The notes beneath the pieces were generated by a model. The model ran no database searches, had not been told where the DNA came from, and saw nothing but the letters and a program-made list of their open reading frames with translations. Below, one piece after another: positions 1 through 55,222 of a stretch of DNA of 55,222 bases. Every line of letters begins with the position of its first letter. The first letter of the stretch is position 1. Both the position numbers and the translations under genes were made by a program. The DNA is taken from positions 1 through 55,222 of the forward strand of contig CAZRZS010000001.1 in NCBI GenBank assembly GCA_964604685.1, given 5' to 3'. Source of the stretch: an uncultured Gammaproteobacteria bacterium (GTDB lineage Bacteria > Patescibacteriota > Patescibacteriia > Magasanikbacterales > UBA922).

Positions 1-85
1 ACGGGGACATAAACCCCAACACGACGCTACGTAGATCTCACTTGTAAAAGCATACCATTTTTGGTATGCTTTTATTATACGAACA
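1..85 (+). repeat. Direct repeat copy A. It is the 3' part of a GC-rich candidate RNA plus its terminator, and it is cut by the window edge.
   Basis: Bases 1-85 align with 2464-2547 with only a few substitutions, a 1-nt indel (aaaccccaac vs aaacccaac) and a different terminator loop (tttt vs tagg). Confidence 0.9.
46..73 (+). terminator. Intrinsic terminator hairpin
   Basis: aaaagcatacca / tttt / tggtatgctttt. This is a 12-bp stem that includes an A-tract and a T-tract. Confidence 0.75.
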
Positions 86-93
86 CCGAGTAT

Positions 94-147
94 GCGAAAT
101 CCGCCCCGTCCGCCTACGCTAACGCTTCGGCGGACATCAGATATACG
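94..147 (-). repeat. GC-rich mosaic element, copy E1 (inverted relative to E2)
   Basis: The reverse complement carries the blocks tatat, gcgttagcgtaggcg and gcggatttcgc in the same order as E2. There is also an internal hairpin, gtccgcc(108-114)/ggcggac(129-135), with a cgc-ttcg-gcg tetraloop option. Confidence 0.55.
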
Positions 148-264
148 CGGACGAAATAGCCAAAAATTTCTTTATTAATTTTTAGATTTTTTTGATAATT
201 TATTTCAGGTCAAACATAATTTCTGATATAAGCCAATTATTATTAATTATTTAACCAGAATACT

Positions 265-684
265 ATGGAAGAACTTAAACATACTACTGAGCCACGAAAG
301 GAAATAAAAAAAATAGCTGATGAAAATTTCTCTCGTTGGAATAATGCTTTATTAACCAGAAACCCTGCGGAAATAGTAAAGCTTTATGCGGAAGATGCTA
401 CATTTTTACCAACAGTATCAAGCGAATTTAAAAAAGGGCAATCAGGCGCTGAAACATACTTTAAGCATTTTTTGGGAAAAAATCCCATTGGTAAAATTAT
501 ACAAGATGAGATTCAAGATTTAGGACTAGATTGTTATCTGCATTCTGGGATGTACAATTTTGAAATAGATTCAGATGATAATAAGCAAATAGTTGAAGCA
601 AGATTTTCGTTCGTTTGGAAATGGGATCAACAAGGGGGGTGGAGAATAATTCATCATCACTCATCAATAAAACCAAAAGAATAA
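265..684 (+). CDS. NTF2-like / SnoaL-DUF4440 (SgcJ/EcaC-type) small protein
   Basis: 139 aa. The C-terminal pattern ARFSFVWKW..GGWRIIHHHSS is typical of DUF4440/CaMKII-association-domain-like NTF2 folds. Confidence 0.6.
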   Translation: MEELKHTTEPRKEIKKIADENFSRWNNALLTRNPAEIVKLYAEDATFLPTVSSEFKKGQSGAETYFKHFLGKNPIGKIIQDEIQDLGLDCYLHSGMYNFEIDSDDNKQIVEARFSFVWKWDQQGGWRIIHHHSSIKPKE

Positions 685-688
685 AAAT

Positions 689-1696
689 ATGCCAGAATTA
701 AGTTTTAGTACTAAAATTTATCTAAACGAACAAATAAAAAAAATAAAAAGTATGATTCAAAAAAATCATGCTAAACTTTATATTGAATTCGGAGGAAAAA
801 TTATTCAAGATAAACATTCTGCTCGCGTATTGCCTGGTTATGCGGAGGATACTAAATTGGAGATACTTAAAAAAATATGTCATAAAGGAGAAGTAATCTT
901 TGTGGTTTCCGCACGGGATATTTTACGGAATAGAGTGCGTGGTGATTTTAAGACAACATATTTTAAAGAAACTGTCAGAAGTATCCGTGAGTTCAAAAAA
1001 CGTGGATTGACTATTAAATATGTGGCAATCAGTATGCTCGAACAAAACACACCTATTCCCACCAAAATTAAATTACTTGAAAAAAATTTGAAACGATTTG
1101 GAATAACTACATATCGTTTTTTTTCTATAAGTAACTATCCAAAATCTAATATCAAAATCGATGAATTGGCAATCAATCCATTTATCAAAATAGAAAATAA
1201 AATTATTGCAATTATAAGCCCGGGCGGTGGAAGTGGAAAATTTGGTATCTGTCTTAATCAACTTTATCACGAAATGTCCAACGGAGTTGTTCCTCATTAT
1301 TTAAAATTTGAGACTTTTCCAATCCATAATTTACCGATTGAACACCCGCTCAATCTGGCATATATGGCCGCGTCTGCAGATTTCTGTGACATTGTAATGC
1401 GAGACAAAAGGCACAGAAGGGCTACTTCATATAATCGAGATATAGAAAATTATGAATTGTTAAATCTTCTAGCAAAAAAATTTCCAATTCAAGGGAAAAA
1501 CTTAAAGAGCATATCATCAGCGACAAATATGGGAGCAAATATGATTACTGAAGGAATAATTAATGATGAGATTGTTCAAAAAGAGGCGGCGGCGGAAATA
1601 GCCAGAAGATTAATTCGCTATAAATTTGAGGTAACGGCGGGGAAGGAAGATAAAAAAGTATTAAACAGAGTAAGAACCATACTAAAAATGCTATGA
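689..1696 (+). CDS. UPF0371/DUF1846 family protein, short form (about the N-terminal two thirds of the usual ~490 aa)
   Basis: Family-typical motifs are KLYIEFGGK..D.H..RVLPGY, a P-loop-like SPGGGSGKF, KFETFP..NLP..HP.NLAY and SYNRDIE. It lies 4 nt after the previous ORF. Its stop overlaps the next start (ATGA). Confidence 0.7.
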   Translation: MPELSFSTKIYLNEQIKKIKSMIQKNHAKLYIEFGGKIIQDKHSARVLPGYAEDTKLEILKKICHKGEVIFVVSARDILRNRVRGDFKTTYFKETVRSIREFKKRGLTIKYVAISMLEQNTPIPTKIKLLEKNLKRFGITTYRFFSISNYPKSNIKIDELAINPFIKIENKIIAIISPGGGSGKFGICLNQLYHEMSNGVVPHYLKFETFPIHNLPIEHPLNLAYMAASADFCDIVMRDKRHRRATSYNRDIENYELLNLLAKKFPIQGKNLKSISSATNMGANMITEGIINDEIVQKEAAAEIARRLIRYKFEVTAGKEDKKVLNRVRTILKML

Positions 1697-2277
1697 AAAA
1701 TAAACTAATTATTTTTGAGGGGATTGATGGCGTTGGCAAAACAACACTATCTAAACTTTTGCAGAATAAACTCGTGAAACTAGGATTTAAAACTGTTAGA
1801 TACGAAGATATTGAAGAAAAAAATAGCGGATTCAATCAAATTAAACCATTTATTAAAAAAAATACACCTATTGATTCTAGCTTATTGTTTTATATTGCTT
1901 CTGCGATCTATAAATCACGACAGATAGAGAAATTATTGAAACATAATTGGATTATTTGCGACCGATATATCTATTCCACTTTCGCGTATCATAAAATAAG
2001 AAATGCCAATATGTCCTTAATTCCGGATATAAAAAGAATGCCGATTCGACTACCAGATTTTTTATTTTTAATAAAAGTTAATGATGATATCAGACTAAAA
2101 AGGACCAAAGCTAGATCCGATAATAATGCTTATGATTTTAAAATAAAAACAAATAGAAATCTTATAGGAAAAATGGAAAAAGAACTCGAGAAATTTAAAC
2201 CAATAATAATTAATAATTCCTACTCAACTCCTATAAATGTTGTGGAAAATATTTACCAAATAATAAACAAAGATTAA
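1693..2277 (+). CDS. tmk: Thymidylate kinase family protein (dTMP kinase-like)
   Basis: P-loop IIFEGIDGVGKTT, a CDRY motif and a basic LID-like segment RLKRTKARSD. The length of 194 aa fits the family. Confidence 0.7.
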   Translation: MKNKLIIFEGIDGVGKTTLSKLLQNKLVKLGFKTVRYEDIEEKNSGFNQIKPFIKKNTPIDSSLLFYIASAIYKSRQIEKLLKHNWIICDRYIYSTFAYHKIRNANMSLIPDIKRMPIRLPDFLFLIKVNDDIRLKRTKARSDNNAYDFKIKTNRNLIGKMEKELEKFKPIIINNSYSTPINVVENIYQIINKD

Positions 2278-2299
2278 CAAAGAATAAAAAAGTGTCTAT

Positions 2300-2535
2300 T
2301 CATAGGGGTGCTTGACATGTTTTGGCCTTTGGGCATTCACCCCTCGTATACTGCCGTCAAATAATACCTGTGGAAAAAGCAGGTTCGTTTGTTATGCGGG
2401 GACTGGCGCCCCAACTAATTTATCAGCTTATTTAGCTCCTACAAGAAGGCTACACGTTAGGCGACGGGGACATAAACCCAACACGACGCTACGTAGATTT
2501 CACTTGTAAAAGCATACCATAGGTGGTATGCTTTT
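2300..2535 (+). ncRNA. Candidate structured small RNA of unknown class, ending in an intrinsic terminator
   Basis: It is a GC-rich island in an AT-rich genome. Local stems are ggggtg(2305)/cacccc(2338) and cctg..cagg. A possible -10 tatact sits at 2347-2352. The 3' 72 nt are duplicated at 1-73. The indel between the copies breaks the frame of overlapping ORF 2312-2509. Confidence 0.35.
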
Positions 2536-2547
2536 ATTATATGAACA
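2464..2547 (+). repeat. Direct repeat copy B (partner of 1-85)
   Basis: See copy A. The two copies flank the three-gene module at 265-2277. Confidence 0.9.
2508..2535 (+). terminator. Intrinsic terminator hairpin
   Basis: aaaagcatacca / tagg / tggtatgctttt. Confidence 0.75.
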
Positions 2548-2548
2548 A

Positions 2549-2645
2549 GGGATATACGGTTCGGGGCTCGGCTCGCAACTTCGCATAAGCCCAACGTTAG
2601 GCGCAATTGCGGATTTGCCTTTTAAGGTTGGCGGACAGAAAATTT
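2549..2645 (+). repeat. GC-rich mosaic element, copy E2
   Basis: Ordered blocks: gggatata(2549), a bulged hairpin cggttcggggct..agcccaacg, GTTAGGC(2596-2602), the palindrome cgcaattgcg, gcggatttgcc(2609), ttttaag and ggcggacagaaaattt(2630-2645). Confidence 0.7.
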
Positions 2646-2674
2646 AAAATATTATCCTTAATATCTATTACACA

Positions 2675-3292
2675 ATGAACATAGATAAATCACATTATTA
2701 CGATGGAAAATTTTATGAAATTTTCATTGACCGAGCGTTGAAGGAAGTGAGAGATATTATTGTTGAACAGATAGAAGCCGACAGTACCGTAGTAGATATC
2801 GGTTGCGGCACTGGCTCCTTAGTTTTTGACCTTGCTGAAAAGTGTGAATTAGTCACAGGCATAGAGCTTTCGTCAAAAATGGTTATTCATGCTCAACGTC
2901 GCCAGCAATCAAATGGAAACAGTAATGTTAATTTCATACATGGCGATTCTAAAAGCTTACCTCATTTTCAAGATCAACAATTTGATTATGCAACTATCTC
3001 AATGGCAATTCACGAGATGCCTCCTGATTTACGCATGCAGGTTTTAAATGATGCAAAACGTATCGCCAAAAAAATAATTATTGCCGATTATGTCGTGCCG
3101 CAACCTCTCAACTTTGCAGGAATTATAACTCGCATTGTTGAGTTTCTGGCAGGTATTGAACATTTTAGGGGTTTTAGAGATTTTCAAAGAAACAACGGAA
3201 TATATCAATTACTCCAAAACTGCCAGCTTTCTATTTGCGGTGAATCAACAAACAAAAATGGAACAATAAGGGTTGTGGTTGCTCAACAATAG
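2675..3292 (+). CDS. Class I SAM-dependent methyltransferase
   Basis: Motif I VVDIGCGTGSL and the post-I acidic residue in GIELS. The 205-aa length is typical of Methyltransf_11/25 proteins. Confidence 0.8.
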   Translation: MNIDKSHYYDGKFYEIFIDRALKEVRDIIVEQIEADSTVVDIGCGTGSLVFDLAEKCELVTGIELSSKMVIHAQRRQQSNGNSNVNFIHGDSKSLPHFQDQQFDYATISMAIHEMPPDLRMQVLNDAKRIAKKIIIADYVVPQPLNFAGIITRIVEFLAGIEHFRGFRDFQRNNGIYQLLQNCQLSICGESTNKNGTIRVVVAQQ

Positions 3293-3294
3293 AC

Positions 3295-3405
3295 AAATTT
3301 CTGTCTGCTTAAAAAAGATGAGGCAAATCTGCAACTCTTCGCCAACCCTTCGGGACGTTGCACTCTGGCTCGGTGCTTCGCACGCGCCTAACTAATTATA
3401 TCCCC
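3295..3405 (-). repeat. GC-rich mosaic element, copy E3 (inverted relative to E2)
   Basis: The reverse complement reads ggggatata..GTTAGGCgcg..gcagatttgcc..ttttttaag..cagacagaaattt, with the blocks in the same order as E2. It contains C(UUCG)G-type hairpins at 3341-3361 and gtgcttcgcac at about 3374-3384. Confidence 0.7.
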
Positions 3406-3439
3406 GTCAACACATTTTCTGTGAATAACTGAAGAGGAT

Positions 3440-3781
3440 ATGAGATGGATATTAAGATCCAAAATTCATAAAGCAATTGTAACTAAAGCCGACTTAAATT
3501 ATATAGGCAGTATTACAATTGATGAAGAATTAATTGAAAAAGCTGGTTTTTGGCCTGGCGAAAAAGTTCTAGTAGTTAGCAATACTTCAGGTACGAGATT
3601 AGAAACTTATGTTATTGTCGGTAAAAAAAATTCTGGCATAATTTGTATGAATGGCGCCGCCGCCCACTTGATTAAAGTTGGTGAGGAAATAATTGTAATG
3701 GGCTTTGAATTAACAGATAAGCCAACCAAATCCAAAAATATCCTAGTTGATAAAAATAATAAATTCATGAAATTTCTATAA
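3440..3781 (+). CDS. panD: Aspartate 1-decarboxylase proenzyme
   Basis: LRSKIHKAIVTKADLNYIGSITIDEEL contains the self-cleavage G-S site. ETYVIVGKKNSGIICMNGAAAHL is also present. Confidence 0.9.
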   Translation: MRWILRSKIHKAIVTKADLNYIGSITIDEELIEKAGFWPGEKVLVVSNTSGTRLETYVIVGKKNSGIICMNGAAAHLIKVGEEIIVMGFELTDKPTKSKNILVDKNNKFMKFL

Positions 3782-3815
3782 AATAAAACGCCATTATGAT
3801 ATAATATGCTTACTT

Positions 3816-6056
3816 ATGAATAAATTAGCCAAAAAACTAGCTATAGGTTTGATGTTGGTAAGTTTAGTGTATTATCTGCCCGTTTTTGCGACCGAAGTTA
3901 GTGAAGCAGACTTTGACCGCAATTACCTCATTTCCGATGAAGAAATACAAAACTACACAAGTATGACCCGGGCTGATATACAGGCTTTTCTTGACGACTA
4001 TGGTGGATATATTTCCACCTATCATGCTGATGATATTGATGGTATCCGCCGACTGGCTTCTGACATAATTTACCGCGCAGCTCTAGAATACAAAATCAAT
4101 CCTAAATATCTTCTGGTAAAATTACAAAAAGAAATGAGCTTAATTACTGATAAAAATCCAACATCAAATCAATTAGATTTTGCCACTGGCTATGATTGCC
4201 CCGACTCTGGCGGCTGTGGTGAAAAAAACCGTGGCTTTGGCAAACAGGTTGATGCTGCTGCTGGTATTATCCGTTGGTACTATGATCACTATTCTACCGA
4301 AGATTGGATCAAACAGCCTAACCGCACATATATTATCGACGGCCAAGTGGTAATTCCTAAAAACTATGCCACAGCTTTTTTGTATACTTATACGCCGCAC
4401 CTCCACGGTAATCTAAATTTTTGGAAACTTTGGCATACTTGGTTTGGCCAAGTTTATCCAGATGGTTCCTTGATCAAAGGCTATAACTCCCCCACTGTCT
4501 ATCTAATCCAAGAAGGTAAAAAACGCGCCATAAGTAGTATGAGTGTTTTAATTTCCCGTTATAACCCCAAAATGATCATTTCCATACCAGTAGCAGAATT
4601 AAATAATTATGAAAATGGCAAAGAATTAACTTTTGCCAATTATTCCATTCTAAAACAAAATACCAACTATTATCTAGTTGACTTTGACACTATCCGGCCT
4701 TTTGCTAATTACAATGTGGTTAAAGCTCTAGGATATAACCCAGGTGAATTTATTGAAGTTACCCCGACCGATATTTCCAACTACACTTTAGGTAAAATTA
4801 TTACGGCTGAAGTAAAAAACTTCACAGGCCGTCTGGTTCGCGGCAAAGAAACCAAGGGCTTATATTATCTAAAAGACAATTATTATTATTTCATATCTGA
4901 TGAACAAATGGCGAAAATTAATTTTCCTAATTTAAGTGAAGAAACTGTGTCAATTACTGATTTACAGAATTATACAGATGGCGGTTTGCTAAAATTCAAA
5001 GACGGCACCCTGCTTGGCATCAAAGGTTCAAATAAAATTTATGTAATTGAGAACGACAAAAAACGCCACATTGCTTCTGAAGAAGTTTTTAACGGTTTTG
5101 GTTTTAATTGGGACAATATTATTTGGACTGACCAACTAACCGGCATTTCCCATCTAACTGGACAGGCCCTATATTTACCCACCCGCCTAATTGATAAAGA
5201 AGAAAATAATAATATAGCTTCAACTACTGAAGAAGTAGAAAAAAATAGCAAAATGCAAACAACACCAACTGAAGAAATCGCTTATCTTGGTAAAACCTTT
5301 ACCACTAACTTGGAAACCTATTTAATCGCTGACTACGAAACTGAAGAAATTTTAGCTGGTAAAAATGTGGATGTAATCCGACCTATGGCTAGCTTTGTTA
5401 AAGTCATGACTGGTTATCGTCTTTTAAAAGAAGGTTTGAATCTAAACTACACTTCAACTTATCAATCCAATTTACACAAAGCCGTTTATCACCATTTCCG
5501 AACTGTTGATGGTGAAAAATTCATCAATCGCGACCTCATGTGGTCATTATTAATCTCTTCTTTAAACACTCCTGCTCGTATCTTAGTTAATGAAGTTGAA
5601 ATAGATGAAAGACAATTTATTGCCCGTATGAATAAACAACTAAATGAATGGGGGTTGACAAAAACAAAATTTACTGATACTTATGGTTATGATTTAGGTA
5701 ATGTCACGACCGCGCGTGAATTCATGACGTTGTTTAAACAAACAACGCGGAACATGATGCTGAAAAATATACTGGCGAAAAAATCCTATGAATACGATGA
5801 ACTAAAAGATCTAGACGGCAAACCCCATCATTATGATAATCATAGCAATGCCTTGGTTAATGCTACTGGTTTGAAATTCAATATAATTACCAGCAAAACT
5901 GGCTATTTAAATGAAGCCCGCGCCTGCTTGGTTATGACTATTGAACGCCAGACTGATGGTAAAAAATTCATTGTCATCACCATGGGTAATCCTGATTATG
6001 ATAATCGTTTTCTTGAACCAAAAAAAATAGCCAATTGGGCAATTAATAATTTCTAA
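3816..6056 (+). CDS. Secreted or membrane-anchored protein with a C-terminal D-alanyl-D-alanine carboxypeptidase (peptidase S11, PBP5-like) domain and a large N-terminal domain
   Basis: It has an N-terminal signal/anchor. The three PBP motifs are SxxK (MASFVK), SxN (SSLNT) and KTG (SKTGY). The N-terminal ~470 aa carry repeated Y(L/V)I(Q/E)xxKKRxI motifs. Confidence 0.75.
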   Translation: MNKLAKKLAIGLMLVSLVYYLPVFATEVSEADFDRNYLISDEEIQNYTSMTRADIQAFLDDYGGYISTYHADDIDGIRRLASDIIYRAALEYKINPKYLLVKLQKEMSLITDKNPTSNQLDFATGYDCPDSGGCGEKNRGFGKQVDAAAGIIRWYYDHYSTEDWIKQPNRTYIIDGQVVIPKNYATAFLYTYTPHLHGNLNFWKLWHTWFGQVYPDGSLIKGYNSPTVYLIQEGKKRAISSMSVLISRYNPKMIISIPVAELNNYENGKELTFANYSILKQNTNYYLVDFDTIRPFANYNVVKALGYNPGEFIEVTPTDISNYTLGKIITAEVKNFTGRLVRGKETKGLYYLKDNYYYFISDEQMAKINFPNLSEETVSITDLQNYTDGGLLKFKDGTLLGIKGSNKIYVIENDKKRHIASEEVFNGFGFNWDNIIWTDQLTGISHLTGQALYLPTRLIDKEENNNIASTTEEVEKNSKMQTTPTEEIAYLGKTFTTNLETYLIADYETEEILAGKNVDVIRPMASFVKVMTGYRLLKEGLNLNYTSTYQSNLHKAVYHHFRTVDGEKFINRDLMWSLLISSLNTPARILVNEVEIDERQFIARMNKQLNEWGLTKTKFTDTYGYDLGNVTTAREFMTLFKQTTRNMMLKNILAKKSYEYDELKDLDGKPHHYDNHSNALVNATGLKFNIITSKTGYLNEARACLVMTIERQTDGKKFIVITMGNPDYDNRFLEPKKIANWAINNF

Positions 6057-6066
6057 TTTAAATAAT

Positions 6067-6858
6067 ATGCTGGTCTTCTCAGCCATCACTCCCCATCCGC
6101 CTTTACTCATACCGAATATCGGCAAAGAGGAAATAAACAAAATCAAACAAACTAAAGAAGCCATGAAAAAACTGGAACAGGATTTGTATTTGTCCAAACC
6201 TGATATTATTGTCATCATCTCGCCTCATGGCAGTCTGTTTCCAGACGCCTTCACTATAAACGCCCATGATCAATTTATTTCCAATTTTGCTCAATTTGGT
6301 GATATGCAGACTAAATTAGACTGGCGCGGGGACCCTTCTTTGGCTGCAGAAATTGACCACCAAGCCCATGGCAAGAATTTCCCGATTCAACTTATTAGTG
6401 AAACCACTTTAGACAATGGTTCAACCGTACCTCTGTACTATTTAACTCAGCATTTGCAAAATATAAAAATTCTACCCATTGGCTATAGTGCCTTGGACAA
6501 TAAAACCCACCTAGACTTTGGCTATCTATTAAAAAATGTCATTATGGACACCTCTAAACGCATAGCTGTGATTGCTTCAGGTGATTTATCTCATGGCTTA
6601 ACCAAAGAAGCTCCCGCCGGCTTTAGTGAAGTTGGCCAAGAATTTGATGAAAAACTTATGGAATTATTGGAAAATCATAATACTGCCGGCTATGCTGGCA
6701 TGGATCCTAAGTTTGTAGAAGCCGCGGCTGAATGTGGCTATCGCTCTTTCTTGATCCTCTTGGGTATTTTAAAAAATGTCAATTACAGTTTCAAAAATTA
6801 TTCCTATGAAGGGCCTTTTGGCGTTGGCTATTTAGTTGGTAATTTTATTTTGCAATAA
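6067..6858 (+). CDS. Class III extradiol dioxygenase (LigB/Memo-like) family protein
   Basis: Motifs ISPHG, LDNGSTVPL and SGDLSH in a 263-aa protein. Confidence 0.5.
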   Translation: MLVFSAITPHPPLLIPNIGKEEINKIKQTKEAMKKLEQDLYLSKPDIIVIISPHGSLFPDAFTINAHDQFISNFAQFGDMQTKLDWRGDPSLAAEIDHQAHGKNFPIQLISETTLDNGSTVPLYYLTQHLQNIKILPIGYSALDNKTHLDFGYLLKNVIMDTSKRIAVIASGDLSHGLTKEAPAGFSEVGQEFDEKLMELLENHNTAGYAGMDPKFVEAAAECGYRSFLILLGILKNVNYSFKNYSYEGPFGVGYLVGNFILQ

Positions 6859-6860
6859 TT

Positions 6861-7121
6861 ATGGAAAATATTTCCAAAGTGCTAAAAAAGAAAGTACAAC
6901 CAAAACAAAACAAGAATATATATTCTGATATTCATTATTGGACTGACGTGATTTCCTCGGCTTTTGGTGAAAAAAAGAAATTTGCCATGTATTTGGGCAT
7001 AATCAAACGCATTGGCGTGGAGGAAGCCAAAAGAATTTTTGCCGAAATTCAAGACTCTAAAGCAAAAAGTCCGGGCAAACTCTTTGTCTGGATGGCTAAG
7101 AGGGAGAATATAGAAAAATAA
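6861..7121 (+). CDS. Hypothetical small basic protein
   Basis: An 86-aa ORF packed tightly between neighbours (2-nt and 1-nt gaps, same strand). I recognised no motif. Confidence 0.45.
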   Translation: MENISKVLKKKVQPKQNKNIYSDIHYWTDVISSAFGEKKKFAMYLGIIKRIGVEEAKRIFAEIQDSKAKSPGKLFVWMAKRENIEK

Positions 7122-7122
7122 T

Positions 7123-7599
7123 ATGTTAGAAATAGTTAAACTACCAACTCCATCTTTACGTGAATGTTCTACAAAAATTGAACGGAAAGTTTTACTGTCT
7201 GCTGAAATACAGAAATTAATTAAAGATATAGTGCCAACTATGCATAATGATGACGGCATTGGCCTGGCTGCTCCTCAAGTTGGTAAAAATATTCGTCTTT
7301 GCGTTGTTGGTAAAGAAGCCACACCTGAGAAAAAAGCCGATCTAATTTTAATTAACCCAGAATGGATAAAAACAAATCGAAAAAAAGTAACTAATATTGA
7401 AGGTTGTTTATCTGTACCCAAAACTTATGGCAAAGTTAAACGTTATCGTGATATTGAAGTAAAAAGCTGGAATGAAAAAGGTGAAATCATGGAATTTGAC
7501 GCTCATGATTTTTTTGCCAGGGTCATCCAGCACGAGGTTGATCACTTAGATGGCATTTTGTTTATTGACAAGGCTAAAGATGTCTACACCGTCGAATAA
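7123..7599 (+). CDS. def: Peptide deformylase
   Basis: Motifs GIGLAAPQVG, EGCLS and HEVDHLDG. Confidence 0.95.
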   Translation: MLEIVKLPTPSLRECSTKIERKVLLSAEIQKLIKDIVPTMHNDDGIGLAAPQVGKNIRLCVVGKEATPEKKADLILINPEWIKTNRKKVTNIEGCLSVPKTYGKVKRYRDIEVKSWNEKGEIMEFDAHDFFARVIQHEVDHLDGILFIDKAKDVYTVE

Positions 7600-8581
7600 A
7601 ATTTCAGTTGTCTTTTTCGGCACGCATGATTTTGCGACCCAAATCCTACAAGGACTAATTGATAGTCCTCTTATTGAAATTAAATTAGTTATTACCCAGC
7701 CAGACAAACCAGTGGGACGAAAACAAATTTTAGAAAAAACAGCGGTGAAAGTTTTGGCGGAGAAACACGGCATTAAAATAGACCAACCTGTGTCACTTAA
7801 AACTTACAAACTTATCCCGCCACAGCGGGATCCCGTTCGCTGCGGGACAAACTTGTCCCGCCGTAGCGGGATCCCGTTCGCTACGGGACAAACTTGCAAA
7901 CTTGGCGTCTGCGCTCAATATGGCCTGTTAATTCCTAAACACATTTTAGAAACACCTAAACACGGCATCATCAACGTCCACACTTCTCTACTCCCCAAAT
8001 ACCGTGGTGCCTCCCCTATTCAATCAGCCCTAATCAATGGCGAGACTGAAACTGGCATCACAATTATGAAAATGGATGCGGGAATGGATACTGGCCCAGT
8101 TTTACTCCAAAAACCGCTTAAAATAGAGCCAGATGACACTTACCCCACCTTGAGCCAAAAGCTCTCTAAAACAGCCATTTTTGCCCTTACAGAGACCTTA
8201 AATGGGTATATTTCTGGTCAAATTATCCCTCAACCACAAGATAACTCAAAAGCCACTTACACCAAGATTTTAATGCGGGAAGACGGCAAAATAAATTGGT
8301 CTAAATCAGCGCAGGAAATTTATAATCAATATCGCGGTTTGACCCCCTGGCCAGGCATCTGGACCACCTGGCAAGACCAGCGTTTAAAACTATTAGAAAT
8401 AAAATTAGCTAAGCTAGATTTATCAGCTGGCCAAGTTAGTATAGAAAATGATAAAATATATATTGGTTGCAATAATAAAGCAATTGAAATTACAAAATTA
8501 CAATTAGAAGGCAAGCAAGCCACGGATGCAAAAACTTTTATAAACGGCCATAAGCAAATTCATGGAGAAATTCTTAAGTGA
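7580..8581 (+). CDS. fmt: Methionyl-tRNA formyltransferase, carrying a 30-aa in-frame repeat-encoded insertion
   Basis: Motifs VVFFGTHDFA, TQPDKPVGRK, INVHTSLLPKYRGASPIQ and TGITIMKMDAGMDTGP. I chose the start at ATG 7580 (MSTPSNKISVVFFG) over ORF start 7550. Confidence 0.9.
   Translation: MSTPSNKISVVFFGTHDFATQILQGLIDSPLIEIKLVITQPDKPVGRKQILEKTAVKVLAEKHGIKIDQPVSLKTYKLIPPQRDPVRCGTNLSRRSGIPFATGQTCKLGVCAQYGLLIPKHILETPKHGIINVHTSLLPKYRGASPIQSALINGETETGITIMKMDAGMDTGPVLLQKPLKIEPDDTYPTLSQKLSKTAIFALTETLNGYISGQIIPQPQDNSKATYTKILMREDGKINWSKSAQEIYNQYRGLTPWPGIWTTWQDQRLKLLEIKLAKLDLSAGQVSIENDKIYIGCNNKAIEITKLQLEGKQATDAKTFINGHKQIHGEILK
7814..7903 (+). repeat. Tandem 2 x 41-nt GC-rich double-hairpin element plus a duplicated 8-mer, in frame inside fmt
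   Basis: Unit 1 is 7814-7854 and unit 2 is 7855-7895. Each has a tcccgcc-NNNN-gcggga hairpin followed by a tcccg-ttcgct-Rcggga hairpin. acaaactt occurs at 7806-7813, ends each unit, and recurs as gcaaactt at 7896-7903. The total is 90 nt, or 30 codons (IPPQRDPVRCGTNLSRRSGIPFATGQTCKL). Confidence 0.85.
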
Positions 8582-10046
8582 CAAATCTATTTTTTTTCGC
8601 TGGCAAACCTTTTGGCTGCTGGTGATATATTTTGCTATCCGCTTAGTTTCCTATTTTCTGGCTGAACATATTATTATCCAAGGCATCTTGGTTTTTTTTA
8701 TTTTAATGCTCCTAGGCATCCTGTATTTTAAAAATCCCGAATGGGCCTGGTATTTAGTGATCAGTGAAATCTTCTTAGGTGGTTCAGGCCATTACCTAGA
8801 ATTCATCGGCCTATCCATCCGAACCCTGCTAATCGGCTTTTTTCTTTTTCTTTGGATTGCTCATCATCTAGGCCAGCGAGAATTTTTCCAGCACATTAAA
8901 ATCAACAAACAACTAATTTGCATACTAACAGCATTATTTTTCTTTTTAATTGTTAGTATGGTCAATGGTTTATACCACGAGCACGAATTTATCCAAGTAG
9001 TTAGAGATATTTTGCCCTTTACCTTTTTGTTTTTAATCTTTCCTTGCTATCATTTATTCAAACAAAATTACACCCAAGAATTTTTAGCTAGGCTGATTGT
9101 GGTTTTTATTATTGGCACAGCAATTTTTTCCCTCTTCACTTTTATCCTCTTTTCTGCTGGCATTACGGAAATTCATGACAGCTTCTATACCTGGTACCGA
9201 GATATTGATCTCGGCAAAGTTACAGACATGATGCAGGGCTTTTTCCGCGTGGTTGAACCAGGCCATTTGCTAGTTGTACCCATTATTCTTCTTATCACTT
9301 CTTTGCTTTGCCGCAATGAAAAACACCACTATATGTGGCGCCTATTGCAATTGCTAGCTATTATTGTTTTAGTTTTAAATCTCTCCCGCGGCTATTTTCT
9401 GGCCCTCATTATTGGTTTACTAATCTTAAAATACAAACACCAATGGTGGAAATGGGCTAGAGAATCGGCCACGGTTATTTTTTTAGTAATTATTATGTTT
9501 TCCGGCATTCACCTAGCCGCTAGTAATGGCTCTTCACTAGGCTGGGATTTGTTTGGCCTGCGTTTGCAGAGTTTTACTAATCCAGGGATAGAAATCTCAA
9601 CCAATACGCGCCTGATGATCCTGCCAGAGATTATAAATCTGATAAAACAAAACCCAATTTTAGGTGTCGGCCTTGGAGCTAATGTCACTTTTATTAACAC
9701 TGCTACTTACGAAACTATGACCACGCCTGCTTTTGACTGGGGCTATTTAGAAATGTGGACGGAAATGGGAATTTTTGGTGCTCTGACTCTAATTATTCTT
9801 TATGCTTTTGTGGCCTATATGCTGGTGTACAAAATACAAAAAGTGCCTAATTGGCACGATTTTGATGTCGGTTTATTGGCTGGTATAATTGCTTTTCTGG
9901 TGATGAATATTACTATCCCTGCCCTCTTCCACGTCTTTGGCATTCTCTATCTTATCTTTGCTATAACTATTGCTGTAAAATATACCAGTATTTTTGAACA
10001 AACTACGGCTTTGCTATACCGAATTTTTAACCGTTTAAAAACTTAA
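8562..10046 (+). CDS. O-antigen ligase/polymerase-like (Wzy_C family) polytopic membrane protein
   Basis: About 10-12 hydrophobic helices. The motif NLSRGYFLALIIGLL followed by a large loop is typical of Wzy_C. Confidence 0.65.
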   Translation: MEKFLSDKSIFFRWQTFWLLVIYFAIRLVSYFLAEHIIIQGILVFFILMLLGILYFKNPEWAWYLVISEIFLGGSGHYLEFIGLSIRTLLIGFFLFLWIAHHLGQREFFQHIKINKQLICILTALFFFLIVSMVNGLYHEHEFIQVVRDILPFTFLFLIFPCYHLFKQNYTQEFLARLIVVFIIGTAIFSLFTFILFSAGITEIHDSFYTWYRDIDLGKVTDMMQGFFRVVEPGHLLVVPIILLITSLLCRNEKHHYMWRLLQLLAIIVLVLNLSRGYFLALIIGLLILKYKHQWWKWARESATVIFLVIIMFSGIHLAASNGSSLGWDLFGLRLQSFTNPGIEISTNTRLMILPEIINLIKQNPILGVGLGANVTFINTATYETMTTPAFDWGYLEMWTEMGIFGALTLIILYAFVAYMLVYKIQKVPNWHDFDVGLLAGIIAFLVMNITIPALFHVFGILYLIFAITIAVKYTSIFEQTTALLYRIFNRLKT

Positions 10047-10724
10047 ACCATGCTTTTTTGAGATAATTGCTCTGGCCTCTTCATATTTCTCTACTCTACT
10101 CCTGACCCCTGGCAAATACTTCCAGGGTTTTTTGTAAGCTATCTTTGGCAACCACTGACTCATAGTACCGCCGGCTTTGATAGTGAATAATATTTCTGAG
10201 ACATAAACACCTGTCTTGCCCTGCTCTAACATAGTCAACCACAAATCCCAATCTTGGAAACGTTTTAAACTTTCATCAAATCTAAAAAAATCTTCCCGTC
10301 TGATCAAACTAGTGGTGGTGATATAGTTAATGTGTTTGAGAACGACGGGGTCAAACTCTCTGGCTGGTATTAACTTTTTGCCAAAACGATGTTTGGCATA
10401 GGCATAGGCTGCCTGCGAATTATTCTGCAGAGCCAAATACATTTTCTCCAGCATCTCCGGTTTACCCACAATATCCGCGTCCCAGAATATAACATAGTCG
10501 CCTTTGGATAAGGCAAACCCTTTATTTCTAGCTGCCGGCGCGCCTTGATTTTTCTGGCGCTGTAATTTTATACCTGCTACTACTTCCACAGGTATTTCAC
10601 TACCATCGTCAACTACAATAATTTCTAAATTTTTATAAGTCTGTTGTCTAATTGATTGTAAAGCTGCCAGTAATTCTTGATTCTGATTATATACTGGAAT
10701 AATAATAGAAATCAAAGGTAACAT
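10035..10724 (-). CDS. Glycosyltransferase family 2
   Basis: ISIIIPVYNQ..., IIVVDDGS and FWDAD. I chose the start at ATG 10724 (MLPLISIII), directly after the upstream stop. The ORF-track extension to 10826 overlaps the upstream gene. Confidence 0.85.
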   Translation of the reverse strand: MLPLISIIIPVYNQNQELLAALQSIRQQTYKNLEIIVVDDGSEIPVEVVAGIKLQRQKNQGAPAARNKGFALSKGDYVIFWDADIVGKPEMLEKMYLALQNNSQAAYAYAKHRFGKKLIPAREFDPVVLKHINYITTTSLIRREDFFRFDESLKRFQDWDLWLTMLEQGKTGVYVSEILFTIKAGGTMSQWLPKIAYKKPWKYLPGVRSRVEKYEEARAIISKKHGLSF

Positions 10725-10725
10725 A

Positions 10726-11862
10726 TTAGCGCCACTCGGATATAACTTTAAGCTGGTGTTTCCACTGAAAATTAGCCTGCATGCGGGACTGGGCATTTTG
10801 ACCCAGCTGTTTAGCATAGTCTGCATTTTTCAATAACTCTAAAATTGAATTAATCACAAACTCATCACCTTTAAATATATCCACGACTAAGCCTGTCTGA
10901 GTATGCACTACAGCTTCTTCAACTCCCCCACTTTTGCCCGCCACCACTGGTGTGCCACAAGCGGCGGCTTCTAAAAAGACTAAGCCCAAACCTTCTTCTC
11001 GACCTTCATCTGGATGAGTTAGTAAAACAAAGATATCAGCCAAGTGATAATAATTTTTTAATTCTTGATGAGGCATTTCCCCAATAAAGCGAATGGCATT
11101 TTGCAAATTCTGTTTTTGCATTTCTTCAATAAACCAATTTTTCTTAGGGCCATCACCAATTACTACCCAGACCAAATTTGGCACTACCTCTGTCAGCTTG
11201 GAAAAAATTCGTAGCAAATGCGGATAACCTTTACCATCAATCATGCGGGCAATGGTAACCATAACTTTTTTACCTTCTAGAGCATACTGGGCTCGCAGCT
11301 TATGTATAGTTTCTTCTGCTGGTGGTTCATAAAACATCTTTTCAGGACAGGGATACAAAACGACAACCTTGTTTTCCAATTCTGGCAAAATTTTTAACAG
11401 CCGATGTTTAAGTGATTCACTATTAAAAATAATCTGTTCAGCTTCACTAGTAACTTTAGTTAACATTCTACGCTTCCAAGCTGAACGCGCCCCCATTTCC
11501 ACATCCGTACCGTGGGAAAAAACCAAATAAGGTATTTTCTTTAGTTTTTTCATTAACCAACCCACATAGCCAACGGGCAAGACATGGTGGAGATAGAGAA
11601 TGTCAAATTTCTCTTTGCGATTTAGCCAAAAAATCTGCCAGAACAAACGCAGCCAACGCGGCCAGATAAATTTAGGAAAATATGGATTTTTTCTGACCAC
11701 TTTAATTCCTAAATTATTATCATACTCCTTATCACCCTTATATTTAGGCGCTAGAACTATGACCTCATTACCTTGCAAGGATTCGGCAAAATATCTTACA
11801 TAGGTGGCAATGCCACCCAAATGAGGTGGAAATTCTAAAGTGATAATTAAAATTTTACGCAT
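10726..11862 (-). CDS. Glycosyltransferase family 4 (GT-B, Glycos_transf_1)
   Basis: EGLGLVFLEAAACGTPVVAGKSGGVEEAV is the E-x7-E region. Confidence 0.85.
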   Translation of the reverse strand: MRKILIITLEFPPHLGGIATYVRYFAESLQGNEVIVLAPKYKGDKEYDNNLGIKVVRKNPYFPKFIWPRWLRLFWQIFWLNRKEKFDILYLHHVLPVGYVGWLMKKLKKIPYLVFSHGTDVEMGARSAWKRRMLTKVTSEAEQIIFNSESLKHRLLKILPELENKVVVLYPCPEKMFYEPPAEETIHKLRAQYALEGKKVMVTIARMIDGKGYPHLLRIFSKLTEVVPNLVWVVIGDGPKKNWFIEEMQKQNLQNAIRFIGEMPHQELKNYYHLADIFVLLTHPDEGREEGLGLVFLEAAACGTPVVAGKSGGVEEAVVHTQTGLVVDIFKGDEFVINSILELLKNADYAKQLGQNAQSRMQANFQWKHQLKVISEWR

Positions 11863-11863
11863 A

Positions 11864-13297
11864 TTATCTTTTAACTAAAACTAAGGCTTCTTTGATTTGT
11901 TCTTTGGTTATGGAACGGGTGACAACCAACATAATGGGATAGATAATGGCACCGGCTAAGATGGCTAAACCCCAATGAAAATTTAAATTTATATACCAAA
12001 CTCCTAAACCCATCACTGCTACGGCCACAAATAATTGTAAAAAAGTTTTACTTAAAAAAATATGCGAAATTTTAGTGATTTTTGGTATAATCATATAGCC
12101 CAATATAGTTAGAAAAATATTACCCACCAAAGCGGCCACGGCTGCACCGACCACGCCATAAATTGGAATCAAAATTACATTTAAAATAATATTTACCACC
12201 ATTACCACAAAAACAATTATTGTCTGAGTGATTTGACGATTGCAGGCATTAAGAAATGCGCCAATGGGAAAACTGATAAAGGAAAAAACTAGGCCGGCCA
12301 AGAGAATTTGTAAAGGCAAAATTGAAGCTTCATATTCAGTTGTGTAAATAGAAAGAATAATATCTTTGGACAAAACACCTATGCCCACAGTAATGGGAAA
12401 AACTATGATTAACAAATATTTTAAACCACGTTCAAAAATATAGGCCAAACGCGCTTTATTAAACATAAAATATTCACTGAAGCGTGGATAGAGTACAGCT
12501 ACCAATGCTAGAGGAATAAACTGAAAAGAATAAGTTATCTTATATGGTATGCTATACCAACCCACGGCTATGTCGCCAATTAGTTTGGAAAGTAAAATGG
12601 AATCAATATATGAATAGACACGGGCAAAAATAGCGGCTAAAGCAAAGGGTAAAATCAGCTTGCCAATAAATTTTAAAATATCCTTGTCATATTTTGGCAC
12701 TAAGTTAATTTTATAATTTTTATATAAAATTATACTGGCATAACAAACATTCAAAAAACTTGGTAAAGTAAAAGCCGCAATCAGCCAAATCAAAGGAAAA
12801 CCTAAATACAAAAAAGTCGTGCCTAAAATCAAAGTTATTAATTGGCTGGCCGTTACACCTATAGCCTCATATTTCAAATTTCCCAAAGCCCGCAGTATAC
12901 CATAGATAGAAAGATGTAAAGAATCAAACAACATGGTAATAGCTGAAAGATAAACTAAATGCTTGGTTTCTATGGGATAACCCATGAGGTTTATGGTAAC
13001 GACTGCAGCGATGTATGTAAGAATACTTAAAAAAATCTTGACGAAAATAACATTGGAAAAATATTGCTGAATTTTTTCCTTTAAACGTGAAGCTTCGCGA
13101 ATCAAAACATTATTCAAGCCTAAATCAACCAAAACCACAAATAAAGTTGTAAAAGACAAAGCAAAAAAGTATTTACCAGTACCTTCAGCGCCAATCTGCC
13201 TTGCAATTAACGTAAAATAGACAAAAGAGAGTATCTTTTGCCCAATTGAAGCCACGGTCATGTAGGCAGTATTTTTAGCAATAGTTTGGGATTCCAT
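11864..13297 (-). CDS. Oligosaccharide/polysaccharide flippase (MOP/Wzx family)
   Basis: A 477-aa protein with about 12-14 TM helices. The N-terminal KNTAYMTVASIGQKILSFVYFTLIAR is typical of the polysaccharide biosynthesis protein family. Confidence 0.7.
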   Translation of the reverse strand: MESQTIAKNTAYMTVASIGQKILSFVYFTLIARQIGAEGTGKYFFALSFTTLFVVLVDLGLNNVLIREASRLKEKIQQYFSNVIFVKIFLSILTYIAAVVTINLMGYPIETKHLVYLSAITMLFDSLHLSIYGILRALGNLKYEAIGVTASQLITLILGTTFLYLGFPLIWLIAAFTLPSFLNVCYASIILYKNYKINLVPKYDKDILKFIGKLILPFALAAIFARVYSYIDSILLSKLIGDIAVGWYSIPYKITYSFQFIPLALVAVLYPRFSEYFMFNKARLAYIFERGLKYLLIIVFPITVGIGVLSKDIILSIYTTEYEASILPLQILLAGLVFSFISFPIGAFLNACNRQITQTIIVFVVMVVNIILNVILIPIYGVVGAAVAALVGNIFLTILGYMIIPKITKISHIFLSKTFLQLFVAVAVMGLGVWYINLNFHWGLAILAGAIIYPIMLVVTRSITKEQIKEALVLVKR

Positions 13298-13334
13298 GAG
13301 ATATATTCTACTCTAAAATTAGAGAAAAGACAAT

Positions 13335-13358
13335 ACAAAAATCCCCTTGCGGGGATTT
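13335..13358 (-). terminator. Intrinsic terminator downstream of rpsI
   Basis: On the minus strand: aaatcccc gcaa ggggattt followed by tttgt. Confidence 0.7.
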
Positions 13359-13373
13359 AATATATCCATTAAA

Positions 13374-13778
13374 TTAACGCTTTCTCCATTGGTGTCCGCG
13401 TCTAGCTCTATGCTTACCAAATTTCTTTCTTTCTTTACCACGAGAATCGCGAGTTAAGAAACCTTCAGCTTTCAATAATGGCTTTAATTCTTCATTCCAT
13501 TTTACTAAAGCTCTAGCCACACCATGACGAATAGCTTCTGCCTGGGAATTAATACCACCGCCAACCACTTTTACAGAAATAGCAAAAGTTTTTTCTTTAC
13601 TCACTTTTTGCAAAGGCGCTATAACTTTGTCATACCAAAAGGCAATAGGAAAATATTCTTTAACATCTTTGCCATTTACCACAAACTCACCCTTACCATG
13701 AGCTAAACGCACACGAGCAACGGCTGTTTTACGGCGACCAAGGGCTCTAATAATTGTTTTGTCTGTCTTTGTAGGCAT
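13374..13778 (-). CDS. rpsI: 30S ribosomal protein S9
   Basis: GRRKTAVARV..., GGGINSQAEAIRHGVARAL and a basic C-terminus. Confidence 0.95.
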   Translation of the reverse strand: MPTKTDKTIIRALGRRKTAVARVRLAHGKGEFVVNGKDVKEYFPIAFWYDKVIAPLQKVSKEKTFAISVKVVGGGINSQAEAIRHGVARALVKWNEELKPLLKAEGFLTRDSRGKERKKFGKHRARRGHQWRKR

Positions 13779-13779
13779 A

Positions 13780-14142
13780 TTAAGCTTTGATAGTTAAACG
13801 TTTCATCATACCATCTCGCAATTTATTTTTTGGCAACATACCATAGACAGCACGTCGGATGACTTCGGTGGGATCTTTGTCAAAAATCTTTTTCATAGGG
13901 GTACGGCGCAAGCCACCGGGATGCATAGTGTGATGATAATAATCTTTTTGCACTAATTTTTTACCGGTAAATTTAATTTTACTAGCATTTATTACTGTCA
14001 CATAATCACCACTATCAATATGGGGCACAAAACCTGGCTTGGTTTTACCGCGTAAAATCATTGCTATCTGAGTGGCTAAACGACCAGCGGCTTTGCCAGT
14101 AGCATCTAATTCAATTTTCTTTCTTGTAATTTCTTTAGTCAT
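13780..14142 (-). CDS. rplM: 50S ribosomal protein L13
   Basis: GRLATQIAMILRGKTKP.F.PH.D.GD.V.VINA. The start is set at ATG 14142, just after the rplQ stop. The ORF-track extension overlaps rplQ. Confidence 0.93.
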   Translation of the reverse strand: MTKEITRKKIELDATGKAAGRLATQIAMILRGKTKPGFVPHIDSGDYVTVINASKIKFTGKKLVQKDYYHHTMHPGGLRRTPMKKIFDKDPTEVIRRAVYGMLPKNKLRDGMMKRLTIKA

Positions 14143-14146
14143 AAGC

Positions 14147-14497
14147 TCAAACAAATTCAATACGAGCCGTGGCGGCGGCATCACTAGACCGTCTGCCTAA
14201 TTTAGTAATCCTAGTATAACCACCTTGTCTATCCTTATATTTAGGACCAACTTCTTCCATAAGCTTTTTCACAGCTTTTTCTGTGTAGAGAACCTTTAAA
14301 ACTTGACGCCGGGCAGTCAAAGTATTTTTTCGCGCCGTAGTCACCAAAGGTTCAACTATACCTCGCAAAGCCTTGGCTTTAGCTTCAGTAGTTTTAATTG
14401 AACCATATAAAATCAGACTTTCAGCCAAATTTCTAAACATGGCTTCACGCGGAGCTTTCTTTCTGCCTAAAATTTTCTTTTCTACTTTATGACGCAT
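14147..14497 (-). CDS. rplQ: 50S ribosomal protein L17
   Basis: MRHKVEKKILGRKKAPREAMFRNLAESLILYGSIKTTEAKAK. Confidence 0.95.
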   Translation of the reverse strand: MRHKVEKKILGRKKAPREAMFRNLAESLILYGSIKTTEAKAKALRGIVEPLVTTARKNTLTARRQVLKVLYTEKAVKKLMEEVGPKYKDRQGGYTRITKLGRRSSDAAATARIEFV

Positions 14498-14505
14498 ATA
14501 TGAAA

Positions 14506-15318
14506 TTATTTTTCTTTAGATTCTTTAGTTGTTTCAACTTCTGCTTCTTCAGTTTTTTTCTTACGACCACGCTTTTTGTGTTTTACTTCTTCTTCAACTT
14601 CCACAACCTCTTCTTCAATTTTACCACTATCAGCAGCCTCCAAAACTAAAGCAAAATGATCCATAAGAATCTTCGTAGCCTGTTGTACAGCTTCCTTAGG
14701 AGCAATTGCACCATTGGTTTCAATATTCAAAGTCAATTTTTCATAATCCGTGATATCGCCAACACGAGTCAATTCCACATTATATCCCACATCACGAATT
14801 GGCGTGTAAAGTGAATCAATCAAAATCGTGCCTAAATCTAAACCCTTGGAATCTTTTTCTTCAACTGGAACATAACCCCGTCCATTACCAATAATAATGT
14901 CCATTTCAATTTCCGTATTAGCATCAGTAATAGTTAAAAGTTTTAAATCTGTATTAATAATCTCGACATCAGAATTTTTACCAAAATCAGCGACTTTAAC
15001 CTCGCCTTTGCCTTTCTTTTTCAAACTTAACGTAACCTGCTCTTCTGTAAAAGATTTAACCGCAATTTGTTTTAAATTCAAAATTATTTCAACGACATCT
15101 TCATGCACGCCTTCAATTGTAGAAAATTCATGCTGGACACCGGCAATGCGTACCGATTCTACAGCCGCTCCAGGTAAAGATGAAAGCAAAACTCGGCGTA
15201 AAGCATTGCCTAGCGTGGTACCATAACCTTGATGGCAAGGCATAACTAAAACCTTACCCAAATTAGGGCTGTCACCTTCAGAAAATTCAACGGTTGATGG
15301 TAATAATATCTCCTCCAT
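14506..15318 (-). CDS. rpoA: DNA-directed RNA polymerase alpha subunit: N-terminal domain only, followed by a charged tail
   Basis: GYGTTLGNALRRVLLSSLPGAAV and the conserved operon position between rpsD and rplQ. The protein has 270 aa and ends EEEVVEVEEEVKHKKRGRKKKTEEAEVETTKESKEK, with no helix-hairpin-helix CTD. Confidence 0.9.
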   Translation of the reverse strand: MEEILLPSTVEFSEGDSPNLGKVLVMPCHQGYGTTLGNALRRVLLSSLPGAAVESVRIAGVQHEFSTIEGVHEDVVEIILNLKQIAVKSFTEEQVTLSLKKKGKGEVKVADFGKNSDVEIINTDLKLLTITDANTEIEMDIIIGNGRGYVPVEEKDSKGLDLGTILIDSLYTPIRDVGYNVELTRVGDITDYEKLTLNIETNGAIAPKEAVQQATKILMDHFALVLEAADSGKIEEEVVEVEEEVKHKKRGRKKKTEEAEVETTKESKEK

Positions 15319-15341
15319 AAAATTGGTATTTAAAAATAAGT

Positions 15342-15968
15342 TTACCTATTTGAATAATATTCAATAATCAATTTAACATCAAAAACTTTGTCAAAATCTT
15401 TTTCATTGGGAATATTTAGAATCTTGCCAGTCTTTTTAGGCAGATCTAAAGACAGCCAACTAGCTAAATCCACTTTGGCTAATCTTTCACTTAAATCTTC
15501 AAATAATTTTTTCTTTTGCTTATTCTCCCGTAAACTAATTTCATCGCTGACTTTGCATAAATGTGAAGGGATATTTAATTTCTTGCCATTAACAGCAAAC
15601 ATGCCATGATTAACCATTTGCCGAGCCTGAGCGCGAGTAATGGCTAAACCAAGACGATAAACGACATTGTCTAAACGTAATTCAAGCAAACGTTGTAAAT
15701 TAACACCAGAATCACCTTCCAAACGAATGGCTTCTGTAACATAGCGACGAAACTGACGTTCATGAATATTATAGATAAATTTAGCTTTTTGCTTTTCAAT
15801 TAATTGCTTACCATAAGAAGAACCAACCCTGCTACTTCTTTTTTTAGGGCCATGAACACCTGGCATTTGATTTAAACGACGAGCCACTTTGTTAGAGTTG
15901 CTCTTTAAGCCTAGGTTAACTCCAAACCGTCTGGCAATCTTATTTTTTGGACCAATATATTTACCCAT
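15342..15968 (-). CDS. rpsD: 30S ribosomal protein S4
   Basis: MGKYIGPKNKIARRFGVNL and the S4 RNA-binding domain LDNVVYRLGLAITRAQARQMVNHG. Confidence 0.95.
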   Translation of the reverse strand: MGKYIGPKNKIARRFGVNLGLKSNSNKVARRLNQMPGVHGPKKRSSRVGSSYGKQLIEKQKAKFIYNIHERQFRRYVTEAIRLEGDSGVNLQRLLELRLDNVVYRLGLAITRAQARQMVNHGMFAVNGKKLNIPSHLCKVSDEISLRENKQKKKLFEDLSERLAKVDLASWLSLDLPKKTGKILNIPNEKDFDKVFDVKLIIEYYSNR

Positions 15969-15970
15969 AG

Positions 15971-16366
15971 TTATACTCTACGTCTTTTTGGCGGACGACA
16001 ACCATTGTGTGGAATTGGCGTCACATCTTTAATTGATAAAACTTGCAAGCCATTAGCATTCAAACCGCGAATAGCGCCTTCTCTACCACCGCCAATACCT
16101 TTAACTAAAACATTAACCTCTTTCAAACCATAGGGAGCCACAGCTTCAACGGCCTTCTTAACTACTTGTTGAGCAGCATATGGCGTAGCTTTTTTCGGAC
16201 CTTTAAAACCAACTAAGCCAGCACTTGACCAGCCTAAAACATCGCCATTTTGATCAGTCAAAGTCACAATGGTATTATTAAAAGTTGCCTGAATATATGC
16301 TCGGCCATGAGTGACCTGTTTAATAACTTTTTTCTTCTTTTTAGTTTTTTTAGCTGTTTTAGCCAT
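15971..16366 (-). CDS. rpsK: 30S ribosomal protein S11
   Basis: [30 protein letters not shown]. Confidence 0.95.
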
Positions 16367-16369
16367 AAA

Positions 16370-16756
16370 TTAGGTCTTTTGAGCCACTGGTTTTTTACCA
16401 CTAGTCGCTAGATTGCGCTTGTTACCTCGCAAAGTCCGACTATTAGTTTTAGTTCTTTGGCCACGGCAAGGTAATTTCTTGGCATGACGAGAACCGCGGT
16501 AAGATTTAATATCTTTTAAACGTTTAACATTACTAGCTACTTCTCGACGTAAATCACCCTCTGTCTTATATTGTTTCTCAACAATCGAACGAATAGTATC
16601 TTGTTGTTGTTCAGTCAAATCCTTAACGCGAATATTTTCATCTACTTGAGCAATTTTTAAAATCTTTTGAGCACTAGTCTTGCCTACACCATAAATATAG
16701 GTTAAAGCAATAACCACTCTTTTTTCTTTTGGAATTGAGATACCAGCAACACGCAT
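16370..16756 (-). CDS. rpsM: 30S ribosomal protein S13
   Basis: MRVAGISIPKEKRVVIALTYIYGVGKTSAQKIL. Confidence 0.95.
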   Translation of the reverse strand: MRVAGISIPKEKRVVIALTYIYGVGKTSAQKILKIAQVDENIRVKDLTEQQQDTIRSIVEKQYKTEGDLRREVASNVKRLKDIKSYRGSRHAKKLPCRGQRTKTNSRTLRGNKRNLATSGKKPVAQKT

Positions 16757-16759
16757 AGT

Positions 16760-16897
16760 TTAAGCAGATTTTTTACGTTGTTTTTTCCCCTGACGTTGTT
16801 TATGACGCGGATTTTCACAAATAACATAAACAACTCCAGCCCTACGGACTGTCTGACATTTTGCACAACGTTTTTTTGCAGAAGTTCTAACCTTCAT
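16760..16897 (-). CDS. rpmJ: 50S ribosomal protein L36 (45 aa, with an 8-aa basic C-terminal extension)
   Basis: My own translation of the minus strand gives [45 protein letters not shown]. It has the CxxC...C..H zinc pattern and the conserved infA-rpmJ-rpsM order. The ORF is below the ORF-track size cutoff. Confidence 0.9.
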
Positions 16898-17007
16898 AGA
16901 GTTCAAAAAAACATACCAACCACTGAGGCGATTTTAACACTCACCCTAATGACATTTTTGCCTTATCGCAGGGCTATGAGCTACACCGCACTGGTTGATA
17001 CTCCTGT

Positions 17008-17226
17008 TTAGAATCTGTAAGTTATACGACCCTTGGTCAAATCATAAGGAGTTAGTTCCATCTTAACTTCATCGCCTACTCCTAGACGAATGCGGTTCAT
17101 GCGCATCTTACCAGCTAAATGGGCAATGACCTCATGATCGTTTTCTAGTTTTATTCGAAAAGTAGCGCCCGGCAACAGTTCTTCAACTGTCCCCCGAACT
17201 TCTACCACATCACTATTTTTTGTCAT
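17008..17226 (-). CDS. infA: Translation initiation factor IF-1
   Basis: [58 protein letters not shown]. Confidence 0.95.
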
Positions 17227-17252
17227 GAACTAGATAAATTTATACTGGCAAT

Positions 17253-17281
17253 ATTTTACCTGAAATTAAATAAATTGTCAA
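17253..17281 (-). promoter_or_regulatory. Sigma70-like promoter for infA
   Basis: On the minus strand: TTGACA (17281-17276), a 17-nt spacer, then TAAAAT (17258-17253). Confidence 0.5.
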
Positions 17282-17337
17282 GGCAAAATACCACCAGAGG
17301 GTGTGAATAAGTATTTTTTAGCTTATTTAAGGCAAAA

Positions 17338-17742
17338 TCATTGTTTGTAGACCCAATATTTATATAACAAAAAATTCCATGATACAGCCAAGGCTATGGT
17401 ACCTAACCTAACAAGCCGATAATCAAACTCTAACCATTGATTAAAAATATACATAACTGAGACGGCAATAATATAATTAAAAAAAACTAAAATCAAAAAT
17501 CTTACTACTTGTCGTTTGGGCATGGTCTTATCACGAAAAGTCCAATATTTATTTAAACAAAAAACATAAACTAGTAAAAAAAACTGATTAATAACTACAG
17601 CCATTACTGGTTGTAAACCAAAAATTTCTTTAAACAACACCAAACTCATCATGTCTAAAATAACGGCTGATACACCAATAACAAAGTATTTAATAAATTC
17701 AAATCTTATACCCAAAAAATATTTGAAAATTCTTTTAATCAT
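17338..17742 (-). CDS. GtrA family membrane protein
   Basis: 134 aa with 4 TM helices. The FKYFVIGVSAVILD start and the NKYWTF motif are typical of GtrA-like proteins. There is a 4-nt overlap with the end of alaS. Confidence 0.7.
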   Translation of the reverse strand: MIKRIFKYFLGIRFEFIKYFVIGVSAVILDMMSLVLFKEIFGLQPVMAVVINQFFLLVYVFCLNKYWTFRDKTMPKRQVVRFLILVFFNYIIAVSVMYIFNQWLEFDYRLVRLGTIALAVSWNFLLYKYWVYKQ

Positions 17743-19511
17743 TCAAGAATAGCTTTAATGCGCCGAATACCGGCAGAAGAAGATTCCTCCTTTTTAATTT
17801 TAAAATGGCCTAAGATACCAGTATGTGCTACATGAGGCCCACCACAAATTTCCTTGCTAAACACTTCATCACCTGAACCGATGGTATAAACTTTTACTTT
17901 TTCACCATACTTATCTTCAAACAAGCCAATTGAACCTTTGGCCTTGGCTTCGGCCACGCTCATTTCTTCACAACTCACGGGCAAGTCTCTGACAATAGCT
18001 CTATTTACTAAATTCTCTACCTCTTGTTTTTGTTCTGATGTTAATTTATCTGGGTGAACAAAATCAAAGCGCAATCTATCGGAAGTAATATTGCTCCCCT
18101 TTTGTTGAACATGTTCTCCTAAAACTTTATGTAAAGCTGCCTGTAATAAATGAGTAGCTGTATGATATTTTATTTCCCTTTCTCCATGTCCGGCTAAACC
18201 ACCTTTAAACTTTTGTTCTGCACCTTGGCGTGAAATATCTTGATGTTTGACAAATTCTTTTTTAAAACCTTCAACATCCACTTGCAAACCTTTTTCTTCA
18301 GCTAACTCTCGAGTCATTTCCAAAGGAAAGCCATATGATTGATACAAATCAAAAGCCTCTTTAGCTGAAATATTTTCTAATTTATTAAATTTTCTAATGC
18401 CCTGCCCTAACGTAGCTTTAAATTTATCCTCTTCATTTTCCATTTCTGTTAAAACAAAATTTTGATTTTTAAGAACTTCTGGATATACATCTTTAAATAT
18501 ATCTACCACAACTCTTGCTATTCGCGTGCAAAAATAATCTTCAATGCCTATTTTTTTACCATGGCGAATGGCTAGACGAATCAAGCGACGAACCACATAT
18601 CCTTGGTCAAGATTACCCGGGCCAATGCCCATAGTGTCGCCCATAATCATCGTAGCGCTACGCAAATGATCTGATATAATGCGTAAAGATATTGTTATAG
18701 ATTGATCTTTACCATATTTTTTACCAGAAATTTTTTCTAGCTCTTCTACAATCGGCCATAAAGTATCAATTTGATAAACATCATCTAAATTATTTAAAAC
18801 TGCAAGGGTGCGTTCCAAACCCATGCCAGTATCAACATTTTTTTGCGCTAGAGGTTGATAACTGCCATCAACCTCTTTGAAGTACTGCATAAAAACATCA
18901 TTCCAAATCTCTAGCCAATTGGCTTCATCATTGCCTGGATTGCTAGCTTCGGGTGGATATTCAGTCTGGCCAAGCCAATAAAACATCTCAGTATCTGGAC
19001 CGCAAGGACCCTTAGTCAAACCCCACCAATTGTTTTCTTTAGGCAAATAGGCAATCTTGTGTTTTGGTACACCCACAGCTTGCCAATATTTTGCTGACTC
19101 TTTATCACGGGGGGCGTCAGTATCACCAGCAAAAACTGATACGGCTAATTTTCTTGAATCTAAACCTAACCATTTTTTTTCAGTTAAAAACTCCAAACTC
19201 ATGGCAATGGCTTCTTTTTTAAAATAATCACCTAAAGACCAGTTGCCCAGCATTTCAAAAAAAGTCAAATGCCCAATATCACCAACTTCATCAATATCTC
19301 CAGTGCGCACAGATTTTTGCACGTTAGTCAAACGTTTCCCAGCAGGATGTTTTTCACCCAAAAGAAAAGGAACTAAAGGATGCATGCCAGCTGTGGTAAA
19401 TAATATGCTAGGATCGTTTTCTGGAATTAAAGAAGCTGAAGGAATCACTACATGTCCCTTCTTTTCAAAAAAATCTAAATATTTTTGTCGTAGTTCTTTG
19501 GCAGTAATCAT
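17739..19511 (-). CDS. alaS: Alanine--tRNA ligase, short form lacking the C-terminal C-Ala domain
   Basis: FFEKKGH..IPSASL.P..DP..LFTTAGM, the editing-domain HTATHLL and CGGPHV. The protein has 590 aa and ends soon after GIRRIKA. Confidence 0.9.
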   Translation of the reverse strand: MITAKELRQKYLDFFEKKGHVVIPSASLIPENDPSILFTTAGMHPLVPFLLGEKHPAGKRLTNVQKSVRTGDIDEVGDIGHLTFFEMLGNWSLGDYFKKEAIAMSLEFLTEKKWLGLDSRKLAVSVFAGDTDAPRDKESAKYWQAVGVPKHKIAYLPKENNWWGLTKGPCGPDTEMFYWLGQTEYPPEASNPGNDEANWLEIWNDVFMQYFKEVDGSYQPLAQKNVDTGMGLERTLAVLNNLDDVYQIDTLWPIVEELEKISGKKYGKDQSITISLRIISDHLRSATMIMGDTMGIGPGNLDQGYVVRRLIRLAIRHGKKIGIEDYFCTRIARVVVDIFKDVYPEVLKNQNFVLTEMENEEDKFKATLGQGIRKFNKLENISAKEAFDLYQSYGFPLEMTRELAEEKGLQVDVEGFKKEFVKHQDISRQGAEQKFKGGLAGHGEREIKYHTATHLLQAALHKVLGEHVQQKGSNITSDRLRFDFVHPDKLTSEQKQEVENLVNRAIVRDLPVSCEEMSVAEAKAKGSIGLFEDKYGEKVKVYTIGSGDEVFSKEICGGPHVAHTGILGHFKIKKEESSSAGIRRIKAILE

Positions 19512-19514
19512 AAA

Positions 19515-19607
19515 CTAATGAAAGTACTTGCCTCCGACTATAACTAGTAATATTACCAGCACAAAAATATACCAATAATTTGTGAGTAATTCAAATACCC
19601 ATTCCAT
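19515..19607 (-). CDS. Possible 30-aa hydrophobic micropeptide upstream of alaS
   Basis: My own translation gives MEWVFELLTNYWYIFVLVILLVIVGGKYFH*. The stop lies 3 nt before the alaS ATG. There is one predicted TM helix. The only support is the ORF and its position. Confidence 0.25.
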   Translation of the reverse strand: MEWVFELLTNYWYIFVLVILLVIVGGKYFH

Positions 19608-19638
19608 ACTATTTAATATTTTACCTAGTTTTAATAAA

Positions 19639-20793
19639 CTAATCAATTATTATTCCTCCACCCAAACAAATTTCATCTTTGTACAAAACTGCAAACTGCC
19701 CAGGTGTGGGGGCGCGTTGAGGTTGAACAAATTTTATAAATACCTCCCTCTGACGTACCGTCGGAGTACTCCTCCTTCGTAAGGAGGAGACAACAACTGC
19801 CTTTTGCAAGGGTTGACGATGACGTAACCTTACTTCACATTTTAGCGGAAAAACAGGTTTTTGTCTAATCCAATTTACGTCTACAACTGTAATTTCTTTT
19901 TTGTGTAAAAGTGGATTATTTTCATAGCCGACGATTAGTTGATTTTTTTTGATATTTTTGTCTATAACAAATAGAGGCTTAGCATTGTCATTCTGAATGA
20001 CAAGAGAAGAATCCCTTATATTATGTTTAAGGGATACTCCCCCTTTACTTCGTTTAAGGTCAGGATGACAATTGAGACCGCCACGCTGTCCAATCGTGTA
20101 AAAAGCTAGGCCATCATGCTCCCCTACTATTTCACCATTGGATAATATTACTTTGCCCTTTTTTATTTTAATTTTCTGCTGTAAAAAATCTTTCATCGGC
20201 ACCTCACCCACAAAACAAATGCCCATACTCTCTTCTTTCTCTGCAGTTGGTAAATCATACTTTTTAGCCAAGACTCTTACTTCAGACTTTGTATATTCAC
20301 CCAAAGGAAATATTACCTGAGATAATTGTTTTTGATTGAGTTGGTGGAGAAAATATGTCTGGTCTTTGTCCTTATCCTTGGCCTGGAATAATTTATTATC
20401 TTCCACTCGGGCATAGTGACCTGTAGCCAATTTAGTAAAACCTAATTCTCTAGCTTTTTTCAACCAAGCCCCAAATTTAATATATTTATTACACCAAACA
20501 TCAGGATTAGGCGTCCGGCCTTCAGCATATTCAGTAAACATATAATCTAAAACTTTTTCCTTGTAATCTTTACGAAAATCCAATTTCAAAAGCTGAATAC
20601 CGAGTTTAGCGGCCACCCGCGTGGCATCACGATAATCTGGCACCCAGCAAGATTCACCCAGACTATCAGTGCCTTCACCACTATCATAATTAATCATATA
20701 TGCTCCCGTAACCTCATAACCTTGTTTTAATAACAAAACGGCGGCGACACTAGAGTCGACGCCACCAGACATAGCAACTAAAACTTTCTCCAT
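19639..20793 (-). CDS. mnmA: tRNA 2-thiouridine(34) synthase MnmA, with repeat-encoded insertions
   Basis: PP-loop VAMSGGVDSSVAA, NPDVWCN, DQTYFL, and C-terminal PGQFAVLY...CLGGGII. Confidence 0.92.
   Translation of the reverse strand: MEKVLVAMSGGVDSSVAAVLLLKQGYEVTGAYMINYDSGEGTDSLGESCWVPDYRDATRVAAKLGIQLLKLDFRKDYKEKVLDYMFTEYAEGRTPNPDVWCNKYIKFGAWLKKARELGFTKLATGHYARVEDNKLFQAKDKDKDQTYFLHQLNQKQLSQVIFPLGEYTKSEVRVLAKKYDLPTAEKEESMGICFVGEVPMKDFLQQKIKIKKGKVILSNGEIVGEHDGLAFYTIGQRGGLNCHPDLKRSKGGVSLKHNIRDSSLVIQNDNAKPLFVIDKNIKKNQLIVGYENNPLLHKKEITVVDVNWIRQKPVFPLKCEVRLRHRQPLQKAVVVSSLRRRSTPTVRQREVFIKFVQPQRAPTPGQFAVLYKDEICLGGGIIID
19748..19789. repeat. 42-nt double-hairpin element, in frame within mnmA
   Basis: Hairpin A is ctctgacg-tac-cgtcggag (19748-19766). 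Hairpin B is ctcctcctt-cgt-aaggaggag (19769-19789). Together they encode SSLRRRSTPTVRQR. Confidence 0.7.
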
Positions 20794-20820
20794 ATATACT
20801 TATTTTAACAAAAAATAAAT

Positions 20821-20850
20821 AAAAAATCAACCCCGATTTGATCGGGGTTG
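20821..20850 (-). terminator. Intrinsic terminator of the zinc-ribbon gene
   Basis: On the minus strand: caaccccgat caa atcggggttg followed by attttttatttatttttt. Confidence 0.8.
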
Positions 20851-20859
20851 AATAATTGA

Positions 20860-21156
20860 TTAGCTATTGCGTTTAGCAGCCATGCAATCACGGCAGTAAA
20901 CTGGCTTATCATTAGTAGGTTGGAAAGGAAGCTGGGTAATTTTTTGACCACAACCAGCACAATCCAAGTCTACATCAAACATCTGACGAGGACCACGGTT
21001 ATCATTATTACGACGGCTTTCACGAAAAGCGCGATTGCAGTCGGCACAATAAACAGGACGATCACCAGATGGTTGAAAAGGCAACTGTGAGATGTGGGTG
21101 CCACACTTGGCACAATCTAAATCCACATCAAACATTTGTCTGTTACCATTATCCAT
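20860..21156 (-). CDS. Tandem CxxC-x17-CxxC zinc-ribbon protein
   Basis: Two ~45-aa repeats: RQMFDVDLDCA(K/G)CG..I.QLPFQP..D(R/K)PVYC.DC. Confidence 0.8.
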   Translation of the reverse strand: MDNGNRQMFDVDLDCAKCGTHISQLPFQPSGDRPVYCADCNRAFRESRRNNDNRGPRQMFDVDLDCAGCGQKITQLPFQPTNDKPVYCRDCMAAKRNS

Positions 21157-21240
21157 ATATATACTTGTTTGTTCCCAAATTTGTTGAGAAATTAGTTAAA
21201 TGACCTTTATTTGGGAACTTGAGTTACCCAATTGTATAAT

Positions 21241-21269
21241 ATCATACCATAGTTAAAAATTTTTGTCAA
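21241..21269 (-). promoter_or_regulatory. Near-consensus sigma70 promoter for the zinc-ribbon gene
   Basis: On the minus strand: TTGACA (21269-21264), a 17-nt spacer, then TATGAT (21246-21241). The ~78-nt leader contains a 10-bp stem, gttcccaaat(21171-21180)/atttgggaac(21208-21217). Confidence 0.6.
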
Positions 21270-21318
21270 GGGTTAGCCTCTGAGACTTGAAATTACAGCC
21301 TAATGGGCTACTTACAAA

Positions 21319-22167
21319 TTATATCCCCCTAAACAATGGTACACCATTATTGGGATTAGTCGGGACATAGATAGTTCCCTCTCTATCCCTTAAATTCTGA
21401 ATATACAAATATTGTAGATATCTTTCTGTTAAACTCTGGATGATAATCGCCTGGGCATCGCGCTGGCCAGCGGCTTCAATGCGTTTTCTCTCTGCTTCTT
21501 TTTCTTCAGCCTGCAAAACAAAATCATAACGTTGGGCTTCTTGTTCAGCTTGTAATTTTAATTGAATACTCTGGGCTAAATCATCAGGCAATTGCACGTG
21601 GCGTAATAGAACGTCTTCCAACTCTATACCCCGCGGTTCTAATTTAATTTTTAAAACTTCAGAAATCTTTTTGGCAGCTTCTAAACGCTTTGCCGAATAA
21701 ATATCCTTAGCCTCATATTGGGCAATGACTTCACGGATCACTGACCTAATTTGCGGACGAATAATAACTCCATCATAATTCAAACCAACATCACGATAAA
21801 TATCTGAAGCTTTTTCTTCAATTAAGTGATAGAGTACAGTAATATCCAAATCAACACTTAATCCTTCTTTAGTTAGAGCTGTAATTACGTCAGAGACATA
21901 ACGCTGTCCCTCACCTTGAGTAATAGACATAGTATAGTCTTGGGTACGAATATTCATTTTAGTTACCTTAACTAAAGGATTTTTAAGATGAAAACCAGAA
22001 TGAAACTCTTGATCTCTGACTTTACCAAAAAATGACTGCACCCCTGTTTCACCAGCCTCAACCACTACCCAAAAAGCTGAAGCAACGCTGAAGAAAAAGA
22101 CTATCACTACCGCGAGGATAATCCACATAATGATTTTTTTATTTTTGTGAGGATTAATTATTTCCAT
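21319..22167 (-). CDS. SPFH/Band 7 (prohibitin/HflC-like) membrane protein
   Basis: An N-terminal TM helix followed by an SPFH core (GETGVQSFFGKV..., coiled-coil AEQEAQR...AERKRIEAAGQRDAQ). Confidence 0.8.
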   Translation of the reverse strand: MEIINPHKNKKIIMWIILAVVIVFFFSVASAFWVVVEAGETGVQSFFGKVRDQEFHSGFHLKNPLVKVTKMNIRTQDYTMSITQGEGQRYVSDVITALTKEGLSVDLDITVLYHLIEEKASDIYRDVGLNYDGVIIRPQIRSVIREVIAQYEAKDIYSAKRLEAAKKISEVLKIKLEPRGIELEDVLLRHVQLPDDLAQSIQLKLQAEQEAQRYDFVLQAEEKEAERKRIEAAGQRDAQAIIIQSLTERYLQYLYIQNLRDREGTIYVPTNPNNGVPLFRGI

Positions 22168-22194
22168 AGGTTTTTTGTTAAGATTTGATCCATA

Positions 22195-23433
22195 TTATTT
22201 TTTTTCAATTTTAACACCAATGGCACTTAATCGTCCAACTAAATCTTCATAACCACGTTCAATATATTTAATTTCATCAATCTCTGTAGTGCTATCGGCA
22301 ATTAATGCAGCCAAGACTAATGAAGCCCCAGCTCGAATGTCAGTCGCTGTAACTTCTGTCCCCGACAATTTAGCCCCACCCTGAATAATGGCAGTCTGGC
22401 CATGAACAACAATATTACAACCCAAACGGTTCAATTCCATAATATGCATGAAACGATTTTCAAAAATAGTTTCTTTAATCATGCTTTTACCCTTGGCTAA
22501 ACTCAATAACACCATGGTCTGAGCTTGCAAATCTGTTGGAAAACCCGGGTATGGTTCTGTAACTATATCAACAGCTTTTAATTCACTAACTACTATTTTA
22601 CCATTGGAAATAACTTCTACTCCAATTTCTTCCATTTTTTTTATAAACCCAGTTAAATGACCCAGATTAGCTTCTTTTATTTGCACTTTACCACCAGTAA
22701 TGGCTGAAAGGATAATAAAAGTACCAGCTTCCAGACGATCTGGAATAATTTCATACTGGCAGGCATATAATTCTTCCACACCCTCAACTTTTAATATATC
22801 TGTGTCTAAACCAGTAATTTTTGCCCCCATTTTATTTAAAAAATTACATAAATCAGTAATTTCTGGCTCTTTAGCCGCATTTTTAATAATGGTTTTGCCT
22901 TCGGCCTTGACCGCTGCCATAACAATATTTTCTGTCGCCCCCACACTTGGAAATGGCAAATCTATTTCTGTGCCAATTAATTTATCTGCTTTAGCTCCCA
23001 CATAACCATGATCCATATTAATTTCAGCACCAAATTTTTCAAAACCTGCCAAATGATAATTAACTGGCCGTGCACCAATCGCACAACCACCAGGCAAAGA
23101 TACACGCGCTTCTTTTTGCGAAGCTAATAAAGGCCCCATAACTAAAAAACTGGCCCGCATAATACCAACCAAATCATGAGGAGCTTCTACACTTTTTATA
23201 CCATTATTTATAATCTTGTAAGTATGTTCAGCTGATTTTTTCACTAACAAACCCAAAGCCTCTAGCATTTTACTCATGGTCTCAATATCCCGTAGATTAG
23301 GTACATTATCCAAAATATATTTACCAGGAGCTAAAAGTGTGGCACAGAAAATAGGTAAAGCCGCATTTTTTGAACCATTAACCTCCAAAACGCCTTCTAG
23401 TTGTCGTCCGCCTTGAATAACAAATTTACTCAT
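22195..23433 (-). CDS. murA: UDP-N-acetylglucosamine 1-carboxyvinyltransferase
   Basis: GSKNAALPI and the active-site Cys in LPGGCAIGARPVN. The length is 412 aa. Confidence 0.95.
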   Translation of the reverse strand: MSKFVIQGGRQLEGVLEVNGSKNAALPIFCATLLAPGKYILDNVPNLRDIETMSKMLEALGLLVKKSAEHTYKIINNGIKSVEAPHDLVGIMRASFLVMGPLLASQKEARVSLPGGCAIGARPVNYHLAGFEKFGAEINMDHGYVGAKADKLIGTEIDLPFPSVGATENIVMAAVKAEGKTIIKNAAKEPEITDLCNFLNKMGAKITGLDTDILKVEGVEELYACQYEIIPDRLEAGTFIILSAITGGKVQIKEANLGHLTGFIKKMEEIGVEVISNGKIVVSELKAVDIVTEPYPGFPTDLQAQTMVLLSLAKGKSMIKETIFENRFMHIMELNRLGCNIVVHGQTAIIQGGAKLSGTEVTATDIRAGASLVLAALIADSTTEIDEIKYIERGYEDLVGRLSAIGVKIEKK

Positions 23434-23496
23434 AAAAACTTGCTTTTGTCAACAAATTACGGTAGTATTGTAACATAAATTTAAACTTTAGGCAAG

Positions 23497-24822
23497 ATGG
23501 TCTATCCGCAGACAAAATTAACCAAAACAGTACGTCGAGGCATTATGTTTTTTTTGATTGCCTGTTTTTTTATTATTTCTCCCATTATTATCCTCTACAC
23601 AACCGGCTATCGCTATGATTTTAGCACTCAGCAAATTAGACAGACTGGCGTGATTAGCATTGATGTTGAGCCAAGCAAAACCCAGGTATTTTTAAATAAT
23701 GTTAAAATTAAAAAAAATCTGCCTTTACGCCTGACTAATCGCGCCCCTGGTACTTACACAGTCAAACTAACTTTATCAGGCTATCAAGACTGGCAAAAAG
23801 ATATTACTGTAGAAAGCAAAAAAACCACTTACATTAAAAATATTACTTTATTCAAACAAGCCTTGCCTATTCTTGTAACTACAAATCTAAAAACAGCTAT
23901 AGTGGATATGCAAACTAGTTATAATGGCGCCTATATTTTAATTACGACCAAAGCTGACAATATCTATGAAATCCATCTTCTAAATACAAGCAATAATGAA
24001 TTATTTTCTATCATCCGTTCTAAAATTGACAAAATTCCAGAAATTTCTTGGTCACCATATGCTAATTTCGCTTTAATAAAAACTCAAAATAATAATAAAC
24101 AACAGACTTTAGAATTATTTAATCCTCTGACGCCGGAAAATTCCAAAACATACACTTTTTTTACGCCAATCGAAGATTATCAATGGTCTAAAAATACTTT
24201 TAATTCCACTGTTTATATCAAACAAAATAATCAGTTTAAATCCCTTAGCAACAATGAACAACGTAGCCTTAATATTGTCCCCAGTGATATTTGGTTTATA
24301 GACAATAATAACATTTGGAGTTATAGCAATAAAAATTTAGTAAAAAATAATGAAACAAAATTTGCTCTAGGGGATAAAGATGAAATTAGAAAAATTATAG
24401 ATGTAAATAATAACAGGATTATTGCCCAAAGTGATTGGCATACTTATGTTTTTAAATTAAAAGATGGAGAAATAACCAACAGCCAAATACTGCCGACCCA
24501 ACATGTTTTTTACAACCAAAACACGGCTGAATGGCAGACATGGTCTTGGTGGGAATTGTGGACTATTTATGAAGACGGCAGTACCAGCCTCTTGACCAGG
24601 ACGAGTGATAAAATTATTCAGCTTTGGCCCTTGGATAAATATGGAGTCTTAGCTTTGACATCGGAAAATAAAATAACCGGGTTTAATCCAGGTTATTATG
24701 TTAGCCATGAACTTTTACATGATACGGAAATTAAACAAATTGGCGTTAATCCACATGAAAGAAAAATTTTCTTCCTAGGTAGGGTTGGCCAGACAACCGG
24801 TTTGTTTGAATTAGAATACTAA
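23497..24822 (+). CDS. Membrane-anchored PEGA domain protein with a large C-terminal domain (beta-propeller-like?)
   Basis: An N-terminal TM helix, then a PEGA-like segment ISIDVEPSKTQVFLNNVKI...PGTYTVKLTLSGYQDWQKDITV. Confidence 0.6.
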   Translation: MVYPQTKLTKTVRRGIMFFLIACFFIISPIIILYTTGYRYDFSTQQIRQTGVISIDVEPSKTQVFLNNVKIKKNLPLRLTNRAPGTYTVKLTLSGYQDWQKDITVESKKTTYIKNITLFKQALPILVTTNLKTAIVDMQTSYNGAYILITTKADNIYEIHLLNTSNNELFSIIRSKIDKIPEISWSPYANFALIKTQNNNKQQTLELFNPLTPENSKTYTFFTPIEDYQWSKNTFNSTVYIKQNNQFKSLSNNEQRSLNIVPSDIWFIDNNNIWSYSNKNLVKNNETKFALGDKDEIRKIIDVNNNRIIAQSDWHTYVFKLKDGEITNSQILPTQHVFYNQNTAEWQTWSWWELWTIYEDGSTSLLTRTSDKIIQLWPLDKYGVLALTSENKITGFNPGYYVSHELLHDTEIKQIGVNPHERKIFFLGRVGQTTGLFELEY

Positions 24823-25907
24823 ATTTCAATAATTGTTTTATCCCCAATCACCATACGATAACCTTCAACATCACTACCTTCACGTTTAGTCAATTGTGTA
24901 TTCTTGCCAATTAAACTATCAAAAACTTTAATTTCACAATTAATTACAGCATTTTCTAAAATAATAGAATCATGGACCTTAGCCTGGCGAACTTGACTCC
25001 CCTGTCCTATAGTCACATAAGGACCAATTTGACAATTTTCTAAAATGCAATTCTCGCCAATAATCACCGGACCAGTGATTTTTACATTTTTATCCACGCG
25101 TGAACCAATGCCAATGTGAACTTTACCAGATATACTTACACTTTGATCTATCATGCCATGGTTAGGAAAATCCGTTTCTGTCATTTGGTCAAGTAATAAT
25201 TTATTGGCCATAAGTAAATCTTCAACTTGACCTGTATCTTTCCACCAGCCAGTAATTTCCCGATGGCCAACCTTATGGCCATTTTTTAGTAAATAGGAAT
25301 TAATACTGGAAATTTCATATTCACCACGAGCACTCTTCTCTATATTATCATAAGCTTTAAAAAATAATCTCGGACCGTATAAATAAATACCGGTTTGGGC
25401 TAAATTATGAGGCGGATTTTGGGGTTTTTCAATAACATCAACCAATTTATCATTCTCAAAAATCGGCACACCAAAATGACTGGCATCGGGCACTTTGGCA
25501 AAAGCAAACATAGCATCCAATTTATTTTTATCAAATTCAGCAAACATGTCAGACAAATTACCAAAGATAATATTATCAGATAAATAAAACATAAAAGGAT
25601 CATCACCAATAAATGATTCAGCACATTTTACAACATGAGCAATCCCCTGTGGCCCACCCTCCTGTTCAAAAAATTTAATTCTAATCCCCCAATGGCCACC
25701 ATCACCAATATATTTTTGCAACTCAGTTTCTCCTGGATTAGTGTTGATAAAAATTTCTTCAACCCCTGCTTCTACGGCTCTTTCAATAGCATAAAAAATC
25801 ATGGGCTTATTAGCCAAGGGTAAGAGATGTTTGTTAGTCGTCGTGGTAATGGGATGCAATCTAGTGGCATGCCCACCACCAGTTAAAATAGCTTTTTTTA
25901 TTCTCAT
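24819..25907 (-). CDS. Sugar-1-phosphate nucleotidylyltransferase, long form (RmlA-like N-terminal domain plus a left-handed beta-helix C-terminal domain)
   Basis: KKAILTGGGHATRLHPITTTTNKHLLPLANKPMIFY. The C-terminus has hexapeptide-like repeats (IGENCILENCQIGPYVTIGQGSQV). Confidence 0.8.
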   Translation of the reverse strand: MRIKKAILTGGGHATRLHPITTTTNKHLLPLANKPMIFYAIERAVEAGVEEIFINTNPGETELQKYIGDGGHWGIRIKFFEQEGGPQGIAHVVKCAESFIGDDPFMFYLSDNIIFGNLSDMFAEFDKNKLDAMFAFAKVPDASHFGVPIFENDKLVDVIEKPQNPPHNLAQTGIYLYGPRLFFKAYDNIEKSARGEYEISSINSYLLKNGHKVGHREITGWWKDTGQVEDLLMANKLLLDQMTETDFPNHGMIDQSVSISGKVHIGIGSRVDKNVKITGPVIIGENCILENCQIGPYVTIGQGSQVRQAKVHDSIILENAVINCEIKVFDSLIGKNTQLTKREGSDVEGYRMVIGDKTIIEI

Positions 25908-25908
25908 A

Positions 25909-27009
25909 TTACCACCAAATTAAACCTCGCACGATAATCCAATAATACAACCACATCAGCGGATTACCTAAATATTTAAGTAAAGGATTTTCCATAGATT
26001 TCTCTTGAAAGTATATACCAGAAACTGCCATTTTTAGCAAGTCTCTATCTCTAATTTTTCTAATTTTCTGGATATATTGCCTTTTTTTTAACCACAATTG
26101 CCAAGAATTTTTCTGTAGCCAATACTTATATACTTTTACTCGTTCTTTAAACCAACCACCTTTGAGGGCAAATAACCACAGACCCAACTCTAAACCCAAA
26201 CCTATGGGTAGGAGCAATAGCAAAGTGGGCCAACGAAAAAACATCAACATCACTCCATAGCGATTGCGCTCCATCCAATAGAACTTCTGAATACTACGGC
26301 TAAATTGATACTTATGATAAAAAATGGAATCTTTAATCAGTACTGATTTAAATCCTGCAATTTTTAATCTAAAGCTATATTCTAAATCTTCATGATACAA
26401 AAAGAAATCTTCATCCCAGAGGCCATACTGTTTTAATAAATCTATCCGCATTAACAAAGCTGCTCCGCTAGCATAGCCAATGTCTTTTATGGCTGGCAAA
26501 TCTAAATCACGGAACTTATACCTGTACTCACTACAAAAACCAAAACCTAAATATTGAAACGAATTACCAGTACTGTTGACTAAGTCTGTTTCCGGATGCA
26601 TCAACATCAATGATTGAGCCACTCCAATAGTTTTGTCTGCTTCCATTACCTCTACCAATGGTTCCAAACTATTAGCTGCCATAAAACCATCATTATTGTG
26701 AAAAAATACATAGTCAAAACCATTTTGTAATGCCCACTTTATCCCTTCATTATTACCACCGGCAAAACCTAAATTTTCTTTTTGGGGTAATAACGTAACA
26801 TGGGGTATCTCATTGCCAGATAAGGGCATCATTGTTTCTTCAATAAATCTAATGGAATGGCCATATTCAGGATGAGGGTTGTCCACAATCACAAACTCTA
26901 ACCTATCTTTAGGATAACTTAATTTACGCAAAGCTGAGACCACATCTTCCATATATGGTTCACAGTGAAAGGACAAATAAATAATAGCAATTTTAGGATA
27001 ATTTTCCAT
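25909..27009 (-). CDS. Glycosyltransferase family 2 (rhamnosyltransferase-like) with a C-terminal TM region
   Basis: VIVDN, GFAGGNN, NNDGF and FLYHEDLEYSFRL. Confidence 0.8.
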   Translation of the reverse strand: MENYPKIAIIYLSFHCEPYMEDVVSALRKLSYPKDRLEFVIVDNPHPEYGHSIRFIEETMMPLSGNEIPHVTLLPQKENLGFAGGNNEGIKWALQNGFDYVFFHNNDGFMAANSLEPLVEVMEADKTIGVAQSLMLMHPETDLVNSTGNSFQYLGFGFCSEYRYKFRDLDLPAIKDIGYASGAALLMRIDLLKQYGLWDEDFFLYHEDLEYSFRLKIAGFKSVLIKDSIFYHKYQFSRSIQKFYWMERNRYGVMLMFFRWPTLLLLLPIGLGLELGLWLFALKGGWFKERVKVYKYWLQKNSWQLWLKKRQYIQKIRKIRDRDLLKMAVSGIYFQEKSMENPLLKYLGNPLMWLYYWIIVRGLIWW

Positions 27010-27010
27010 A

Positions 27011-27850
27011 TCAATATTTGTAATATTTATGATTGCCTCGCCACTTCCACATATATTTTAACCAACTGTATAAATGAATGCGAGTGAGTTTGTTTTTGAA
27101 TAAAGCTTTTATAATCCCTGGAACCTTAGCCGACTCACGGGCATGAACATGCCTAATTTCTATATCATGGAGATAATATACTGGCCAGCCTTTTTCCCAC
27201 ATCTGATGACACCAATCACAATCTTCCAAATACATAAAATATCTCTCATCAAACCAGCCAATTTCATCTACAACTTCTTGACGTACAACCAAAGCGGCAC
27301 CCAATACCCAATCAACTGGTTGAGTTTGCTTATGCTCAAAATCTTTCATCTCCAACTTATCCGCATGTTTCTTCACCCATTTATATTTCTCATCAAAATG
27401 AATATGCTTAAGAGGTTTAATTAAAATTGATGGCAAATCAAAACGATAGCAGGAATACTGCAAAGTCCCATCCATATTTAATAGTTTGGGACCGATGCAA
27501 CCAATCTTGGGATGATTATCCATATATTTGACAATTCGTTCAACCACACGAGAATGTGATGGAATAATCGTATCGCGATTCAAGGCGAAATAATAGCGGG
27601 CAGGCGTGGCTTTAAAACCCGCTGTATTGCCCTTGCCAAAACCAACATTACCACGACAATCTACATATTTAACATCCCGGAACTTAGCCGCCAATTCATC
27701 TTTAATTGTATCTCGATTTTCAGAATTATCTGCCACTGTAATTTGAACACCATAAGGGCAATCTTTTATATCCTCAACCAAAAACTCAACAGCTCTGATA
27801 ATGTCATCTTTCATTAAATAATTTAGAAATACAATATTAATGTCTTTCAT
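27011..27850 (-). CDS. Glycosyltransferase family 2
   Basis: ITVADNSEN, GFGKGN and FMYLEDCDWCHQM. Confidence 0.8.
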   Translation of the reverse strand: MKDINIVFLNYLMKDDIIRAVEFLVEDIKDCPYGVQITVADNSENRDTIKDELAAKFRDVKYVDCRGNVGFGKGNTAGFKATPARYYFALNRDTIIPSHSRVVERIVKYMDNHPKIGCIGPKLLNMDGTLQYSCYRFDLPSILIKPLKHIHFDEKYKWVKKHADKLEMKDFEHKQTQPVDWVLGAALVVRQEVVDEIGWFDERYFMYLEDCDWCHQMWEKGWPVYYLHDIEIRHVHARESAKVPGIIKALFKNKLTRIHLYSWLKYMWKWRGNHKYYKY

Positions 27851-27857
27851 AAATTTT

Positions 27858-28895
27858 TTAAGTAAACCACTGCCGCATCTCCCTCCAAGTTATTTTTCTT
27901 AATTTAAAATTCTCTTTTCTCTTCTTTTTTAATTCTTGTCGCAGGCGCCAAATCTCCCACAAACCTTTTAAAACCTGCCTATCAAATAATAGAAAGCAGA
28001 AAAACTTCTTTACTTCATACCATTTTATGTAGATAAAATCAAGTAGAAAATTCTGCCAATATTCATTTTTATACAAGGTCATTAAATGATTTTTATAACT
28101 TTGATACTTTACCCAAGCAGACTGGTTTTTCTTATTCTGCAAAGCAGCCCTATCTCCCCTCTTCTCTACACCTAAGGCACTACGATCGTGGTAAGCTGCA
28201 GTATCTAATAAAACATAAGCCTTATAACCAGCACTACGTAAACGATAGGCCAAATCAACATCTTCTTTGTATGAGCCAAAAGTCTCGTCAAATAGACCTA
28301 CTTTATCTATAACCACACGACGATACATTGGTAAGGCACCGGAAACACCAAAGACTTCCATGGCCTCACCTTTAGTACGGTGGAATAATTCCAACTTAGC
28401 CTTTTTTTCTTCCCAATTTTTCCCTGCATATTTTTCAATCACCTGGCGACTGCGCAAAACTTTCAAACCCAGAGTATCAATTTGATTAGTAAACTGTTTA
28501 TTAGCAAAATCCCATTTCATCAACCGAGGAGATACTACTGCCACATCTTCATTTTTATCCAAAAACTTCACCATTTTTTCTAGACAATCTTCTCCTAAAT
28601 ACATATCTTGATTCAACAATAAAATATAATCACATTCATAATTCTTAATTCTTAATTCATCATTCAACTGGTTGTGTCCTCCAGCAAAACCTTTATTTTC
28701 CTTATTCACCTCTAACTTACATTCCACTTCTAAACCTTTAATCACTTTCTCTATCTCTGCAACTGTATTATCACTGGAAGCATTGTCTAAAATATATAAT
28801 TGCCAATCTTTTAAAGTTTGCATTTTTAGAGACTCAAATAAATATGGAATATATTTAGCTCCGTTCCAAGTTACTAAATGCACAGATAATTTCAT
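27858..28895 (-). CDS. Glycosyltransferase family 2
   Basis: YILDNASSD, GFAGGHN, LNQDMY and YKEDVDLAYRL. The start is set at ATG 28895 (MKLSVHLVTWNG), just after the upstream stop. Confidence 0.8.
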   Translation of the reverse strand: MKLSVHLVTWNGAKYIPYLFESLKMQTLKDWQLYILDNASSDNTVAEIEKVIKGLEVECKLEVNKENKGFAGGHNQLNDELRIKNYECDYILLLNQDMYLGEDCLEKMVKFLDKNEDVAVVSPRLMKWDFANKQFTNQIDTLGLKVLRSRQVIEKYAGKNWEEKKAKLELFHRTKGEAMEVFGVSGALPMYRRVVIDKVGLFDETFGSYKEDVDLAYRLRSAGYKAYVLLDTAAYHDRSALGVEKRGDRAALQNKKNQSAWVKYQSYKNHLMTLYKNEYWQNFLLDFIYIKWYEVKKFFCFLLFDRQVLKGLWEIWRLRQELKKKRKENFKLRKITWREMRQWFT

Positions 28896-28896
28896 A

Positions 28897-29739
28897 CTAA
28901 TATAGTATATCATTCAACCAAGCTAAACCTAATCCCACTGGCCGTAATAAAGCAATCCATATCCACTTGTAACCCGGCTCCCATTTTTGAAAATATGTTA
29001 GCATGGATCTAGTAAAATTCTTTTGTTTCCAGTAGGTAGCCCGTTTTTTAAAACTCTGGCCAACTAGGTCCACACAGGAAATAATAGGAGTGTACATGAC
29101 TTTGTAGCCCATTTTTTTAACTTCACGGCAGATATCTATATCTTCATACCAAATAAAATAACGAGGGTCAAAAGCCCAACCTAGTTTTTCAATAATTTCC
29201 CGGCGTATTAGCATAAATGAACCGCGCACTGAATCAACTTCTTGTTCTCTGTCTGGGTCAAAATCTTTCATATGATAATGATTTAAAACACTGGGAAAAA
29301 TATGGGGTATCTTTAAAATCAACAATATATCCTCCCAGACTTTAGGGAAGCGCCGTGGTGAGGCCTCAGCATTAAATTTACTACTCTCATCTACCAATTT
29401 ACAACTTACAATCCCCACATCTTTATGCTGATTCAACCAATCAACAATTTTATCCAGACTGCCTTCTTCAACTTTCATATCAGCATTGAGGAATAAGAAA
29501 AACTTGCCCTGAGCAAGTTCTGCAGCCTGATTATTGGCTGTTCCAAAACCCTTGTTAGCCTGGTTTCTAATTAATTTAACACCTAAATTCTCAACCACTT
29601 GGCAAGTTTTATCAGTGGAAGCATTGTCAACCACAATTTGTTCATAGGCAATACGCCTACAACCAGAAATAACTGAACGGATCTGTCCAGCTATATGTTT
29701 ATCACAATTCCACGTGACCGTAATCACTGACAAATCCAT
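28897..29739 (-). CDS. Glycosyltransferase family 2
   Basis: SVITVTWN, VVDNASTD, GFGTANN, LNADM and WYEDIDICRE. Confidence 0.8.
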   Translation of the reverse strand: MDLSVITVTWNCDKHIAGQIRSVISGCRRIAYEQIVVDNASTDKTCQVVENLGVKLIRNQANKGFGTANNQAAELAQGKFFLFLNADMKVEEGSLDKIVDWLNQHKDVGIVSCKLVDESSKFNAEASPRRFPKVWEDILLILKIPHIFPSVLNHYHMKDFDPDREQEVDSVRGSFMLIRREIIEKLGWAFDPRYFIWYEDIDICREVKKMGYKVMYTPIISCVDLVGQSFKKRATYWKQKNFTRSMLTYFQKWEPGYKWIWIALLRPVGLGLAWLNDILY

Positions 29740-29752
29740 AACCTTAATTTGT

Positions 29753-30013
29753 TTAGGCTTTAGAAACTAGAGCACCTGGTTTGGTTGGCTGTGACACCTT
29801 AATGGCCACTTCGGCACCTTTACTAGCCTTTTGAACCTCTTCATGATCAATTTGCATTGATCTGATAGTCTCCTCAAATTCACCCTCGCCGCGTGACACC
29901 TTAATTGTATCACCCACCTTAACTTTGCCAGTCAAAGCCACCACTATAACTCCGATTTTATCGAAGTAATGTATGACCTTGCCTAGTTCTTTGCTACCAC
30001 CAAATAATCCCAT
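29753..30013 (-). CDS. Small EF-Tu domain-2-like beta-barrel protein (translation elongation factor-like protein)
   Basis: The pattern GKVIHYFDKIGVIVVALTGKVKVGDTIKV..GE.EFEETIRSMQIDHEEV in an 86-aa protein. Confidence 0.5.
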   Translation of the reverse strand: MGLFGGSKELGKVIHYFDKIGVIVVALTGKVKVGDTIKVSRGEGEFEETIRSMQIDHEEVQKASKGAEVAIKVSQPTKPGALVSKA

Positions 30014-30034
30014 ATGAATTAATTAATAATAATA

Positions 30035-31111
30035 TTATTTTTTCATTTTTTGTTTAAAATAATTTACGTAAGGAATAAGATTAGGATCAATACCCTTTAA
30101 CAAGGCTGCATAATACCCAACATAACTGCTTAAAACCAAAACTTCAATCATTTGCAAAACTTTATCTTTTTCTTGACATAAATATTTATCATAACAAATA
30201 TTATTTTTCTGTAAAATCTGTTCAGTTATTTTATATCTCTTCTGGACTCTTTCGTCATAGAGTTTTGATTCTAATAATACAAACAATAAATTTCTCTGGT
30301 TGCTACTGGGATTATCAATGCCTTCAAGTAAATGATGATTCAATTCTGGAATAAGGAAATACCCAGCAAAGCGTTTACCATTTTCATTCATTTGATTAGC
30401 CGCCACATGAGTATTGCCAACTAAATGTTCTGAACCAATATACCAGACACTTCTTCTATTTGTTAATTTGGCCAATTGTTTAGCTAAATTTTCCTTACTA
30501 AGAGTTAAAACTCCAAACTTAGTATCATACAAAGCCGCAGTTTTAATCATGGCTTTAATTTGTGATTGAGAAAATTTTAGTATTCCAGTTTTAGCCCACA
30601 ATAATAGATGACCAACAATCATATAGCCCAAACCCATCCGTGGCTGCCTACAAGGATTATTTTCTGTACTAAATATCAAAGCTGGCACTGACTGCGCTTT
30701 TGCCCAAGCCACTAACTTATTACCCGAAGCAATCACCAAAAGTTTTGTTTTTTTTTGTTTGGCTTCTCTAGCGCTACTCAAGACTTCCTCAGTTGTACCT
30801 GAATAACTAGAAGCAATCACCAAAGTCTTATTATTAACATAGCCAGGCAAATGATAATCACCAACTATCTCAACAGGTACTTTTAATTCTTTACTAAACA
30901 AAGTTTTAACTACATGAGCACAAAGAGCTGAACCACCCATGCCCAAAATCAGCACCTTGTCTATTTTTTTGTAACTAATTGGCAGTTTGACAGCTTTAAC
31001 TTGTTGACATATCTGCCGGATTTGATTGCTAAGCAACTGCAAACTAGCTAACATATCTTGAGAATCCAGCTTCTTAATAGCAACTAAATCGTCTAAAATT
31101 GGCTTGGCCAT
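30035..31111 (-). CDS. SIS-domain bifunctional phosphoglucose/phosphomannose isomerase-like protein
   Basis: LILGMGGSA and ASSYSGTTEE are SIS motifs. The length of 358 aa fits the family. Confidence 0.6.
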   Translation of the reverse strand: MAKPILDDLVAIKKLDSQDMLASLQLLSNQIRQICQQVKAVKLPISYKKIDKVLILGMGGSALCAHVVKTLFSKELKVPVEIVGDYHLPGYVNNKTLVIASSYSGTTEEVLSSAREAKQKKTKLLVIASGNKLVAWAKAQSVPALIFSTENNPCRQPRMGLGYMIVGHLLLWAKTGILKFSQSQIKAMIKTAALYDTKFGVLTLSKENLAKQLAKLTNRRSVWYIGSEHLVGNTHVAANQMNENGKRFAGYFLIPELNHHLLEGIDNPSSNQRNLLFVLLESKLYDERVQKRYKITEQILQKNNICYDKYLCQEKDKVLQMIEVLVLSSYVGYYAALLKGIDPNLIPYVNYFKQKMKK

Positions 31112-31204
31112 AGTTAAATGTTGTAAATACTACTTTAGTATCTTAGCAAAAAACGAGAATAAAAGCAAAAACAGCCCTATCAGACTGCTAGTTTAACTAT
31201 TAAA

Positions 31205-32062
31205 TTATGATATTAACAAATACTCTGCTAAAGCCTCCTGCCAAATTCTCTGCTTAGATAACTTGGTATTTATCAGTTCGGCATACTTAGGCCGTTTGGC
31301 TGGATAGGAAAAATTTTCAGCTGATACTGGATTACATTTTACCTCTAAACCTTTTATCTTAAAGATCTCCTGAGCAAATTCATACCAATTACAACTGCCA
31401 CTATTGGCACCATGGTAAATACCAAAGGATTGTTTTCCAATCAGAAGCTGGTTAGTTAATTTTGCCAAATCTAAACTATAAGTTGGACAGCTCATACCTT
31501 CGGCTACCAAATCAAGTTCAGTTTTACCTTTTTTTTCTACCAAATCAAGCATTATACCCACAAAACTTTTTTTACTCATTGCACTTTGCTCCATTGGCCC
31601 AAACAAACGTGACAAACGAATTAAATAATATTTTTTAGCCTCAACTTGCACCATTTTTTCACCCAATAATTTAGTTTCACCATATTTATTTACTGGAGAA
31701 GTTTCCGCTGCTTCTACATAGCCTTCTTTGTTATCACCAGCAAAAACATATTCCGAAGAATAGTGAACTAAAATACTATCCAATTCATTGCAGACTTGGG
31801 CTAAATATTTCAAAGCTTGACCATTAACTTTTTCAGCCAATACATAATCAACTTCATTTTCCTCAATTTTATCCACGGCATTATAGGCAGCAGCGTTAAT
31901 CACAACCTCGGGATGCAGAGCCAATAATTTTTCTTTAACCTGTGTCTCTGCTGTTATGTCCAAATCTACACTGTCCCAAGCTATGACTTCATTGCCTGGA
32001 CTAAACTCCTTGCTAAGAGCTAAACCTAATCTACCTCTAGCGCCTAAAATAATTATCCTCAT
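31205..32062 (-). CDS. rfbD: dTDP-4-dehydrorhamnose reductase
   Basis: MRIIILGARGRLG and INAAAY..VD..E. The Y..xK catalytic pair lies in NKYGETK. Confidence 0.85.
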   Translation of the reverse strand: MRIIILGARGRLGLALSKEFSPGNEVIAWDSVDLDITAETQVKEKLLALHPEVVINAAAYNAVDKIEENEVDYVLAEKVNGQALKYLAQVCNELDSILVHYSSEYVFAGDNKEGYVEAAETSPVNKYGETKLLGEKMVQVEAKKYYLIRLSRLFGPMEQSAMSKKSFVGIMLDLVEKKGKTELDLVAEGMSCPTYSLDLAKLTNQLLIGKQSFGIYHGANSGSCNWYEFAQEIFKIKGLEVKCNPVSAENFSYPAKRPKYAELINTKLSKQRIWQEALAEYLLIS

Positions 32063-32466
32063 AAATTTTTCAAAGTCTCTTGAAACAAGGCATAATCTTC
32101 AATATAGTCGGAGCGGTCAGGATTGTAATTGGTTGAACTCAAAGCCAATAAAATTGCGTCAGCGGAAAAATCTTTAAATTGATGCCAAACGTATGTTGGA
32201 ACATAGAGAGCAGCCATGGGCGCAGTCAAAACAATTTCTTCTAGTCCCTGACCCTGGTCAATCACTGCCGTACAACTACCCTGGACCATAATAAAAAACT
32301 CCTCCTCCACTTTATGACAATGCGCGCCCGTAGCTTCTTTGGGCTCAGTGATAAAATATATACGTTTCACTAGGAAGTCTATAAACTCTTTTAGCTCCAC
32401 TGGGCTCATGGCAAAGCGCGGTGTGTCTATTTTTTTGAGTTCAAATTGTTTGTATCCTTTAGACAT
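32059..32466 (-). CDS. WxcM/FdtA-like cupin (sugar 3,4-ketoisomerase family)
   Basis: GAHCHKVEEEFFIMVQGS..., YVPTYVWHQF and LLALSSTNYNPDRSDYIEDYALF resemble FdtA/QdtA rather than RmlC. Confidence 0.6.
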   Translation of the reverse strand: MSKGYKQFELKKIDTPRFAMSPVELKEFIDFLVKRIYFITEPKEATGAHCHKVEEEFFIMVQGSCTAVIDQGQGLEEIVLTAPMAALYVPTYVWHQFKDFSADAILLALSSTNYNPDRSDYIEDYALFQETLKNL

Positions 32467-32483
32467 ATAGACATAAATTAATT

Positions 32484-33536
32484 TTAAGTAGCTGACTGCA
32501 TTTGTTTATCAGAACGCTGTAAATTGTCCTGAAATTTATTCATCTCATCTTTTTTCTTAAATAATTTTTCCACCCAAACGGTATTGGTCTGGTACCACTT
32601 AATTGTCTCCATCAAACCTTGGTTAAATTTCTCTTTAGGGTAATCAAGCGCCAAGCCTAGTTTTTTAATTTTAGTGGCATCAATGGCATATCTACGATCA
32701 TGCCCAGGCCTATCAGTCACATACTCAATCATCTCTTCACCTTTTCCCATAACCTGTAAAATCATTTTAGTCAAATCTAAATTACTGCGTTCATTGTCTG
32801 CCCCCACATTATATATCTCACCTGGGTTACCTTTGTGTAACATGAGATCCAAAGCTTTGGCGTGATCAAGCACATGGATCCAATCACGAATATTTAAACC
32901 ATCGCCATAGACCGGCACTTTTTCACCTTTCAGCAGTCTAAAAACAAAAAAAGGAATAATTTTTTCAGGAAATTGGTATGGCCCATAATTATTAGAACAA
33001 TGAGTTACCACCACCGGCACCTTATGCGTGACAAAATATGCATTGCACATCAAATCACCACCGGCCTTGGCAGCCGCATAAGGCATATTAGGCCAAATCG
33101 GCGTACTCTCAATAAATTTTTTCTCTTCCTCAAGAGCCAACGCGCCGTAAACTTCATCAGTAGAGACATTGACGAACTTCTCTACGTCATTTAAGCGCAC
33201 GGCATCCAAAAGCATCTGCACGCCCAACATATTAGTTAAAACAAAATCCTTGCAACCACCATGAATTGAACGATCAACATGGGTTTCCGCCGCAAAGTTT
33301 ATGACATGATCAATTTTATTTTCCTTGATAACTTGATTCAATTTGTCCAAATCAATGATATCACCCTGCACAAACTTGTAATGTGGATTATCCTCAACAT
33401 CACGCAAATTGTCCAAATTACCAGCATAGGTAAGTTTGTCGTAATTAACTATCTGATAATCAGGATACTTATTTAAAATATAACGAACAAAATTAGAACC
33501 AATAAAGCCCGCCCCACCACAAATAAGTAATTTCAT
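32484..33536 (-). CDS. rfbB: dTDP-glucose 4,6-dehydratase
   Basis: LICGGAGFIGSNFVRY, NYDKLTYAGN, STDEVYG and YAAAKA. Confidence 0.93.
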   Translation of the reverse strand: MKLLICGGAGFIGSNFVRYILNKYPDYQIVNYDKLTYAGNLDNLRDVEDNPHYKFVQGDIIDLDKLNQVIKENKIDHVINFAAETHVDRSIHGGCKDFVLTNMLGVQMLLDAVRLNDVEKFVNVSTDEVYGALALEEEKKFIESTPIWPNMPYAAAKAGGDLMCNAYFVTHKVPVVVTHCSNNYGPYQFPEKIIPFFVFRLLKGEKVPVYGDGLNIRDWIHVLDHAKALDLMLHKGNPGEIYNVGADNERSNLDLTKMILQVMGKGEEMIEYVTDRPGHDRRYAIDATKIKKLGLALDYPKEKFNQGLMETIKWYQTNTVWVEKLFKKKDEMNKFQDNLQRSDKQMQSAT

Positions 33537-34459
33537 ATTTTATTTTTACTAGCTAAATATTTTTTTAAATCAATTAAGGCTCCATCATAATGGTAAGCAA
33601 TATCTGCTGGTAAATTATCAAGAGAAAAATACTTAAATTCGTCCATTTCAATATTTTTGAGAAAATTTTGTGAGTCTATTTTAACAAAATATAGTGCCAC
33701 TACCCGATGAAAACGTTCTGACTGGCCACGATCGGAGTAGATATGAAAGAGTTCTTCCACCTCTGCCCCTACTCCCAATTCTTCTCTCAACTCGCGTTTC
33801 AGGCAGGCATGCACTTCTTCAATCCAAGTCATATGCCCACCTGGCAAATCCCAATAACCAACTTCTGGTTTTTGTATTCGTCTACCCAATAAAATCTCGT
33901 TATTCTCATTTAAAATCAAAGATTTGACGACAAAATGGACATAGTCATGGCGGATAAAGTTGAAATCTTTGCCGTAATAATCAGTAAAATGAGTTCTTTC
34001 AAGAGGAATTAATTTGCCGGCTAATTTCTTTTCTTTATATATTTTTAAGATGGTTTGATGGTCAAAGGCTCTAATCTTTTTAATGGCCTCGTCAATTTCA
34101 AACCATCTAATCTCATCAATCTCATCTGTCACCTTAAATTCATCAGCCACTAAAACTGTTTCAAAAACTATCTGTACGACATAAAATCTTGGATCAGCTG
34201 GCGGGTCAATATATGGATCACCAATAACAGTAACTAAATTTATCAGTTTAGCAGTAAAACCAGTTTCTTCTTTTAATTCACGCAAAGCTGCCATTTCCAC
34301 ATTGTTATCAAACATCTCCATCCGCCCACCAATTAGTCCCCACTTGCCATTGTCTGGTTCAATACTCCTTCTGCCCAACAGTACTTGACCCGTCTCATTA
34401 ATAATCACATTTATGGCTGAAACTACTGGATGATCATTTTGTTCAGTAAAACGCGGCAT
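33533..34459 (-). CDS. Tandem double-Nudix hydrolase
   Basis: Two Nudix boxes: GGRMEMFDNNVEMAALRELKEETG and PGGHMTWIEEVHACLKRELREELG. There is a 4-nt overlap with the rfbB start. Confidence 0.85.
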   Translation of the reverse strand: MPRFTEQNDHPVVSAINVIINETGQVLLGRRSIEPDNGKWGLIGGRMEMFDNNVEMAALRELKEETGFTAKLINLVTVIGDPYIDPPADPRFYVVQIVFETVLVADEFKVTDEIDEIRWFEIDEAIKKIRAFDHQTILKIYKEKKLAGKLIPLERTHFTDYYGKDFNFIRHDYVHFVVKSLILNENNEILLGRRIQKPEVGYWDLPGGHMTWIEEVHACLKRELREELGVGAEVEELFHIYSDRGQSERFHRVVALYFVKIDSQNFLKNIEMDEFKYFSLDNLPADIAYHYDGALIDLKKYLASKNKI

Positions 34460-34469
34460 ATAAATCTAA

Positions 34470-35015
34470 TTAATTTTTATGTAAAAAAAGATGATGTACC
34501 AAAGCCCAAGCAGCCATAGTTTGGCCATCCCAAATTTCATTTTTGCGAATCATTTCATCAATTTCATCCGGACGACGATAAATTACTTCCAATTCTTCAG
34601 TTTCATCAAGCTGGGCTTCTTTTTGTTTCACTACCTGAGCTAAAAAAACATGAGATTTATCTCTCAATATGCCATTACTAGCCTGAAATTCACCTAATTT
34701 AACATAATCATCAGCTATACAGCCAGTTTCTTCAAACAATTCCCGTTTCGCCGCCTCTAAAGGAGAATTGTCTTCACCAATACCACCAGCAGGAAATTCA
34801 ATACTCTGTTTATCATCCAGATAACGATACTGCAAAACTAAAACTATGCAATCATCAGACAAAACTGGTACTACAATAGCCATGCCAGCTTTAGTTTCTC
34901 CATAATAATATTCACCTTTCAAACCATGACTATTTTCAAAAACATCATGCTTGTATTGCCACCAAGGATTTTGATGAATTATTTCTTCAGATATCTTTTT
35001 AGCATGTTTTGACAT
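34470..35015 (-). CDS. Nudix hydrolase (ADP-ribose/NDP-sugar pyrophosphatase-like)
   Basis: The Nudix box is PAGGIGEDNSPLEAAKRELFEETG. The start is set at ATG 35015 (MSKHAKK), just after the HIT gene stop. Confidence 0.85.
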   Translation of the reverse strand: MSKHAKKISEEIIHQNPWWQYKHDVFENSHGLKGEYYYGETKAGMAIVVPVLSDDCIVLVLQYRYLDDKQSIEFPAGGIGEDNSPLEAAKRELFEETGCIADDYVKLGEFQASNGILRDKSHVFLAQVVKQKEAQLDETEELEVIYRRPDEIDEMIRKNEIWDGQTMAAWALVHHLFLHKN

Positions 35016-35016
35016 A

Positions 35017-35433
35017 TTATTTAAAAAGTTTGAATAACTCCTCGACTGATTTACTTCCAGGGTTATTGACAATTGAATGAATATTACCACCGCCATCACC
35101 TAAATAACGAGGTAGGATGTGAATATGTAAATGAGGAATAGCTTGTCCGGCCATTTCGCCATGATTAATACCTAGATTATACCCCTCTGGTTGCAAAACC
35201 TGGTCTAATTTTTCTTGCACGATTTTTACACCCTTAAATAAGGGACCAATTAATTCTTCATTCAAATCCAACAAAGTTTCGGCATGGACTTTAGGAATAA
35301 CAACAGTATGGCCTTTGGCATGAGGGTTAATATCTAAAAAAGCTAAAACTTTGTTGTCTTCATAGACTCTATAGTTTGGTATTTCACCTTTAATAATTTT
35401 ACAAAAAATGCAGTCTTGCATATGTTTATACAT
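35017..35433 (-). CDS. HIT family nucleotide hydrolase/transferase
   Basis: CIFCKII and the histidine triad HLHIHILPR. Confidence 0.9.
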   Translation of the reverse strand: MYKHMQDCIFCKIIKGEIPNYRVYEDNKVLAFLDINPHAKGHTVVIPKVHAETLLDLNEELIGPLFKGVKIVQEKLDQVLQPEGYNLGINHGEMAGQAIPHLHIHILPRYLGDGGGNIHSIVNNPGSKSVEELFKLFK

Positions 35434-35452
35434 AAAGCTATGTTAGCTTACC

Positions 35453-37654
35453 TTATTTTACCACCTTTTTCAAGTCAGGGTGCCAAATTAGTAAATTTTC
35501 AACTTTTTGAGCTTCAACACCCATAATCTCATCAATCTGAACTTCAGTAGTTAAAGCTCTGTCCAAAACTATCCAACAGGCCTTTGCACCAGTCAATTTT
35601 CTAGCTTGATTCAACAACTCTAGACTGGGCTGTTTAATAAACTGTTGCCATAACTCAACTCGTTCTGGCTGGCCAAATTGATAATCTATGGGAAAACCAC
35701 CACCAACAATATCTTTAGCTGTTATGCCTTCTAGAGCCAACAATGTCCAGGTATCGGCCAAAACACAACCACCATGGTTATTACCAATCAATTCTGCAAC
35801 TTTATATTCATCATTACTCACCACTCTCATGTCTGGTCCTGAAGCATAGGTTAGAGTTCCAAACCATGACAAAACAAATATAACCAGCAAAACTATAATT
35901 TTAATAAAAATCTTATTAGTTTTTAATTTAACTAAAAGAGACTGCAAAGCATAAATTATAAAAACCAGCCAAAGAAAGACTAATAATAAATCTAGGCGCC
36001 TGGTCAGCAGGCGATCGCCGGCTAAAATATACCAGCTAATAAAATAGCCGCCATAGACTAGACTAACTAACCAAACCAAAATTCCCCAGCCGTGATTTTC
36101 CTTTTGCCAAAAGATTTTCCAAATTGAAAATTTAGCTAAAAAGATGAAAATAATCATCAGAGGAATAATATACCAACGCCAAATGGTAAAAATATTACTA
36201 ATAAAGGCATAGTCTGGAGTGTGATTGAAAAATATATTGCCGGGTAATATATCATGTGGTCTAATTAAACTAGCATAAAACCAGCCAGTAAACTGACCAA
36301 TAAATTGATAAAAATTATCTAAAAAATTTAATTTTTCTGGCCAATAACTAATTTTACTGATTAATTCTATTAGAGGCAAAATAAAAATACTGGCAAATAA
36401 TATGCCAACACCAACACCACGATGATTAATTTTCTTTAAAATGTAACTAAATAAAATTATTAGCCAGATTAAAATAAAATGAAGCGAGTAGCCAAATAAC
36501 ATTAAAAAGCTAAATAATGCCACTAGCCGCTTCTGAACTTGATGATTATCGCGCAAATATTGCAACCACAGCATAAAGACAAAAAAGAAAGTCAAATAAC
36601 CTAAACTTACTGGCAAAGTCAAACTACCTAAAGCTTGAAAGGGAAAAACTAAAAATGACAACCAGGACAGACATAAGCCACGACGCCGAGAGTTAAATAA
36701 TAGCCAGCCAATACGAAAAAGAATAAAAGGCATGACCAATGACCATAAAATTGGTATTAGCCACTTATTGACTGTAATCAAATCCGCTTGCAAAGTCTGG
36801 GATAGCAGCACACTTGTCCCCCAAAGCTGGCTATAAGCATATTTTTGCGGAGCGAAAAAAACTTTAGGCAAATCTATGTTGGCTATTTCCTGCCATTCAG
36901 CTTCAGAACCAACTAAGACTGGTAAAATCTGTTGTCCCTGTTCTAGTTGATTTTCAATAGCTAAATGACGCCAGACATCCCCGCCCCAGGGTTGTACATG
37001 AGTGAGGGGTAAATACAAGTGTAAGAGGATTGATTGTAAAATGAAAATAAACAAAATTAATTTTATCTTATACCTCATAAACAACAAAATGCCGCTAAGC
37101 AAAGTCAAAACAAAAAAGATGGGTAAATAGTATTCAGAAATTGTTTGCCAAGGTGATTGTAAAATAGCTTCACTCTTTGAGATAAGTAATAAATAAAAAC
37201 CGCCTAGCCATAAAATTATATACAAGCCAGGCAGTAGGATAGTTTTTTTAAATAAAATTTTTTCTTTTACCTCTTGAGTCCAAACTTCCACTTCTCTTTT
37301 ATAGCTCCGCCTATTTAAAAAGGTAAAAATAACTAAAGCGAACAAAGCAACTAATAAATACACCCACCAAATTAATCCCAAAGTTAATTTATTAAAAACG
37401 ACAAAAATTGAACTAAATAGACCTAATAAAAGAAAACTCGTGAACCAAGCAAAAACTCTAATCATCCAAGTCCTGCCATTCATGCCAAAAACTTTACGTA
37501 AAATCTGTTTCCACCAGTCCCCTACTAAGACTAAATAGATAATAAACAAAATCCAACCTAACCATCCTTGTTGCCAAGAAACCAGGTTAAAATATAATAA
37601 AAACAAAACTACGGTAAGTAGAAATATTTTATTTAATTGTTTTGCTAGATACAT
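35453..37654 (-). CDS. Very large polytopic membrane protein with a C-terminal soluble domain. Function unknown (GT-C-like?). Paralog of 39189-41264.
   Basis: More than 15 hydrophobic helices. It shares the loop motif GDVWRHLAIENQLEQGQQILPV with FDPFIHQATENWILQHGFILPK in the paralog. The start is tentatively ATG 37654, because the ORF-track extension to 37783 overlaps the divergent gene. Confidence 0.55.
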   Translation of the reverse strand: MYLAKQLNKIFLLTVVLFLLYFNLVSWQQGWLGWILFIIYLVLVGDWWKQILRKVFGMNGRTWMIRVFAWFTSFLLLGLFSSIFVVFNKLTLGLIWWVYLLVALFALVIFTFLNRRSYKREVEVWTQEVKEKILFKKTILLPGLYIILWLGGFYLLLISKSEAILQSPWQTISEYYLPIFFVLTLLSGILLFMRYKIKLILFIFILQSILLHLYLPLTHVQPWGGDVWRHLAIENQLEQGQQILPVLVGSEAEWQEIANIDLPKVFFAPQKYAYSQLWGTSVLLSQTLQADLITVNKWLIPILWSLVMPFILFRIGWLLFNSRRRGLCLSWLSFLVFPFQALGSLTLPVSLGYLTFFFVFMLWLQYLRDNHQVQKRLVALFSFLMLFGYSLHFILIWLIILFSYILKKINHRGVGVGILFASIFILPLIELISKISYWPEKLNFLDNFYQFIGQFTGWFYASLIRPHDILPGNIFFNHTPDYAFISNIFTIWRWYIIPLMIIFIFLAKFSIWKIFWQKENHGWGILVWLVSLVYGGYFISWYILAGDRLLTRRLDLLLVFLWLVFIIYALQSLLVKLKTNKIFIKIIVLLVIFVLSWFGTLTYASGPDMRVVSNDEYKVAELIGNNHGGCVLADTWTLLALEGITAKDIVGGGFPIDYQFGQPERVELWQQFIKQPSLELLNQARKLTGAKACWIVLDRALTTEVQIDEIMGVEAQKVENLLIWHPDLKKVVK

Positions 37655-37732
37655 AACTTGACTAATAAAATAAAAAATGATAAAACTCTTGTATTGGTTC
37701 CAGTGGGTATAATTCTTTAGGAGAAAACCAAC

Positions 37733-38494
37733 ATGGATAGAACTGCTGAGTTTGTCGTGGGGGTTTTCTTCATGGGATATCAATGGTTACGTAAGGTGTT
37801 CGCACCTGCCATACCATGGATATTCCCGAGATACTTCCCACAGTGGCTGACCCAGCCTTTGATGATTAAGGTGTTGCCAGAGCGGATGATAGAGGATGGC
37901 CGTGTGCTGTTCATCACAGCCAATGTGATTACTATCTTCCGTACTGTTCTCATTATCCCTATTAGTATACTTCTACAAATGGGATATGTGAACATGGGCT
38001 TCACTCTGTATGTCATTGGCGGGATTCTTGATTTCGTGGATGGTCTTGTCGCAACTGTCCATCGGAAAGCGGGTTACAAAGATAATCCAGATCTCGGGGC
38101 GTTCTTGGACGCTTTCTGCGACAAATTCTACTATGGAGTGGGTAAAATTGTAGTGCTTTCTTTAGGGAACTACGAACAACCTCTCCATATTACCATCCTG
38201 CTCCTTGCTTCAGCTTTAATTCTGTTACAATACGAAGTGCGCCTTGGTATCATTCGGGTCGCTGACTACTACTACAATACAAAAAACAGTAGTAGTGGGC
38301 TACTTGACTTGAGAGCCAAAGGTTCAGGTAAACTGAAATTTGCCTTAGAGATGATTGGCATAGGTGGCCTGATTCTCGCACTTCCTTCATTCTCTGGGTG
38401 GAGTGTCTACGTAGGTACCACCTGCCTAGTCATCGCCATCCCCTTCGCGCGCCAAAGCTTGCTCGGCAAGCTGAAGCAGCGTGAACCTACCTAA
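37733..38494 (+). CDS. CDP-alcohol phosphatidyltransferase-like membrane protein with atypical base composition
   Basis: DFVDGLVATVHRKAGYKDNPDLGAFLDAFCDKF matches DGxxA..GxxxDxxxD but with a longer spacer. A tataat at 37706-37711 and an AGGAG 9 nt before the ATG precede the gene. My hand counts give 46 G+C in 37733-37832 and 43 in 38201-38300, against 31 in 38601-38700 of the neighbouring gene. Confidence 0.7.
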   Translation: MDRTAEFVVGVFFMGYQWLRKVFAPAIPWIFPRYFPQWLTQPLMIKVLPERMIEDGRVLFITANVITIFRTVLIIPISILLQMGYVNMGFTLYVIGGILDFVDGLVATVHRKAGYKDNPDLGAFLDAFCDKFYYGVGKIVVLSLGNYEQPLHITILLLASALILLQYEVRLGIIRVADYYYNTKNSSSGLLDLRAKGSGKLKFALEMIGIGGLILALPSFSGWSVYVGTTCLVIAIPFARQSLLGKLKQREPT

Positions 38495-38496
38495 TT

Positions 38497-38529
38497 ACCC
38501 GTGATTGAACTCACGGGTATTCCTTTTTT
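38497..38529 (+). terminator. Intrinsic terminator of 37733-38494
   Basis: acccgtga ttgaac tcacgggt followed by attcctttttt. Confidence 0.8.
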
Positions 38530-38541
38530 AAAAGACCTTTT

Positions 38542-39165
38542 TTATATCCCATTGGCAAACAAACTAATCACCGCAAAGCCAATGGCCAAACCAAACAACC
38601 AAGCAGCAATAGTTAATAAATATGGGAATTCAAATAACAAGGCTAAAAGGGTTACAAACACAGCCAAAACCTGCAATATCATTTTTAATTTACCCCATAA
38701 ATTAGCCATTTTCACAGTTTTAAATTTTACCTTAGCCACATAGGCGCTAGCAATAAAAGCGATTTCAAGTCCTAAAATAGCTAGTCCTAACCAAAAATTA
38801 AAATATTTAAAAACCAATAATAAGACCATGGAACCAATCAAAAACTTATCCGCCAGAGGATCAAACATCATACCAAATTTAGTAATTTGGTTCCTTGTCC
38901 TGGCCATGGAGCCATCAATGATGTCAGTAAAAGCCACGATTATAAAAGCCAATACCCCAATTTTATAATAGCCAAAAAGAATTAACAAAAAAACAATGGG
39001 CGTGGTTACTACCCGAAAAGCCGTAACTCGATTAGGTGTTATCTCTTGGGGAAAAAATCTTAAAAACGTCCTCTCCATAAAATGGTCATGAGGATGTTTT
39101 TTTTCAGCTACTAAATAAGTAAACAAATCTGGATGATGAGTTACAAAATATTGGATTCTATTCAT
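38542..39165 (-). CDS. CDP-alcohol phosphatidyltransferase (PgsA-like)
   Basis: The canonical motif DIIDGSMARTRNQITKFGMMFDPLADKF, with 5-6 TM helices. Confidence 0.8.
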   Translation of the reverse strand: MNRIQYFVTHHPDLFTYLVAEKKHPHDHFMERTFLRFFPQEITPNRVTAFRVVTTPIVFLLILFGYYKIGVLAFIIVAFTDIIDGSMARTRNQITKFGMMFDPLADKFLIGSMVLLLVFKYFNFWLGLAILGLEIAFIASAYVAKVKFKTVKMANLWGKLKMILQVLAVFVTLLALLFEFPYLLTIAAWLFGLAIGFAVISLFANGI

Positions 39166-39188
39166 AAATCTGTTACAATAGTCATATT

Positions 39189-41264
39189 ATGAAGCTACTC
39201 TTATTTAGTGGTAAGTATATCATCCTTGGGGGCATCTCGACAATACTAGCCTGGCTGACCATTTGGAATATAGAATCTAGTCATTGGAGTATAATTTTTT
39301 TACTTTTATACCTCCTTTTCTTCAGTTTTAACCTCGGTCAATTTTTTTTACCCAAGGAAGAACGTTTTTGGAAAATTATTTTTGGCTTTTTAGGCATAAT
39401 TGCCTTGTTTGCCATCATCCTTTCTGGAATCTATTGGTTTTATGAAATTAATATGGAAATAGTGACTGTTGTTTTAACCTTAATCCCTATATTGATTGGC
39501 CTACAGCCTAGACATGAAAAAGATATTTTTGCTGATATTGATACCCACATGAATTTAAAAGGCTATATCTACACCAAATCATATCTAGCCACAAAATTAC
39601 TAGCTCTAATAATTTTATTAGGTGATGGTCTACTCTTTCTAATTTTGTACACCCGCCAATTTACTGATACCTTGATTTCTCCTTGGACAATTATAGGGCC
39701 AAGGTTTTTTATTTTATTCACTTTTGTCACCCTGATACTATTATGGGTTTTGCAAAAATCCAAGCATCCCCGTACTAATTTACTATTACTGATGATTCAC
39801 AGCACGCTAATTTTAACCGTGGCTTTAATTATTTTCAAACTTGGTTTTGGTTTTGATCCCTTTATTCACCAAGCCACAGAAAACTGGATTCTTCAACATG
39901 GTTTTATCTTGCCTAAACATCCATATTATATTGGCCAATATATGCTAGTGATTGCTGGTCATTCTCTAACTCACTTGCCAATTCACTGGCTAGATAAAAT
40001 CCTAGTACCTTTAGCCGCTGGCATCTTTATTCCCCTGATTAGTTATTTTACCCTAGCTCGGACTAAAGATGATATTAAATTGTCTCCAGCTTTAGCTCTA
40101 ATACCACTGCTACCACTCAGCTTTTTTACCGTAACCACGCCAAATAATCTCGCCCTCTTATTTAGTCTAATAATCTTTTTCTGGATTTGGTATGAAAATA
40201 AACATGGTAATCAGCAGACTCGCTTCTTTGGTATTTTATTATCCCTAGCCGCTTGTACTATTCATCCTTTTATTGGCCTGCCTTTACTATCAATCTATCT
40301 AGGTTCAATTCTATTTAAATTAAAATTAAAATATTATATATATATTTTCTATGGCCTAATTATTTCCGCTATCCTCCCACTGACATTTTATCTAAATTCC
40401 CTACGCCTAGAAGAAAAACTCAGTTTAAAAAATCCTTTTACTCATTTAGGTGATTTCTTATTAATTTTTACCCGCCCTCACTGGATTTGGTTAGATAAAG
40501 GTACGGTTCTCTGGCAAACTTTATACATTTATCGTGATTTAATCAAGCCTTTGGTAATAATTACCATCATTTTAGGAATTGTTTTAGCCATAAGAAAATA
40601 CAAAGAACAGCAAACATATTTTTACCTTGCCAGTGCTCTGGGTCTTGGTCTATCAGCTTTTTGGCTAGCAACTACCATCAATTTTTCTGACGTGATTTCC
40701 TATGAACAAAGAGCTTTCAGCTACCGCCTAATGGAAATGCTACTAGTCCTACTTCTACCATTCTTTATCATCGCTCTACGAGAACTATTTCTCATAATCC
40801 GCAAACATCCAGGCAAACAACTACTGGCCAGTCTATTATTTTCTTTACTCTTATTAACTTCATGGTATTTTACTTATCCAACCCGCGATCCCGTATCTTT
40901 TCACACTGGTTGGAACGTACGAGCCGCTGATATTATCACTGTGCGCTTTATTTCTCAACATAATCAAAACAAAAAGGATTACATCGTCTTAACTAACCAG
41001 CTGGTTTCAGCGACAGCTCTACGTGAATTTGGTTTTGATGGTTATTTAAAGACAGTCCGAGGAGAACAATATTTTTATTCTATCCCTACGGGTGGACCAC
41101 TTTACCAATACTTTCGCAAAATGGTTTATGAAGAACCTAAACGAGAATGGATGGAGCAAGCCATGCACTTTGCCAATGTTAAAAAAGCTTATTTTGTCCA
41201 TACTAACTACTGGGCCCCAGCAGCTGAAATACGGGACAAAGCTAAATTAGAAGCAGATGAATGA
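39189..41264 (+). CDS. Very large polytopic membrane protein with a C-terminal soluble domain. Function unknown (GT-C-like?). Paralog of 35453-37654.
   Basis: 691 aa with more than 14 hydrophobic helices. See the shared motifs listed for the paralog, plus WLDKILVPL vs VNKWLIPIL and a similar C-terminal domain (YIVLTNQLVSATALREFG vs GCVLADTWTLLALEGITA). Confidence 0.55.
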   Translation: MKLLLFSGKYIILGGISTILAWLTIWNIESSHWSIIFLLLYLLFFSFNLGQFFLPKEERFWKIIFGFLGIIALFAIILSGIYWFYEINMEIVTVVLTLIPILIGLQPRHEKDIFADIDTHMNLKGYIYTKSYLATKLLALIILLGDGLLFLILYTRQFTDTLISPWTIIGPRFFILFTFVTLILLWVLQKSKHPRTNLLLLMIHSTLILTVALIIFKLGFGFDPFIHQATENWILQHGFILPKHPYYIGQYMLVIAGHSLTHLPIHWLDKILVPLAAGIFIPLISYFTLARTKDDIKLSPALALIPLLPLSFFTVTTPNNLALLFSLIIFFWIWYENKHGNQQTRFFGILLSLAACTIHPFIGLPLLSIYLGSILFKLKLKYYIYIFYGLIISAILPLTFYLNSLRLEEKLSLKNPFTHLGDFLLIFTRPHWIWLDKGTVLWQTLYIYRDLIKPLVIITIILGIVLAIRKYKEQQTYFYLASALGLGLSAFWLATTINFSDVISYEQRAFSYRLMEMLLVLLLPFFIIALRELFLIIRKHPGKQLLASLLFSLLLLTSWYFTYPTRDPVSFHTGWNVRAADIITVRFISQHNQNKKDYIVLTNQLVSATALREFGFDGYLKTVRGEQYFYSIPTGGPLYQYFRKMVYEEPKREWMEQAMHFANVKKAYFVHTNYWAPAAEIRDKAKLEADE

Positions 41265-41324
41265 TGGGAGTTGAACGGTGGGAGAGTGTGGTTTTTTGAA
41301 TATATCTTAAAGGATTAAAAAGAG

Positions 41325-41360
41325 TCCCGCCCCGAGGCGGGGTCCCGATTCGCATCGGGA
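41325..41360. repeat. Intergenic copy of the GC-rich double-hairpin element found in fmt
   Basis: cccgcc-ccga-ggcggg (41326-41341) followed by tcccgat-tcgc-atcggga (41343-41360). It lies between convergent genes. Confidence 0.8.
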
Positions 41361-41376
41361 GGTGTATGAATAGTTT

Positions 41377-42444
41377 TTAGATAAATCTTTTAATCTTCTT
41401 AGTCAACTCCTCCACATCTCCTGGCTTAAACAGCCAAGCGTTTTCTTTTTCACGGACAAATTCATGTACACCGCCGGTATCTGCCGCAATTACATGCAAG
41501 CCATATTCTAAGGCTTCAATAATAGCCACAGGCTTATTCTCTAAACAAATTGAAGGAAAAATTAAAATCTCACATTCGTTATATATTTTTGTTAATTCAT
41601 TGCCTTCTAATCGCCCATGGACAAACACTTTCTCCTTGCCTTTTCCCCACTCTTCAACTTGATTAGACAAGATGCCATTGCCAACAATATGTAATTCATT
41701 ATTAACTTCTTCAAGCTTATTCCAGGCCTTTAATAATAATTCTATACCCTTGTGTTTTACCAGCGAACCGACAAAAAGAAATTTAGGCATAGCTGATAAA
41801 AATTTTAATTGCGTTGTGACCTGATAAATATTCACTTGCCATTCTGAATTTGTAAAAAAACTTCTGTCTCCATAAAAATTATACAAAAACTGCGAATGAG
41901 TTACTACCATATCTGGCTGACCGAATTTTTTCTTCATTAGCCAAGAATATATTTTTTGGATTAAATTGTCTTTCTCGTGATCCCAAGCTAAAACTCCACT
42001 TGGCTCCACTAATTGTACATCATGCAACACGTGCACATGTTTGTAGCCTAATTTCTGAATCAATTTAGGAATCATAAAACCTATACCCATAAGATTATGA
42101 GTTTCTACTTTATCAGGATTTTCCTGTTGTAAAATTTTTTTAACAATCCGAGCGCTCCACCAGTTCCAGATATCCAATTTGTGCCACAATATCTTCCAAA
42201 AAAAATTATGTTGGCTAAGATTCTTGTATGAAAAAATATTTGGTACCCAATAACGATAGATAATAATACCATTTTCTATGCCTTTTTGAGGATGCCAAGA
42301 CCACCAGCCTTGCCAAGGCCGCCAAGTTATGACTATGGCTTCATCACCAGCCCTGACTATTTCTTCAGCATTTGCTTCTATTATTTTCTCGGCTCCGCCC
42401 ACAGCATAGGGAGCATACAGATTGTTGATATAAACTACCTTCAT
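41377..42444 (-). CDS. Glycosyltransferase family 4 (GT-B)
   Basis: An N-terminal YAVGGAEK pattern and a C-terminal FPSICLENKPVAIIEALEYGLHVIAADTGGVHEFV (E-x7-E region). Confidence 0.8.
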   Translation of the reverse strand: MKVVYINNLYAPYAVGGAEKIIEANAEEIVRAGDEAIVITWRPWQGWWSWHPQKGIENGIIIYRYWVPNIFSYKNLSQHNFFWKILWHKLDIWNWWSARIVKKILQQENPDKVETHNLMGIGFMIPKLIQKLGYKHVHVLHDVQLVEPSGVLAWDHEKDNLIQKIYSWLMKKKFGQPDMVVTHSQFLYNFYGDRSFFTNSEWQVNIYQVTTQLKFLSAMPKFLFVGSLVKHKGIELLLKAWNKLEEVNNELHIVGNGILSNQVEEWGKGKEKVFVHGRLEGNELTKIYNECEILIFPSICLENKPVAIIEALEYGLHVIAADTGGVHEFVREKENAWLFKPGDVEELTKKIKRFI

Positions 42445-42572
42445 ATATTGCCTGTATTATAACTAAAAATGGACAAAATCACAATTTTTAACCCTGTATC
42501 AACAGTCCACCCACAAGTAGCGCCAAAATCACGGTTGAAGAAAAAAGTTAAATGAGCTAAGATATTAATACT

Positions 42573-44021
42573 ATGCCAGATATTACAGAACTTGAAAAAA
42601 TTCCACCACAAAATCTCGAAGCTGAAATGTCCCTACTTGGCTCGATTTTACTTGACAAAGACGCCATGTTTAAAATTGCCGATATAATTGATGCCGATGA
42701 TTTTTATAAAAATGCCCATACTACAATCTTTGAAATCATCACTGAATTATATAACAAAAATGAACCCATTGATATTTTAACTCTAGGTAATCGTTTAGAA
42801 GAAAAAGACAAGTTGGAAAAAATTGGTGGTCACAGCTATTTAGTAAACCTATCCAATACCGTACCCACGGCTTCGCATATTGAACAGTATGCCAAGATTA
42901 TCCGCCGCAAAGCTACTTTGCGCAAATTATTAAAAGCAGCCAGTGAAATTACTCGCCTAGGCTATAAAGAAGAGGCTGAAGAAGTTGAAGGTATTTTAGA
43001 CGAAGCCCAACAACAACTCTATAGCGTCACACAAAAATATCTTAAACAAAGTTTTACACCTCTACGTACTGTCTTAAATGATGCCTTTGAACGCATTGAT
43101 GAACTGCATAAAGAAAAGGGCAAACTGCGCGGTCTGCCAACGGGTTTCCATAAATTGGATAATATTTTAGCAGGCTTGCAAAAATCAGATTTAATTATCC
43201 TAGCTGCCCGCCCTTCAGTTGGTAAAACTTCTTTAGCCTTAGATATTGCCCGTCACGTTGGCGTTAAAGAAAAAGTACCAGTCGGTTTATTTTCTTTAGA
43301 AATGAGTAAAGAACAATTAGTTGATCGCCTGCTTTGTTCTGAAGCTAAAGTTGATTTGTGGAAAATGCGCACTGGTAATCTCTCTGACCGGCCGGATAGC
43401 AATGACTTTCCCCGTATTGGCCATGCCATGGGTGTTCTCTCCGAAGCACCTATATATATTGATGATTCGCCAGGCAATAATGTCATGCAGATCCGCACTA
43501 AGGCTCGACGCCTGCAAGCTGAGCATGGTTTGGGCTTGTTGATCATTGACTACCTGCAATTAATGGAATCTCATCATAATCGCAATTCTGACAACCGCGT
43601 GCAAGAAGTCGCCGAAATTAGTCGTAATTTAAAAGGCATTGCCCGCGAATTAAATGTTCCTGTCTTAGCTCTATCCCAACTTTCCCGAGCAGTCGAACAA
43701 AGCAAACCAGCTATTCCTAAATTATCCCACTTACGTGAATCTGGTTCTATTGAACAGGATGCCGACGTGGTTATGTTTATCTACCGCAAAGCTGCCGACC
43801 GCAGCTATCGCCTAGAAGATATTTCCCCAGATGAACGAAATGTAGCGGAAATCCATATTGCCAAGCATAGAAATGGTCCTACTGGACAAGTCAAAGTCTT
43901 TTTTGAAGAACAACATGCCAGTTTCCGCAATCTAGATACACAATATTCACCGCCAGCTAGACAGACACTCGCTTCCGCTCACAAATCAGCCCCAACTGAA
44001 CCTGAAATCCCTAAATTTTAA
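42573..44021 (+). CDS. dnaB: Replicative DNA helicase
   Basis: PPQNLEAEMSLLGSILLD, Walker A ARPSVGKTSLAL, Walker B LLIIDYLQLM and LSQLSR. Confidence 0.95.
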   Translation: MPDITELEKIPPQNLEAEMSLLGSILLDKDAMFKIADIIDADDFYKNAHTTIFEIITELYNKNEPIDILTLGNRLEEKDKLEKIGGHSYLVNLSNTVPTASHIEQYAKIIRRKATLRKLLKAASEITRLGYKEEAEEVEGILDEAQQQLYSVTQKYLKQSFTPLRTVLNDAFERIDELHKEKGKLRGLPTGFHKLDNILAGLQKSDLIILAARPSVGKTSLALDIARHVGVKEKVPVGLFSLEMSKEQLVDRLLCSEAKVDLWKMRTGNLSDRPDSNDFPRIGHAMGVLSEAPIYIDDSPGNNVMQIRTKARRLQAEHGLGLLIIDYLQLMESHHNRNSDNRVQEVAEISRNLKGIARELNVPVLALSQLSRAVEQSKPAIPKLSHLRESGSIEQDADVVMFIYRKAADRSYRLEDISPDERNVAEIHIAKHRNGPTGQVKVFFEEQHASFRNLDTQYSPPARQTLASAHKSAPTEPEIPKF

Positions 44022-44030
44022 TTATATATT

Positions 44031-44333
44031 ATGTTTAACAAATTAAAACAATACAAAGATTTACGCGGCCAAGCAAAAAACCTGCAAAGCAAACTAGCCG
44101 AAGAATCCATCACTGTGCGTAAAGAATCTGATCAAGTAGTCCTAACCATGGATGGCAATCTTAAAATTACTGCCCTGGAAATTGCTGACACTCTTATGTC
44201 CATAGACAAAAAAAATAAACTCCAAACCGCTATTAAAGATGCTCATGATGATGCCTTAAAAAAAATGCAACGCATCATGACCATGAAAATGAAAGAAATG
44301 GGCGGTCTACCTAATATACCTGGCTTATCCTAA
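44031..44333 (+). CDS. ybaB: YbaB/EbfC nucleoid-associated protein
   Basis: 100 aa with a KQ.K..Q...K.Q..L N-terminal coiled segment. Its position upstream of recR is conserved. Confidence 0.8.
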   Translation: MFNKLKQYKDLRGQAKNLQSKLAEESITVRKESDQVVLTMDGNLKITALEIADTLMSIDKKNKLQTAIKDAHDDALKKMQRIMTMKMKEMGGLPNIPGLS

Positions 44334-44351
44334 ATTCAGCATGATAAACTT

Positions 44352-44942
44352 ATGTATTCTAAATCCGTCCAACAACTAATTACAGCTTTTGCTAAATTAC
44401 CAAGTGTGGGCGAACGTACAGCTGAACGCTTTGTTTTTTATTTGCTTAAATCCGGCAAAAAGGATGCGGCAGAAATAACTCTGGCTCTGAAAAGTCTGAT
44501 TGACAATGTAAAAAGCTGTGAAACCTGCTGGGATTTTACTGACAGCGTAACCTGTACTATTTGTGCTGACAAAACCCGCGATCGGCAGACTATCTGCGTG
44601 GTAGCTGAAGCACAAGATGTACAAACCATAGAGAAGACAGGTGAATACCAAGGTGTCTACCATATTCTCCGTGGCAGTTTAGCTAGTGATATTGATAATA
44701 GTAGTGAATTAAAAATAAAAGAACTACTGGACAGAACAAAAACTGCTAAGGAAATAATCTTGGCTCTAAATCCGGACTTAGCTGGTGAAAACACCATGAT
44801 GTATCTGGCGCAGAAAATTAAAAAGAATAATCCGAAAATAAAAATAACGCGTTTGGCCAGGGGCTTGCCTATGGGTAGTAATTTGCAATATGCCGATGAA
44901 ATTACCTTAAGTAGTGCCTTAAAAAATCGCACGAGTAATTAA
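44352..44942 (+). CDS. recR: Recombination protein RecR
   Basis: LPSVGERTAERF (HhH), the zinc finger CETC...CTIC and the Toprim segment ICVVAEAQDV. Confidence 0.95.
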   Translation: MYSKSVQQLITAFAKLPSVGERTAERFVFYLLKSGKKDAAEITLALKSLIDNVKSCETCWDFTDSVTCTICADKTRDRQTICVVAEAQDVQTIEKTGEYQGVYHILRGSLASDIDNSSELKIKELLDRTKTAKEIILALNPDLAGENTMMYLAQKIKKNNPKIKITRLARGLPMGSNLQYADEITLSSALKNRTSN

Positions 44943-45018
44943 AAAAGACATAAAACTCATCATCCTTCGTGTGTCCTTCCGTGAGTATTGATTTTTAGTA
45001 AGTGAATAATCATGGACT

Positions 45019-45044
45019 AAAAAATCCCTTTACAGGGATTTTTT
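45019..45044 (-). terminator. Terminator hairpin downstream of rplU, potentially bidirectional (also serving recR)
   Basis: aaaaatccct ttac agggattttt, with A and T tracts on both sides. Confidence 0.75.
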
Positions 45045-45046
45045 GC

Positions 45047-45358
45047 TTAAACTTTTTTCACTTTCACTTTGGTAAAATGCTGACGATGACCATGCACTCG
45101 TTTGTACCTAACTTTGCGTTTGAATTTAACCACGCGCAACTTCTTGCTACGGCCTTGTTCTTCAACAGTGGCGGCAATACTGACACCATCTAAATATGGT
45201 GTGCCAATTTTAACATCCTTGCCATCTTCACTAGCCAAAAGCAAAACTTTGTCAAAAACAATGTCTTTACCAGTTTCAGCTAGCAATTTCTCTATTTTCA
45301 AACTATCACCGGTTTTAATAAGATATTGCTTACCACCGGTTTCAATAACTGCAAACAT
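45047..45358 (-). CDS. rplU: 50S ribosomal protein L21
   Basis: MFAVIETGGKQYLIKTGDSLKIEKL. No rpmA follows it. Confidence 0.95.
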   Translation of the reverse strand: MFAVIETGGKQYLIKTGDSLKIEKLLAETGKDIVFDKVLLLASEDGKDVKIGTPYLDGVSIAATVEEQGRSKKLRVVKFKRKVRYKRVHGHRQHFTKVKVKKV

Positions 45359-45398
45359 AATTTATATGTAATTAGTAATAAATGGGAAACTGGACTAC

Positions 45399-45427
45399 AT
45401 TCTACCAAAATCTCTTAAATTAGTCAA
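45399..45427 (-). promoter_or_regulatory. Sigma70-like promoter for rplU
   Basis: On the minus strand: TTGACT (45427-45422), a 17-nt spacer, then TAGAAT (45404-45399). Confidence 0.5.
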
Positions 45428-45429
45428 GT

Positions 45430-45897
45430 TTAGTCCTCCACAAGGATTAACCTATCACCAATTGCTACATCATGTTTCTCTACCCAGCCAGCTGGCAGTT
45501 CCAAAACTAAGTTAACTTCTTTACGAGGATAATAGCGGGTTAATTGTGCTTCTGGTATATCTTCTTCCAGAGGAACATTAGTTACTAAGTCAATCACCAC
45601 ACCACTATCTAGCCAAACAATATCAATGGGAAATTCCATATCCCGCATAACAATACCAAGCTTCTTTTTTTCAGGGTAAATAAATAACATGCCATCATAT
45701 TCTGCCAAACTTTCTCTGCCCCCCAACCCTTTGTATTGGTGCTGGGGTATTTTAGCCACTAAAACCTGTAGTTTCTGGCCTTTTAGCTCTACAATCGCTT
45801 CTGGCCAATGCAATTGCCATAATTTTAAACCCAAATAAGTTAAAGCTATAATTATTAATAATATTATGTGCCAAGTTTTTAATTTTTGTTCTTTCAT
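45430..45897 (-). CDS. DUF192 domain protein with an N-terminal TM anchor
   Basis: GLGGRESL..YDGMLFIY......MRDMEFPIDIVWLD..G.V and LELPAGW are typical of DUF192. Confidence 0.7.
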   Translation of the reverse strand: MKEQKLKTWHIILLIIIALTYLGLKLWQLHWPEAIVELKGQKLQVLVAKIPQHQYKGLGGRESLAEYDGMLFIYPEKKKLGIVMRDMEFPIDIVWLDSGVVIDLVTNVPLEEDIPEAQLTRYYPRKEVNLVLELPAGWVEKHDVAIGDRLILVED

Positions 45898-46946
45898 ACT
45901 TTACTATTAGCTTTATGCATAAACCAAATGCCAAGTAGCAACATTAAAACAAACAAAAAAGCCAAAGCAATTAGCTTTTCTGAACTTTGCAAAAATAAAG
46001 TCGTTACGCCAAATAAAAAAGCTAAGGAATACAATAACAAAACTGCTTGCCGCTGACTTAAACCTGACTGTAATAAGCGAAAATGCAGATGTTCGGAATC
46101 ACCAATATAAAAAGGCTGTTTTTTTTGCCAACGACGGATAATTACCCGAATCATATCCATAACTGGCACACCCATGACCAACAAAGTCGTGGCAATCTTA
46201 CCACCGGAAATAATGGCTAAACTGCCCAGCATAAAACCAAGAAATAAGGCCCCACCCTCGCCAAGAAATATCTTGGCCGGATAAAAATTCCATATTAAAA
46301 AACCCAAACAAGCACCGGCAAAAATCAAAGCCAGCAAAGCCAAATCCGGCTGGCACCATTTAGCTTGCAAACTTAAAAAGGCAATCATAATAGTGCCAAT
46401 AAAAACAATACCTGCGGTTAAGCCATCTAAGCCGTCCAAAAGCTTGGTGGTAAACATCATAACCATGATCCAGACAAAAACCATGAAATCCGCCAACCAT
46501 AACCAATCACCTAAAACAAATCTGTTAAAATTAAAAACACCACCTAGAGAATTAGTAATAACTTCAGGACCAATACCAAAAACAATAATCAACAAAGCAG
46601 TAATAAGGGGAAAAATAATCTGTTGTTTAGGCCGGAGATTATATTTATCATCCAAAATACCTCCTAACATTAAAACCAAACCACCGAGAAACAAAGCCCA
46701 CAAATATTTAATCTCGACACTATCCCCCATTTTGGGTATTACTAATAAAACAACTAAAAAGAAACTAGCAAAAATAGCCAATCCTCCACCTAGAGGTATT
46801 TTTTGCTTATGGATTTTTCTAGCTTCAGTGCGAGGTAAATCAACAATATTAAAACGGCGCATAAGATTACGCACCGCTGGTGTTAAAAAAAGAGAAATAA
46901 GAAAAGTCAGGAAAAAATAGCCAAAATACATACTAGGCTCTTTCAA
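45894..46946 (-). CDS. Polyprenyl-phosphate N-acetylhexosamine-1-phosphate transferase (MraY/WecA family)
   Basis: VDLPRTEARKIHKQKIPLGGG, ILDDKYNL and LLDGLDGLTAG. About 10-11 TM helices. Confidence 0.8.
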   Translation of the reverse strand: MKEPSMYFGYFFLTFLISLFLTPAVRNLMRRFNIVDLPRTEARKIHKQKIPLGGGLAIFASFFLVVLLVIPKMGDSVEIKYLWALFLGGLVLMLGGILDDKYNLRPKQQIIFPLITALLIIVFGIGPEVITNSLGGVFNFNRFVLGDWLWLADFMVFVWIMVMMFTTKLLDGLDGLTAGIVFIGTIMIAFLSLQAKWCQPDLALLALIFAGACLGFLIWNFYPAKIFLGEGGALFLGFMLGSLAIISGGKIATTLLVMGVPVMDMIRVIIRRWQKKQPFYIGDSEHLHFRLLQSGLSQRQAVLLLYSLAFLFGVTTLFLQSSEKLIALAFLFVLMLLLGIWFMHKANSKV

Positions 46947-49680
46947 TACTAAGTTTACCCCCTTCTCCTAATACTACTACATCTCGTCTTTGTAATTTAC
47001 CAGCTAAAATCAATTCTGCCAGTTTGTTCTCCACCTGATCTTGTATAGCTCTCCTCATCGGTCGAGCACCAAACTCAGGATCAAAGCCAGTCTTGGCTAA
47101 AAACTCCAAACCAACCTCTTCAGCTCGGAAACCTACACCACGCTTTTCCAAATCACGGGTTACTCGCTTCAACATCAAGCCAGCAATTAATTTAATTTCA
47201 TGGCGTTCCAAAGGCTTAAAGACAACAATACCATCAAAACGATTCAAAAATTCTGGCCTGTAATATTTCTTCAATTCAGAACGTATTAGCTGTTGGCGAA
47301 TGCTTTCCAAAGAAATGCCTTGGATTAATTGTTCCTGTACAAATGTGGTGCCAGCATTGGAAGTGGCAATAATAATAGCATTGGTAAAATCAATTACTCG
47401 ACCAGTACTATCAGTCAGACGACCATCATCAAAGACTTGTAAAAAAATATTTAAAACATCAGGGTCAGCCTTTTCTAATTCATCTAATAAAATTAAAGAA
47501 AATGGCCGTTGCCGCACCGCTTCAGTCAGCAAGCCACTGCCTTGCTGGCCAGGCTGGCCCAACAAGCGATAAACACTAGACTTATCCTGAAATTCACTCA
47601 TATCAATGCGGATCATCCTGTTTTCACCACCAAAGTAGACTTCGGCAATGGTTTTGGCCAATTCGGTTTTACCTACTCCAGTGGGGCCTAAAAATAAAAA
47701 GTTGGCAATGGGTTTTTTATCTGAACGAATTTCCACTCGAGCTCGGCGCAGAGCATTAGCTACAATGGAAACAGCTTCATCCTGGCCAATCAGACGTTCA
47801 TGCATAACTTCTTCTAAACGCACCAATTTATCAGATTCATCTTCAGTAATGCTAGTTGTAGGCACGCCTGTCTTCTGACTAATAATAATGCCCACATCTT
47901 CGGCTGTAACTAATTGATTCTCCCCCTTGTTATTCCTCACAAAACTAGCCACTTCAGACATGATGCTGATAGCGCTTTCTGGTAATTGTTGATCATGTAA
48001 AAATTTCTCAGATAATTTTACGCACTGGGCAATAGCATCATAGGAAAAGAAAACATTATGCTTGTATTCAACTATGCCGGCTTTGGATTCCAAAACTTGG
48101 ATGGCTTGATTTTCCACCATTTCTTTGATATCCACTCTTGCCAGAACTGTCCCAAGCTGGCTATTCACAATCCGCTGATTAAAATTATTTGTAGTTGCCG
48201 TAGCAAAAGTTAAAAACTTACCTGGACCCAAATATTCAGCAATGGTTTCCGAAACATCTACGCCTTCACCACCACTATCAGTCACCCCAACTAGATCATC
48301 AATGTTTTTAATAAACAAAATAATATTTTTAGCTCGCCCGACTTCATTCATAATCTTAATTAAACGCTCTTGAGCGCCACTAGCCGAAGTACCAGCCACC
48401 AAAGCAGAAGTAGATAATTGCACTAAACGTTTATCCTGCAAACGCTCCGGCACCTCATCTTCAATCATTTTCTGGGCTATACCTTCAATAATAGCCATTT
48501 TTCCTACACCATGCTGGCCAACAAGTACAACACTTTGGCGACCTCCTTCAATAATGCGAAAAATCTCTTGAATTTCTTCATCTCGAGCTACACTTGGTGT
48601 CAGATAACCATATTTAGCAGCCATAGTTAAATCTTCGCTAAAACTATTCAAAAATGGTGTGGCCACGGCTGTCATAGCTCGATCTAAACCATATTTACTA
48701 CGACGACGAGCGACTTTGCGAAAACTTTGATATTGTTTGCGTAAATGTTCGCGAATCCGTAGCCACTCAATCACATTGGATAACTTGTCTTTATCCACTT
48801 TCAAATCATAGAGAACTTCCTGGATTTTTTCTGATTGGCGCACTGTGGCTACTAAAATTTCCGTCACATTAACATATTCCTGGCGCTTTTCATAGGCCAC
48901 TTCATAAGCATGAAATAATATTTGTTGCAGATTTGTAGATAGACATGACAATTTTTTGTCTTTAGATTTAATAAAAAATTTAGTCAAATATCCTTGCAGG
49001 CTTTGTACAGAAATACCTAAGCGTAAAAAAACCGTACTGACACGGGAAGAAGCCAATAGAGCATAGAAAACATGAAAAGGTGTAACTTCTTCACTTTCAA
49101 ACTTATCAGCCAAAAAATATGCTTGCTCTAAAACTTGACGGGCTTCTGCTGTAAAAACATCTGCAATATCCTTTCTTTTGCGACGAGGAATTTTAATGGC
49201 TTCTAACCAGGTTACCATTACTTGAACAGAATCTAATTCACTAACTGTTTTTTCTTTGTAACCCCGTATTTCAACAATTTCTTGCACCTCTTGGGTAGTA
49301 ATAAGGCGATAGAAAAGATAAGCAAAGGCAATCACGGCTAACCAGAAGAATAAAGTCAGACCATTGCCCTGCCAAAAATTAATTGTAAATAAATTAAGCC
49401 AAAGATTCAAATGCCAAAGATTCCATAAAAACAAACCCAAAAAACCTAAGCCAAAAACCAAAGCGCCAATAATTCTAAATTTTTCCAAAATTCGCCTGCC
49501 CTTGCGCACTTGGATATGATAACGAGTTAAGGGTTCACCCCAGTACAAAAACTTGTTCCGCACTATCCGGCCCATACCCATGCCTTTACACTCGCCACAT
49601 TTTCTAAATTTAAGATAGCCTGAGCCTCCACAAGTGTTGCATGCAATAATGTTTAATGGAAGATTTTTAGAAAAAAGCAT
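46933..49680 (-). CDS. Membrane-anchored Hsp100/ClpB-ClpC-like AAA+ protein with an N-terminal DnaJ-type zinc finger and a degenerate D1 module
   Basis: CNTCGGSG and CGECKGMG are two CxxCxGxG motifs. Two TM helices span about aa 70-125. Clp_N-like repeats follow. D1 reads GQHGVGKMA (GKM instead of GKT) and ILFIKNID (KN instead of DE). D2 is intact: GPTGVGKTELAK and LILLDELEKA. No IGF/VGF loop is visible. Confidence 0.8.
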   Translation of the reverse strand: MLFSKNLPLNIIACNTCGGSGYLKFRKCGECKGMGMGRIVRNKFLYWGEPLTRYHIQVRKGRRILEKFRIIGALVFGLGFLGLFLWNLWHLNLWLNLFTINFWQGNGLTLFFWLAVIAFAYLFYRLITTQEVQEIVEIRGYKEKTVSELDSVQVMVTWLEAIKIPRRKRKDIADVFTAEARQVLEQAYFLADKFESEEVTPFHVFYALLASSRVSTVFLRLGISVQSLQGYLTKFFIKSKDKKLSCLSTNLQQILFHAYEVAYEKRQEYVNVTEILVATVRQSEKIQEVLYDLKVDKDKLSNVIEWLRIREHLRKQYQSFRKVARRRSKYGLDRAMTAVATPFLNSFSEDLTMAAKYGYLTPSVARDEEIQEIFRIIEGGRQSVVLVGQHGVGKMAIIEGIAQKMIEDEVPERLQDKRLVQLSTSALVAGTSASGAQERLIKIMNEVGRAKNIILFIKNIDDLVGVTDSGGEGVDVSETIAEYLGPGKFLTFATATTNNFNQRIVNSQLGTVLARVDIKEMVENQAIQVLESKAGIVEYKHNVFFSYDAIAQCVKLSEKFLHDQQLPESAISIMSEVASFVRNNKGENQLVTAEDVGIIISQKTGVPTTSITEDESDKLVRLEEVMHERLIGQDEAVSIVANALRRARVEIRSDKKPIANFLFLGPTGVGKTELAKTIAEVYFGGENRMIRIDMSEFQDKSSVYRLLGQPGQQGSGLLTEAVRQRPFSLILLDELEKADPDVLNIFLQVFDDGRLTDSTGRVIDFTNAIIIATSNAGTTFVQEQLIQGISLESIRQQLIRSELKKYYRPEFLNRFDGIVVFKPLERHEIKLIAGLMLKRVTRDLEKRGVGFRAEEVGLEFLAKTGFDPEFGARPMRRAIQDQVENKLAELILAGKLQRRDVVVLGEGGKLSIERA

Positions 49681-49682
49681 AA

Positions 49683-50045
49683 TTATTTAACCAATAATAA
49701 TGACTGCAAAAGCATATAAACGATAAAAACTGGAAAAACTAGCCATAACAAAAATATGGCTAAAATTATAATCAACCAGATTAATAAGGCAAAACCACGG
49801 CCGATCACATTCACAAAACGCATAAAAATACTCATCAGCCGGCCTTGTAAATCCGTCTGCCCGTACATAGGTACAAACATATTTTTTAACCACAAGCCTG
49901 GGGCTAAATACAGATTGCCATTTTGTAATAAATGCCAACACCAAATTAAGGCATACTTAACACCGCCGCTATACCACCAAAGCGGAAAATATACCAAATC
50001 AAGAATAAACTCCAAAAACATCCTTTGTAAAACGAGAATCCACAT
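49683..50045 (-). CDS. Hypothetical integral membrane protein (3-4 TM helices), first gene of the Clp-like operon
   Basis: A 120-aa hydrophobic ORF that ends 2 nt before the Clp-like start. An extended -10 box TGGTATAAT (minus strand, 50062-50054) lies only 8 nt upstream of its ATG. Confidence 0.6.
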   Translation of the reverse strand: MWILVLQRMFLEFILDLVYFPLWWYSGGVKYALIWCWHLLQNGNLYLAPGLWLKNMFVPMYGQTDLQGRLMSIFMRFVNVIGRGFALLIWLIIILAIFLLWLVFPVFIVYMLLQSLLLVK

Positions 50046-50063
50046 ATATTTAAATTATACCAT

Positions 50064-50092
50064 AAAAATAAAAAAACTCCCATAAGGGAGTT
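50064..50092 (-). terminator. Intrinsic terminator after ftsL
   Basis: On the minus strand: aactccc ttat gggagtt followed by tttttttattttt. Confidence 0.75.
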
Positions 50093-50111
50093 AGGTTATT
50101 TGCACTGCGAA

Positions 50112-50456
50112 TTACTTCAAAGCCACGGCTGAACCCATTAAAGTAATATATTCAACATCATTAGCGACAACCAATTCTGTGTCTTGTAAGCGCTGTTGAA
50201 TATTCTTCATAGACTGCTGAGTAGCAATTTCAAATTCTATTTTTTGGCTGGCTTCTTCTAACAGTCGAATCTGATTTTCCAGATCAGATATTTCATAACC
50301 TTTAGTTGAAACCGAACTAGTTTGCAATAAATACATAATACCAAAGATGGCAATCAAAACAATCAATAAAACCCGGCAAGTCGTACCCAAAAGCCACTTT
50401 TGCAGAGCTAATTTTTTCTCACGTAAAGTCTTTTGTTTGAAACAATATTGCGTCAT
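50112..50456 (-). CDS. ftsL: FtsL-like cell division protein
   Basis: 114 aa with a single TM helix and a coiled coil. Its position after mraZ-rsmH is conserved. Confidence 0.65.
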   Translation of the reverse strand: MTQYCFKQKTLREKKLALQKWLLGTTCRVLLIVLIAIFGIMYLLQTSSVSTKGYEISDLENQIRLLEEASQKIEFEIATQQSMKNIQQRLQDTELVVANDVEYITLMGSAVALK

Positions 50457-50466
50457 ATATTTATTT

Positions 50467-51342
50467 TTATTTTTGTATTACTCGCAACTTAGCCGAACGG
50501 GCCCGAGGGTTATCTTTTAACTCCTCTTCAGAAGCTGTAATTGGTTTTTTAGCAATAATCTCTATGTTTTTAATTTTTTTAAAAAAATGTTTGACAATCC
50601 GATCTTCCAAAGAATGAAAGCTAATGACAACGAGACGTCCACCTGGTTCAAGAATTTCCACTGCCTGAGGTAAAACTTTTTGCAAAACTTCCAACTCATC
50701 ATTTACTGCAATCCTCAAAGCTTGAAATACTCTAGTCGCCGGGTGAATCTTACTTAGATTTCCCCGACTGCCATAGACTTGCAAAATGATATCAACCAAC
50801 TCCCCTACTTTAGTAAATTCTTTAACAGCTCTTTTCTCCAGAATTGCACTTGCAATTTTTTTACTTAACTTTTCTTCGCCGTATCGTTTAAAAATCTTAA
50901 TTAATTCTTCCTTATTGCGATAATTGATAATATCTGCCGCCGTAATACCCTGTTTGATATCATAACGCATGTCCAAAGGTTCTTCAGCTTTGGAAAAACT
51001 AAAACCTCGACCCCGACCCTCAAATTGCTGACTAGACCAGCCTAGATCAAGCAAAACTCCCCCAACTGGTGTAAATTTCTTTTCACTAACAATTTTGTTT
51101 AAATTCTGAAAATTATCCCTGGCAAAAATCACACGGCTATCAAACTCATACAAATATTGTTTAGCGCGTAAAATCGCTTCAGGATCATTATCAATACCAA
51201 GTAATTTGCCATCAGGTTGCGTTTGTTGCAAAATCGCTTCAGCATGACCGCCATCTCCTAGTGTACAATCCACCACGTTCTTTCCAGGTGTTAATTGTAA
51301 GGATTCAATAACTTCATTGTGTAAGACGGGTATATGTCTCAT
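50467..51342 (-). CDS. rsmH: 16S rRNA (cytosine1402-N4)-methyltransferase
   Basis: HIPVLHNEV, VDCTLGDGGHA, LLDLGWSS and SFHSLEDR. The start is set at ATG 51342 (MRHIPVL). Confidence 0.93.
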   Translation of the reverse strand: MRHIPVLHNEVIESLQLTPGKNVVDCTLGDGGHAEAILQQTQPDGKLLGIDNDPEAILRAKQYLYEFDSRVIFARDNFQNLNKIVSEKKFTPVGGVLLDLGWSSQQFEGRGRGFSFSKAEEPLDMRYDIKQGITAADIINYRNKEELIKIFKRYGEEKLSKKIASAILEKRAVKEFTKVGELVDIILQVYGSRGNLSKIHPATRVFQALRIAVNDELEVLQKVLPQAVEILEPGGRLVVISFHSLEDRIVKHFFKKIKNIEIIAKKPITASEEELKDNPRARSAKLRVIQK

Positions 51343-51396
51343 AATGCAGAGTTCAGAGTTCAGAGTTTGGACTCCTCCATGATTGAAGTCCAAATT

Positions 51397-51828
51397 TCAA
51401 ACACCGAGATCAGCCATTTGCTCGGCAATCTTGTTACTTTCTCTTTCAGTCTTGTTTTTGTAATTATTCCATTTAATCTTGTCCCAAAGTTCTAAGCGAC
51501 TGTAAAGACCAGCAACTATCACATTCTTTTTTAAACCTGCGTAAATGCGTAAGTAATCAGGCAGCATTACTCGACCTTGTTTGTCAACTTGCACACCCAT
51601 GGCGCCGGCTAGCATTAAACGGGCAAAGGCTCGAGTATTAGCTTGTGCAAATGGCAAAGCGGCTAATTTTTCAGCCAGCTTTTCCCACTCTTTTTTGGTA
51701 TACAAAAACAGACAGTTGTCTAAGCCTCTAGTTACAACTGCACCTTTTGCCAGATCAGACCGAAACTTCTTTGGTACAGCTAACCGGCCCTTATCATCTA
51801 AATTGTGGTTATATTCACCTATAAACAT
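51397..51828 (-). CDS. mraZ: Transcriptional regulator MraZ
   Basis: MFIGEYNHNLDDKGRLAVPKKFR and a second SpoVT/AbrB-like repeat, VDKQGRVMLP. The start is set at ATG 51828. Confidence 0.93.
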   Translation of the reverse strand: MFIGEYNHNLDDKGRLAVPKKFRSDLAKGAVVTRGLDNCLFLYTKKEWEKLAEKLAALPFAQANTRAFARLMLAGAMGVQVDKQGRVMLPDYLRIYAGLKKNVIVAGLYSRLELWDKIKWNNYKNKTERESNKIAEQMADLGV

Positions 51829-51856
51829 AAATCTTTGGAAAATAGAGAGACAGGCA

Positions 51857-51902
51857 TTTTCCCCATTTTTCCCCACTTGTAACCATTATATACCACTTTG
51901 AT
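51857..51902 (-). promoter_or_regulatory. mraZ promoter with putative MraZ operator repeats
   Basis: On the minus strand: TTGCGT, a 17-nt spacer, TATAAT (51890-51885), then GTGGGGAAAAA-TGGGGAAAA direct repeats (51876-51857) at about 10-nt periodicity. This resembles known TGGGN MraZ boxes. Confidence 0.5.
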
Positions 51903-51971
51903 TTACTACGCAACCATTTACAACCATAGTTATCCACAGATAAATACCAGCAATTCAATTAATAAAAACAT

Positions 51972-51999
51972 AAAAAAGAGCCTATTTATGGCTCTTTTT
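51972..51999 (-). terminator. Terminator hairpin after the beta-CASP gene (bidirectional in shape)
   Basis: aaaaaagagcc tatttat ggctcttttt. Confidence 0.75.
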
Positions 52000-52013
52000 G
52001 TTTTAAAATAATA

Positions 52014-53369
52014 TTAAATTTTCACTATCTGATTTAATTTTGGCATCTTCACCTTCACCTTATATTTCTCTTTTATACAGCTTGCTAAGGATGTGGTGGC
52101 ATGTTTTTCACCGTGTACACAAAAAATTTGTTTGGGCGCTCCCCCACCACTGCCAATCCACTTAAGTAATTTAGTCTGATCCCCATGTGCAGATAGAGCG
52201 CCAATAGCTTTAACTGTGGCCTTAACTTTCACACTCTTGCCAAAAATTTTTACTTCTTTAGCGCCTTTATACAATCTACGACCTAAAGTACCTTGAGCTT
52301 GGTAACCAACAATTAGTAAGGTGGAAGCTGAATCTGATAAATGATGAAACAAATGATGAACAATCCGTCCTCCATTCATCATCCCCGCACCAGCGATGAC
52401 TATCTTAGCACCAGGAATATTATTTATTTTTTTTGATTCTTCTTTATTATATGTCTGTTCCAAGCCGGGAAAATCCAAAAAGTCATCACCAGTTAGATGT
52501 AATTTCATGGCTTCAACATCATAATACTCTGGATATTTCTTATACACCTTAGTGGCATCAATGGCTAAAGGACTATCTAAAAAAACAGGAATTTTAGGCA
52601 GAGTCTCATCATGTTCAGATAATAAATTTAGTTCATAGAGTAATTCCTGGGTGCGTTCCAAAGAAAAAGCTGGCACCATAATCGTACCGCCTTTGGCTAC
52701 GCCTTTTTTAATTAAATTTAAAATCACTGACCGCCGCGTATCAATGTCTTCATGAATACGATCGCCATAAGTTGATTCACATAATAAAATATCAATATCT
52801 TTACTCAATTTCTTTGTGTCTTTCAAAATTGGCACCCCTTCATTGCCAATGTCGCCAGAAAAAACAATTTTTTTATCTTCAAGTGAAAGTTCAATAAAAG
52901 CCGAACCATAAATATGGCCTGCATCTTTCCACACGGCTTGCACGCCTGGCAAAACTTCAATAACTTCATGATAATCAATACCTGTACACTGGTCTGTGGC
53001 TAAAACAATATCTGATTCATCAAACAAAATTGGCGTCTTATATCGTCGATTATTTTCTTTCATAATATGCCAAGCATCCGCCCAAATTAAACGGGCAAAT
53101 TCACAAGTTGCCTTGGTCATATATATCTTGCCGCTAAAACCTTCTTTAATCAGCTTAGGAATACGGCCAATATGGTCAAGATGGGCATGGGTAACCAAAA
53201 GCACGCCAATCTCTTTAGGATTGAAAGGAAAATCATCATGGTTTTTACCTTCATTAAAATTACTGCCCTGGAACATGCCACAATCTATCAAAATCTTGTT
53301 TGTCTCAGTCTCTAACAGAAAACAAGAGCCAGTAACTTCCTGGGCAGCGCCGGCAAAAGTAAGTTGCAT
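52014..53369 (-). CDS. MBL-fold beta-CASP RNA-metabolising hydrolase
   Basis: ILIDCGMFQG, THAHLDHIGRIP and C-terminal ...SAHGD... The start is set at ATG 53369 (MQLTFAGAAQEVTGS). Confidence 0.85.
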   Translation of the reverse strand: MQLTFAGAAQEVTGSCFLLETETNKILIDCGMFQGSNFNEGKNHDDFPFNPKEIGVLLVTHAHLDHIGRIPKLIKEGFSGKIYMTKATCEFARLIWADAWHIMKENNRRYKTPILFDESDIVLATDQCTGIDYHEVIEVLPGVQAVWKDAGHIYGSAFIELSLEDKKIVFSGDIGNEGVPILKDTKKLSKDIDILLCESTYGDRIHEDIDTRRSVILNLIKKGVAKGGTIMVPAFSLERTQELLYELNLLSEHDETLPKIPVFLDSPLAIDATKVYKKYPEYYDVEAMKLHLTGDDFLDFPGLEQTYNKEESKKINNIPGAKIVIAGAGMMNGGRIVHHLFHHLSDSASTLLIVGYQAQGTLGRRLYKGAKEVKIFGKSVKVKATVKAIGALSAHGDQTKLLKWIGSGGGAPKQIFCVHGEKHATTSLASCIKEKYKVKVKMPKLNQIVKI

Positions 53370-53455
53370 AGTCTTGTAAATTATATCACATTTCATAAGT
53401 CTTGCCTAAAACTACTCAAAGCTTCTAAAATCTGATATAATATGTGAGACGCTAT

Positions 53456-54148
53456 ATGAGAAGAAACATAGACCACATAGAAATCAAAGAACCACCAATC
53501 CAAGAACTGAGTAAAAAACACTCCTGTTTCAAACGCACCTGTTTTACTGGCTGTGGTTGTATTGTCATCTTTATCTTAATCTCTTTACTGCTCTTAAAAT
53601 TTATAGCAGGTCCGCGGACTAAAGAATTGAAGGCCTTGCCAGATAATCTACCCGTTTCTATACCCATTTATGGTGAAGATGATATTGCTAAAATTTCTTT
53701 CATCTCTGGCAAGAAAAAAAGCCTGGGGATAGAAATTGCTGCCTATGTACCCAAGCTTATCCTCTCCCCTGTCATCCTGATGCTGGATAACACCATTATG
53801 CCAGAAAAAAAGATTGATGAAAATGGCATTAAGACTATTTCCCGTACAGCTAGCTGGAGTGACTTTGTCCGCTTAATGAAAGAACCAATTTCTGATCAAA
53901 GAGACATTGTTCAGATTGAATGGACTTTCCTGACAGCTGAACCTAATTTTATATCCCAATACTTTGCTACTGAATTGAAGAAATATGACTATGAACTAAT
54001 CCAAAGTGTTAATAGTGAACAAGTCAAACAATTTTCTTTTGCCTCATTTGAAGAAAATATTGATGGCGTGGTCTTTATTAAAGATGATCCTCAAGATTCA
54101 GGCACTGACTATGTCTCTTTGACTGCTTATATACCAGCTGAAAACTAA
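53456..54148 (+). CDS. Hypothetical membrane-anchored protein
   Basis: One TM helix (GCGCIVIFILISLLLLKFI). I recognised no motif. I prefer ATG 53456 to the GTG at 53444 because a tataat lies at 53436-53441. Confidence 0.5.
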   Translation: MRRNIDHIEIKEPPIQELSKKHSCFKRTCFTGCGCIVIFILISLLLLKFIAGPRTKELKALPDNLPVSIPIYGEDDIAKISFISGKKKSLGIEIAAYVPKLILSPVILMLDNTIMPEKKIDENGIKTISRTASWSDFVRLMKEPISDQRDIVQIEWTFLTAEPNFISQYFATELKKYDYELIQSVNSEQVKQFSFASFEENIDGVVFIKDDPQDSGTDYVSLTAYIPAEN

Positions 54149-54172
54149 TTATATATTTTTAATCACCTTAGT

Positions 54173-55093
54173 ATGGCTATTAAAACCTTAAAAGAAAAAA
54201 ACCTCACTTGGATTAATATTGATGGGCTTGATGAAGCAGCTTTGAAATTTTTAAAAGACAATTACAAATTTCATCACTTGGACTATGAAGATTTGCAAGG
54301 CGGCAAACAAACACCAAAAATTGATGTCTACAAAAATTATCTTTTTTTAATCTTTCACTTTCCCCACTGGCAGTCCAATCACAAAACTGTTTCTAACCAT
54401 GAAATTGGCGTGTTTGTAGGTAGCGATTATCTAATTACAGTTTCCTATGGTAAAAATAAAGAAATGAAAGACATGTTTTATCGCTGTCTGCGCAATAAAA
54501 ATGTCAAAGCCAATTGGATGACTAGTGGTTCTGGTTACCTGCTTTATCATCTGATTGAAAGCCTCTTCAAAAATGGCCAGCCTATTTTAGATAATATAGG
54601 CAAACAAATCTATAACCTAGAAGGTCATATTTATGCTGGCGACCAAGATTTACATACAGTCAAAGAATTAGCCATTCATCGTCGCAATGTCCTACACATG
54701 CGCCGAATCATAGATCCACAGCGCTATCTAGTAGCCAATTTATCTCATATTCGCCGGCCTTTTTTGGATGAATCCTTAACCCCGTATTTTGATGACGTTA
54801 ACGACTACCTAAGCAAACTATGGTCAATTACCGACACCTTCAAAGACACTATTGATGGTCTACATGTTACTGTTGAATCTCTAATGGCTCACCGCACTAA
54901 CAAAGTAATTTCTGCTCTAACCATAATCTCTGTATCCTTGTTACCTCTGACTCTGCTATCTGGCATTTATGGTATGAACATAGAAGGCCTGCCCCATGCT
55001 GAAAATCCCTTCTGGGTCTGGATGATGTTTTTGGGATTGGTAACAGTTATTGTTTTAATAATCTTAATTATGAGAAAGAAAAAATTATTATAG
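54173..55093 (+). CDS. corA: CorA family magnesium/cobalt transporter
   Basis: YGMN motif (GIYGMNIEGLP) followed by the final TM helix. Confidence 0.9.
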   Translation: MAIKTLKEKNLTWINIDGLDEAALKFLKDNYKFHHLDYEDLQGGKQTPKIDVYKNYLFLIFHFPHWQSNHKTVSNHEIGVFVGSDYLITVSYGKNKEMKDMFYRCLRNKNVKANWMTSGSGYLLYHLIESLFKNGQPILDNIGKQIYNLEGHIYAGDQDLHTVKELAIHRRNVLHMRRIIDPQRYLVANLSHIRRPFLDESLTPYFDDVNDYLSKLWSITDTFKDTIDGLHVTVESLMAHRTNKVISALTIISVSLLPLTLLSGIYGMNIEGLPHAENPFWVWMMFLGLVTVIVLIILIMRKKKLL

Positions 55094-55110
55094 CAAAAAA
55101 CTCCAAAGAC

Positions 55111-55140
55111 AAAAAATCTCATCACCAGATGAGATTTTTT
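55111..55140 (+). terminator. Intrinsic terminator after corA
   Basis: aaaaatctcatc acca gatgagattttt followed by t. Confidence 0.8.
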
Positions 55141-55222
55141 GTAGATAACAATTTTTCTCTTTCAAAGCTCTTACTTTGATAAAAGCTCTCAAAGGGATGG
55201 CGCAAGAAAGTTACCGTGGAAA

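Follow-up and report, generated by a model that had tools for sequence, protein, structure and literature searches.

A probable integron-type cassette array at a variable locus of a Candidatus Magasanikbacteria genome

The comparisons with sister strains, a sister species and more distant relatives suggest that positions 1-3781 of the window (the whole stretch of 55,222 nt that was analysed), plus no less than 400 nt upstream of the contig end, very probably constitute an integron-type cassette array that is partly decayed and still polymorphic. The array lies in a Candidatus Magasanikbacteria genome at a variable spot with clpB on one side and the gene for an S11 peptidase on the other, and all its ORFs share a single orientation. 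In this ultra-small bacterium it would serve as an integron-like gene-capture array in which, judging from the sister strains, a methyltransferase cassette is gained and lost at the sites. The GC-rich repeats of the region correspond to its cassette ends and to recombination sites that have become worn. In the plan that we propose, (i) the attC-type imperfect palindrome of a cassette would be composed of R'' (RYYYAAC), 1 nt, L'', a loop, L', 3-4 nt and R' (GTTRRRY), and (ii) some cassettes would carry additional inverted repeats on both sides of the ORF. We observe homology of the cassette ends, defined cassette boundaries, covariation in the attC family and presence/absence polymorphism and, in relatives, the linkage of recombinase, attI and attC.

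Table 1. Features of the array, in window positions unless stated otherwise (a slash marks a boundary)
Feature	Position	Strand	Remarks
B1, first copy of ~90-nt direct repeat	1-84	+	terminator-like hairpin AAAAGCATACC..GGTATGCTTTT; R''-type box TACGAAC (78-84) at its end
E1, decayed attC-type site	78-157	+	TACGAAC-A-CCGAGTATGCG ... CAGATATACGCGG-AC / GAAAT
Accessory genes	265-2277	+	NTF2-like/SgcJ 265-684; DUF1846 689-1696; dTMP kinase (tmk) 1693-2277
Non-coding stretch after tmk	2278-2455	+	"candidate RNA" of the initial annotation
B2, second copy of direct repeat	2456-2546	+	starts exactly at R' core GTTAGGC (2456-2462); ends with R''-type box TATGAAC (2540-2546)
E2 attC	2540-2602	+	TATGAAC-A-AGGGATATACGG ... 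CGCATAAGCCC-AAC-GTTAGGC
Methyltransferase cassette, circularly permuted, 843 nt	2547-3389	+	in window, L006 and L067; absent from allele L068
Left (5') cassette arm	2596-2645	+	GTTAGGCGC-AA-TTGCGGATTTGCC-TTTTAAGGTT-GGCGGACAGAAAATTT
SAM-dependent methyltransferase (cassette cargo)	2675-3292	+
Right (3') cassette arm	3295-3392	+	AAATTTCTGTCTGC 3295-3308; GGCAAATCTGCAA 3322-3334; hp1, conserved GC-rich insert, 3335-3383; GCGCCTAAC, the cassette's own R'' box, 3384-3392
A2, collapsed attC-like recipient site	3386-3438	+	xxxxAAC / TAAT-TATATCCCCG-TCAAC
panD (aspartate 1-decarboxylase)	3440-3781	+	last accessory gene of the variable region
A1, other copy of repeat A	L002:264-316		upstream of window

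Gain and loss of the methyltransferase cassette

An allelic contig of the same species, L068, lacks exactly the 843 nt of the methyltransferase cassette, and both breakpoints fall in the AAC of RYYYAAC-type boxes. If this unit is circularised, the junction is a canonical attC, GCGCCTAAC-A-AGGGATATACGG..CGCATAAGCCC-AAC-GTTAGGCGC (in sequence form ..GCGCCTAAC/AAGGGATATACGG..), and the rebuilt site, with 9-bp complementary R boxes, folds cleanly into a hairpin (-14.8 kcal/mol on the bottom strand, z = -3.2). At the panD-proximal site four different left contexts, two of them supplied by L069 and L002, are joined at the same AAC/. In a sister species (S11 protein 79% identical) the locus consists of clpB, 630 nt and S11: the whole region including panD is missing, and with it the NTF2-like/DUF1846/tmk genes, and DNA synteny sets in from ~3779, i.e. 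the panD stop codon. The initial reading as cassette-boundary elements is borne out in that the sister species lacks the enclosed genes and strains of the same species differ by exactly one cassette.

We suggest that the methyltransferase cassette is one 843-bp unit in which linearisation would have split an extended attC stem into two halves, the arms at E2 and E3, and that it may have entered by a crossover in the AAC triplet of R'' and not at the G/TT of R'. Such a crossover would leave E2 with a foreign, poor R'' box and E3 ending in the cassette's own perfect R'' box. E2 is a hybrid that has its R'' box from the recipient site and the remainder from the methyltransferase cassette. The region had initially been described as three copies of one mosaic element, which does not hold: E2 is this hybrid attC plus the cassette 5' end, E3 is the cassette 3' end with its own R'' box, and E1 is an unrelated attC remnant. 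The inverted repeat between E2 (2549-2645) and E3 (3295-3405) was recovered, with ordered blocks in common and the right arm aligning with the left arm in inverted orientation; it encloses one ORF only, the methyltransferase. Its collinear 7-mer chain of 40 nt compares with 5.4 +/- 5.1 nt in dinucleotide shuffles (0/500), and the individual shared blocks, taken alone, are at chance level.

As attCs the window sites are poor. Searching the 55 kb with an attC covariance model, a test that had been suggested at the outset, gave a sole hit at 2540-2607 (E2; 21.1 bits, E = 0.029, and E = 0.003 for the E2 site in L006), so that E2 alone passes the model's threshold, and weakly (~20 bits vs noise of at most 14.7 bits); E1 and repeat A were not detected by it. 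An attC in L024 also matches E2 with 97% identity over 33 nt. A strict RYYYAAC..GTTRRRY scan found 0 sites in the window, and sequence and attC-model searches confirmed that nothing similar occurs in its other 52 kb. The stable hairpins ascribed to the elements were not reproduced: on neither strand does E2, including its linear attC, or E3 fold better than shuffles (z about 0), and E1 does so only weakly (z -1.2 to -1.8; as ssDNA z = -1.2).

This poor folding, together with the lack of R' boxes, would also fit relic repeats, that is, cassette-derived sequences at which no site-specific recombination presently takes place and between which strain differences arise by homologous or microhomology-mediated deletion at A, B or the AAC triplets. 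With A (53 nt) and B (~90 nt) there are repeats that could give rise to homologous deletions, and the identity at the crossover is just 3-4 nt. However, the B2/A junction of L068 is not derivable from a window-type array by A x A or B x B recombination, whereas a single 843-nt event suffices, with both ends in R''-type boxes and a perfect attC in the excised circle, and the four independent left contexts argue in the same direction. We therefore regard relic repeats as distinctly unlikely.

Near-identical cassette ends and a covarying attC family in other genomes

Near-identical E2/E3 arms (90-98%) recur around single ORFs of other kinds in four or more further Patescibacteria species: a VOC/glyoxalase ORF in L021, L024, L028, L052 and L053, and a 77-aa membrane protein in L016, a locus labelled Woesearchaeota. 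Across these six loci the left arm is 92-96% identical over 50-53 nt and the right arm 90-98% identical over 49-69 nt. Conservation of the left arm begins exactly at G/TTAGGCGC, and the VOC cassette, 89-91% identical across three species with unrelated flanks, extends exactly from G/TTAGGCGC to ..AAC-GTTA/; L028 and L053 are identical upstream and diverge directly after GTTA. The limit of conservation of the cassette ends is exactly the integron core G/TTRRRY.

The initial annotation had likened the elements to either MITEs or cassette boundaries, and the second reading stands, since the same ends flank different ORFs elsewhere and the boundaries lie on integron core triplets. In the MITE or mobile insertion cassette reading, the unit would be a non-autonomous transposon with a passenger gene, the arms as its terminal inverted repeats and its transposase elsewhere; in favor of this, ~50-nt imperfect inverted repeats around one non-transposase ORF recur in several genomes. 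This reading is very improbable given that target-site duplications are absent and the 5-nt flanks differ at every locus, that no transposase lies near any copy, that the repeat ends do not bound the strain polymorphism, and that the conserved unit continues ~85 nt past the right repeat, through the attC hairpin to GTTA/ (three species).

Alternatively, the arms could be cis-acting RNA that controls or stabilises the methyltransferase transcript, by pairing in the mRNA or as a riboswitch, with no part in mobility. They are complementary 5' and 3' untranslated segments, and the left arm includes a promoter-like hexamer pair (TTGGCG-16-TATTAT at 2628-2655; consensus match only). Against this, no Rfam family matches, RNA folds of E2 and E3 are at chance level, identical arms serve unrelated ORFs, and the boundaries coincide with recombination cores and presence/absence polymorphism. 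As the sole explanation an RNA role is extremely improbable; it could be a secondary function alongside mobility.

The attC family covaries. In an alignment of 13 sites from four genomes the L''/L' helix is 95% paired and 10 pairs have changes on both sides; 0/500 shuffles were as good and slid controls gave 19-46% pairing. A typical member forms a clean ssDNA hairpin (z = -2.9 and -4.6), related attCs are near-perfect palindromes with no extrahelical bases, and the covariance model found new sites beyond its training set in L060, L065 and L066.

A recombinase in relatives and likeness to known systems

Neither an integrase nor attI is present in the window, and no recombinase was found in it by tblastn, in the ORF list or in a Pfam scan of ten unassigned ORFs. 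This agrees with the initial proposal that an enzyme, if one acts on the elements, lies elsewhere. In relatives the same attC family adjoins a tyrosine recombinase: a conserved 271-aa XerA/IntI-like protein is encoded beside attC arrays together with an attI-like site ending in GTT. In L028, L054-56, L065 and L066 the arrays are adjacent to and divergent from the recombinase gene, and ~135 nt beside this gene are conserved in six genomes up to ..CGA-GTT, with divergence directly after. By analogy, this recombinase would be the enzyme that acts on the window array. We infer that it catalyses the exchange with folded single strands as substrate and that the window sites are now mostly inactive.

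A different mechanism, with the same identity of the repeats, would be Xer/dif-type (IMEX-like) integration, in which one Xer-family recombinase, the 271-aa enzyme, would act; the gene-adjacent site would be dif-like and double-stranded and would be exploited by the cassettes as small integrating elements, with crossovers possible at either AAC/GTT end of the palindrome. The protein scores above the cut-off of the XerA model NF040815 (241 vs 220 bits) and below that of the NCBI IntI model (226 vs 265 bits), and it lacks a counterpart of VchIntIA residues ~204-240, the IntI-specific insertion. This insertion reportedly contacts extrahelical bases (MacDonald et al. 2006), which the nearly perfect palindromes of the attCs do not have. 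The crossover at the R'' end in the Magasanikbacteria species is not at the canonical integron cleavage site, and XerS/difSL and XerH/difH sites likewise adjoin their own recombinase genes. However, among solved structures the Vibrio integron integrase 2A3V matches best (162 bits, vs 152 bits for XerA), the protein is 75-90% identical across distant Patescibacteria in different chromosomal contexts, unlike a vertically inherited housekeeping Xer, and the pattern, arrays of numerous promoter-proximal cassettes with a single ORF and hairpin sites, is that of integrons. We consider the Xer/dif mechanism unlikely. IMEX elements that use Xer recombinases at dif, such as the CTX phage with its folded single-stranded attP as substrate, resemble the array in that an enzyme of the Xer family is involved, the sites are short and palindromic, and integrated units accumulate in tandem; here each unit is one promoter-proximal ORF that brings its own hairpin site, not a phage or an island, and recombinase and site behave as a mobile module.

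In the integron-type reading that we favor, the array shares with integron cassettes and CALIN (Cury et al. 2016, IntegronFinder, PMC9024848) inverted RYYYAAC/GTTRRRY cores in a 63-133-nt imperfect palindrome, G/TT boundaries, ORFs that are co-oriented and mostly single, the recurrence of a cassette in more than one genome and array, gain and loss between strains and, in one related array, a toxin-antitoxin-like pair. Like CALIN, i.e. attC clusters without integrase, the window array has no integrase nearby. Unlike integron attCs, these sites have no extrahelical bases in the L stem and have an asymmetric spacer (1 nt vs 3-4 nt), conserved central motifs (CCCAWATTT, AAACWTCG), extra inverted repeats outside the R boxes around the ORF and a crossover in the R'' box, and in the window they are largely decayed. 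The recombinase resembles IntI (VchIntIA, PDB 2A3V) with attI in its gene being divergent from the array and in the conserved gene-adjacent site ending in GTT, after which genomes differ; it is shorter than IntI (271 vs about 320 aa). As in sedentary chromosomal integrons (Vibrio cholerae repeats), a lineage-typical conserved site surrounds many unrelated accessory ORFs at one spot, but the loci seen have short arrays of 2-6 sites, several attC subfamilies occur side by side in one array and the hosts are Patescibacteria. Archaeal integrons, also known only from metagenome-assembled genomes, are similar in being mostly integrase-less attC clusters and in having cassettes common to distant hosts (cf. 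the Woesearchaeota label of L016) (Ghaly et al. 2022, PMC9668308); Patescibacteria/CPR are not mentioned in that paper. A further difference is the lack of the IntI insertion in the recombinase described here.

The left part of the array and the repeats A and B

E1 had been read as a third, inverted copy of the mosaic element, yet its chain scores against E2 and E3 do not exceed the shuffle mean in either orientation. Homology identifies it as another kind of attC-type site, directly oriented and without significant similarity to E2/E3; blastn aligns it over 24/24 nt, with one mismatch, with a bona fide attC of L024. Between 152 and 153, where a 7-nt R' box (GTTRRRY) would be expected, it has none. 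We suggest that E1 is another attC after loss of its R' box, by which the E1 cassette would have become fused to the NTF2-like/DUF1846/tmk module. This three-gene module is atypical compared with single-ORF cassettes and counts against the array reading; its DUF1846 gene is C-terminally truncated, matching profile positions 3-333 of 494.

The repeats B (85 nt) and A (53 nt) are only partly explained. The 85-nt direct repeat reported initially is real (1-85 vs 2464-2548, 87% identity, ungapped). Repeat B starts at a GTTAGRC core, and the first bases of B1, including its core GTTAGAC, lie just upstream of window position 1, as seen in L002; the window start is most likely the contig end inside repeat B, and the clpB contig ends short of the left end of the array. 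Repeat A, which is absent from the initial description, is a duplication of 3386-3438 ~140 nt upstream of window position 1 (94-96% identity). A2 has neither L''/loop nor R', and directly after it the 5' leader extends to the start codon of panD; A2 may be a collapsed attC joined to the panD leader. Simple cassette insertion predicts neither the A1/A2 duplication nor a repeat B with two different attCs behind it.

The non-coding stretch after tmk gave no match in an Rfam search or in 560 kb of related loci. The RNA fold of 2285-2550, which includes the B2 hairpin, has z = -2.97, and the ssDNA fold of 2268-2466 has z = 0.3.

Cassette boundaries and attC sites in related genomes

When the core of E2 (2549-2645), one of the two GC-rich elements that flank the methyltransferase ORF, was used to scan one genome per species, 41 of the 45 matches looked like chance and the four ungapped ones were true homologues in MAGs of other Patescibacteria. 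At each of these four loci, one small ORF is preceded at ~30 nt by a left arm of the E2 type, and a right arm resembling the second element, E3 (3295-3405), begins at the stop codon of that ORF, which encodes a VOC/glyoxalase protein (loci L021, L024 and L028) or a 77-aa membrane protein (L016), and the arms are 90-98% identical to those of the window over 49-69 nt. Among three species, the VOC unit has 89-91% identity and unrelated flanks; its conservation begins exactly at G/TTAGGCGC at the left end and stops at ..AAC-GTTA/ at the right end (slashes mark breakpoints). Moreover, two near-identical Yanofskybacteria contigs, L028 and L053, diverge immediately after GTTA. A G/TT boundary delimits the VOC cassette in four loci, and the left arm of the methyltransferase unit likewise starts at G/TTAGGCGC. 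GCCTAAC matches the inverse core of integrons (RYYYAAC; R'') and GTTAGGC their core (GTTRRRY; R'), and the crossover position agrees with the integron G/TT. Only two loci, both from the Yanofskybacteria species already seen, were recovered in a metagenome scan with the right arm.

A strict R''/R' scan found 2-6 sites per 8-kb locus in the relatives versus 6 in 306 kb of unrelated loci, and in L024 a run of sites of the form RYYYAAC-A-L''...L'-NAAC-GTTRRRY-GAAAT is placed between successive ORFs. Thirteen attC sites from four genomes align well, including the central motifs CCCAWATTT and AAACWTCG. Their L''/L' helix is 95% paired with 10 pairs changed on both sides (0/500 shuffles; slid controls, 19-46%), and typical attC sites of the relatives fold into clean ssDNA hairpins (z = -2.9 and -4.6). 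Covariation and folds show the imperfect palindrome expected of an attC of 57-141 nt, with the linear E2 folding at chance level. Extrahelical bases, which set strand choice in integron attC sites, were not found in the 11-bp L stem of the 13-site alignment, the sole asymmetry being a spacer of 1 nt on the 5' side versus 3-4 nt on the 3' side. The IntegronFinder attC model is not in Rfam, and a family-specific covariance model, R1, built from the aligned sites was used as a surrogate. R1 has a single match in the window, the E2 site at 2540-2607 (21 bits, E = 0.029; E = 0.003 in the strain contig L006), and also finds attC sites outside its training set (L060, L065 and L066).

The VOC cassette (126 aa; L028:3108-3742, L021, L024) and the L016 cassette (1085-1496, minus strand) share the same flanks up to ATG GCA and from AAG TAA, and the ORFs between these flanks encode unrelated proteins. 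The ORF thus appears to have been exchanged exactly from start codon to stop codon, a pattern that bears on the long-open question of how cassettes form. The L016 contig (JACPNA010000010) is binned as a DPANN archaeon labelled Candidatus Woesearchaeota, with flanks 90-92% identical to the window arms, reflecting either cross-domain cassette sharing or a binning error. Some cassettes carry their own ORF-flanking inverted repeats, e.g. GGGGCAAAACTTTT ... AAAAGTTTTGCCCC, a 23-nt pair in L002 (97-119/236-258), pairs in L024 (reverse complement; 580-640/1187-1205 and 2545-2560/3330-3345) and in the first cassette of L054. Among the cargo of related arrays are a Lactamase_B/anti-Pycsar Apyc1-like protein (L066:9068-9826) and a pair of small genes that, by sequence alone, resembles a toxin-antitoxin system (L021, reverse complement, 7076-7587).

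The methyltransferase cassette and the repeats of the window

The initial annotation described E2, E3 and a third element, E1 (94-147), as copies of one hairpin-forming mosaic element. The inverted relation between E2 and E3 is borne out by a collinear chain of 40 nt (5.4 +/- 5.1 in shuffled sequence; 0/500 shuffles), the single blocks being at chance level, and E1 resembles neither E2 nor E3 significantly, in direct or inverted orientation, by chain test or local alignment. The proposed hairpins of E2 and E3 fold no better than shuffled sequence on both strands and, therefore, a structured-RNA or REP-like reading of these elements is rejected.

Allelic contigs of the same species, obtained by a PanD look-up, give direct evidence on the origin of the mosaic. 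In the strain contig L068, window 2382-2546 is joined straight to 3390 onward; the intervening 843 nt (2547-3389) are absent, and each breakpoint falls within an AAC (TAYGAAC/ and GCCTAAC/). A third left context (..CACATAAC/) stands on the same right-hand sequence in L069, and L002, a contig of the same species, supplies a fourth. Because the joined ends have nothing but AAC in common, these junctions cannot have arisen by repeat-induced misassembly of a window-type genome. The polymorphic crossover of this species is located in the AAC of R'', as opposed to the G/TT of R' elsewhere. If the 843-nt unit is circularised, its junction GCGCCTAAC/AAGGGATATACGG rebuilds GCGCCTAAC-A-AGGGATATACGG..CGCATAAGCCC-AAC-GTTAGGCGC, a canonical member of the attC family with both R boxes, complementary at 9/9 positions (9 bp). 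The bottom strand of the rebuilt attC (67 nt folded, including the 9-bp R boxes) has a folding energy of -14.8 kcal/mol (z = -3.2), compared with the chance-level fold of the linear E2. The recovery of a canonical attC in this way argues that the methyltransferase cassette is circularly permuted and was recombined through its R'' box. In this reading, E2 consists of the R'' box of the recipient, the remainder of the cassette's attC and the left arm, and E3 consists of the right arm and the cassette's own R'' box, which explains the mosaic appearance of the two elements. At the junction, L068:166-215 differs from window 3393-3440 by a substitution cluster and a 1-nt indel over ~25 nt of the panD leader; outside this segment the two are ~99% identical.

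The core boxes of the window are unequally preserved: E2 has a perfect R' and a poor R'' (TATGAAC), E3 and the panD-proximal copy of a 53-nt repeat (A2) have a perfect R'' and no R', and E1 has no R'. With a CALIN defined by at least two attC sites close together and no integrase nearby, the window holds one site that passes R1, E2; homology or consensus alone picks out E1, both copies of the 53-nt repeat (A1/A2) and a 3' half-site with which L002 begins. E1 is undetected by R1, but it matches the 3' half of an L024 attC over 24 nt with one mismatch, and the alignment lacks precisely the 7-nt R' (..ACGCGGAC/GAAAT versus ..ACACGAAC-GTTAAAC-GAAAT in L024). A relaxed core-box scan of the window gave noise only, and the tmk-proximal segment 2278-2455 was rejected as a long attC for want of an ssDNA hairpin (z = 0.3).

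To the left, the window can be extended with short metagenome contigs from the same organism. In these, the 53 nt upstream of panD (repeat A; 3386-3438) recur ~140 nt before window position 1 (L002:264-316) with 94-96% identity. Both copies end 1-2 nt before a start codon, the next ORF being a 15-codon remnant after A1 and panD after A2. Repeat A has the look of an attC that collapsed (R''-TAAT-L'-TCAAC, no R') and became fused to a leader reaching the start codon; A1 (L002:258-405) was rejected as a complete attC, with a chance-level fold and no R1 match.

The 85-nt direct repeat that the initial annotation had reported (repeat B) is real. Its first base is the start of an R' core, its last base belongs to an R''-type AAC, and its copies precede different attC sites (E1 and E2). 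Repeat B could be the body of a cassette without an ORF, a module that moved by exchange at its R' and R'' boxes, or an inverted attC remnant. The B hairpin, which R1 scores only at noise level, looks like an ORF-flanking inverted-repeat pair without an ORF between its halves. A duplicated tRNA/tmRNA 3' end was rejected as the source of repeat B because ARAGORN finds no tRNA or tmRNA. The window starts within repeat B, most likely at an assembly break, and such repeats break assemblies. Repeats A and B, a candidate RNA after tmk and the upstream region in L002 had no match within 560 kb of related loci, and scans of viral contigs with the left arm, the attI-like sequence and B were all empty.

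A candidate recombinase and the relation to integrons

In L028, a truncated tyrosine recombinase gene lies divergent from the array at a distance of ~670 nt, and full-length homologues of 270-271 aa, 75-90% identical, occur in many Patescibacteria. The recombinase passes the NCBI XerA/'integron integrase' model NF040815 (241 bits; cut-off, 220), fails the IntI model TIGR02249 (226 bits, in two stretches; cut-off, 265), and has the Vibrio integron integrase 2A3V as its best match among solved structures. The homologue P0014 aligns to VchIntIA only at 4-203 and 241-317, and the IntI-specific insertion (VchIntIA ~204-240) has no counterpart in it. This insertion in VchIntIA reportedly contacts extrahelical bases (MacDonald et al. 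2006), and attC sites without such bases fit an enzyme without the base-contacting insertion. The recombinase gene is adjacent and divergent to attC arrays of the same family in four of the five evaluable genomes (L028, L054-56, L065 and L066). Beside it, ~135 nt that include ..ATTCAATTCGTATAGAAACGAGTT.. are conserved in six genomes up to ..TTCGTATAGAAACGA-GTT (..CGA-GTT) and differ from the next base on, a divergence that would be expected of an attI. We infer that this recombinase moves the cassettes.

Functionally and architecturally, we interpret the system as an integron cassette array, of which the window holds a CALIN-like remnant. Unlike in a canonical integron, the recombinase of the relatives has no IntI insertion, the attC sites have no extrahelical bases, and at least one crossover uses the R'' box; for these reasons, it is a variant of an integron rather than a standard one. 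A Xer/dif-type (IMEX-like) double-strand mechanism is a live alternative for the chemistry. The recombinase stands between Xer and IntI: it is closest to IntI, yet the insertion for reading extrahelical bases is missing from the enzyme, as are the bases themselves from its sites. This intermediate position makes an origin of integrons from Xer systems testable. A MITE or mobile insertion cassette would account for inverted repeats around an ORF, but the flanks carry no target-site duplication and the conserved and polymorphic units reach past the inverted repeats or are shifted against them; this reading is not supported, nor are those of a tRNA island and an RNA element.

We tentatively suggest, as one possibility, that Patescibacteria harbour a distinct, horizontally spreading integron lineage with (i) a minimal 271-aa XerA/IntI-like integrase without the IntI insertion, (ii) attC hairpins without extrahelical bases that cross over at R' or R'', and (iii) cassettes built in a reusable 'chassis', in which conserved flanks, running as far as the start codon and resuming at the stop codon, enclose unrelated ORFs. 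If so, the window would be a natural population snapshot of the system at work, and the chassis pattern, if true, may expose how cassettes are made. The hosts are ultra-small symbionts with reduced genomes, for which a platform capturing genes such as panD, tmk and the methyltransferase gene would be a direct route of metabolic patching.

Most known integrons are from Proteobacteria, with some Archaea added since 2022. Full-text literature searches turned up no account of integron-type cassettes for the Candidate Phyla Radiation/Patescibacteria, and Patescibacteria are mentioned neither in the archaeal integron paper (Ghaly et al. 2022, PMC9668308) nor in the IntegronFinder 2 paper (PMC9024848). 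With tools that demand a canonical IntI, these loci would be called attC clusters without an integrase or be overlooked altogether.

L065 (JGI Ga0315312_1000154, 106 kb) carries the recombinase, at 88% identity, together with the attI-like site and, at 7974-8064, an attC match. Its neighbourhood of LacI, sugar ABC-transporter and MFS genes is a set unusual for Patescibacteria, and the integron-like platform may therefore occur also outside this group.

Gene content and the chromosomal locus

The first 3.8 kb of the window are AT-rich and contain six ORFs, all in one orientation.

Genes at the start of the window and the attI-like region of related loci
Feature	Position	Remark
NTF2-like/SgcJ protein	265-684	
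DUF1846 protein	689-1696	truncated to 335 of ~494 residues
dTMP kinase (tmk)	1693-2277	
SAM methyltransferase	2675-3292	
PanD	3440-3781	
S11 peptidase	from 3816	large
attI-like region	L028:2438-2580; L054:9785-10000 (-); L057, L064, L065, L066 upstream of recombinase gene	repeated TTCGTATA boxes

The DUF1846 ORF matches positions 3-333 of a 494-position profile, and its stop codon and the start codon of tmk overlap; it is probably a truncated gene fused by rearrangement. The remaining genes of the window are housekeeping genes. None encodes a recombinase, in line with the initial annotation, and the window holds no tyrosine recombinase gene with an adjacent attI next to the array. ARAGORN and the recombinase search found no tRNA, tmRNA or integrase in the 55 kb, and the locus thus lacks the marks of an island that targets a tRNA or tmRNA gene. 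Rfam gave no family at gathering thresholds on the whole window and nothing meaningful in E-value mode on 1-3500. As RNA, the non-coding segment after tmk (2285-2550) folds somewhat better than shuffled sequence (z = -2.97), a value that includes the terminator hairpin of the second B copy (B2).

The nearest relatives of the S11 protein are annotated as Candidatus Magasanikbacteria. The locus is a hotspot. In the nearest sister species, whose S11 protein is 79% identical, clpB is followed by 630 nt and the S11 gene, the accessory genes are all absent, and DNA synteny with the window starts where panD ends, at its stop codon. In the window's own species, the clpB contig stops 246 nt past clpB, within an ORF of no assigned identity, and for this reason the left end of the array is out of view. 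This ORF (MSTLKDKQNLDRKPMEESKP...) starts ~110 nt after clpB (L062:9047-9181, L063:3750-3868). Because both independent contigs break off inside it, it probably contains a further repeat or variable segment. In two related species, GC-rich intergenic stretches of 300-400 nt without an Rfam match lie directly upstream of the S11 gene (L061:9600-9900, L060:9540-9960); these could represent RNAs that escaped annotation or traces of other insertions.

What the first reader, a model, noticed from the sequence alone, without database searches (positions are those of the whole stretch)
7814..7903. 90-nt GC-rich tandem double-hairpin element inserted in frame in the essential fmt gene
Two 41-nt units sit inside fmt. 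Each unit is a tcccgcc-N4-gcggga hairpin followed by a tcccg-ttcgct-Rcggga hairpin. The 8-mer (a/g)caaactt precedes unit 1, ends each unit, and recurs after unit 2, like a target-site duplication.

Together these add exactly 30 codons (IPPQRDPVRCGTNLSRRSGIPFATGQTCKL). The insertion falls between the conserved PVSLK and AQYGLLIP segments of Fmt. The reading frame is preserved even though each unit is 41 nt.

This resembles the Rickettsia palindromic elements that colonise coding genes. Without the insert, this Fmt segment would be about 10 aa shorter than the E. coli equivalent. The element may therefore have replaced native sequence.
Basis: seen in the sequence. Interest (0 to 1): 0.7.

Follow-up and report, generated by a model that had tools for sequence, protein, structure and literature searches.

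The report
Tiny double-hairpin repeats translated inside fmt
Two copies of a 33-base GC-rich double-hairpin repeat sit in frame in a floppy surface loop of the methionyl-tRNA formyltransferase gene of a Magasanikbacteria (CPR) genome; they belong to a family of very small palindromic repeats, apparently undescribed, that is scattered through genes and spacers of many uncultured bacteria.

Summary
Positions 7806-7896 hold a 41-nt tandem repeat of 2.2 copies, made of four TCCCG...CGGGA hairpins, inside an intact fmt gene. At least three assemblies carry it.

The inserted material is two 33-nt double-hairpin cores ("HH"): 7815-7847 and 7856-7888, 11 codons each. They are embedded in a pre-existing 8-nt tandem array, (A/G)CAAACTT x4.

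Removing only the 66 nt restores a loop, SLK-TYKLTNLQTCKL-GVC. Its length and pattern match orthologs that lack the insert. So the "target-site duplication" is the native array, and nothing native was replaced.

In Magasanikbacteria orthologs this loop is encoded by short tandem arrays, mostly heptamers. Two other orthologs carry different hairpin insertions at the same spot.

HH is a dispersed family. A third copy lies between convergent genes at 41326-41361. More than 117 loci match in Patescibacteria, Omnitrophota, Lentisphaeria, WOR-3 and other phyla. About a third sit in frame in real genes such as ligA, uvrA, gyrB, mfd and glmS. Most are 30 or 33 nt and lack a flanking duplication.

The best reading is a REP/RPE-like, non-autonomous palindromic element translated as a disordered loop. 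How it moves is unknown.

The parts
7123..7599 (+). def (peptide deformylase), upstream gene of the def-fmt pair; context only
   Evidence: ORF; Pfam PF01327 for the identical gene on L122
7580..8581 (+). fmt (methionyl-tRNA formyltransferase), 333 aa from the ATG at 7580 (343 aa from 7550); intact and carries the element
   Evidence: PF00551 + PF02911; model matches PDB Fmt, TMt 0.88-0.90
7796..7814 (+). Left part of the native short tandem array: CTTAAAA CTTACAAACTT A. It encodes (L)KTYKL; 7806-7813 is the first (A)CAAACTT unit and 7814 is the first base of the second unit.
   Evidence: (period 8 at 7795-7814); orthologs encode the same loop with tandem arrays
7815..7847 (+). HH1, a 33-nt double hairpin TCCCGCcacaGCGGGA + TCCCGTtcgctGCGGGA (hairpins 7815-7830 and 7831-7847). 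It is read as (I)PPQRDPVRCG, 11 codons.
   Evidence: fold -19.2 kcal/mol; one mismatch from L003 and other Patescibacteria copies
7848..7855 (+). Array remainder CAAACTT + G, between the two cores; encodes TNL
7856..7888 (+). HH2, a 33-nt double hairpin TCCCGCcgtaGCGGGA + TCCCGTtcgctACGGGA (hairpins 7856-7871 and 7872-7888). It is read in another frame as SRRSGIPFATG, 11 codons. It differs from HH1 at 3 positions: two are in loop 1 and one turns a T.G pair into T-A.
7889..7903 (+). Right part of the native array CAAACTT GCAAACTT; encodes QTCKL, which aligns with QTFDW / HTCEL / KNCEL of orthologs
   Evidence: (period 8 at 7889-7904)
41326..41361 (+). Third, single HH copy: (T)CCCGCCccgaGGCGGG(G) + TCCCGAttcgcaTCGGGA. 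It lies in the 112-nt spacer between convergent genes 39189..41264 (+) and 41377..42444 (-). On the minus strand, one of its two hairpins (41341..41326) followed by a T-run is terminator-like.

Best explanation
The feature is two copies of a 33-nt GC-rich double-hairpin repeat (HH; general form TCCCGC-loop-GCGGGA|TCCCGC-loop-GCGGGA).

HH belongs to a dispersed family of ultra-small, non-autonomous palindromic elements. It is comparable to REPs and REP dimers, Rickettsia RPEs, cyanobacterial small dispersed repeats and mitochondrial double-hairpin elements.

Shown here:
- Each copy sits at the same relative position (CTT-R^CAAACTT) of consecutive units of a short tandem array. That array natively encodes a variable loop of the Fmt N-terminal domain.
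- Each core is exactly 11 codons and has no stop codon in the two frames used. The gene therefore stays open and intact around the element, and all conserved Fmt residues are kept.
- The structure model predicts that the extra 22 residues (Pro/Arg/Gly/Ser-rich) form a disordered loop.

Inferred, not shown:
- That the cores are actually read through and translated.
- That the copies are passengers tolerated at a permissive site, not an adaptation of Fmt.
- That family members are copied to new sites by a trans-acting activity that recognises the conserved hairpin foot. The likeliest route is single-stranded DNA, as for IS200/IS605 and REP-RAYT systems, which insert next to a short target motif without a duplication. 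I give this particular mechanism only about 0.3-0.4.
- That the second fmt copy is either a second insertion into the neighbouring array unit or a local copy made by recombination within the array.
For: Insertion versus orthologs:
- 119 Magasanikbacteria/Patescibacteria Fmt homologs lack these peptides.
- Removing the 2 x 33 nt restores an ortholog-like loop in frame.

Dispersed family:
- A third copy with changes that keep both hairpins lies at 41326-41361 in a spacer.
- More than 117 loci match in species-representative genomes of many phyla, and 25 more match in metagenomes.
- About 5 hits would be expected by chance in that collection (my estimate).

In-frame residence is a family trait:
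- 44 of 125 hits lie deep inside long open frames.
- Hosts include LigA, UvrA, ValRS, GyrB, Mfd, FolC, GlmS, TsaD and Tgt.
- 22 of 27 in-frame copies in AT-rich genomes are 30 or 33 nt long.

Clean empty sites:
- In LigA an 11-12 aa insert is present in 2 of 121 orthologs and absent from the closest relatives, which are 69-75% identical.

Not simply decaying:
- The L091 and L131 ligA flanks are 77% and 66% identical, yet the HH is identical at 33 of 33 positions.
- All 3 differences between HH1 and HH2 keep the pairing.
- The free stem position is a Watson-Crick pair in 71% of copies, with A-T, T-A and G-C variants.

No cis-encoded mobility gene:
- No gene family recurs next to the copies.

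Permissive site:
- In the AF2 model (mean pLDDT 91.8) residues 84-103 score below 50 and residues 69-107 are coil. The rest matches solved Fmt structures at TM 0.88-0.90.
- The same loop carries other hairpin or tandem-array insertions in P0068, P0100 and P0014.

Precedent:
- Intragenic REP dimers encoding 20-30 aa, many in replication and repair genes, are described in PMC3733652.
- RPEs are reviewed in PMC10969869.
Against: - No mobilising enzyme was identified and no transposition event was observed.
- No closely related genome with an empty fmt site exists in the databases searched. The next Fmt is only 63-67% identical, and a metagenome scan with the fmt flank found nothing. Recency and polymorphism of this particular insertion are therefore untested.
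- The 33/33 conservation of HH in diverged ligA genes, and the conservation of the same 33-mer across genomes, could equally mean host-level function rather than selfish spread.
- The excess of lengths divisible by three in coding copies over spacer copies is not significant (22/27 against 22/35, p = 0.16).
- 21-29% of copies do have an adjacent 5-7 nt direct repeat, so a mechanism that duplicates 7 bp cannot be excluded.
- Low pLDDT in the insert is partly expected, because the alignment has gaps there.
Confidence: 0.72

Rival explanations
1. HH is a host-functional nucleic-acid signal, and the fmt copies are kept because they do something. Candidate roles are a protein-binding palindrome (GCGGGATCCCGC centre), an mRNA stabiliser or RNase site, a terminator module, or a translational pause site. 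For example, they might tune def-fmt expression or Fmt folding.
For: HH is 33/33 identical in ligA genes whose flanks are only 66-77% identical. The same 33-mer, loops included, recurs in many genomes. All differences between HH1 and HH2 keep the pairing. The spacer copy at 41326-41361 sits between convergent genes and reads as hairpin plus T-run on the minus strand. The RNA fold is very stable, -52.6 kcal/mol.
Against: Copies are scattered over unrelated genes and spacers with no common context. Occupancy at a given site is sporadic among orthologs: 2 of 121 LigA and 1 of 120 Fmt. The fmt copies have no T-run and are not terminator-like. Both strands and all frames are used.
Confidence: 0.17
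2. The feature arose locally. Slippage or duplication within the tandem array created the GC-rich hairpins de novo, with no import of an element.
For: The loop is a tandem-repeat hot spot. 38 of 119 orthologs carry an exact 3-aa repeat at a spacing of 6-8 aa, against 0.9% elsewhere in the proteins. Heptamer arrays are seen in the DNA of L123-L125. The two fmt units share the unusual T at core position 22.
Against: The core is 70-73% GC and unrelated to the AT-rich array. It differs by a single base from copies at unrelated loci in other genomes. A related copy lies 33 kb away in the same window. Slippage can explain the second fmt copy at most, not the origin.
Confidence: 0.03
3. The repeat is an assembly or chimera artefact.
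For: It is a tandem repeat in a metagenome-assembled contig, and read-level data were not available to me.
Against: The repeat spans 90 nt, shorter than typical short sequencing reads (my own knowledge). The identical protein is found on two other contigs, from JGI and ENA. The frame is preserved exactly. The family occurs in hundreds of assemblies from different groups.
Confidence: 0.02
4. The cores are removed after transcription or translation (intron-like or intein-like), so the mature Fmt lacks them.
For: Stable hairpins and exact multiples of three would also suit precise excision.
Against: No ribozyme or intron family matched. 33 nt or 11 aa is far too small for known self-splicing elements (my own knowledge). 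Comparable organelle hairpin elements are reported not to be removed from transcripts (PMC2800124). Coding copies avoid stop codons and keep lengths of 30 or 33 nt, as expected if they are translated.
Confidence: 0.03

Closest known systems
Intragenic REP / REP dimers (GTAG- and CGTC-tagged palindromic repeats; Di Nocera et al. 2013, PMC3733652)
   Same: Both are 20-40 nt GC-rich stem-loops, often paired head to head with 0-5 nt between them, and dispersed. Most lie between convergent or co-directional genes, but some lie entirely inside ORFs, encode 20-30 aa, and are notably found in replication and repair genes. Here the hosts include ligA, uvrA, gyrB and mfd.
   Different: HH has no terminal GTAG or CGTC tag; its conserved part is the TCCCG/CGGGA foot. 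No RAYT association was found. It occurs in Patescibacteria and other uncultured phyla not covered by that survey. Near-identical 33-mers are shared across genomes.
Rickettsia palindromic elements (RPE; Ogata et al. 2000/2002, reviewed in PMC10969869)
   Same: Both are selfish-looking palindromic repeats inserted in frame in unrelated housekeeping genes of a small AT-rich genome, and are proposed to be tolerated in surface regions of the proteins.
   Different: RPEs are about 100-150 bp, specific to Rickettsia, and each family encodes one conserved peptide. HH is 30-33 nt, is read in several frames, and is found in many phyla.
Cyanobacterial small dispersed repeats (SDR; Elhai et al. 2008, cited in PMC5861425; details from my own memory, as the paper could not be read)
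   Same: Both are very small (tens of nt) repeats with apparent mobility and no encoded protein. Both are associated with short tandem heptamer repeats and other repeats as insertion sites.
   Different: SDRs are 21-27 nt and are reported only in Nostocaceae (PMC5861425). Their sequences were not compared here.
Mitochondrial double-hairpin elements, GC clusters and repetitive hairpin-forming elements (Allomyces DHE, yeast var1 GC clusters, sponge RHE; PMC2800124)
   Same: Both are GC-rich single or double hairpins in AT-rich genomes, with conserved stems and variable loops. They occur in tandem, insert into variable regions of protein and rRNA genes, and are not removed from transcripts. Allomyces elements lack flanking duplications.
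   Different: Those are organelle genomes of eukaryotes, with unrelated sequences and lineage-restricted families.
Heptanucleotide tandem repeats in bacterial genomes (PMC4679880 and the work it cites)
   Same: The arrays that flank HH and encode the Fmt loop are short direct repeats, mostly of period 7. This is the commonest long simple-repeat class in bacteria and is attributed to polymerase slippage.
   Different: Here the array lies inside an essential gene at the same loop across a whole lineage. The unit sequence turns over between genomes, and the array hosts hairpin insertions.

Membership tests
Rickettsia palindromic elements (RPE) | Palindromic repeat of about 100-150 bp belonging to one of the Rickettsia RPE families | tested here: not met
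   The core is 33 nt. The host is Candidatus Magasanikbacteria by its Fmt relatives. Size and taxon criteria are taken from PMC10969869.
Rickettsia palindromic elements (RPE) | In-frame insertion into unrelated protein-coding genes | tested here: met
   fmt here; ligA, uvrA, gyrB, mfd, glmS and others in related loci
REP (GTAG/CGTC super-families) | Short (20-40 nt) GC-rich imperfect palindrome, often in close head-to-head dimers | tested here: met
   Two abutting hairpins of 16-17 nt; family-wide pattern
REP (GTAG/CGTC super-families) | Tetranucleotide tag GTAG or CGTC at one end of the stem-loop (PMC3733652) | tested here: not met
   Units begin TCCCG and end CGGGA. Flanks are TT[G/T/A] and [C/A/T]AA. 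The CGTAG in HH2 lies inside loop 1.
REP (GTAG/CGTC super-families) | Cognate RAYT (IS200/IS605-type tyrosine transposase) in the genome, often flanked by REPs | not testable with these tools
   Only 55 kb of the genome is available. No recurrent gene lies next to about 145 HH loci, and none lies between paired copies. A genome-wide search for PF01797 was not possible.
MITE | Terminal inverted repeats plus a target-site duplication of fixed length; usually over 100 bp | tested here: not met
   The core is 30-33 nt. 61% of copies have no adjacent direct repeat, while 29% have one of 5-7 nt. Coding copies are mostly 30 or 33 nt, which fits insertion without a duplication. In fmt the flanking 8-mers are the native array.
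Cyanobacterial SDR | 21-27 nt dispersed repeat found within tandem heptamers or HIP1, confined to Nostocaceae | tested here: inconclusive
   The association with period-7 arrays is met: 8.4% of flanks against 0.7% of controls, and a shared 6-mer or longer in 45% against 10%. Size and taxon are not met. Sequences were not compared because the paper is not held.
Intrinsic (Rho-independent) terminator | GC-rich hairpin followed directly by a T/U run, downstream of a gene | tested here: not met
   The fmt copies are not flagged and have no T-run. Only the spacer copy at 41326-41341 is terminator-like, on the minus strand.
Known structured RNA families (Rfam 15) | Match to a curated covariance model | tested here: not met
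   No hit at gathering score in the window. Only chance-level hits at 7700-8000, with E 0.17 and 0.58.

The most novel reading that the evidence does not exclude
HH may be a previously unrecognised class of ultra-small mobile cassette, 30-33 nt and so smaller than any MITE. It is shared almost unchanged across distant phyla: Patescibacteria, Omnitrophota, Lentisphaeria, WOR-3 and Bacteroidota.

A trans-acting, hairpin-reading activity would place it without duplication at TTN^NAA-type sites. Preferred sites would be inside short tandem (mostly heptamer) arrays, and insertion would recur at the same position of diverged orthologs, in a homing-like way.

Together with the tandem arrays, this would be a general generator of new disordered loops in essential proteins of reduced genomes. 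The arrays themselves might be footprints of repeated insertion and excision.
Probability: 0.3. Interest if true: 0.78.

Novelty: new member of a known kind. Interest (0 to 1): 0.6.

Why it matters
The finding extends "selfish palindromes inside essential genes", best known from Rickettsia, to the Candidate Phyla Radiation and several other uncultured phyla. The element here is only 33 nt long.

It gives three concrete handles for study:
- a sharply defined, conserved hairpin foot (TCCCG/CGGGA) with which to look for the enzyme or binding protein;
- occupied and empty sites in conserved genes such as ligA and fmt, with which to date and test mobility;
- an Fmt loop encoded by fast-evolving tandem arrays, which shows how simple repeats and hairpin cassettes add disordered segments to core proteins in tiny genomes.

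There is also a practical point. Such insertions inflate and distort gene models and alignments of marker proteins in metagenome-assembled genomes.

Tried and rejected
- tRNA or tRNA-like origin. The second hairpin loop TTCGCTG resembles a T-loop, but ARAGORN finds no tRNA in the window.
- Rfam families: no match.
- Target-site-duplication model for fmt. Deleting 41 or 82 nt breaks the frame. The 8-mers match the native array seen in orthologs.
- "Replaced native sequence": rejected by loop lengths in 119 homologs.
- Looking for an empty or polymorphic fmt allele. The P0001 cluster holds only the same protein with two different start codons. An exact-protein look-up found one further contig, also carrying both cores. 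A metagenome scan with the degenerate left flank found nothing.
- Phage vector. The general pattern gives only 3 hits in 2.9 million viral contigs, and two of those are in GC-rich contigs.
- Cis-encoded transposase or other shared neighbour. ORFs between paired copies are ordinary genes such as FolC and a glycosidase-like protein. All-against-all clustering of 1,173 ORFs within 1.5 kb of copies gave no recurrent family except ligA itself.
- Excess of lengths divisible by three in coding over spacer copies. The trend is in the right direction but is not significant (p = 0.16).
- Literature searches for the motif, for palindromic elements in Patescibacteria, and for heptamer-plus-hairpin elements found no description of this family. 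The Elhai 2008 SDR paper could not be read.
- TIGR arrays and CRISPR I-E-type repeat hairpins were considered from memory only. I set them aside because there are no spacers or arrays here.
Full report
**1. The observation**

The window is AT-rich (36% GC). Its Fmt is closest to homologs that sources name Candidatus Magasanikbacteria / Patescibacteria, at 55-67% identity.

The ORF 7550/7580..8581 encodes a complete methionyl-tRNA formyltransferase (PF00551 + PF02911) directly after def.

Inside it, Tandem Repeats Finder reports a 41-nt repeat at 7806-7896, with 2.2 copies, 92% matches and score 154. The 40-nt unit occurs at 7815-7854 and, with 3 mismatches, at 7856-7895. None of 100 shuffles produced a match.

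TCCCG-N3-9-CGGGA hairpins occur five times in the window against 0.01 expected. Four are in fmt.

The stretch is 70-73% GC and is the longest GC-rich island in the window. It folds much better than shuffled sequence: RNA -52.6 kcal/mol with z -7.2, and DNA z -4.8.

The same protein is found on a JGI contig and on an ENA contig. The ENA contig differs from the window at 1 of 2,731 bases. The repeat is shorter than a typical short read. An assembly artefact is therefore unlikely, although I could not check reads or confirm that the assemblies come from independent samples.

**2. What exactly is inserted**

I aligned the protein with 20 and then 119 homologs. The segment from QP to QYGL is 24-26 aa in 93 of the 119 homologs and 48 aa here.

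The flanking peptides TYKL and QTCKL have counterparts in relatives that lack the insert:
- P0004: NYEL..KNCEL
- P0009: TCTL..HTCEL
- P0002: TFDF KTL QTFDW

Deleting only the two 33-nt hairpin cores (7815-7847 and 7856-7888; 66 nt, 22 codons) keeps the frame. It leaves SLK-TYKLTNLQTCKL-GVC, 12 residues with the pattern xTL-QT seen in P0002.

The DNA that remains is a perfect 8-nt tandem array, ACAAACTT ACAAACTT GCAAACTT GCAAACTT.

Other deletions fit worse. Removing 41 or 82 nt shifts the frame.

Three conclusions follow:
- Each core adds exactly 11 codons.
- The repeated 8-mers are native array units, not a target-site duplication.
- No native sequence was replaced.

The two cores are read in different frames, as (I)PPQRDPVRCG and SRRSGIPFATG.

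They differ at three positions. Two are in the first loop (CACA versus CGTA). The third converts a T.G pair into T-A in the second hairpin, so all three changes preserve the pairing.

**3. The loop is a tandem-repeat hot spot**

In orthologs without hairpins, the DNA of this loop is a short tandem array with a different unit in each lineage:

| Locus | Protein | Array | Peptide |
|---|---|---|---|
| L125 | P0069 | AATTTCA x4.6 | NFKFQISNFKL |
| L124 | P0054 | GCTATAA x4 | SYKLKAISYKL |
| L123 | P0081 | AASCTAC-type heptamers | TYKLQPITYKL |

At the protein level, 38 of 119 homologs have an exact 3-residue repeat at a spacing of 6-8 residues in this loop; 28 of them are at spacing 7. The rate in other windows of the same proteins is 0.9%.

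Three other orthologs carry extra material at the same spot:
- L118 (P0068) has ATTACGA repeats with three TCCCG-foot hairpins.
- L119 (P0100) has a nested CCCGCC..GGCGGG hairpin followed by GAAGTCN x4.
- L120 (P0014) has only heptamer repeats.

Heptamer repeats are the commonest long simple repeats in bacteria and are attributed to polymerase slippage (PMC4679880).

**4. Structure**

An AlphaFold2 model built from 120 sequences has mean pLDDT 91.8 and pTM 0.88. Residues 84-103 score below 50, and residues 69-107 have no secondary structure.

The model superposes on solved Fmt structures, including the E. coli tRNA complex 2fmt, at TM 0.88-0.90 normalised to target length.

Sequence alignment to B. 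anthracis Fmt (4iqf) aligns residues 7-74 and 108-326 and leaves 75-107 unmatched. The solved protein has 14 residues there.

The columns at window Fmt N132, H134 and D170 are invariant among the homologs; from my own knowledge of E. coli Fmt these are the catalytic residues.

Low confidence in the insert is partly a consequence of alignment gaps. Even so, the site is clearly a tolerant surface loop.

**5. The cores belong to a dispersed family**

*In the window.* A third copy, GTCCCGCCCCGAGGCGGGGTCCCGATTCGCATCGGGAG, lies at 41326-41361. Its changes keep both stems. It occupies the 112-nt spacer between convergent genes. On the minus strand, one of its hairpins (41341..41326) followed by a T-run is terminator-like. 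The fmt copies are not.

By my estimate about 5 hits would be expected by chance.

The hits come mostly from AT-rich uncultured lineages:
- Magasanikbacteria, Staskawiczbacteria, Roizmanbacteria, Gottesmanbacteria, Saccharibacteria and Paceibacterota;
- Omnitrophota;
- Lentisphaeria and Kiritimatiellae;
- WOR-3 and Stahlbacteria;
- Armatimonadota;
- Bacteroidota and Ignavibacteria;
- Planctomycetes.

A few hits in GC-rich genomes are probably chance.

*Conservation.* Stems are conserved and loops vary, although some loops recur (CACA, TCGCT). L003, L091 and others differ from HH1 by a single base. At the first stem position not fixed by my pattern, 71% of 110 distinct copies form a Watson-Crick pair, including A-T, T-A and G-C variants.

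*In metagenomes and viruses.* A subfamily scan of metagenomes gave 25 more loci. One of them (L129) carries the same T variant flanked by AACTTA/CAAACTTA, inside the C-terminal part of a ligA gene. Viral contigs gave only 3 hits.

**6. In-frame residence is common**

By a crude criterion, 44 of 125 hits lie deep inside long open frames.

The hosts are ordinary, often essential genes: LigA, UvrA, ValRS, GyrB, Mfd, FolC, GlmS, TsaD and Tgt.

Of 27 such copies in genomes below 50% GC, 22 are 30 or 33 nt long. In spacers the figure is 22 of 35, so the difference is not significant (p = 0.16).

For LigA the insertion is clean. It is 11-12 residues between ..ISRML and EKEYG... It is present in 2 of 121 orthologs and absent from the closest relatives, which are 69-75% identical.

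A third ligA gene (L131) has the same 33-mer at the same site. Its flanks are 77% and 66% identical to L091, while the core is identical at 33 of 33 positions.

This means one of three things: recent site-preferring insertion, concerted evolution, or selection on the nucleotide sequence. It argues against a passively decaying remnant.

**7. Flanks**

Across 113 copies in AT-rich loci:
- 8.4% of flanks show strong tandem periodicity, against 0.7% of controls. 17 of the 19 such flanks have period 7.
- The two flanks share a 6-mer or longer in 45% of copies, against 10% of controls.
- An adjacent direct repeat of 5-7 nt is present in 29% of copies, against 1.8% of controls. The distribution cuts off sharply at 7. 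61% of copies have none.
- Junctions favour TT[G/T/A] before the core and [C/A/T]AA after it.

In Lentisphaeria and Stahlbacteria the same short repeat flanks copies at different loci, so there it travels with the element.

Two readings remain open. Either cores prefer short tandem arrays as targets, as I recall being described for cyanobacterial SDRs. Or 7-bp duplications accumulate around them.

For coding copies, and for fmt in particular, insertion of the bare core fits best.

**8. Mechanism**

Shown:
- insertion relative to orthologs;
- dispersed, near-identical copies;
- hairpin-preserving variation;
- no encoded protein and no recurrent neighbouring gene;
- an open, intact host gene, with the cores predicted by the structure model to form a disordered loop.

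Inferred: a trans-acting activity recognises the conserved TCCCG/CGGGA foot and copies the cassette.

Three features resemble single-strand HUH/Y1 transposition (IS200/IS605, REP-RAYT): hairpin dependence, a short flanking motif, and the usual absence of a duplication. This comparison rests on my own knowledge and on PMC3733652. An RNA-mediated route, as proposed for Allomyces double-hairpin elements (PMC2800124), cannot be excluded.

The main rival is that HH is a host signal. That would explain its strong nucleotide conservation and the terminator-like spacer copy. It fits poorly with sporadic occupancy and unrelated contexts.

**9. Comparison with known elements**

HH works like intragenic REP dimers, which encode 20-30 aa and often lie in replication and repair genes (PMC3733652). 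It also works like RPEs (PMC10969869).

It fails the membership tests for both. It has no GTAG or CGTC tag, is 33 nt rather than about 150 bp, and occurs in different taxa. It also fails the test for MITEs.

It parallels organelle double-hairpin elements and GC clusters (PMC2800124), and cyanobacterial SDRs (mentioned in PMC5861425).

I found no description of this family in the searchable literature or in Rfam.

**10. Verdict**

This is a real, ordinary-in-kind but apparently undescribed family of tiny palindromic elements. Two copies are translated within a repeat-encoded loop of Fmt.

The details on the target-site duplication, the 30 codons and the replaced native sequence do not.

Interest is moderate to high. 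The reasons are the breadth across phyla, the same-site occupancy in diverged orthologs, and the link with tandem arrays that encode protein loops.

Noticed in passing
window 1-140 and 2463-2600 (+): A direct repeat of about 85-100 nt (12-96 against 2474-2558, 87% identical). It contains a perfect 12-bp hairpin plus T-run (AAAAGCATACCA....TGGTATGCTTTT). Each copy is followed by a GC-rich stretch (84-136 with a GTCCGCC..GGCGGAC hairpin; 2555-2592) and lies upstream of + strand ORFs (265.., 2675..). There is no tRNA and no Rfam match, even at E up to 0.5. It could be a repeated leader, a small RNA or another small repeat family.
   Followed up: partly
window 3332-3392 (+): A GC-rich untranslated stretch (CGCCAACCCTTCGGGACGTTGCACTCTGGCTCGGTGCTTCGCACGCGCC) with a short 11-nt tandem repeat. 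It lies just upstream of the ORF at 3440..3781. No Rfam match.
   Followed up: partly
Fmt loop in orthologs: L123 (codons 66-76), L124, L125, L120, L119, L118: The loop between SLK and G[IV]xAQYG of Magasanikbacteria Fmt is encoded by short tandem arrays, mostly heptamers. The unit differs between lineages while the two peptide half-repeats stay alike within each genome (NYEL..NYEL, TYKL..TYKL, NFKF..NFKL). This is concerted evolution of a coding microsatellite in a core gene.
   Followed up: yes
L091 3185-3217, L131, L138 and protein P0191 (ligA): NAD-dependent DNA ligases of several Patescibacteria carry a double-hairpin insertion at exactly the same site (after ..ISRML). The intervening relatives lack it. 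The 33-mer is identical in two genes whose flanks are only 66-77% identical.
   Followed up: yes
L047, L058, L086, L088, L105, L032, L069, L116 (Lentisphaeria / Victivallaceae); L011, L020, L053, L056, L082 (Stahlbacteria): In these lineages the double hairpin is always flanked by the same short repeat: GGATATT-type in Lentisphaeria and AAATCC-type in Stahlbacteria. L086 has two identical copies 173 nt apart with identical longer flanks. This suggests larger composite repeat units built around the same core.
   Followed up: partly
L077 5658-5910 and L119 1130-1290: Here the short repeats on the two sides of the hairpin core are in inverted orientation (AGTCTAA.. / ..TTAGACT; GACTTC / GAAGTC x4). 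The whole region could therefore form one long hairpin capped by the GC-rich core.
   Followed up: no
window 1..55222: Cumulative GC skew falls almost monotonically from about position 4000 to the end. The + strand of nearly the whole window is therefore C-rich, presumably one replichore. The orientation of the hairpin cores relative to replication was not analysed.
   Followed up: no

What the first reader, a model, noticed from the sequence alone, without database searches (positions are those of the whole stretch)
46933..50062. Membrane-anchored Hsp100 with a DnaJ-type zinc finger and a dead D1 ATPase, in an operon with envelope genes
The 915-aa protein has an unusual domain order:
- It starts with two CxxCxGxG motifs (CNTCGGSG, CGECKGMG), which make one DnaJ-like zinc centre.
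- Two TM helices follow.
- Clp_N-like repeats and two AAA+ modules complete the protein.

D1 has Walker A GVGKM (the T/S is lost) and Walker B ILFIKN (the DE is lost), so it is probably catalytically inactive. D2 is canonical. I saw no ClpP-docking IGF/VGF loop and no long ClpB M-domain.

The gene is tightly linked (2-nt gap, 14-nt and 4-nt overlaps) to a 120-aa membrane protein upstream and to a WecA/MraY-family transferase and a DUF192 protein downstream. The operon appears to start from an extended -10 box (TGGTATAAT) only 8 nt from the first ATG, which suggests a leaderless or near-leaderless mRNA.

This suggests a membrane-tethered unfoldase or extractor connected to envelope biogenesis.
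Basis: partly seen in the sequence, partly recalled or inferred. Interest (0 to 1): 0.65.

Follow-up and report, generated by a model that had tools for sequence, protein, structure and literature searches.

The report
Membrane-anchored Hsp100 ring without pore tyrosines
This gene encodes an uncharacterised, membrane-tethered relative of the ClpB/ClpC protein-remodelling ATPases, found in at least 520 species of tiny uncultured (CPR) bacteria; one ATPase ring is dead, both lack the usual substrate-gripping loops, and the gene is nearly always next to a small membrane protein and a cell-envelope sugar transferase.

Summary
ORF 46933-49680(-) encodes 915 aa with this order:
- two CxxCxGxG motifs;
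- a 2-TM hairpin;
- a genuine Clp N-domain;
- D1 and D2.

There is no M-domain and no ClpP-docking loop.

D1 is degenerate across the whole family, so this is not a sequencing error:
- no Walker B Glu in any of 81 orthologues;
- no Arg fingers;
- no pore-loop Tyr.

The D2 catalytic residues are intact in 81/81.

The family occurs in at least 520 species genomes, mainly Magasanikbacteria.

Gene linkage:
- The 120-aa membrane protein lies directly upstream in 80/80 close loci and 5/5 distant loci.
- The WecA/MraY-family transferase lies downstream in 69/80 close loci and most distant ones, although the other flanking genes differ.
- Falkowbacteria-type orthologues have lost both D2 and the 120-aa partner but keep the transferase neighbour.

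Best reading: a ClpP-independent, D2-driven membrane remodelling or regulatory machine tied to initiation of an envelope glycopolymer. It is probably not a classical threading unfoldase.

No paper or curated family describes it. I class it as a new variant of a known kind, with function inferred only.

The parts
50075..50092 (-). Intrinsic-terminator-like hairpin plus T-run that ends the upstream mraZ-rsmH-ftsL unit
   Evidence: 7-bp stem with 4 GC pairs, then TTTTTATTTT. Similar T-runs precede the orthologous promoters in many loci.
50054..50062 (-). Extended -10 promoter TGGTATAAT, 8 nt before the ATG of the 120-aa gene (leaderless or near-leaderless)
   Evidence: Sequence read. TGnTAnAAT-like boxes lie just upstream of the orthologous start in many of the 80 loci, and about 19 of them end 6-12 nt from the ATG. 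Promoter activity itself was not tested.
49683..50045 (-). mem120: conserved 120-aa membrane protein forming a long helical hairpin. Invariant motifs are YFPLWWY..G and LWLKN.FVPM.GQ.D..GR. It is the obligate upstream partner.
   Evidence: 119 homologues, invariant P21 W23 W24 G28 W52 P59 M60 G62 D65 S72 R76 P105. AF2 pLDDT 93. No Pfam, PDB or Foldseek match. Upstream in 80/80 close loci and 5/5 distant loci.
46933..49680 (-). The 915-aa membrane-anchored Hsp100/Clp-type double AAA+ protein
49573..49641 (-). Zinc knuckle, aa 14-36: CxxCxGxG, 6 residues, CxxCxGxG (four Cys, one predicted Zn site)
   Evidence: Read directly from the sequence. Conserved in 34/36 diverse family representatives and 70/80 species genomes. 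The AF2 model shows short beta-hairpins here. Zinc binding was not tested.
49525..49572 (-). Conserved beta-hairpin with the 'FLYWG' motif, aa 37-52
   Evidence: FLYWG nearly universal; AF2 strands 35-40 and 43-47.
49411..49482 (-). TM helix 1, aa 67-90, continuous with the amphipathic helix that starts at aa 53
   Evidence: Hydropathy peak at 70-88; AF2 helix 53-90.
49297..49362 (-). TM helix 2, aa 107-128
   Evidence: Hydropathy peak at 109-127; AF2 helix 109-128. An even number of TM helices places the zinc finger and the AAA+ body on the same, cytoplasmic side.
48802..49209 (-). Clp N-terminal domain, aa 158-293
   Evidence: Pfam Clp_N, E=1.5e-4. Foldseek against ClpC1, ClpC, ClpB, ClpA and Hsp104 N-domains gives E about 2e-6 and target-normalised TM-score 0.72-0.84.
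47869..48648 (-). D1 AAA+ module plus lid, aa 345-604. It is catalytically degenerate: Walker A GVGKM, Walker B ILFIKN, pore loop SASGA, and Arg-finger ERRF replaced by GTVL.
   Evidence: Alignment to ClpC. Family-wide figures: Walker B Glu in 0/81, Walker A T/S in 7/81, pore-loop aromatic in 0/81.
46963..47823 (-). D2 AAA+ module plus D2-small domain, aa 620-906. Walker A GPTGVGKT, Walker B LLDELE, sensor-1 SNAG, Arg finger NRFD and sensor-2 GARPMRR are all intact.
   Evidence: Walker A Lys-Thr, Walker B Asp-Glu and the Arg finger are each 81/81.
47533..47559 (-). D2 pore loop, aa 708-716: GQPGQQGSG. A 4-residue deletion removes the GYVG tyrosine.
   Evidence: Alignment to ClpC. The pattern G-x-P-G-x-[QK]-G-[TS]-G is conserved and aromatic residues occur in 0/81. 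Only 3 of 31 deep-branching representatives keep GAPPG[YF].
45894..46946 (-). GT4: polyprenyl-phosphate sugar-1-phosphate transferase of the WecA/MraY (PNPT) superfamily, with about 10 TM helices
   Evidence: Pfam Glycos_transf_4, E=5.6e-29. NCBIfam WecA scores 109 bits and MraY 54 bits, both below their cut-offs. Best PDB relatives are MraY. Downstream in 69/80 close loci, in 5/6 distant long-form loci, and in 4/4 short-form lineages.
45430..45897 (-). DUF192 protein with an N-terminal TM helix, the last gene of the tight cluster. The linkage is lineage-specific.
   Evidence: Pfam DUF192. Present in 67/80 Magasanikbacteria loci but absent from the distant loci.

Best explanation
**What it is (shown by sequence, model and comparative data)**
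- The gene encodes a class-I Hsp100/Clp-type protein with two AAA+ modules.
- A two-helix hairpin ties it to the cytoplasmic membrane.
- A small N-terminal four-cysteine zinc knuckle and a Clp N-domain lie on the membrane-facing side.
- D1 keeps a P-loop lysine but has lost the Walker B glutamate, the arginine fingers and the pore-loop tyrosine.
- D2 keeps every catalytic residue.
- The protein lacks the ClpB/ClpC M-domain and the ClpP-docking loop.
- The aromatic pore-loop residues that classical Hsp100s use to pull on polypeptides are missing from both tiers.
- The gene forms a conserved module with a 120-aa membrane protein (mem120) upstream. A WecA/MraY-family polyprenyl-phosphate sugar-phosphate transferase (GT4) usually lies downstream.

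**What I infer**
- D1 is a structural, nucleotide-binding assembly tier, and D2 is the only motor.
- The M-domain is the Hsp70/MecA control element and the missing loop docks ClpP, so the protein should work without DnaK coupling and without ClpP.
- It most likely uses D2 ATP hydrolysis for local remodelling or switching of membrane-embedded partners. Processive unfolding is less likely.
- mem120 acts as adaptor or client.
- The machine controls the assembly, activity or turnover state of the transferase that starts an envelope glycopolymer.
- The hexameric state is inferred from homology only.
For: - **Architecture:**; hydropathy and charge distribution; AF2 model with pLDDT 89; Foldseek match to Clp N-domains.
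- **D1 dead, D2 catalytic core intact, across the family:**. In 81 orthologues the D1 Walker B Glu is present in 0, while the D2 Walker A, Walker B and Arg finger are each present in 81.
- **Pore loops:** one search shows KYRGE replaced by SASGA and GAPPGYVG replaced by GQPG----QQG. One search finds 0/81 aromatic in either loop. The D2 loop is itself tightly conserved, so it is constrained rather than decaying.
- **No M-domain and no [LIV]G[FL] loop:**. The ClpA model aligns collinearly in a single stretch.
- **mem120 partnership:**
  - Adjacent in 80/80 loci.
  - Gap of 12 nt or less, or an overlap, in 64/80.
  - Adjacent in 5/5 distant loci with unrelated flanks.
- **GT4 linkage:**
  - Within 200 nt in 52/80 loci and within 5 kb in a further 17.
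  - Adjacent or one gene away in 5/6 distant long-form loci.
- **D2-less orthologues:**
  - Falkowbacteria-type proteins of about 600 aa sit in the same syntenic slot (GT4-L21...RecR-YbaB).
  - They keep GT4 next door in 4/4 lineages but lack both D2 and mem120.
  - This ties mem120 to the motor. It also ties the ZnF-TM-N-D1 body to GT4.
Against: - There is no experimental data of any kind, and all organisms are uncultured.
- Missing aromatic pore-loop residues argue against threading but do not prove it absent. Three deep-branching representatives keep GAPPG[YF], so the ancestor probably did thread.
- GT4 is not obligatory. Seven of 80 close loci and 1 of 6 distant loci lack it nearby.
- Part of the synteny within Magasanikbacteria reflects shared descent, because L21 and RecR are syntenic too.
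- No physical interaction with mem120 or GT4 was modelled or measured.
- I could not check whether these genomes also carry clpP or a canonical clpB/clpC.
Confidence: 0.42

Rival explanations
1. It is a genuine membrane-tethered unfoldase, extractase or disaggregase. It would pull misfolded or surplus membrane proteins out of the bilayer through its central pore, much as FtsH or Msp1 do, using non-canonical pore loops. mem120 would act as an adaptor.
For: - The D2 motor is fully intact.
- A substrate-binding Clp N-domain faces the membrane.
- Some deep-branching members keep the aromatic D2 pore loop.
- The membrane anchor is conserved.
Against: - Neither tier has an aromatic pore-loop residue in any of 81 orthologues, and the D2 loop carries a 4-residue deletion. 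From established knowledge of ClpB, Hsp104 and ClpA, loss of the D2 pore tyrosine abolishes substrate translocation.
- D2-less orthologues persist next to GT4. Part of the function therefore needs no motor.
Confidence: 0.25
2. The gene linkage carries no functional meaning. The protein would be a general stress chaperone or holdase that happens to be membrane-anchored, with GT4 and mem120 as neighbours only by inherited gene order.
For: - Large blocks of synteny in Magasanikbacteria include the unrelated genes L21 and RecR.
- GT4 is missing nearby in 7/80 close loci and 1/6 distant loci.
Against: - mem120 is adjacent in 85/85 informative long-form loci, mostly with start and stop coupled.
- The trio persists where all other flanking genes differ.
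- mem120 disappears exactly in the lineage that lost D2.
Confidence: 0.15
3. It is essentially a scaffold or pseudo-enzyme. The ZnF-TM-N-D1 body organises GT4 in the membrane, and D2 ATP binding and hydrolysis only regulate oligomer assembly.
For: - D2-less orthologues with highly variable D1 P-loops are retained next to GT4 in Falkowbacteria-type lineages.
- D1 is dead everywhere.
Against: The D2 Walker A, Walker B, sensor-1, Arg finger and sensor-2, and the modified pore loop, are under strict conservation in the long forms. That is hard to explain for a purely assembly role.
Confidence: 0.13
4. It is the ATPase partner of ClpP, a ClpA/ClpC-type protease subunit as public annotations name it, and delivers membrane substrates for degradation.
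For: - Database names such as 'ATP-dependent Clp protease ATP-binding subunit' and 'ClpC'.
- The protein aligns collinearly with ClpA.
Against: - There is no [LIV]-G-[FL] docking tripeptide. The region is ClpB-length and variable: QGI here, and AGV, KGT, EGR and others elsewhere.
- Scores fall far below the ClpA, ClpB and ClpC family cut-offs.
Confidence: 0.03

Closest known systems
ClpB/Hsp104 disaggregases (TIGR03346; PDB 1qvr, 5ofo)
   Same: - Clp N-domain, two AAA+ tiers, an AAA_2-type D2 and a D2-small domain.
- No ClpP-docking loop.
- The D2 catalytic core aligns at E about 1e-124.
   Different: - No coiled-coil M-domain.
- D1 is catalytically dead.
- Both pore-loop tyrosines are absent.
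- It has an N-terminal zinc knuckle and a 2-TM anchor.
- It scores 557 bits against a family cut-off of 1232.
ClpA (TIGR02639; PDB 1ksf)
   Same: Same domain order without an M-domain. It aligns in one collinear stretch, aa 178-899.
   Different: - No IGL ClpP loop.
- Dead D1 and no pore tyrosines.
- Membrane anchor.
- It scores 491 bits against a cut-off of 993.
ClpC/ClpE of Firmicutes (PDB 6em9, 3j3t, 29hb). ClpE carries an N-terminal C4 zinc finger (own knowledge).
   Same: - Best PDB sequence matches.
- The N-domain fold is closest to ClpC/ClpC1.
- An N-terminal four-Cys element also occurs in ClpE.
   Different: - No M-domain and no VGF loop.
- TM hairpin.
- Degenerate D1 and degenerate pore loops.
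DnaJ cysteine-rich domain (PF00684)
   Same: - Same CxxCxGxG consensus.
- The C-x2-C-x10-C-x2-C spacing equals that of adjacent DnaJ repeats 3 and 4 (own knowledge of E. coli DnaJ).
   Different: - Two repeats giving one Zn site, rather than four repeats giving two sites.
- No HMM match.
- No J-domain.
Membrane-anchored AAA+ machines FtsH and Msp1/ATAD1, and the ClpB-D2-like Torsins (functional analogies, own knowledge)
   Same: - An AAA+ ring held at a membrane with its entry face towards the bilayer, as in FtsH and Msp1.
- Like Torsins, a ClpB-D2-like ATPase without aromatic pore loops that works with small membrane partners.
   Different: - No protease domain, unlike FtsH.
- Two tiers rather than one.
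- The Arg finger is present in cis, unlike Torsin.
- No sequence relationship beyond the AAA+ fold was tested.

Membership tests
Hsp100/Clp class I (double AAA+) superfamily | Clp N-terminal domain | tested here: met
   Pfam Clp_N, E=1.5e-4. The AF2 model matches ClpC, ClpB and ClpA N-domains in Foldseek at E about 2e-6, with target-normalised TM-score 0.72-0.84.
Hsp100/Clp class I (double AAA+) superfamily | D1 AAA+ with AAA_lid_9, followed by D2 AAA_2 and ClpB_D2-small | tested here: met
   Pfam hits at 524-604, 656-816 and 824-902. D1 aa 338-583 aligns to ClpC D1.
Hsp100/Clp class I (double AAA+) superfamily | Aromatic pore-loop residues in D1 (KYRGE) and D2 (GYVG), used for polypeptide translocation | tested here: not met
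   SASGA and GQPG----QQGSG in the alignment to ClpC. 0/81 aromatic in either loop.
ClpB (TIGR03346 / NF008118) | Equivalog score above the curated cut-off | tested here: not met
   556.6 bits against 1232.1, and 456 bits against 1417.
ClpB (TIGR03346 / NF008118) | Long coiled-coil M-domain inserted in the D1 small domain | tested here: not met
   The profile aligns in two stretches that skip the M-domain. D1 ends at aa 583 and D2 starts at aa 584 with no insert, whereas ClpC residues 405-463 stay unmatched.
ClpA / ClpC / ClpE (ClpP-coupled unfoldases) | [LIV]-G-[FL] ClpP-docking loop after D2 sensor-1 | tested here: not met
   The region reads LIQGISLES, is 6 residues shorter than in ClpC, and is variable across the family.
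ClpA / ClpC / ClpE (ClpP-coupled unfoldases) | Equivalog score above the cut-off (ClpA TIGR02639) | tested here: not met
   490.7 bits against 993.15.
ClpA / ClpC / ClpE (ClpP-coupled unfoldases) | clpP present in the genome | not testable with these tools
   Only 55 kb of the genome is available, and no ClpP was seen in the 29 window proteins scanned. Whole contigs of relatives, for example the 1.23-Mb chromosome OZ246405.1, cannot be fetched.
DnaJ cysteine-rich zinc-finger domain (PF00684) | CxxCxGxG repeats | tested here: met
   CNTCGGSG and CGECKGMG. The motif pair is conserved in 34/36 representatives and 70/80 genomes.
DnaJ cysteine-rich zinc-finger domain (PF00684) | Four repeats forming two Zn centres, with an HMM match | tested here: not met
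   Only two repeats are present, and PF00684 does not hit at E<=0.01.
DnaJ cysteine-rich zinc-finger domain (PF00684) | Zinc binding | not testable with these tools
   Needs metal analysis of the expressed N-terminus.
Membrane-anchored AAA+ extractases/proteases (FtsH, Msp1) | TM anchor placing the ring at the membrane | tested here: met
   Two TM helices at 70-88 and 109-127 and a positive-inside charge pattern. AF2 helices. Conserved across the family.
Membrane-anchored AAA+ extractases/proteases (FtsH, Msp1) | Aromatic pore loop, and for FtsH an M41 protease domain | tested here: not met
   No aromatic pore loop and no peptidase domain among the Pfam hits.
WecA / MraY (PNPT) family, for the downstream GT4 gene | Glycos_transf_4 domain; equivalog status as WecA or MraY | tested here: inconclusive
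   PF00953 scores 101.6 bits, above its cut-off. WecA scores 109 bits against 326 and MraY 54 bits against 192, so neither equivalog is met. The best PDB relatives are MraY at E=1e-10.

The most novel reading that the evidence does not exclude
This CPR-specific Hsp100 lineage has given up polypeptide threading. It has become a new functional class: a membrane-embedded, D2-powered switch that works through its obligate small partner mem120. It would gate or power the first lipid-linked step of envelope glycopolymer synthesis, for example by controlling the GT4 transferase or its polyprenyl-phosphate carrier. That would make it a bacterial counterpart of the Torsin-type 'non-threading' ClpB-D2-like ATPases.
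Probability: 0.2. Interest if true: 0.8.

Novelty: new variant of a known kind. Interest (0 to 1): 0.62.

Why it matters
- Hsp100/Clp proteins are the textbook soluble threading machines. This family is membrane-anchored, has a permanently dead D1 and lacks pore tyrosines in both tiers, yet keeps a strictly conserved D2 motor. It would therefore extend what this fold is known to do.
- It is widespread in one of the largest uncultured bacterial radiations, with at least 520 species genomes, where envelope biogenesis is poorly understood.
- Its fixed partnership with an unknown membrane protein and a lipid-carrier glycosyltransferase gives a concrete, testable entry point into that biology.
- Lineages that lost D2 and mem120 together provide a natural dissection of the module.

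Tried and rejected
- **Sequencing error or wrong start.** Rejected. The D1 substitutions and the N-terminal ZnF/TM region are conserved across 81 orthologues and 36 deep representatives. Shorter database versions such as P0035 are gene-call differences, because the ZnF is encoded upstream in L011.
- **Already characterised family.**
  - There is no NCBIfam equivalog and no Pfam model for the N-terminal module or for mem120.
  - Three full-text literature searches found nothing on it.
- **dcw-cluster membership.** The gene follows mraZ-rsmH-ftsL here and in most Magasanikbacteria. A terminator and its own promoter intervene, and distant members have other upstream genes. I do not treat this position as functional evidence.
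- **mem120 identity.** The profile search against PDB found nothing. Foldseek gave only insignificant helical-hairpin matches at E>=4.
- **Other proteins carrying the ZnF-TM module.** The phmmer search of aa 1-175 against 1.84 billion representatives found it only on this Hsp100 family, its D2-less form, and fragments.
- **clpP or other dcw/mur genes in the window.** None appeared among the proteins scanned. The scan was not exhaustive and covers only 55 kb.

Full report
**1. Observation**

ORF 46933..49680(-) encodes 915 aa.
- The 120-aa ORF 49683..50045(-) ends 2 nt upstream.
- The GT4 ORF 45894..46946(-) overlaps by 14 nt if its TTG start is used.
- DUF192 45430..45897(-) overlaps GT4 by 4 nt.

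Upstream, the ftsL-like gene is followed by a terminator hairpin at 50092-50075. After that come TGGTATAAT (50062-50054), 8 nt, and the ATG at 50045.

Pfam finds Clp_N (weak), AAA_lid_9, AAA_2 and ClpB_D2-small. It finds nothing for aa 1-180. NCBIfam ClpB, ClpA, ClpK, ClpG and ClpV models all hit, but at less than half of their cut-offs.

**2. Anatomy**

N-terminal region:
- aa 14-35 carry CNTCGGSG and CGECKGMG.
- Hydropathy gives TM helices at 70-88 and 109-127.
- The first 66 residues hold 13 K/R, and the 91-108 loop has no charged residue. The zinc knuckle and the AAA+ body are therefore both cytoplasmic.

The AF2 model of aa 1-345 has pLDDT 89 and pTM 0.85. It shows:
- small beta-hairpins at 12-47;
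- a long helix 53-90 and a helix 109-128;
- an eight-helix domain at 158-292.

Foldseek matches that domain to solved ClpC1, ClpC, ClpB, ClpA and Hsp104 N-domains. E is about 2e-6 and the target-normalised TM-score is 0.72-0.84.

Residue-level alignment to ClpC shows the following.

| Element | ClpC | This protein |
|---|---|---|
| D1 Walker A | GVGKT | GVGKM |
| D1 pore loop | KYRGEFEE | SASGA-QE |
| D1 Walker B | ILFIDE | ILFIKN |
| D1 Arg fingers | LERRFQ | LGTVLA |
| D2 pore loop | GAPPGYVG... | GQP----GQQGSG |

- The D2 Walker A, Walker B, sensor-1, Arg finger and sensor-2 are intact.
- The ClpC M-domain (residues 405-463) has no counterpart.
- The VGF-loop region is ClpB-length and reads QGI.

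**3. The features are family traits, not errors**

- More than 120 full-length homologues at 58-87% identity were found, mostly from Candidatus Magasanikbacteria and annotated generically as Clp ATPases.
- A scan of one genome per species found at least 520 genomes encoding a relative.

In 81 orthologues:

| Feature | Result |
|---|---|
| D1 P-loop Lys | 79/81 |
| Residue after the D1 P-loop Lys | M43, K15, R9, T4, S3 |
| D1 Walker B second acidic position | N74, G3, D2, S1, H1; never Glu |
| D1 pore-loop aromatic | 0/81 |
| D2 Walker A, Walker B, Arg finger | 81/81 each |
| D2 pore loop | G-x-P-G-x-[QK]-G-[TS]-G; 0/81 aromatic |

Thirty-one deeper representatives, at under 50% identity, show the same D1 degeneracy. 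Only three of them (P0315, P0327, P0337) keep GAPPG[FY]. An ancestor with a threading loop is therefore likely, with later loss of that loop.

The four Cys and the 'MLFxK' start are encoded in 70/80 genomes. Ten have replaced the cysteines.

The N-terminal module (aa 1-175) occurs only on this family among 1.84 billion representative proteins.

**4. Gene context**

mem120:
- A homologue lies immediately upstream in 80/80 loci.
- The gap is 12 nt or less, or the genes overlap, in 64/80.
- In five distant long-form loci with unrelated flanking genes it is again directly upstream, with hmmsearch E between 1e-24 and 4e-39.
- It is a conserved family without Pfam, PDB or fold relatives, and it is predicted as a long helical hairpin.

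GT4:
- It lies within 200 nt downstream in 52/80 loci and within 5 kb in 17 more.
- It is absent in 7 loci although downstream sequence is available.
- Among six distant long forms it is adjacent in four, one gene away in one, and absent in one.

Other neighbours:
- DUF192, L21, RecR and the upstream mraZ-rsmH-ftsL genes are syntenic only within Magasanikbacteria. I do not read function into them.
- A terminator plus an extended -10 box directly upstream of mem120 recurs in many loci. About 19 have the -10 box ending 6-12 nt from the ATG. This supports a separate, often leaderless transcription unit.

**5. D2-less orthologues**

Proteins of about 600 aa (P0284, P0294, P0296, P0306, P0323) carry ZnF-2TM-N-domain-D1-lid and end at the D1-D2 linker motif 'VPYTKILK'.
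- NCBI records name their relatives Candidatus Falkowbacteria.
- Their D1 P-loops vary freely: GAGR, GSGR, GTGKK, GSGKT, GIGKQ.
- In L093 and L094 the gene sits in the same slot as in the window, followed by GT4-L21...RecR-YbaB. It is therefore an orthologue that lost D2.
- GT4, at 46-50% identity to the window's, is directly downstream in all four lineages with informative contigs.
- None of them has mem120 upstream.

From this pattern I infer that the ZnF-TM-N-D1 body has a hydrolysis-independent role linked to GT4. I also infer that mem120 belongs with the D2 motor.

**6. Mechanism**

Shown:
- a membrane-anchored class-I Hsp100 architecture;
- D1 unable to hydrolyse ATP by the canonical mechanism;
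- an intact D2 catalytic core;
- no M-domain, no ClpP loop and no aromatic pore loops;
- a conserved module with mem120 and, usually, GT4.

Inferred:
- a ring oligomer with its N-face towards the bilayer;
- D1 as the assembly tier and D2 as the only motor;
- action on membrane partners by ATP-driven remodelling or switching rather than by processive threading;
- GT4, a WecA/MraY-superfamily initiating transferase, as the prime candidate client;
- mem120 as adaptor or client.

My confidence in this composite is about 0.4. The main rival is a true extractase that uses atypical pore loops (about 0.25).

**7. Comparison and novelty**

The protein belongs to the Hsp100/Clp superfamily at domain level. 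It fails the defining tests for ClpB (M-domain, score), for ClpA, ClpC and ClpE (ClpP loop, score), and for the DnaJ CR domain (two Zn centres, HMM).

Functionally it recalls two groups. FtsH and Msp1 share the membrane tether. Torsins are ClpB-D2-like, lack aromatic pore loops and have membrane partners. Both comparisons are analogies from general knowledge and were not tested here.

No paper in the searchable library describes the family. I rate it a new variant of a known kind, widespread but uncharacterised, with interest about 0.6.

Noticed in passing
L082 121-1929; L083 2894-4717; L092 1470-3272; L093 4808-6619; L094 358-2169: Orthologues of about 600 aa, Falkowbacteria-type, keep ZnF-2TM-N-domain-degenerate D1 but end at the D1-D2 linker and have no D2. 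GT4 is still directly downstream and mem120 is absent upstream. The co-loss of D2 and mem120 suggests the two work together.
   Followed up: partly
L017, L021, L022, L025, L028, L029, L031, L033, L059, L080 (start of the Hsp100 gene, about position 8001): Ten of 80 species have replaced or deleted the four zinc-ligand cysteines while keeping the FLYWG hairpin and the TM helices. The zinc knuckle is therefore ancestral but dispensable in some lineages.
   Followed up: partly
P0339 and P0365: Two deep-branching full-length representatives also have a degenerate D2: Walker A GSFGVGKT or GHQGSGKT, Walker B LLNEFE or VFDNFE, and the Arg finger lost. They may be fully inactive versions.
   Followed up: no
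L093 3029-4801; L082 3-110: In two short-form lineages a dnaJ gene lies just upstream. L093 has a full DnaJ followed by a signal peptidase S26 gene. L082 has a DnaJ-like C-terminal fragment. This may be coincidence, or a link to the DnaJ-like CxxCxGxG motif.
   Followed up: no
L089 3173-8027: In one distant locus the module is followed by a subtilisin-like S8 peptidase, GT4, and then type IV pilus genes (PilM, a prepilin and the prepilin peptidase A24).
   Followed up: no
window 22195-34459: The window holds a large surface-glycan cluster:
- a MurA-like EPSP-synthase-family protein;
- a PEGA-domain protein;
- a sugar nucleotidyltransferase;
- four GT2 glycosyltransferases;
- a SIS/PGI protein;
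- a dehydratase/epimerase;
- a tandem NUDIX protein.

The GT4 product may feed this pathway.
   Followed up: no
window 35453-37783(-) and 39189-41264(+): Two large ORFs of 776 and 691 aa have no Pfam match at E<=1e-5. They flank two CDP-alcohol phosphatidyltransferase genes at 37733-38494 and 38542-39165.
   Followed up: no
record titles, for example L004, L008, L029 (OZ246405.1): Many public MAG records that carry this clearly Magasanikbacteria-type locus are titled 'uncultured Gammaproteobacteria bacterium'. This looks like a labelling artefact in the deposited assemblies.
   Followed up: no
window 46929-46946: The GT4 start is ambiguous. The listed TTG at 46946 gives a 14-nt overlap with the Hsp100 gene, whereas the in-frame ATG at 46931 would leave a 1-nt gap. 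The tblastn matches in orthologues start 2-20 nt after the Hsp100 stop.
   Followed up: partly
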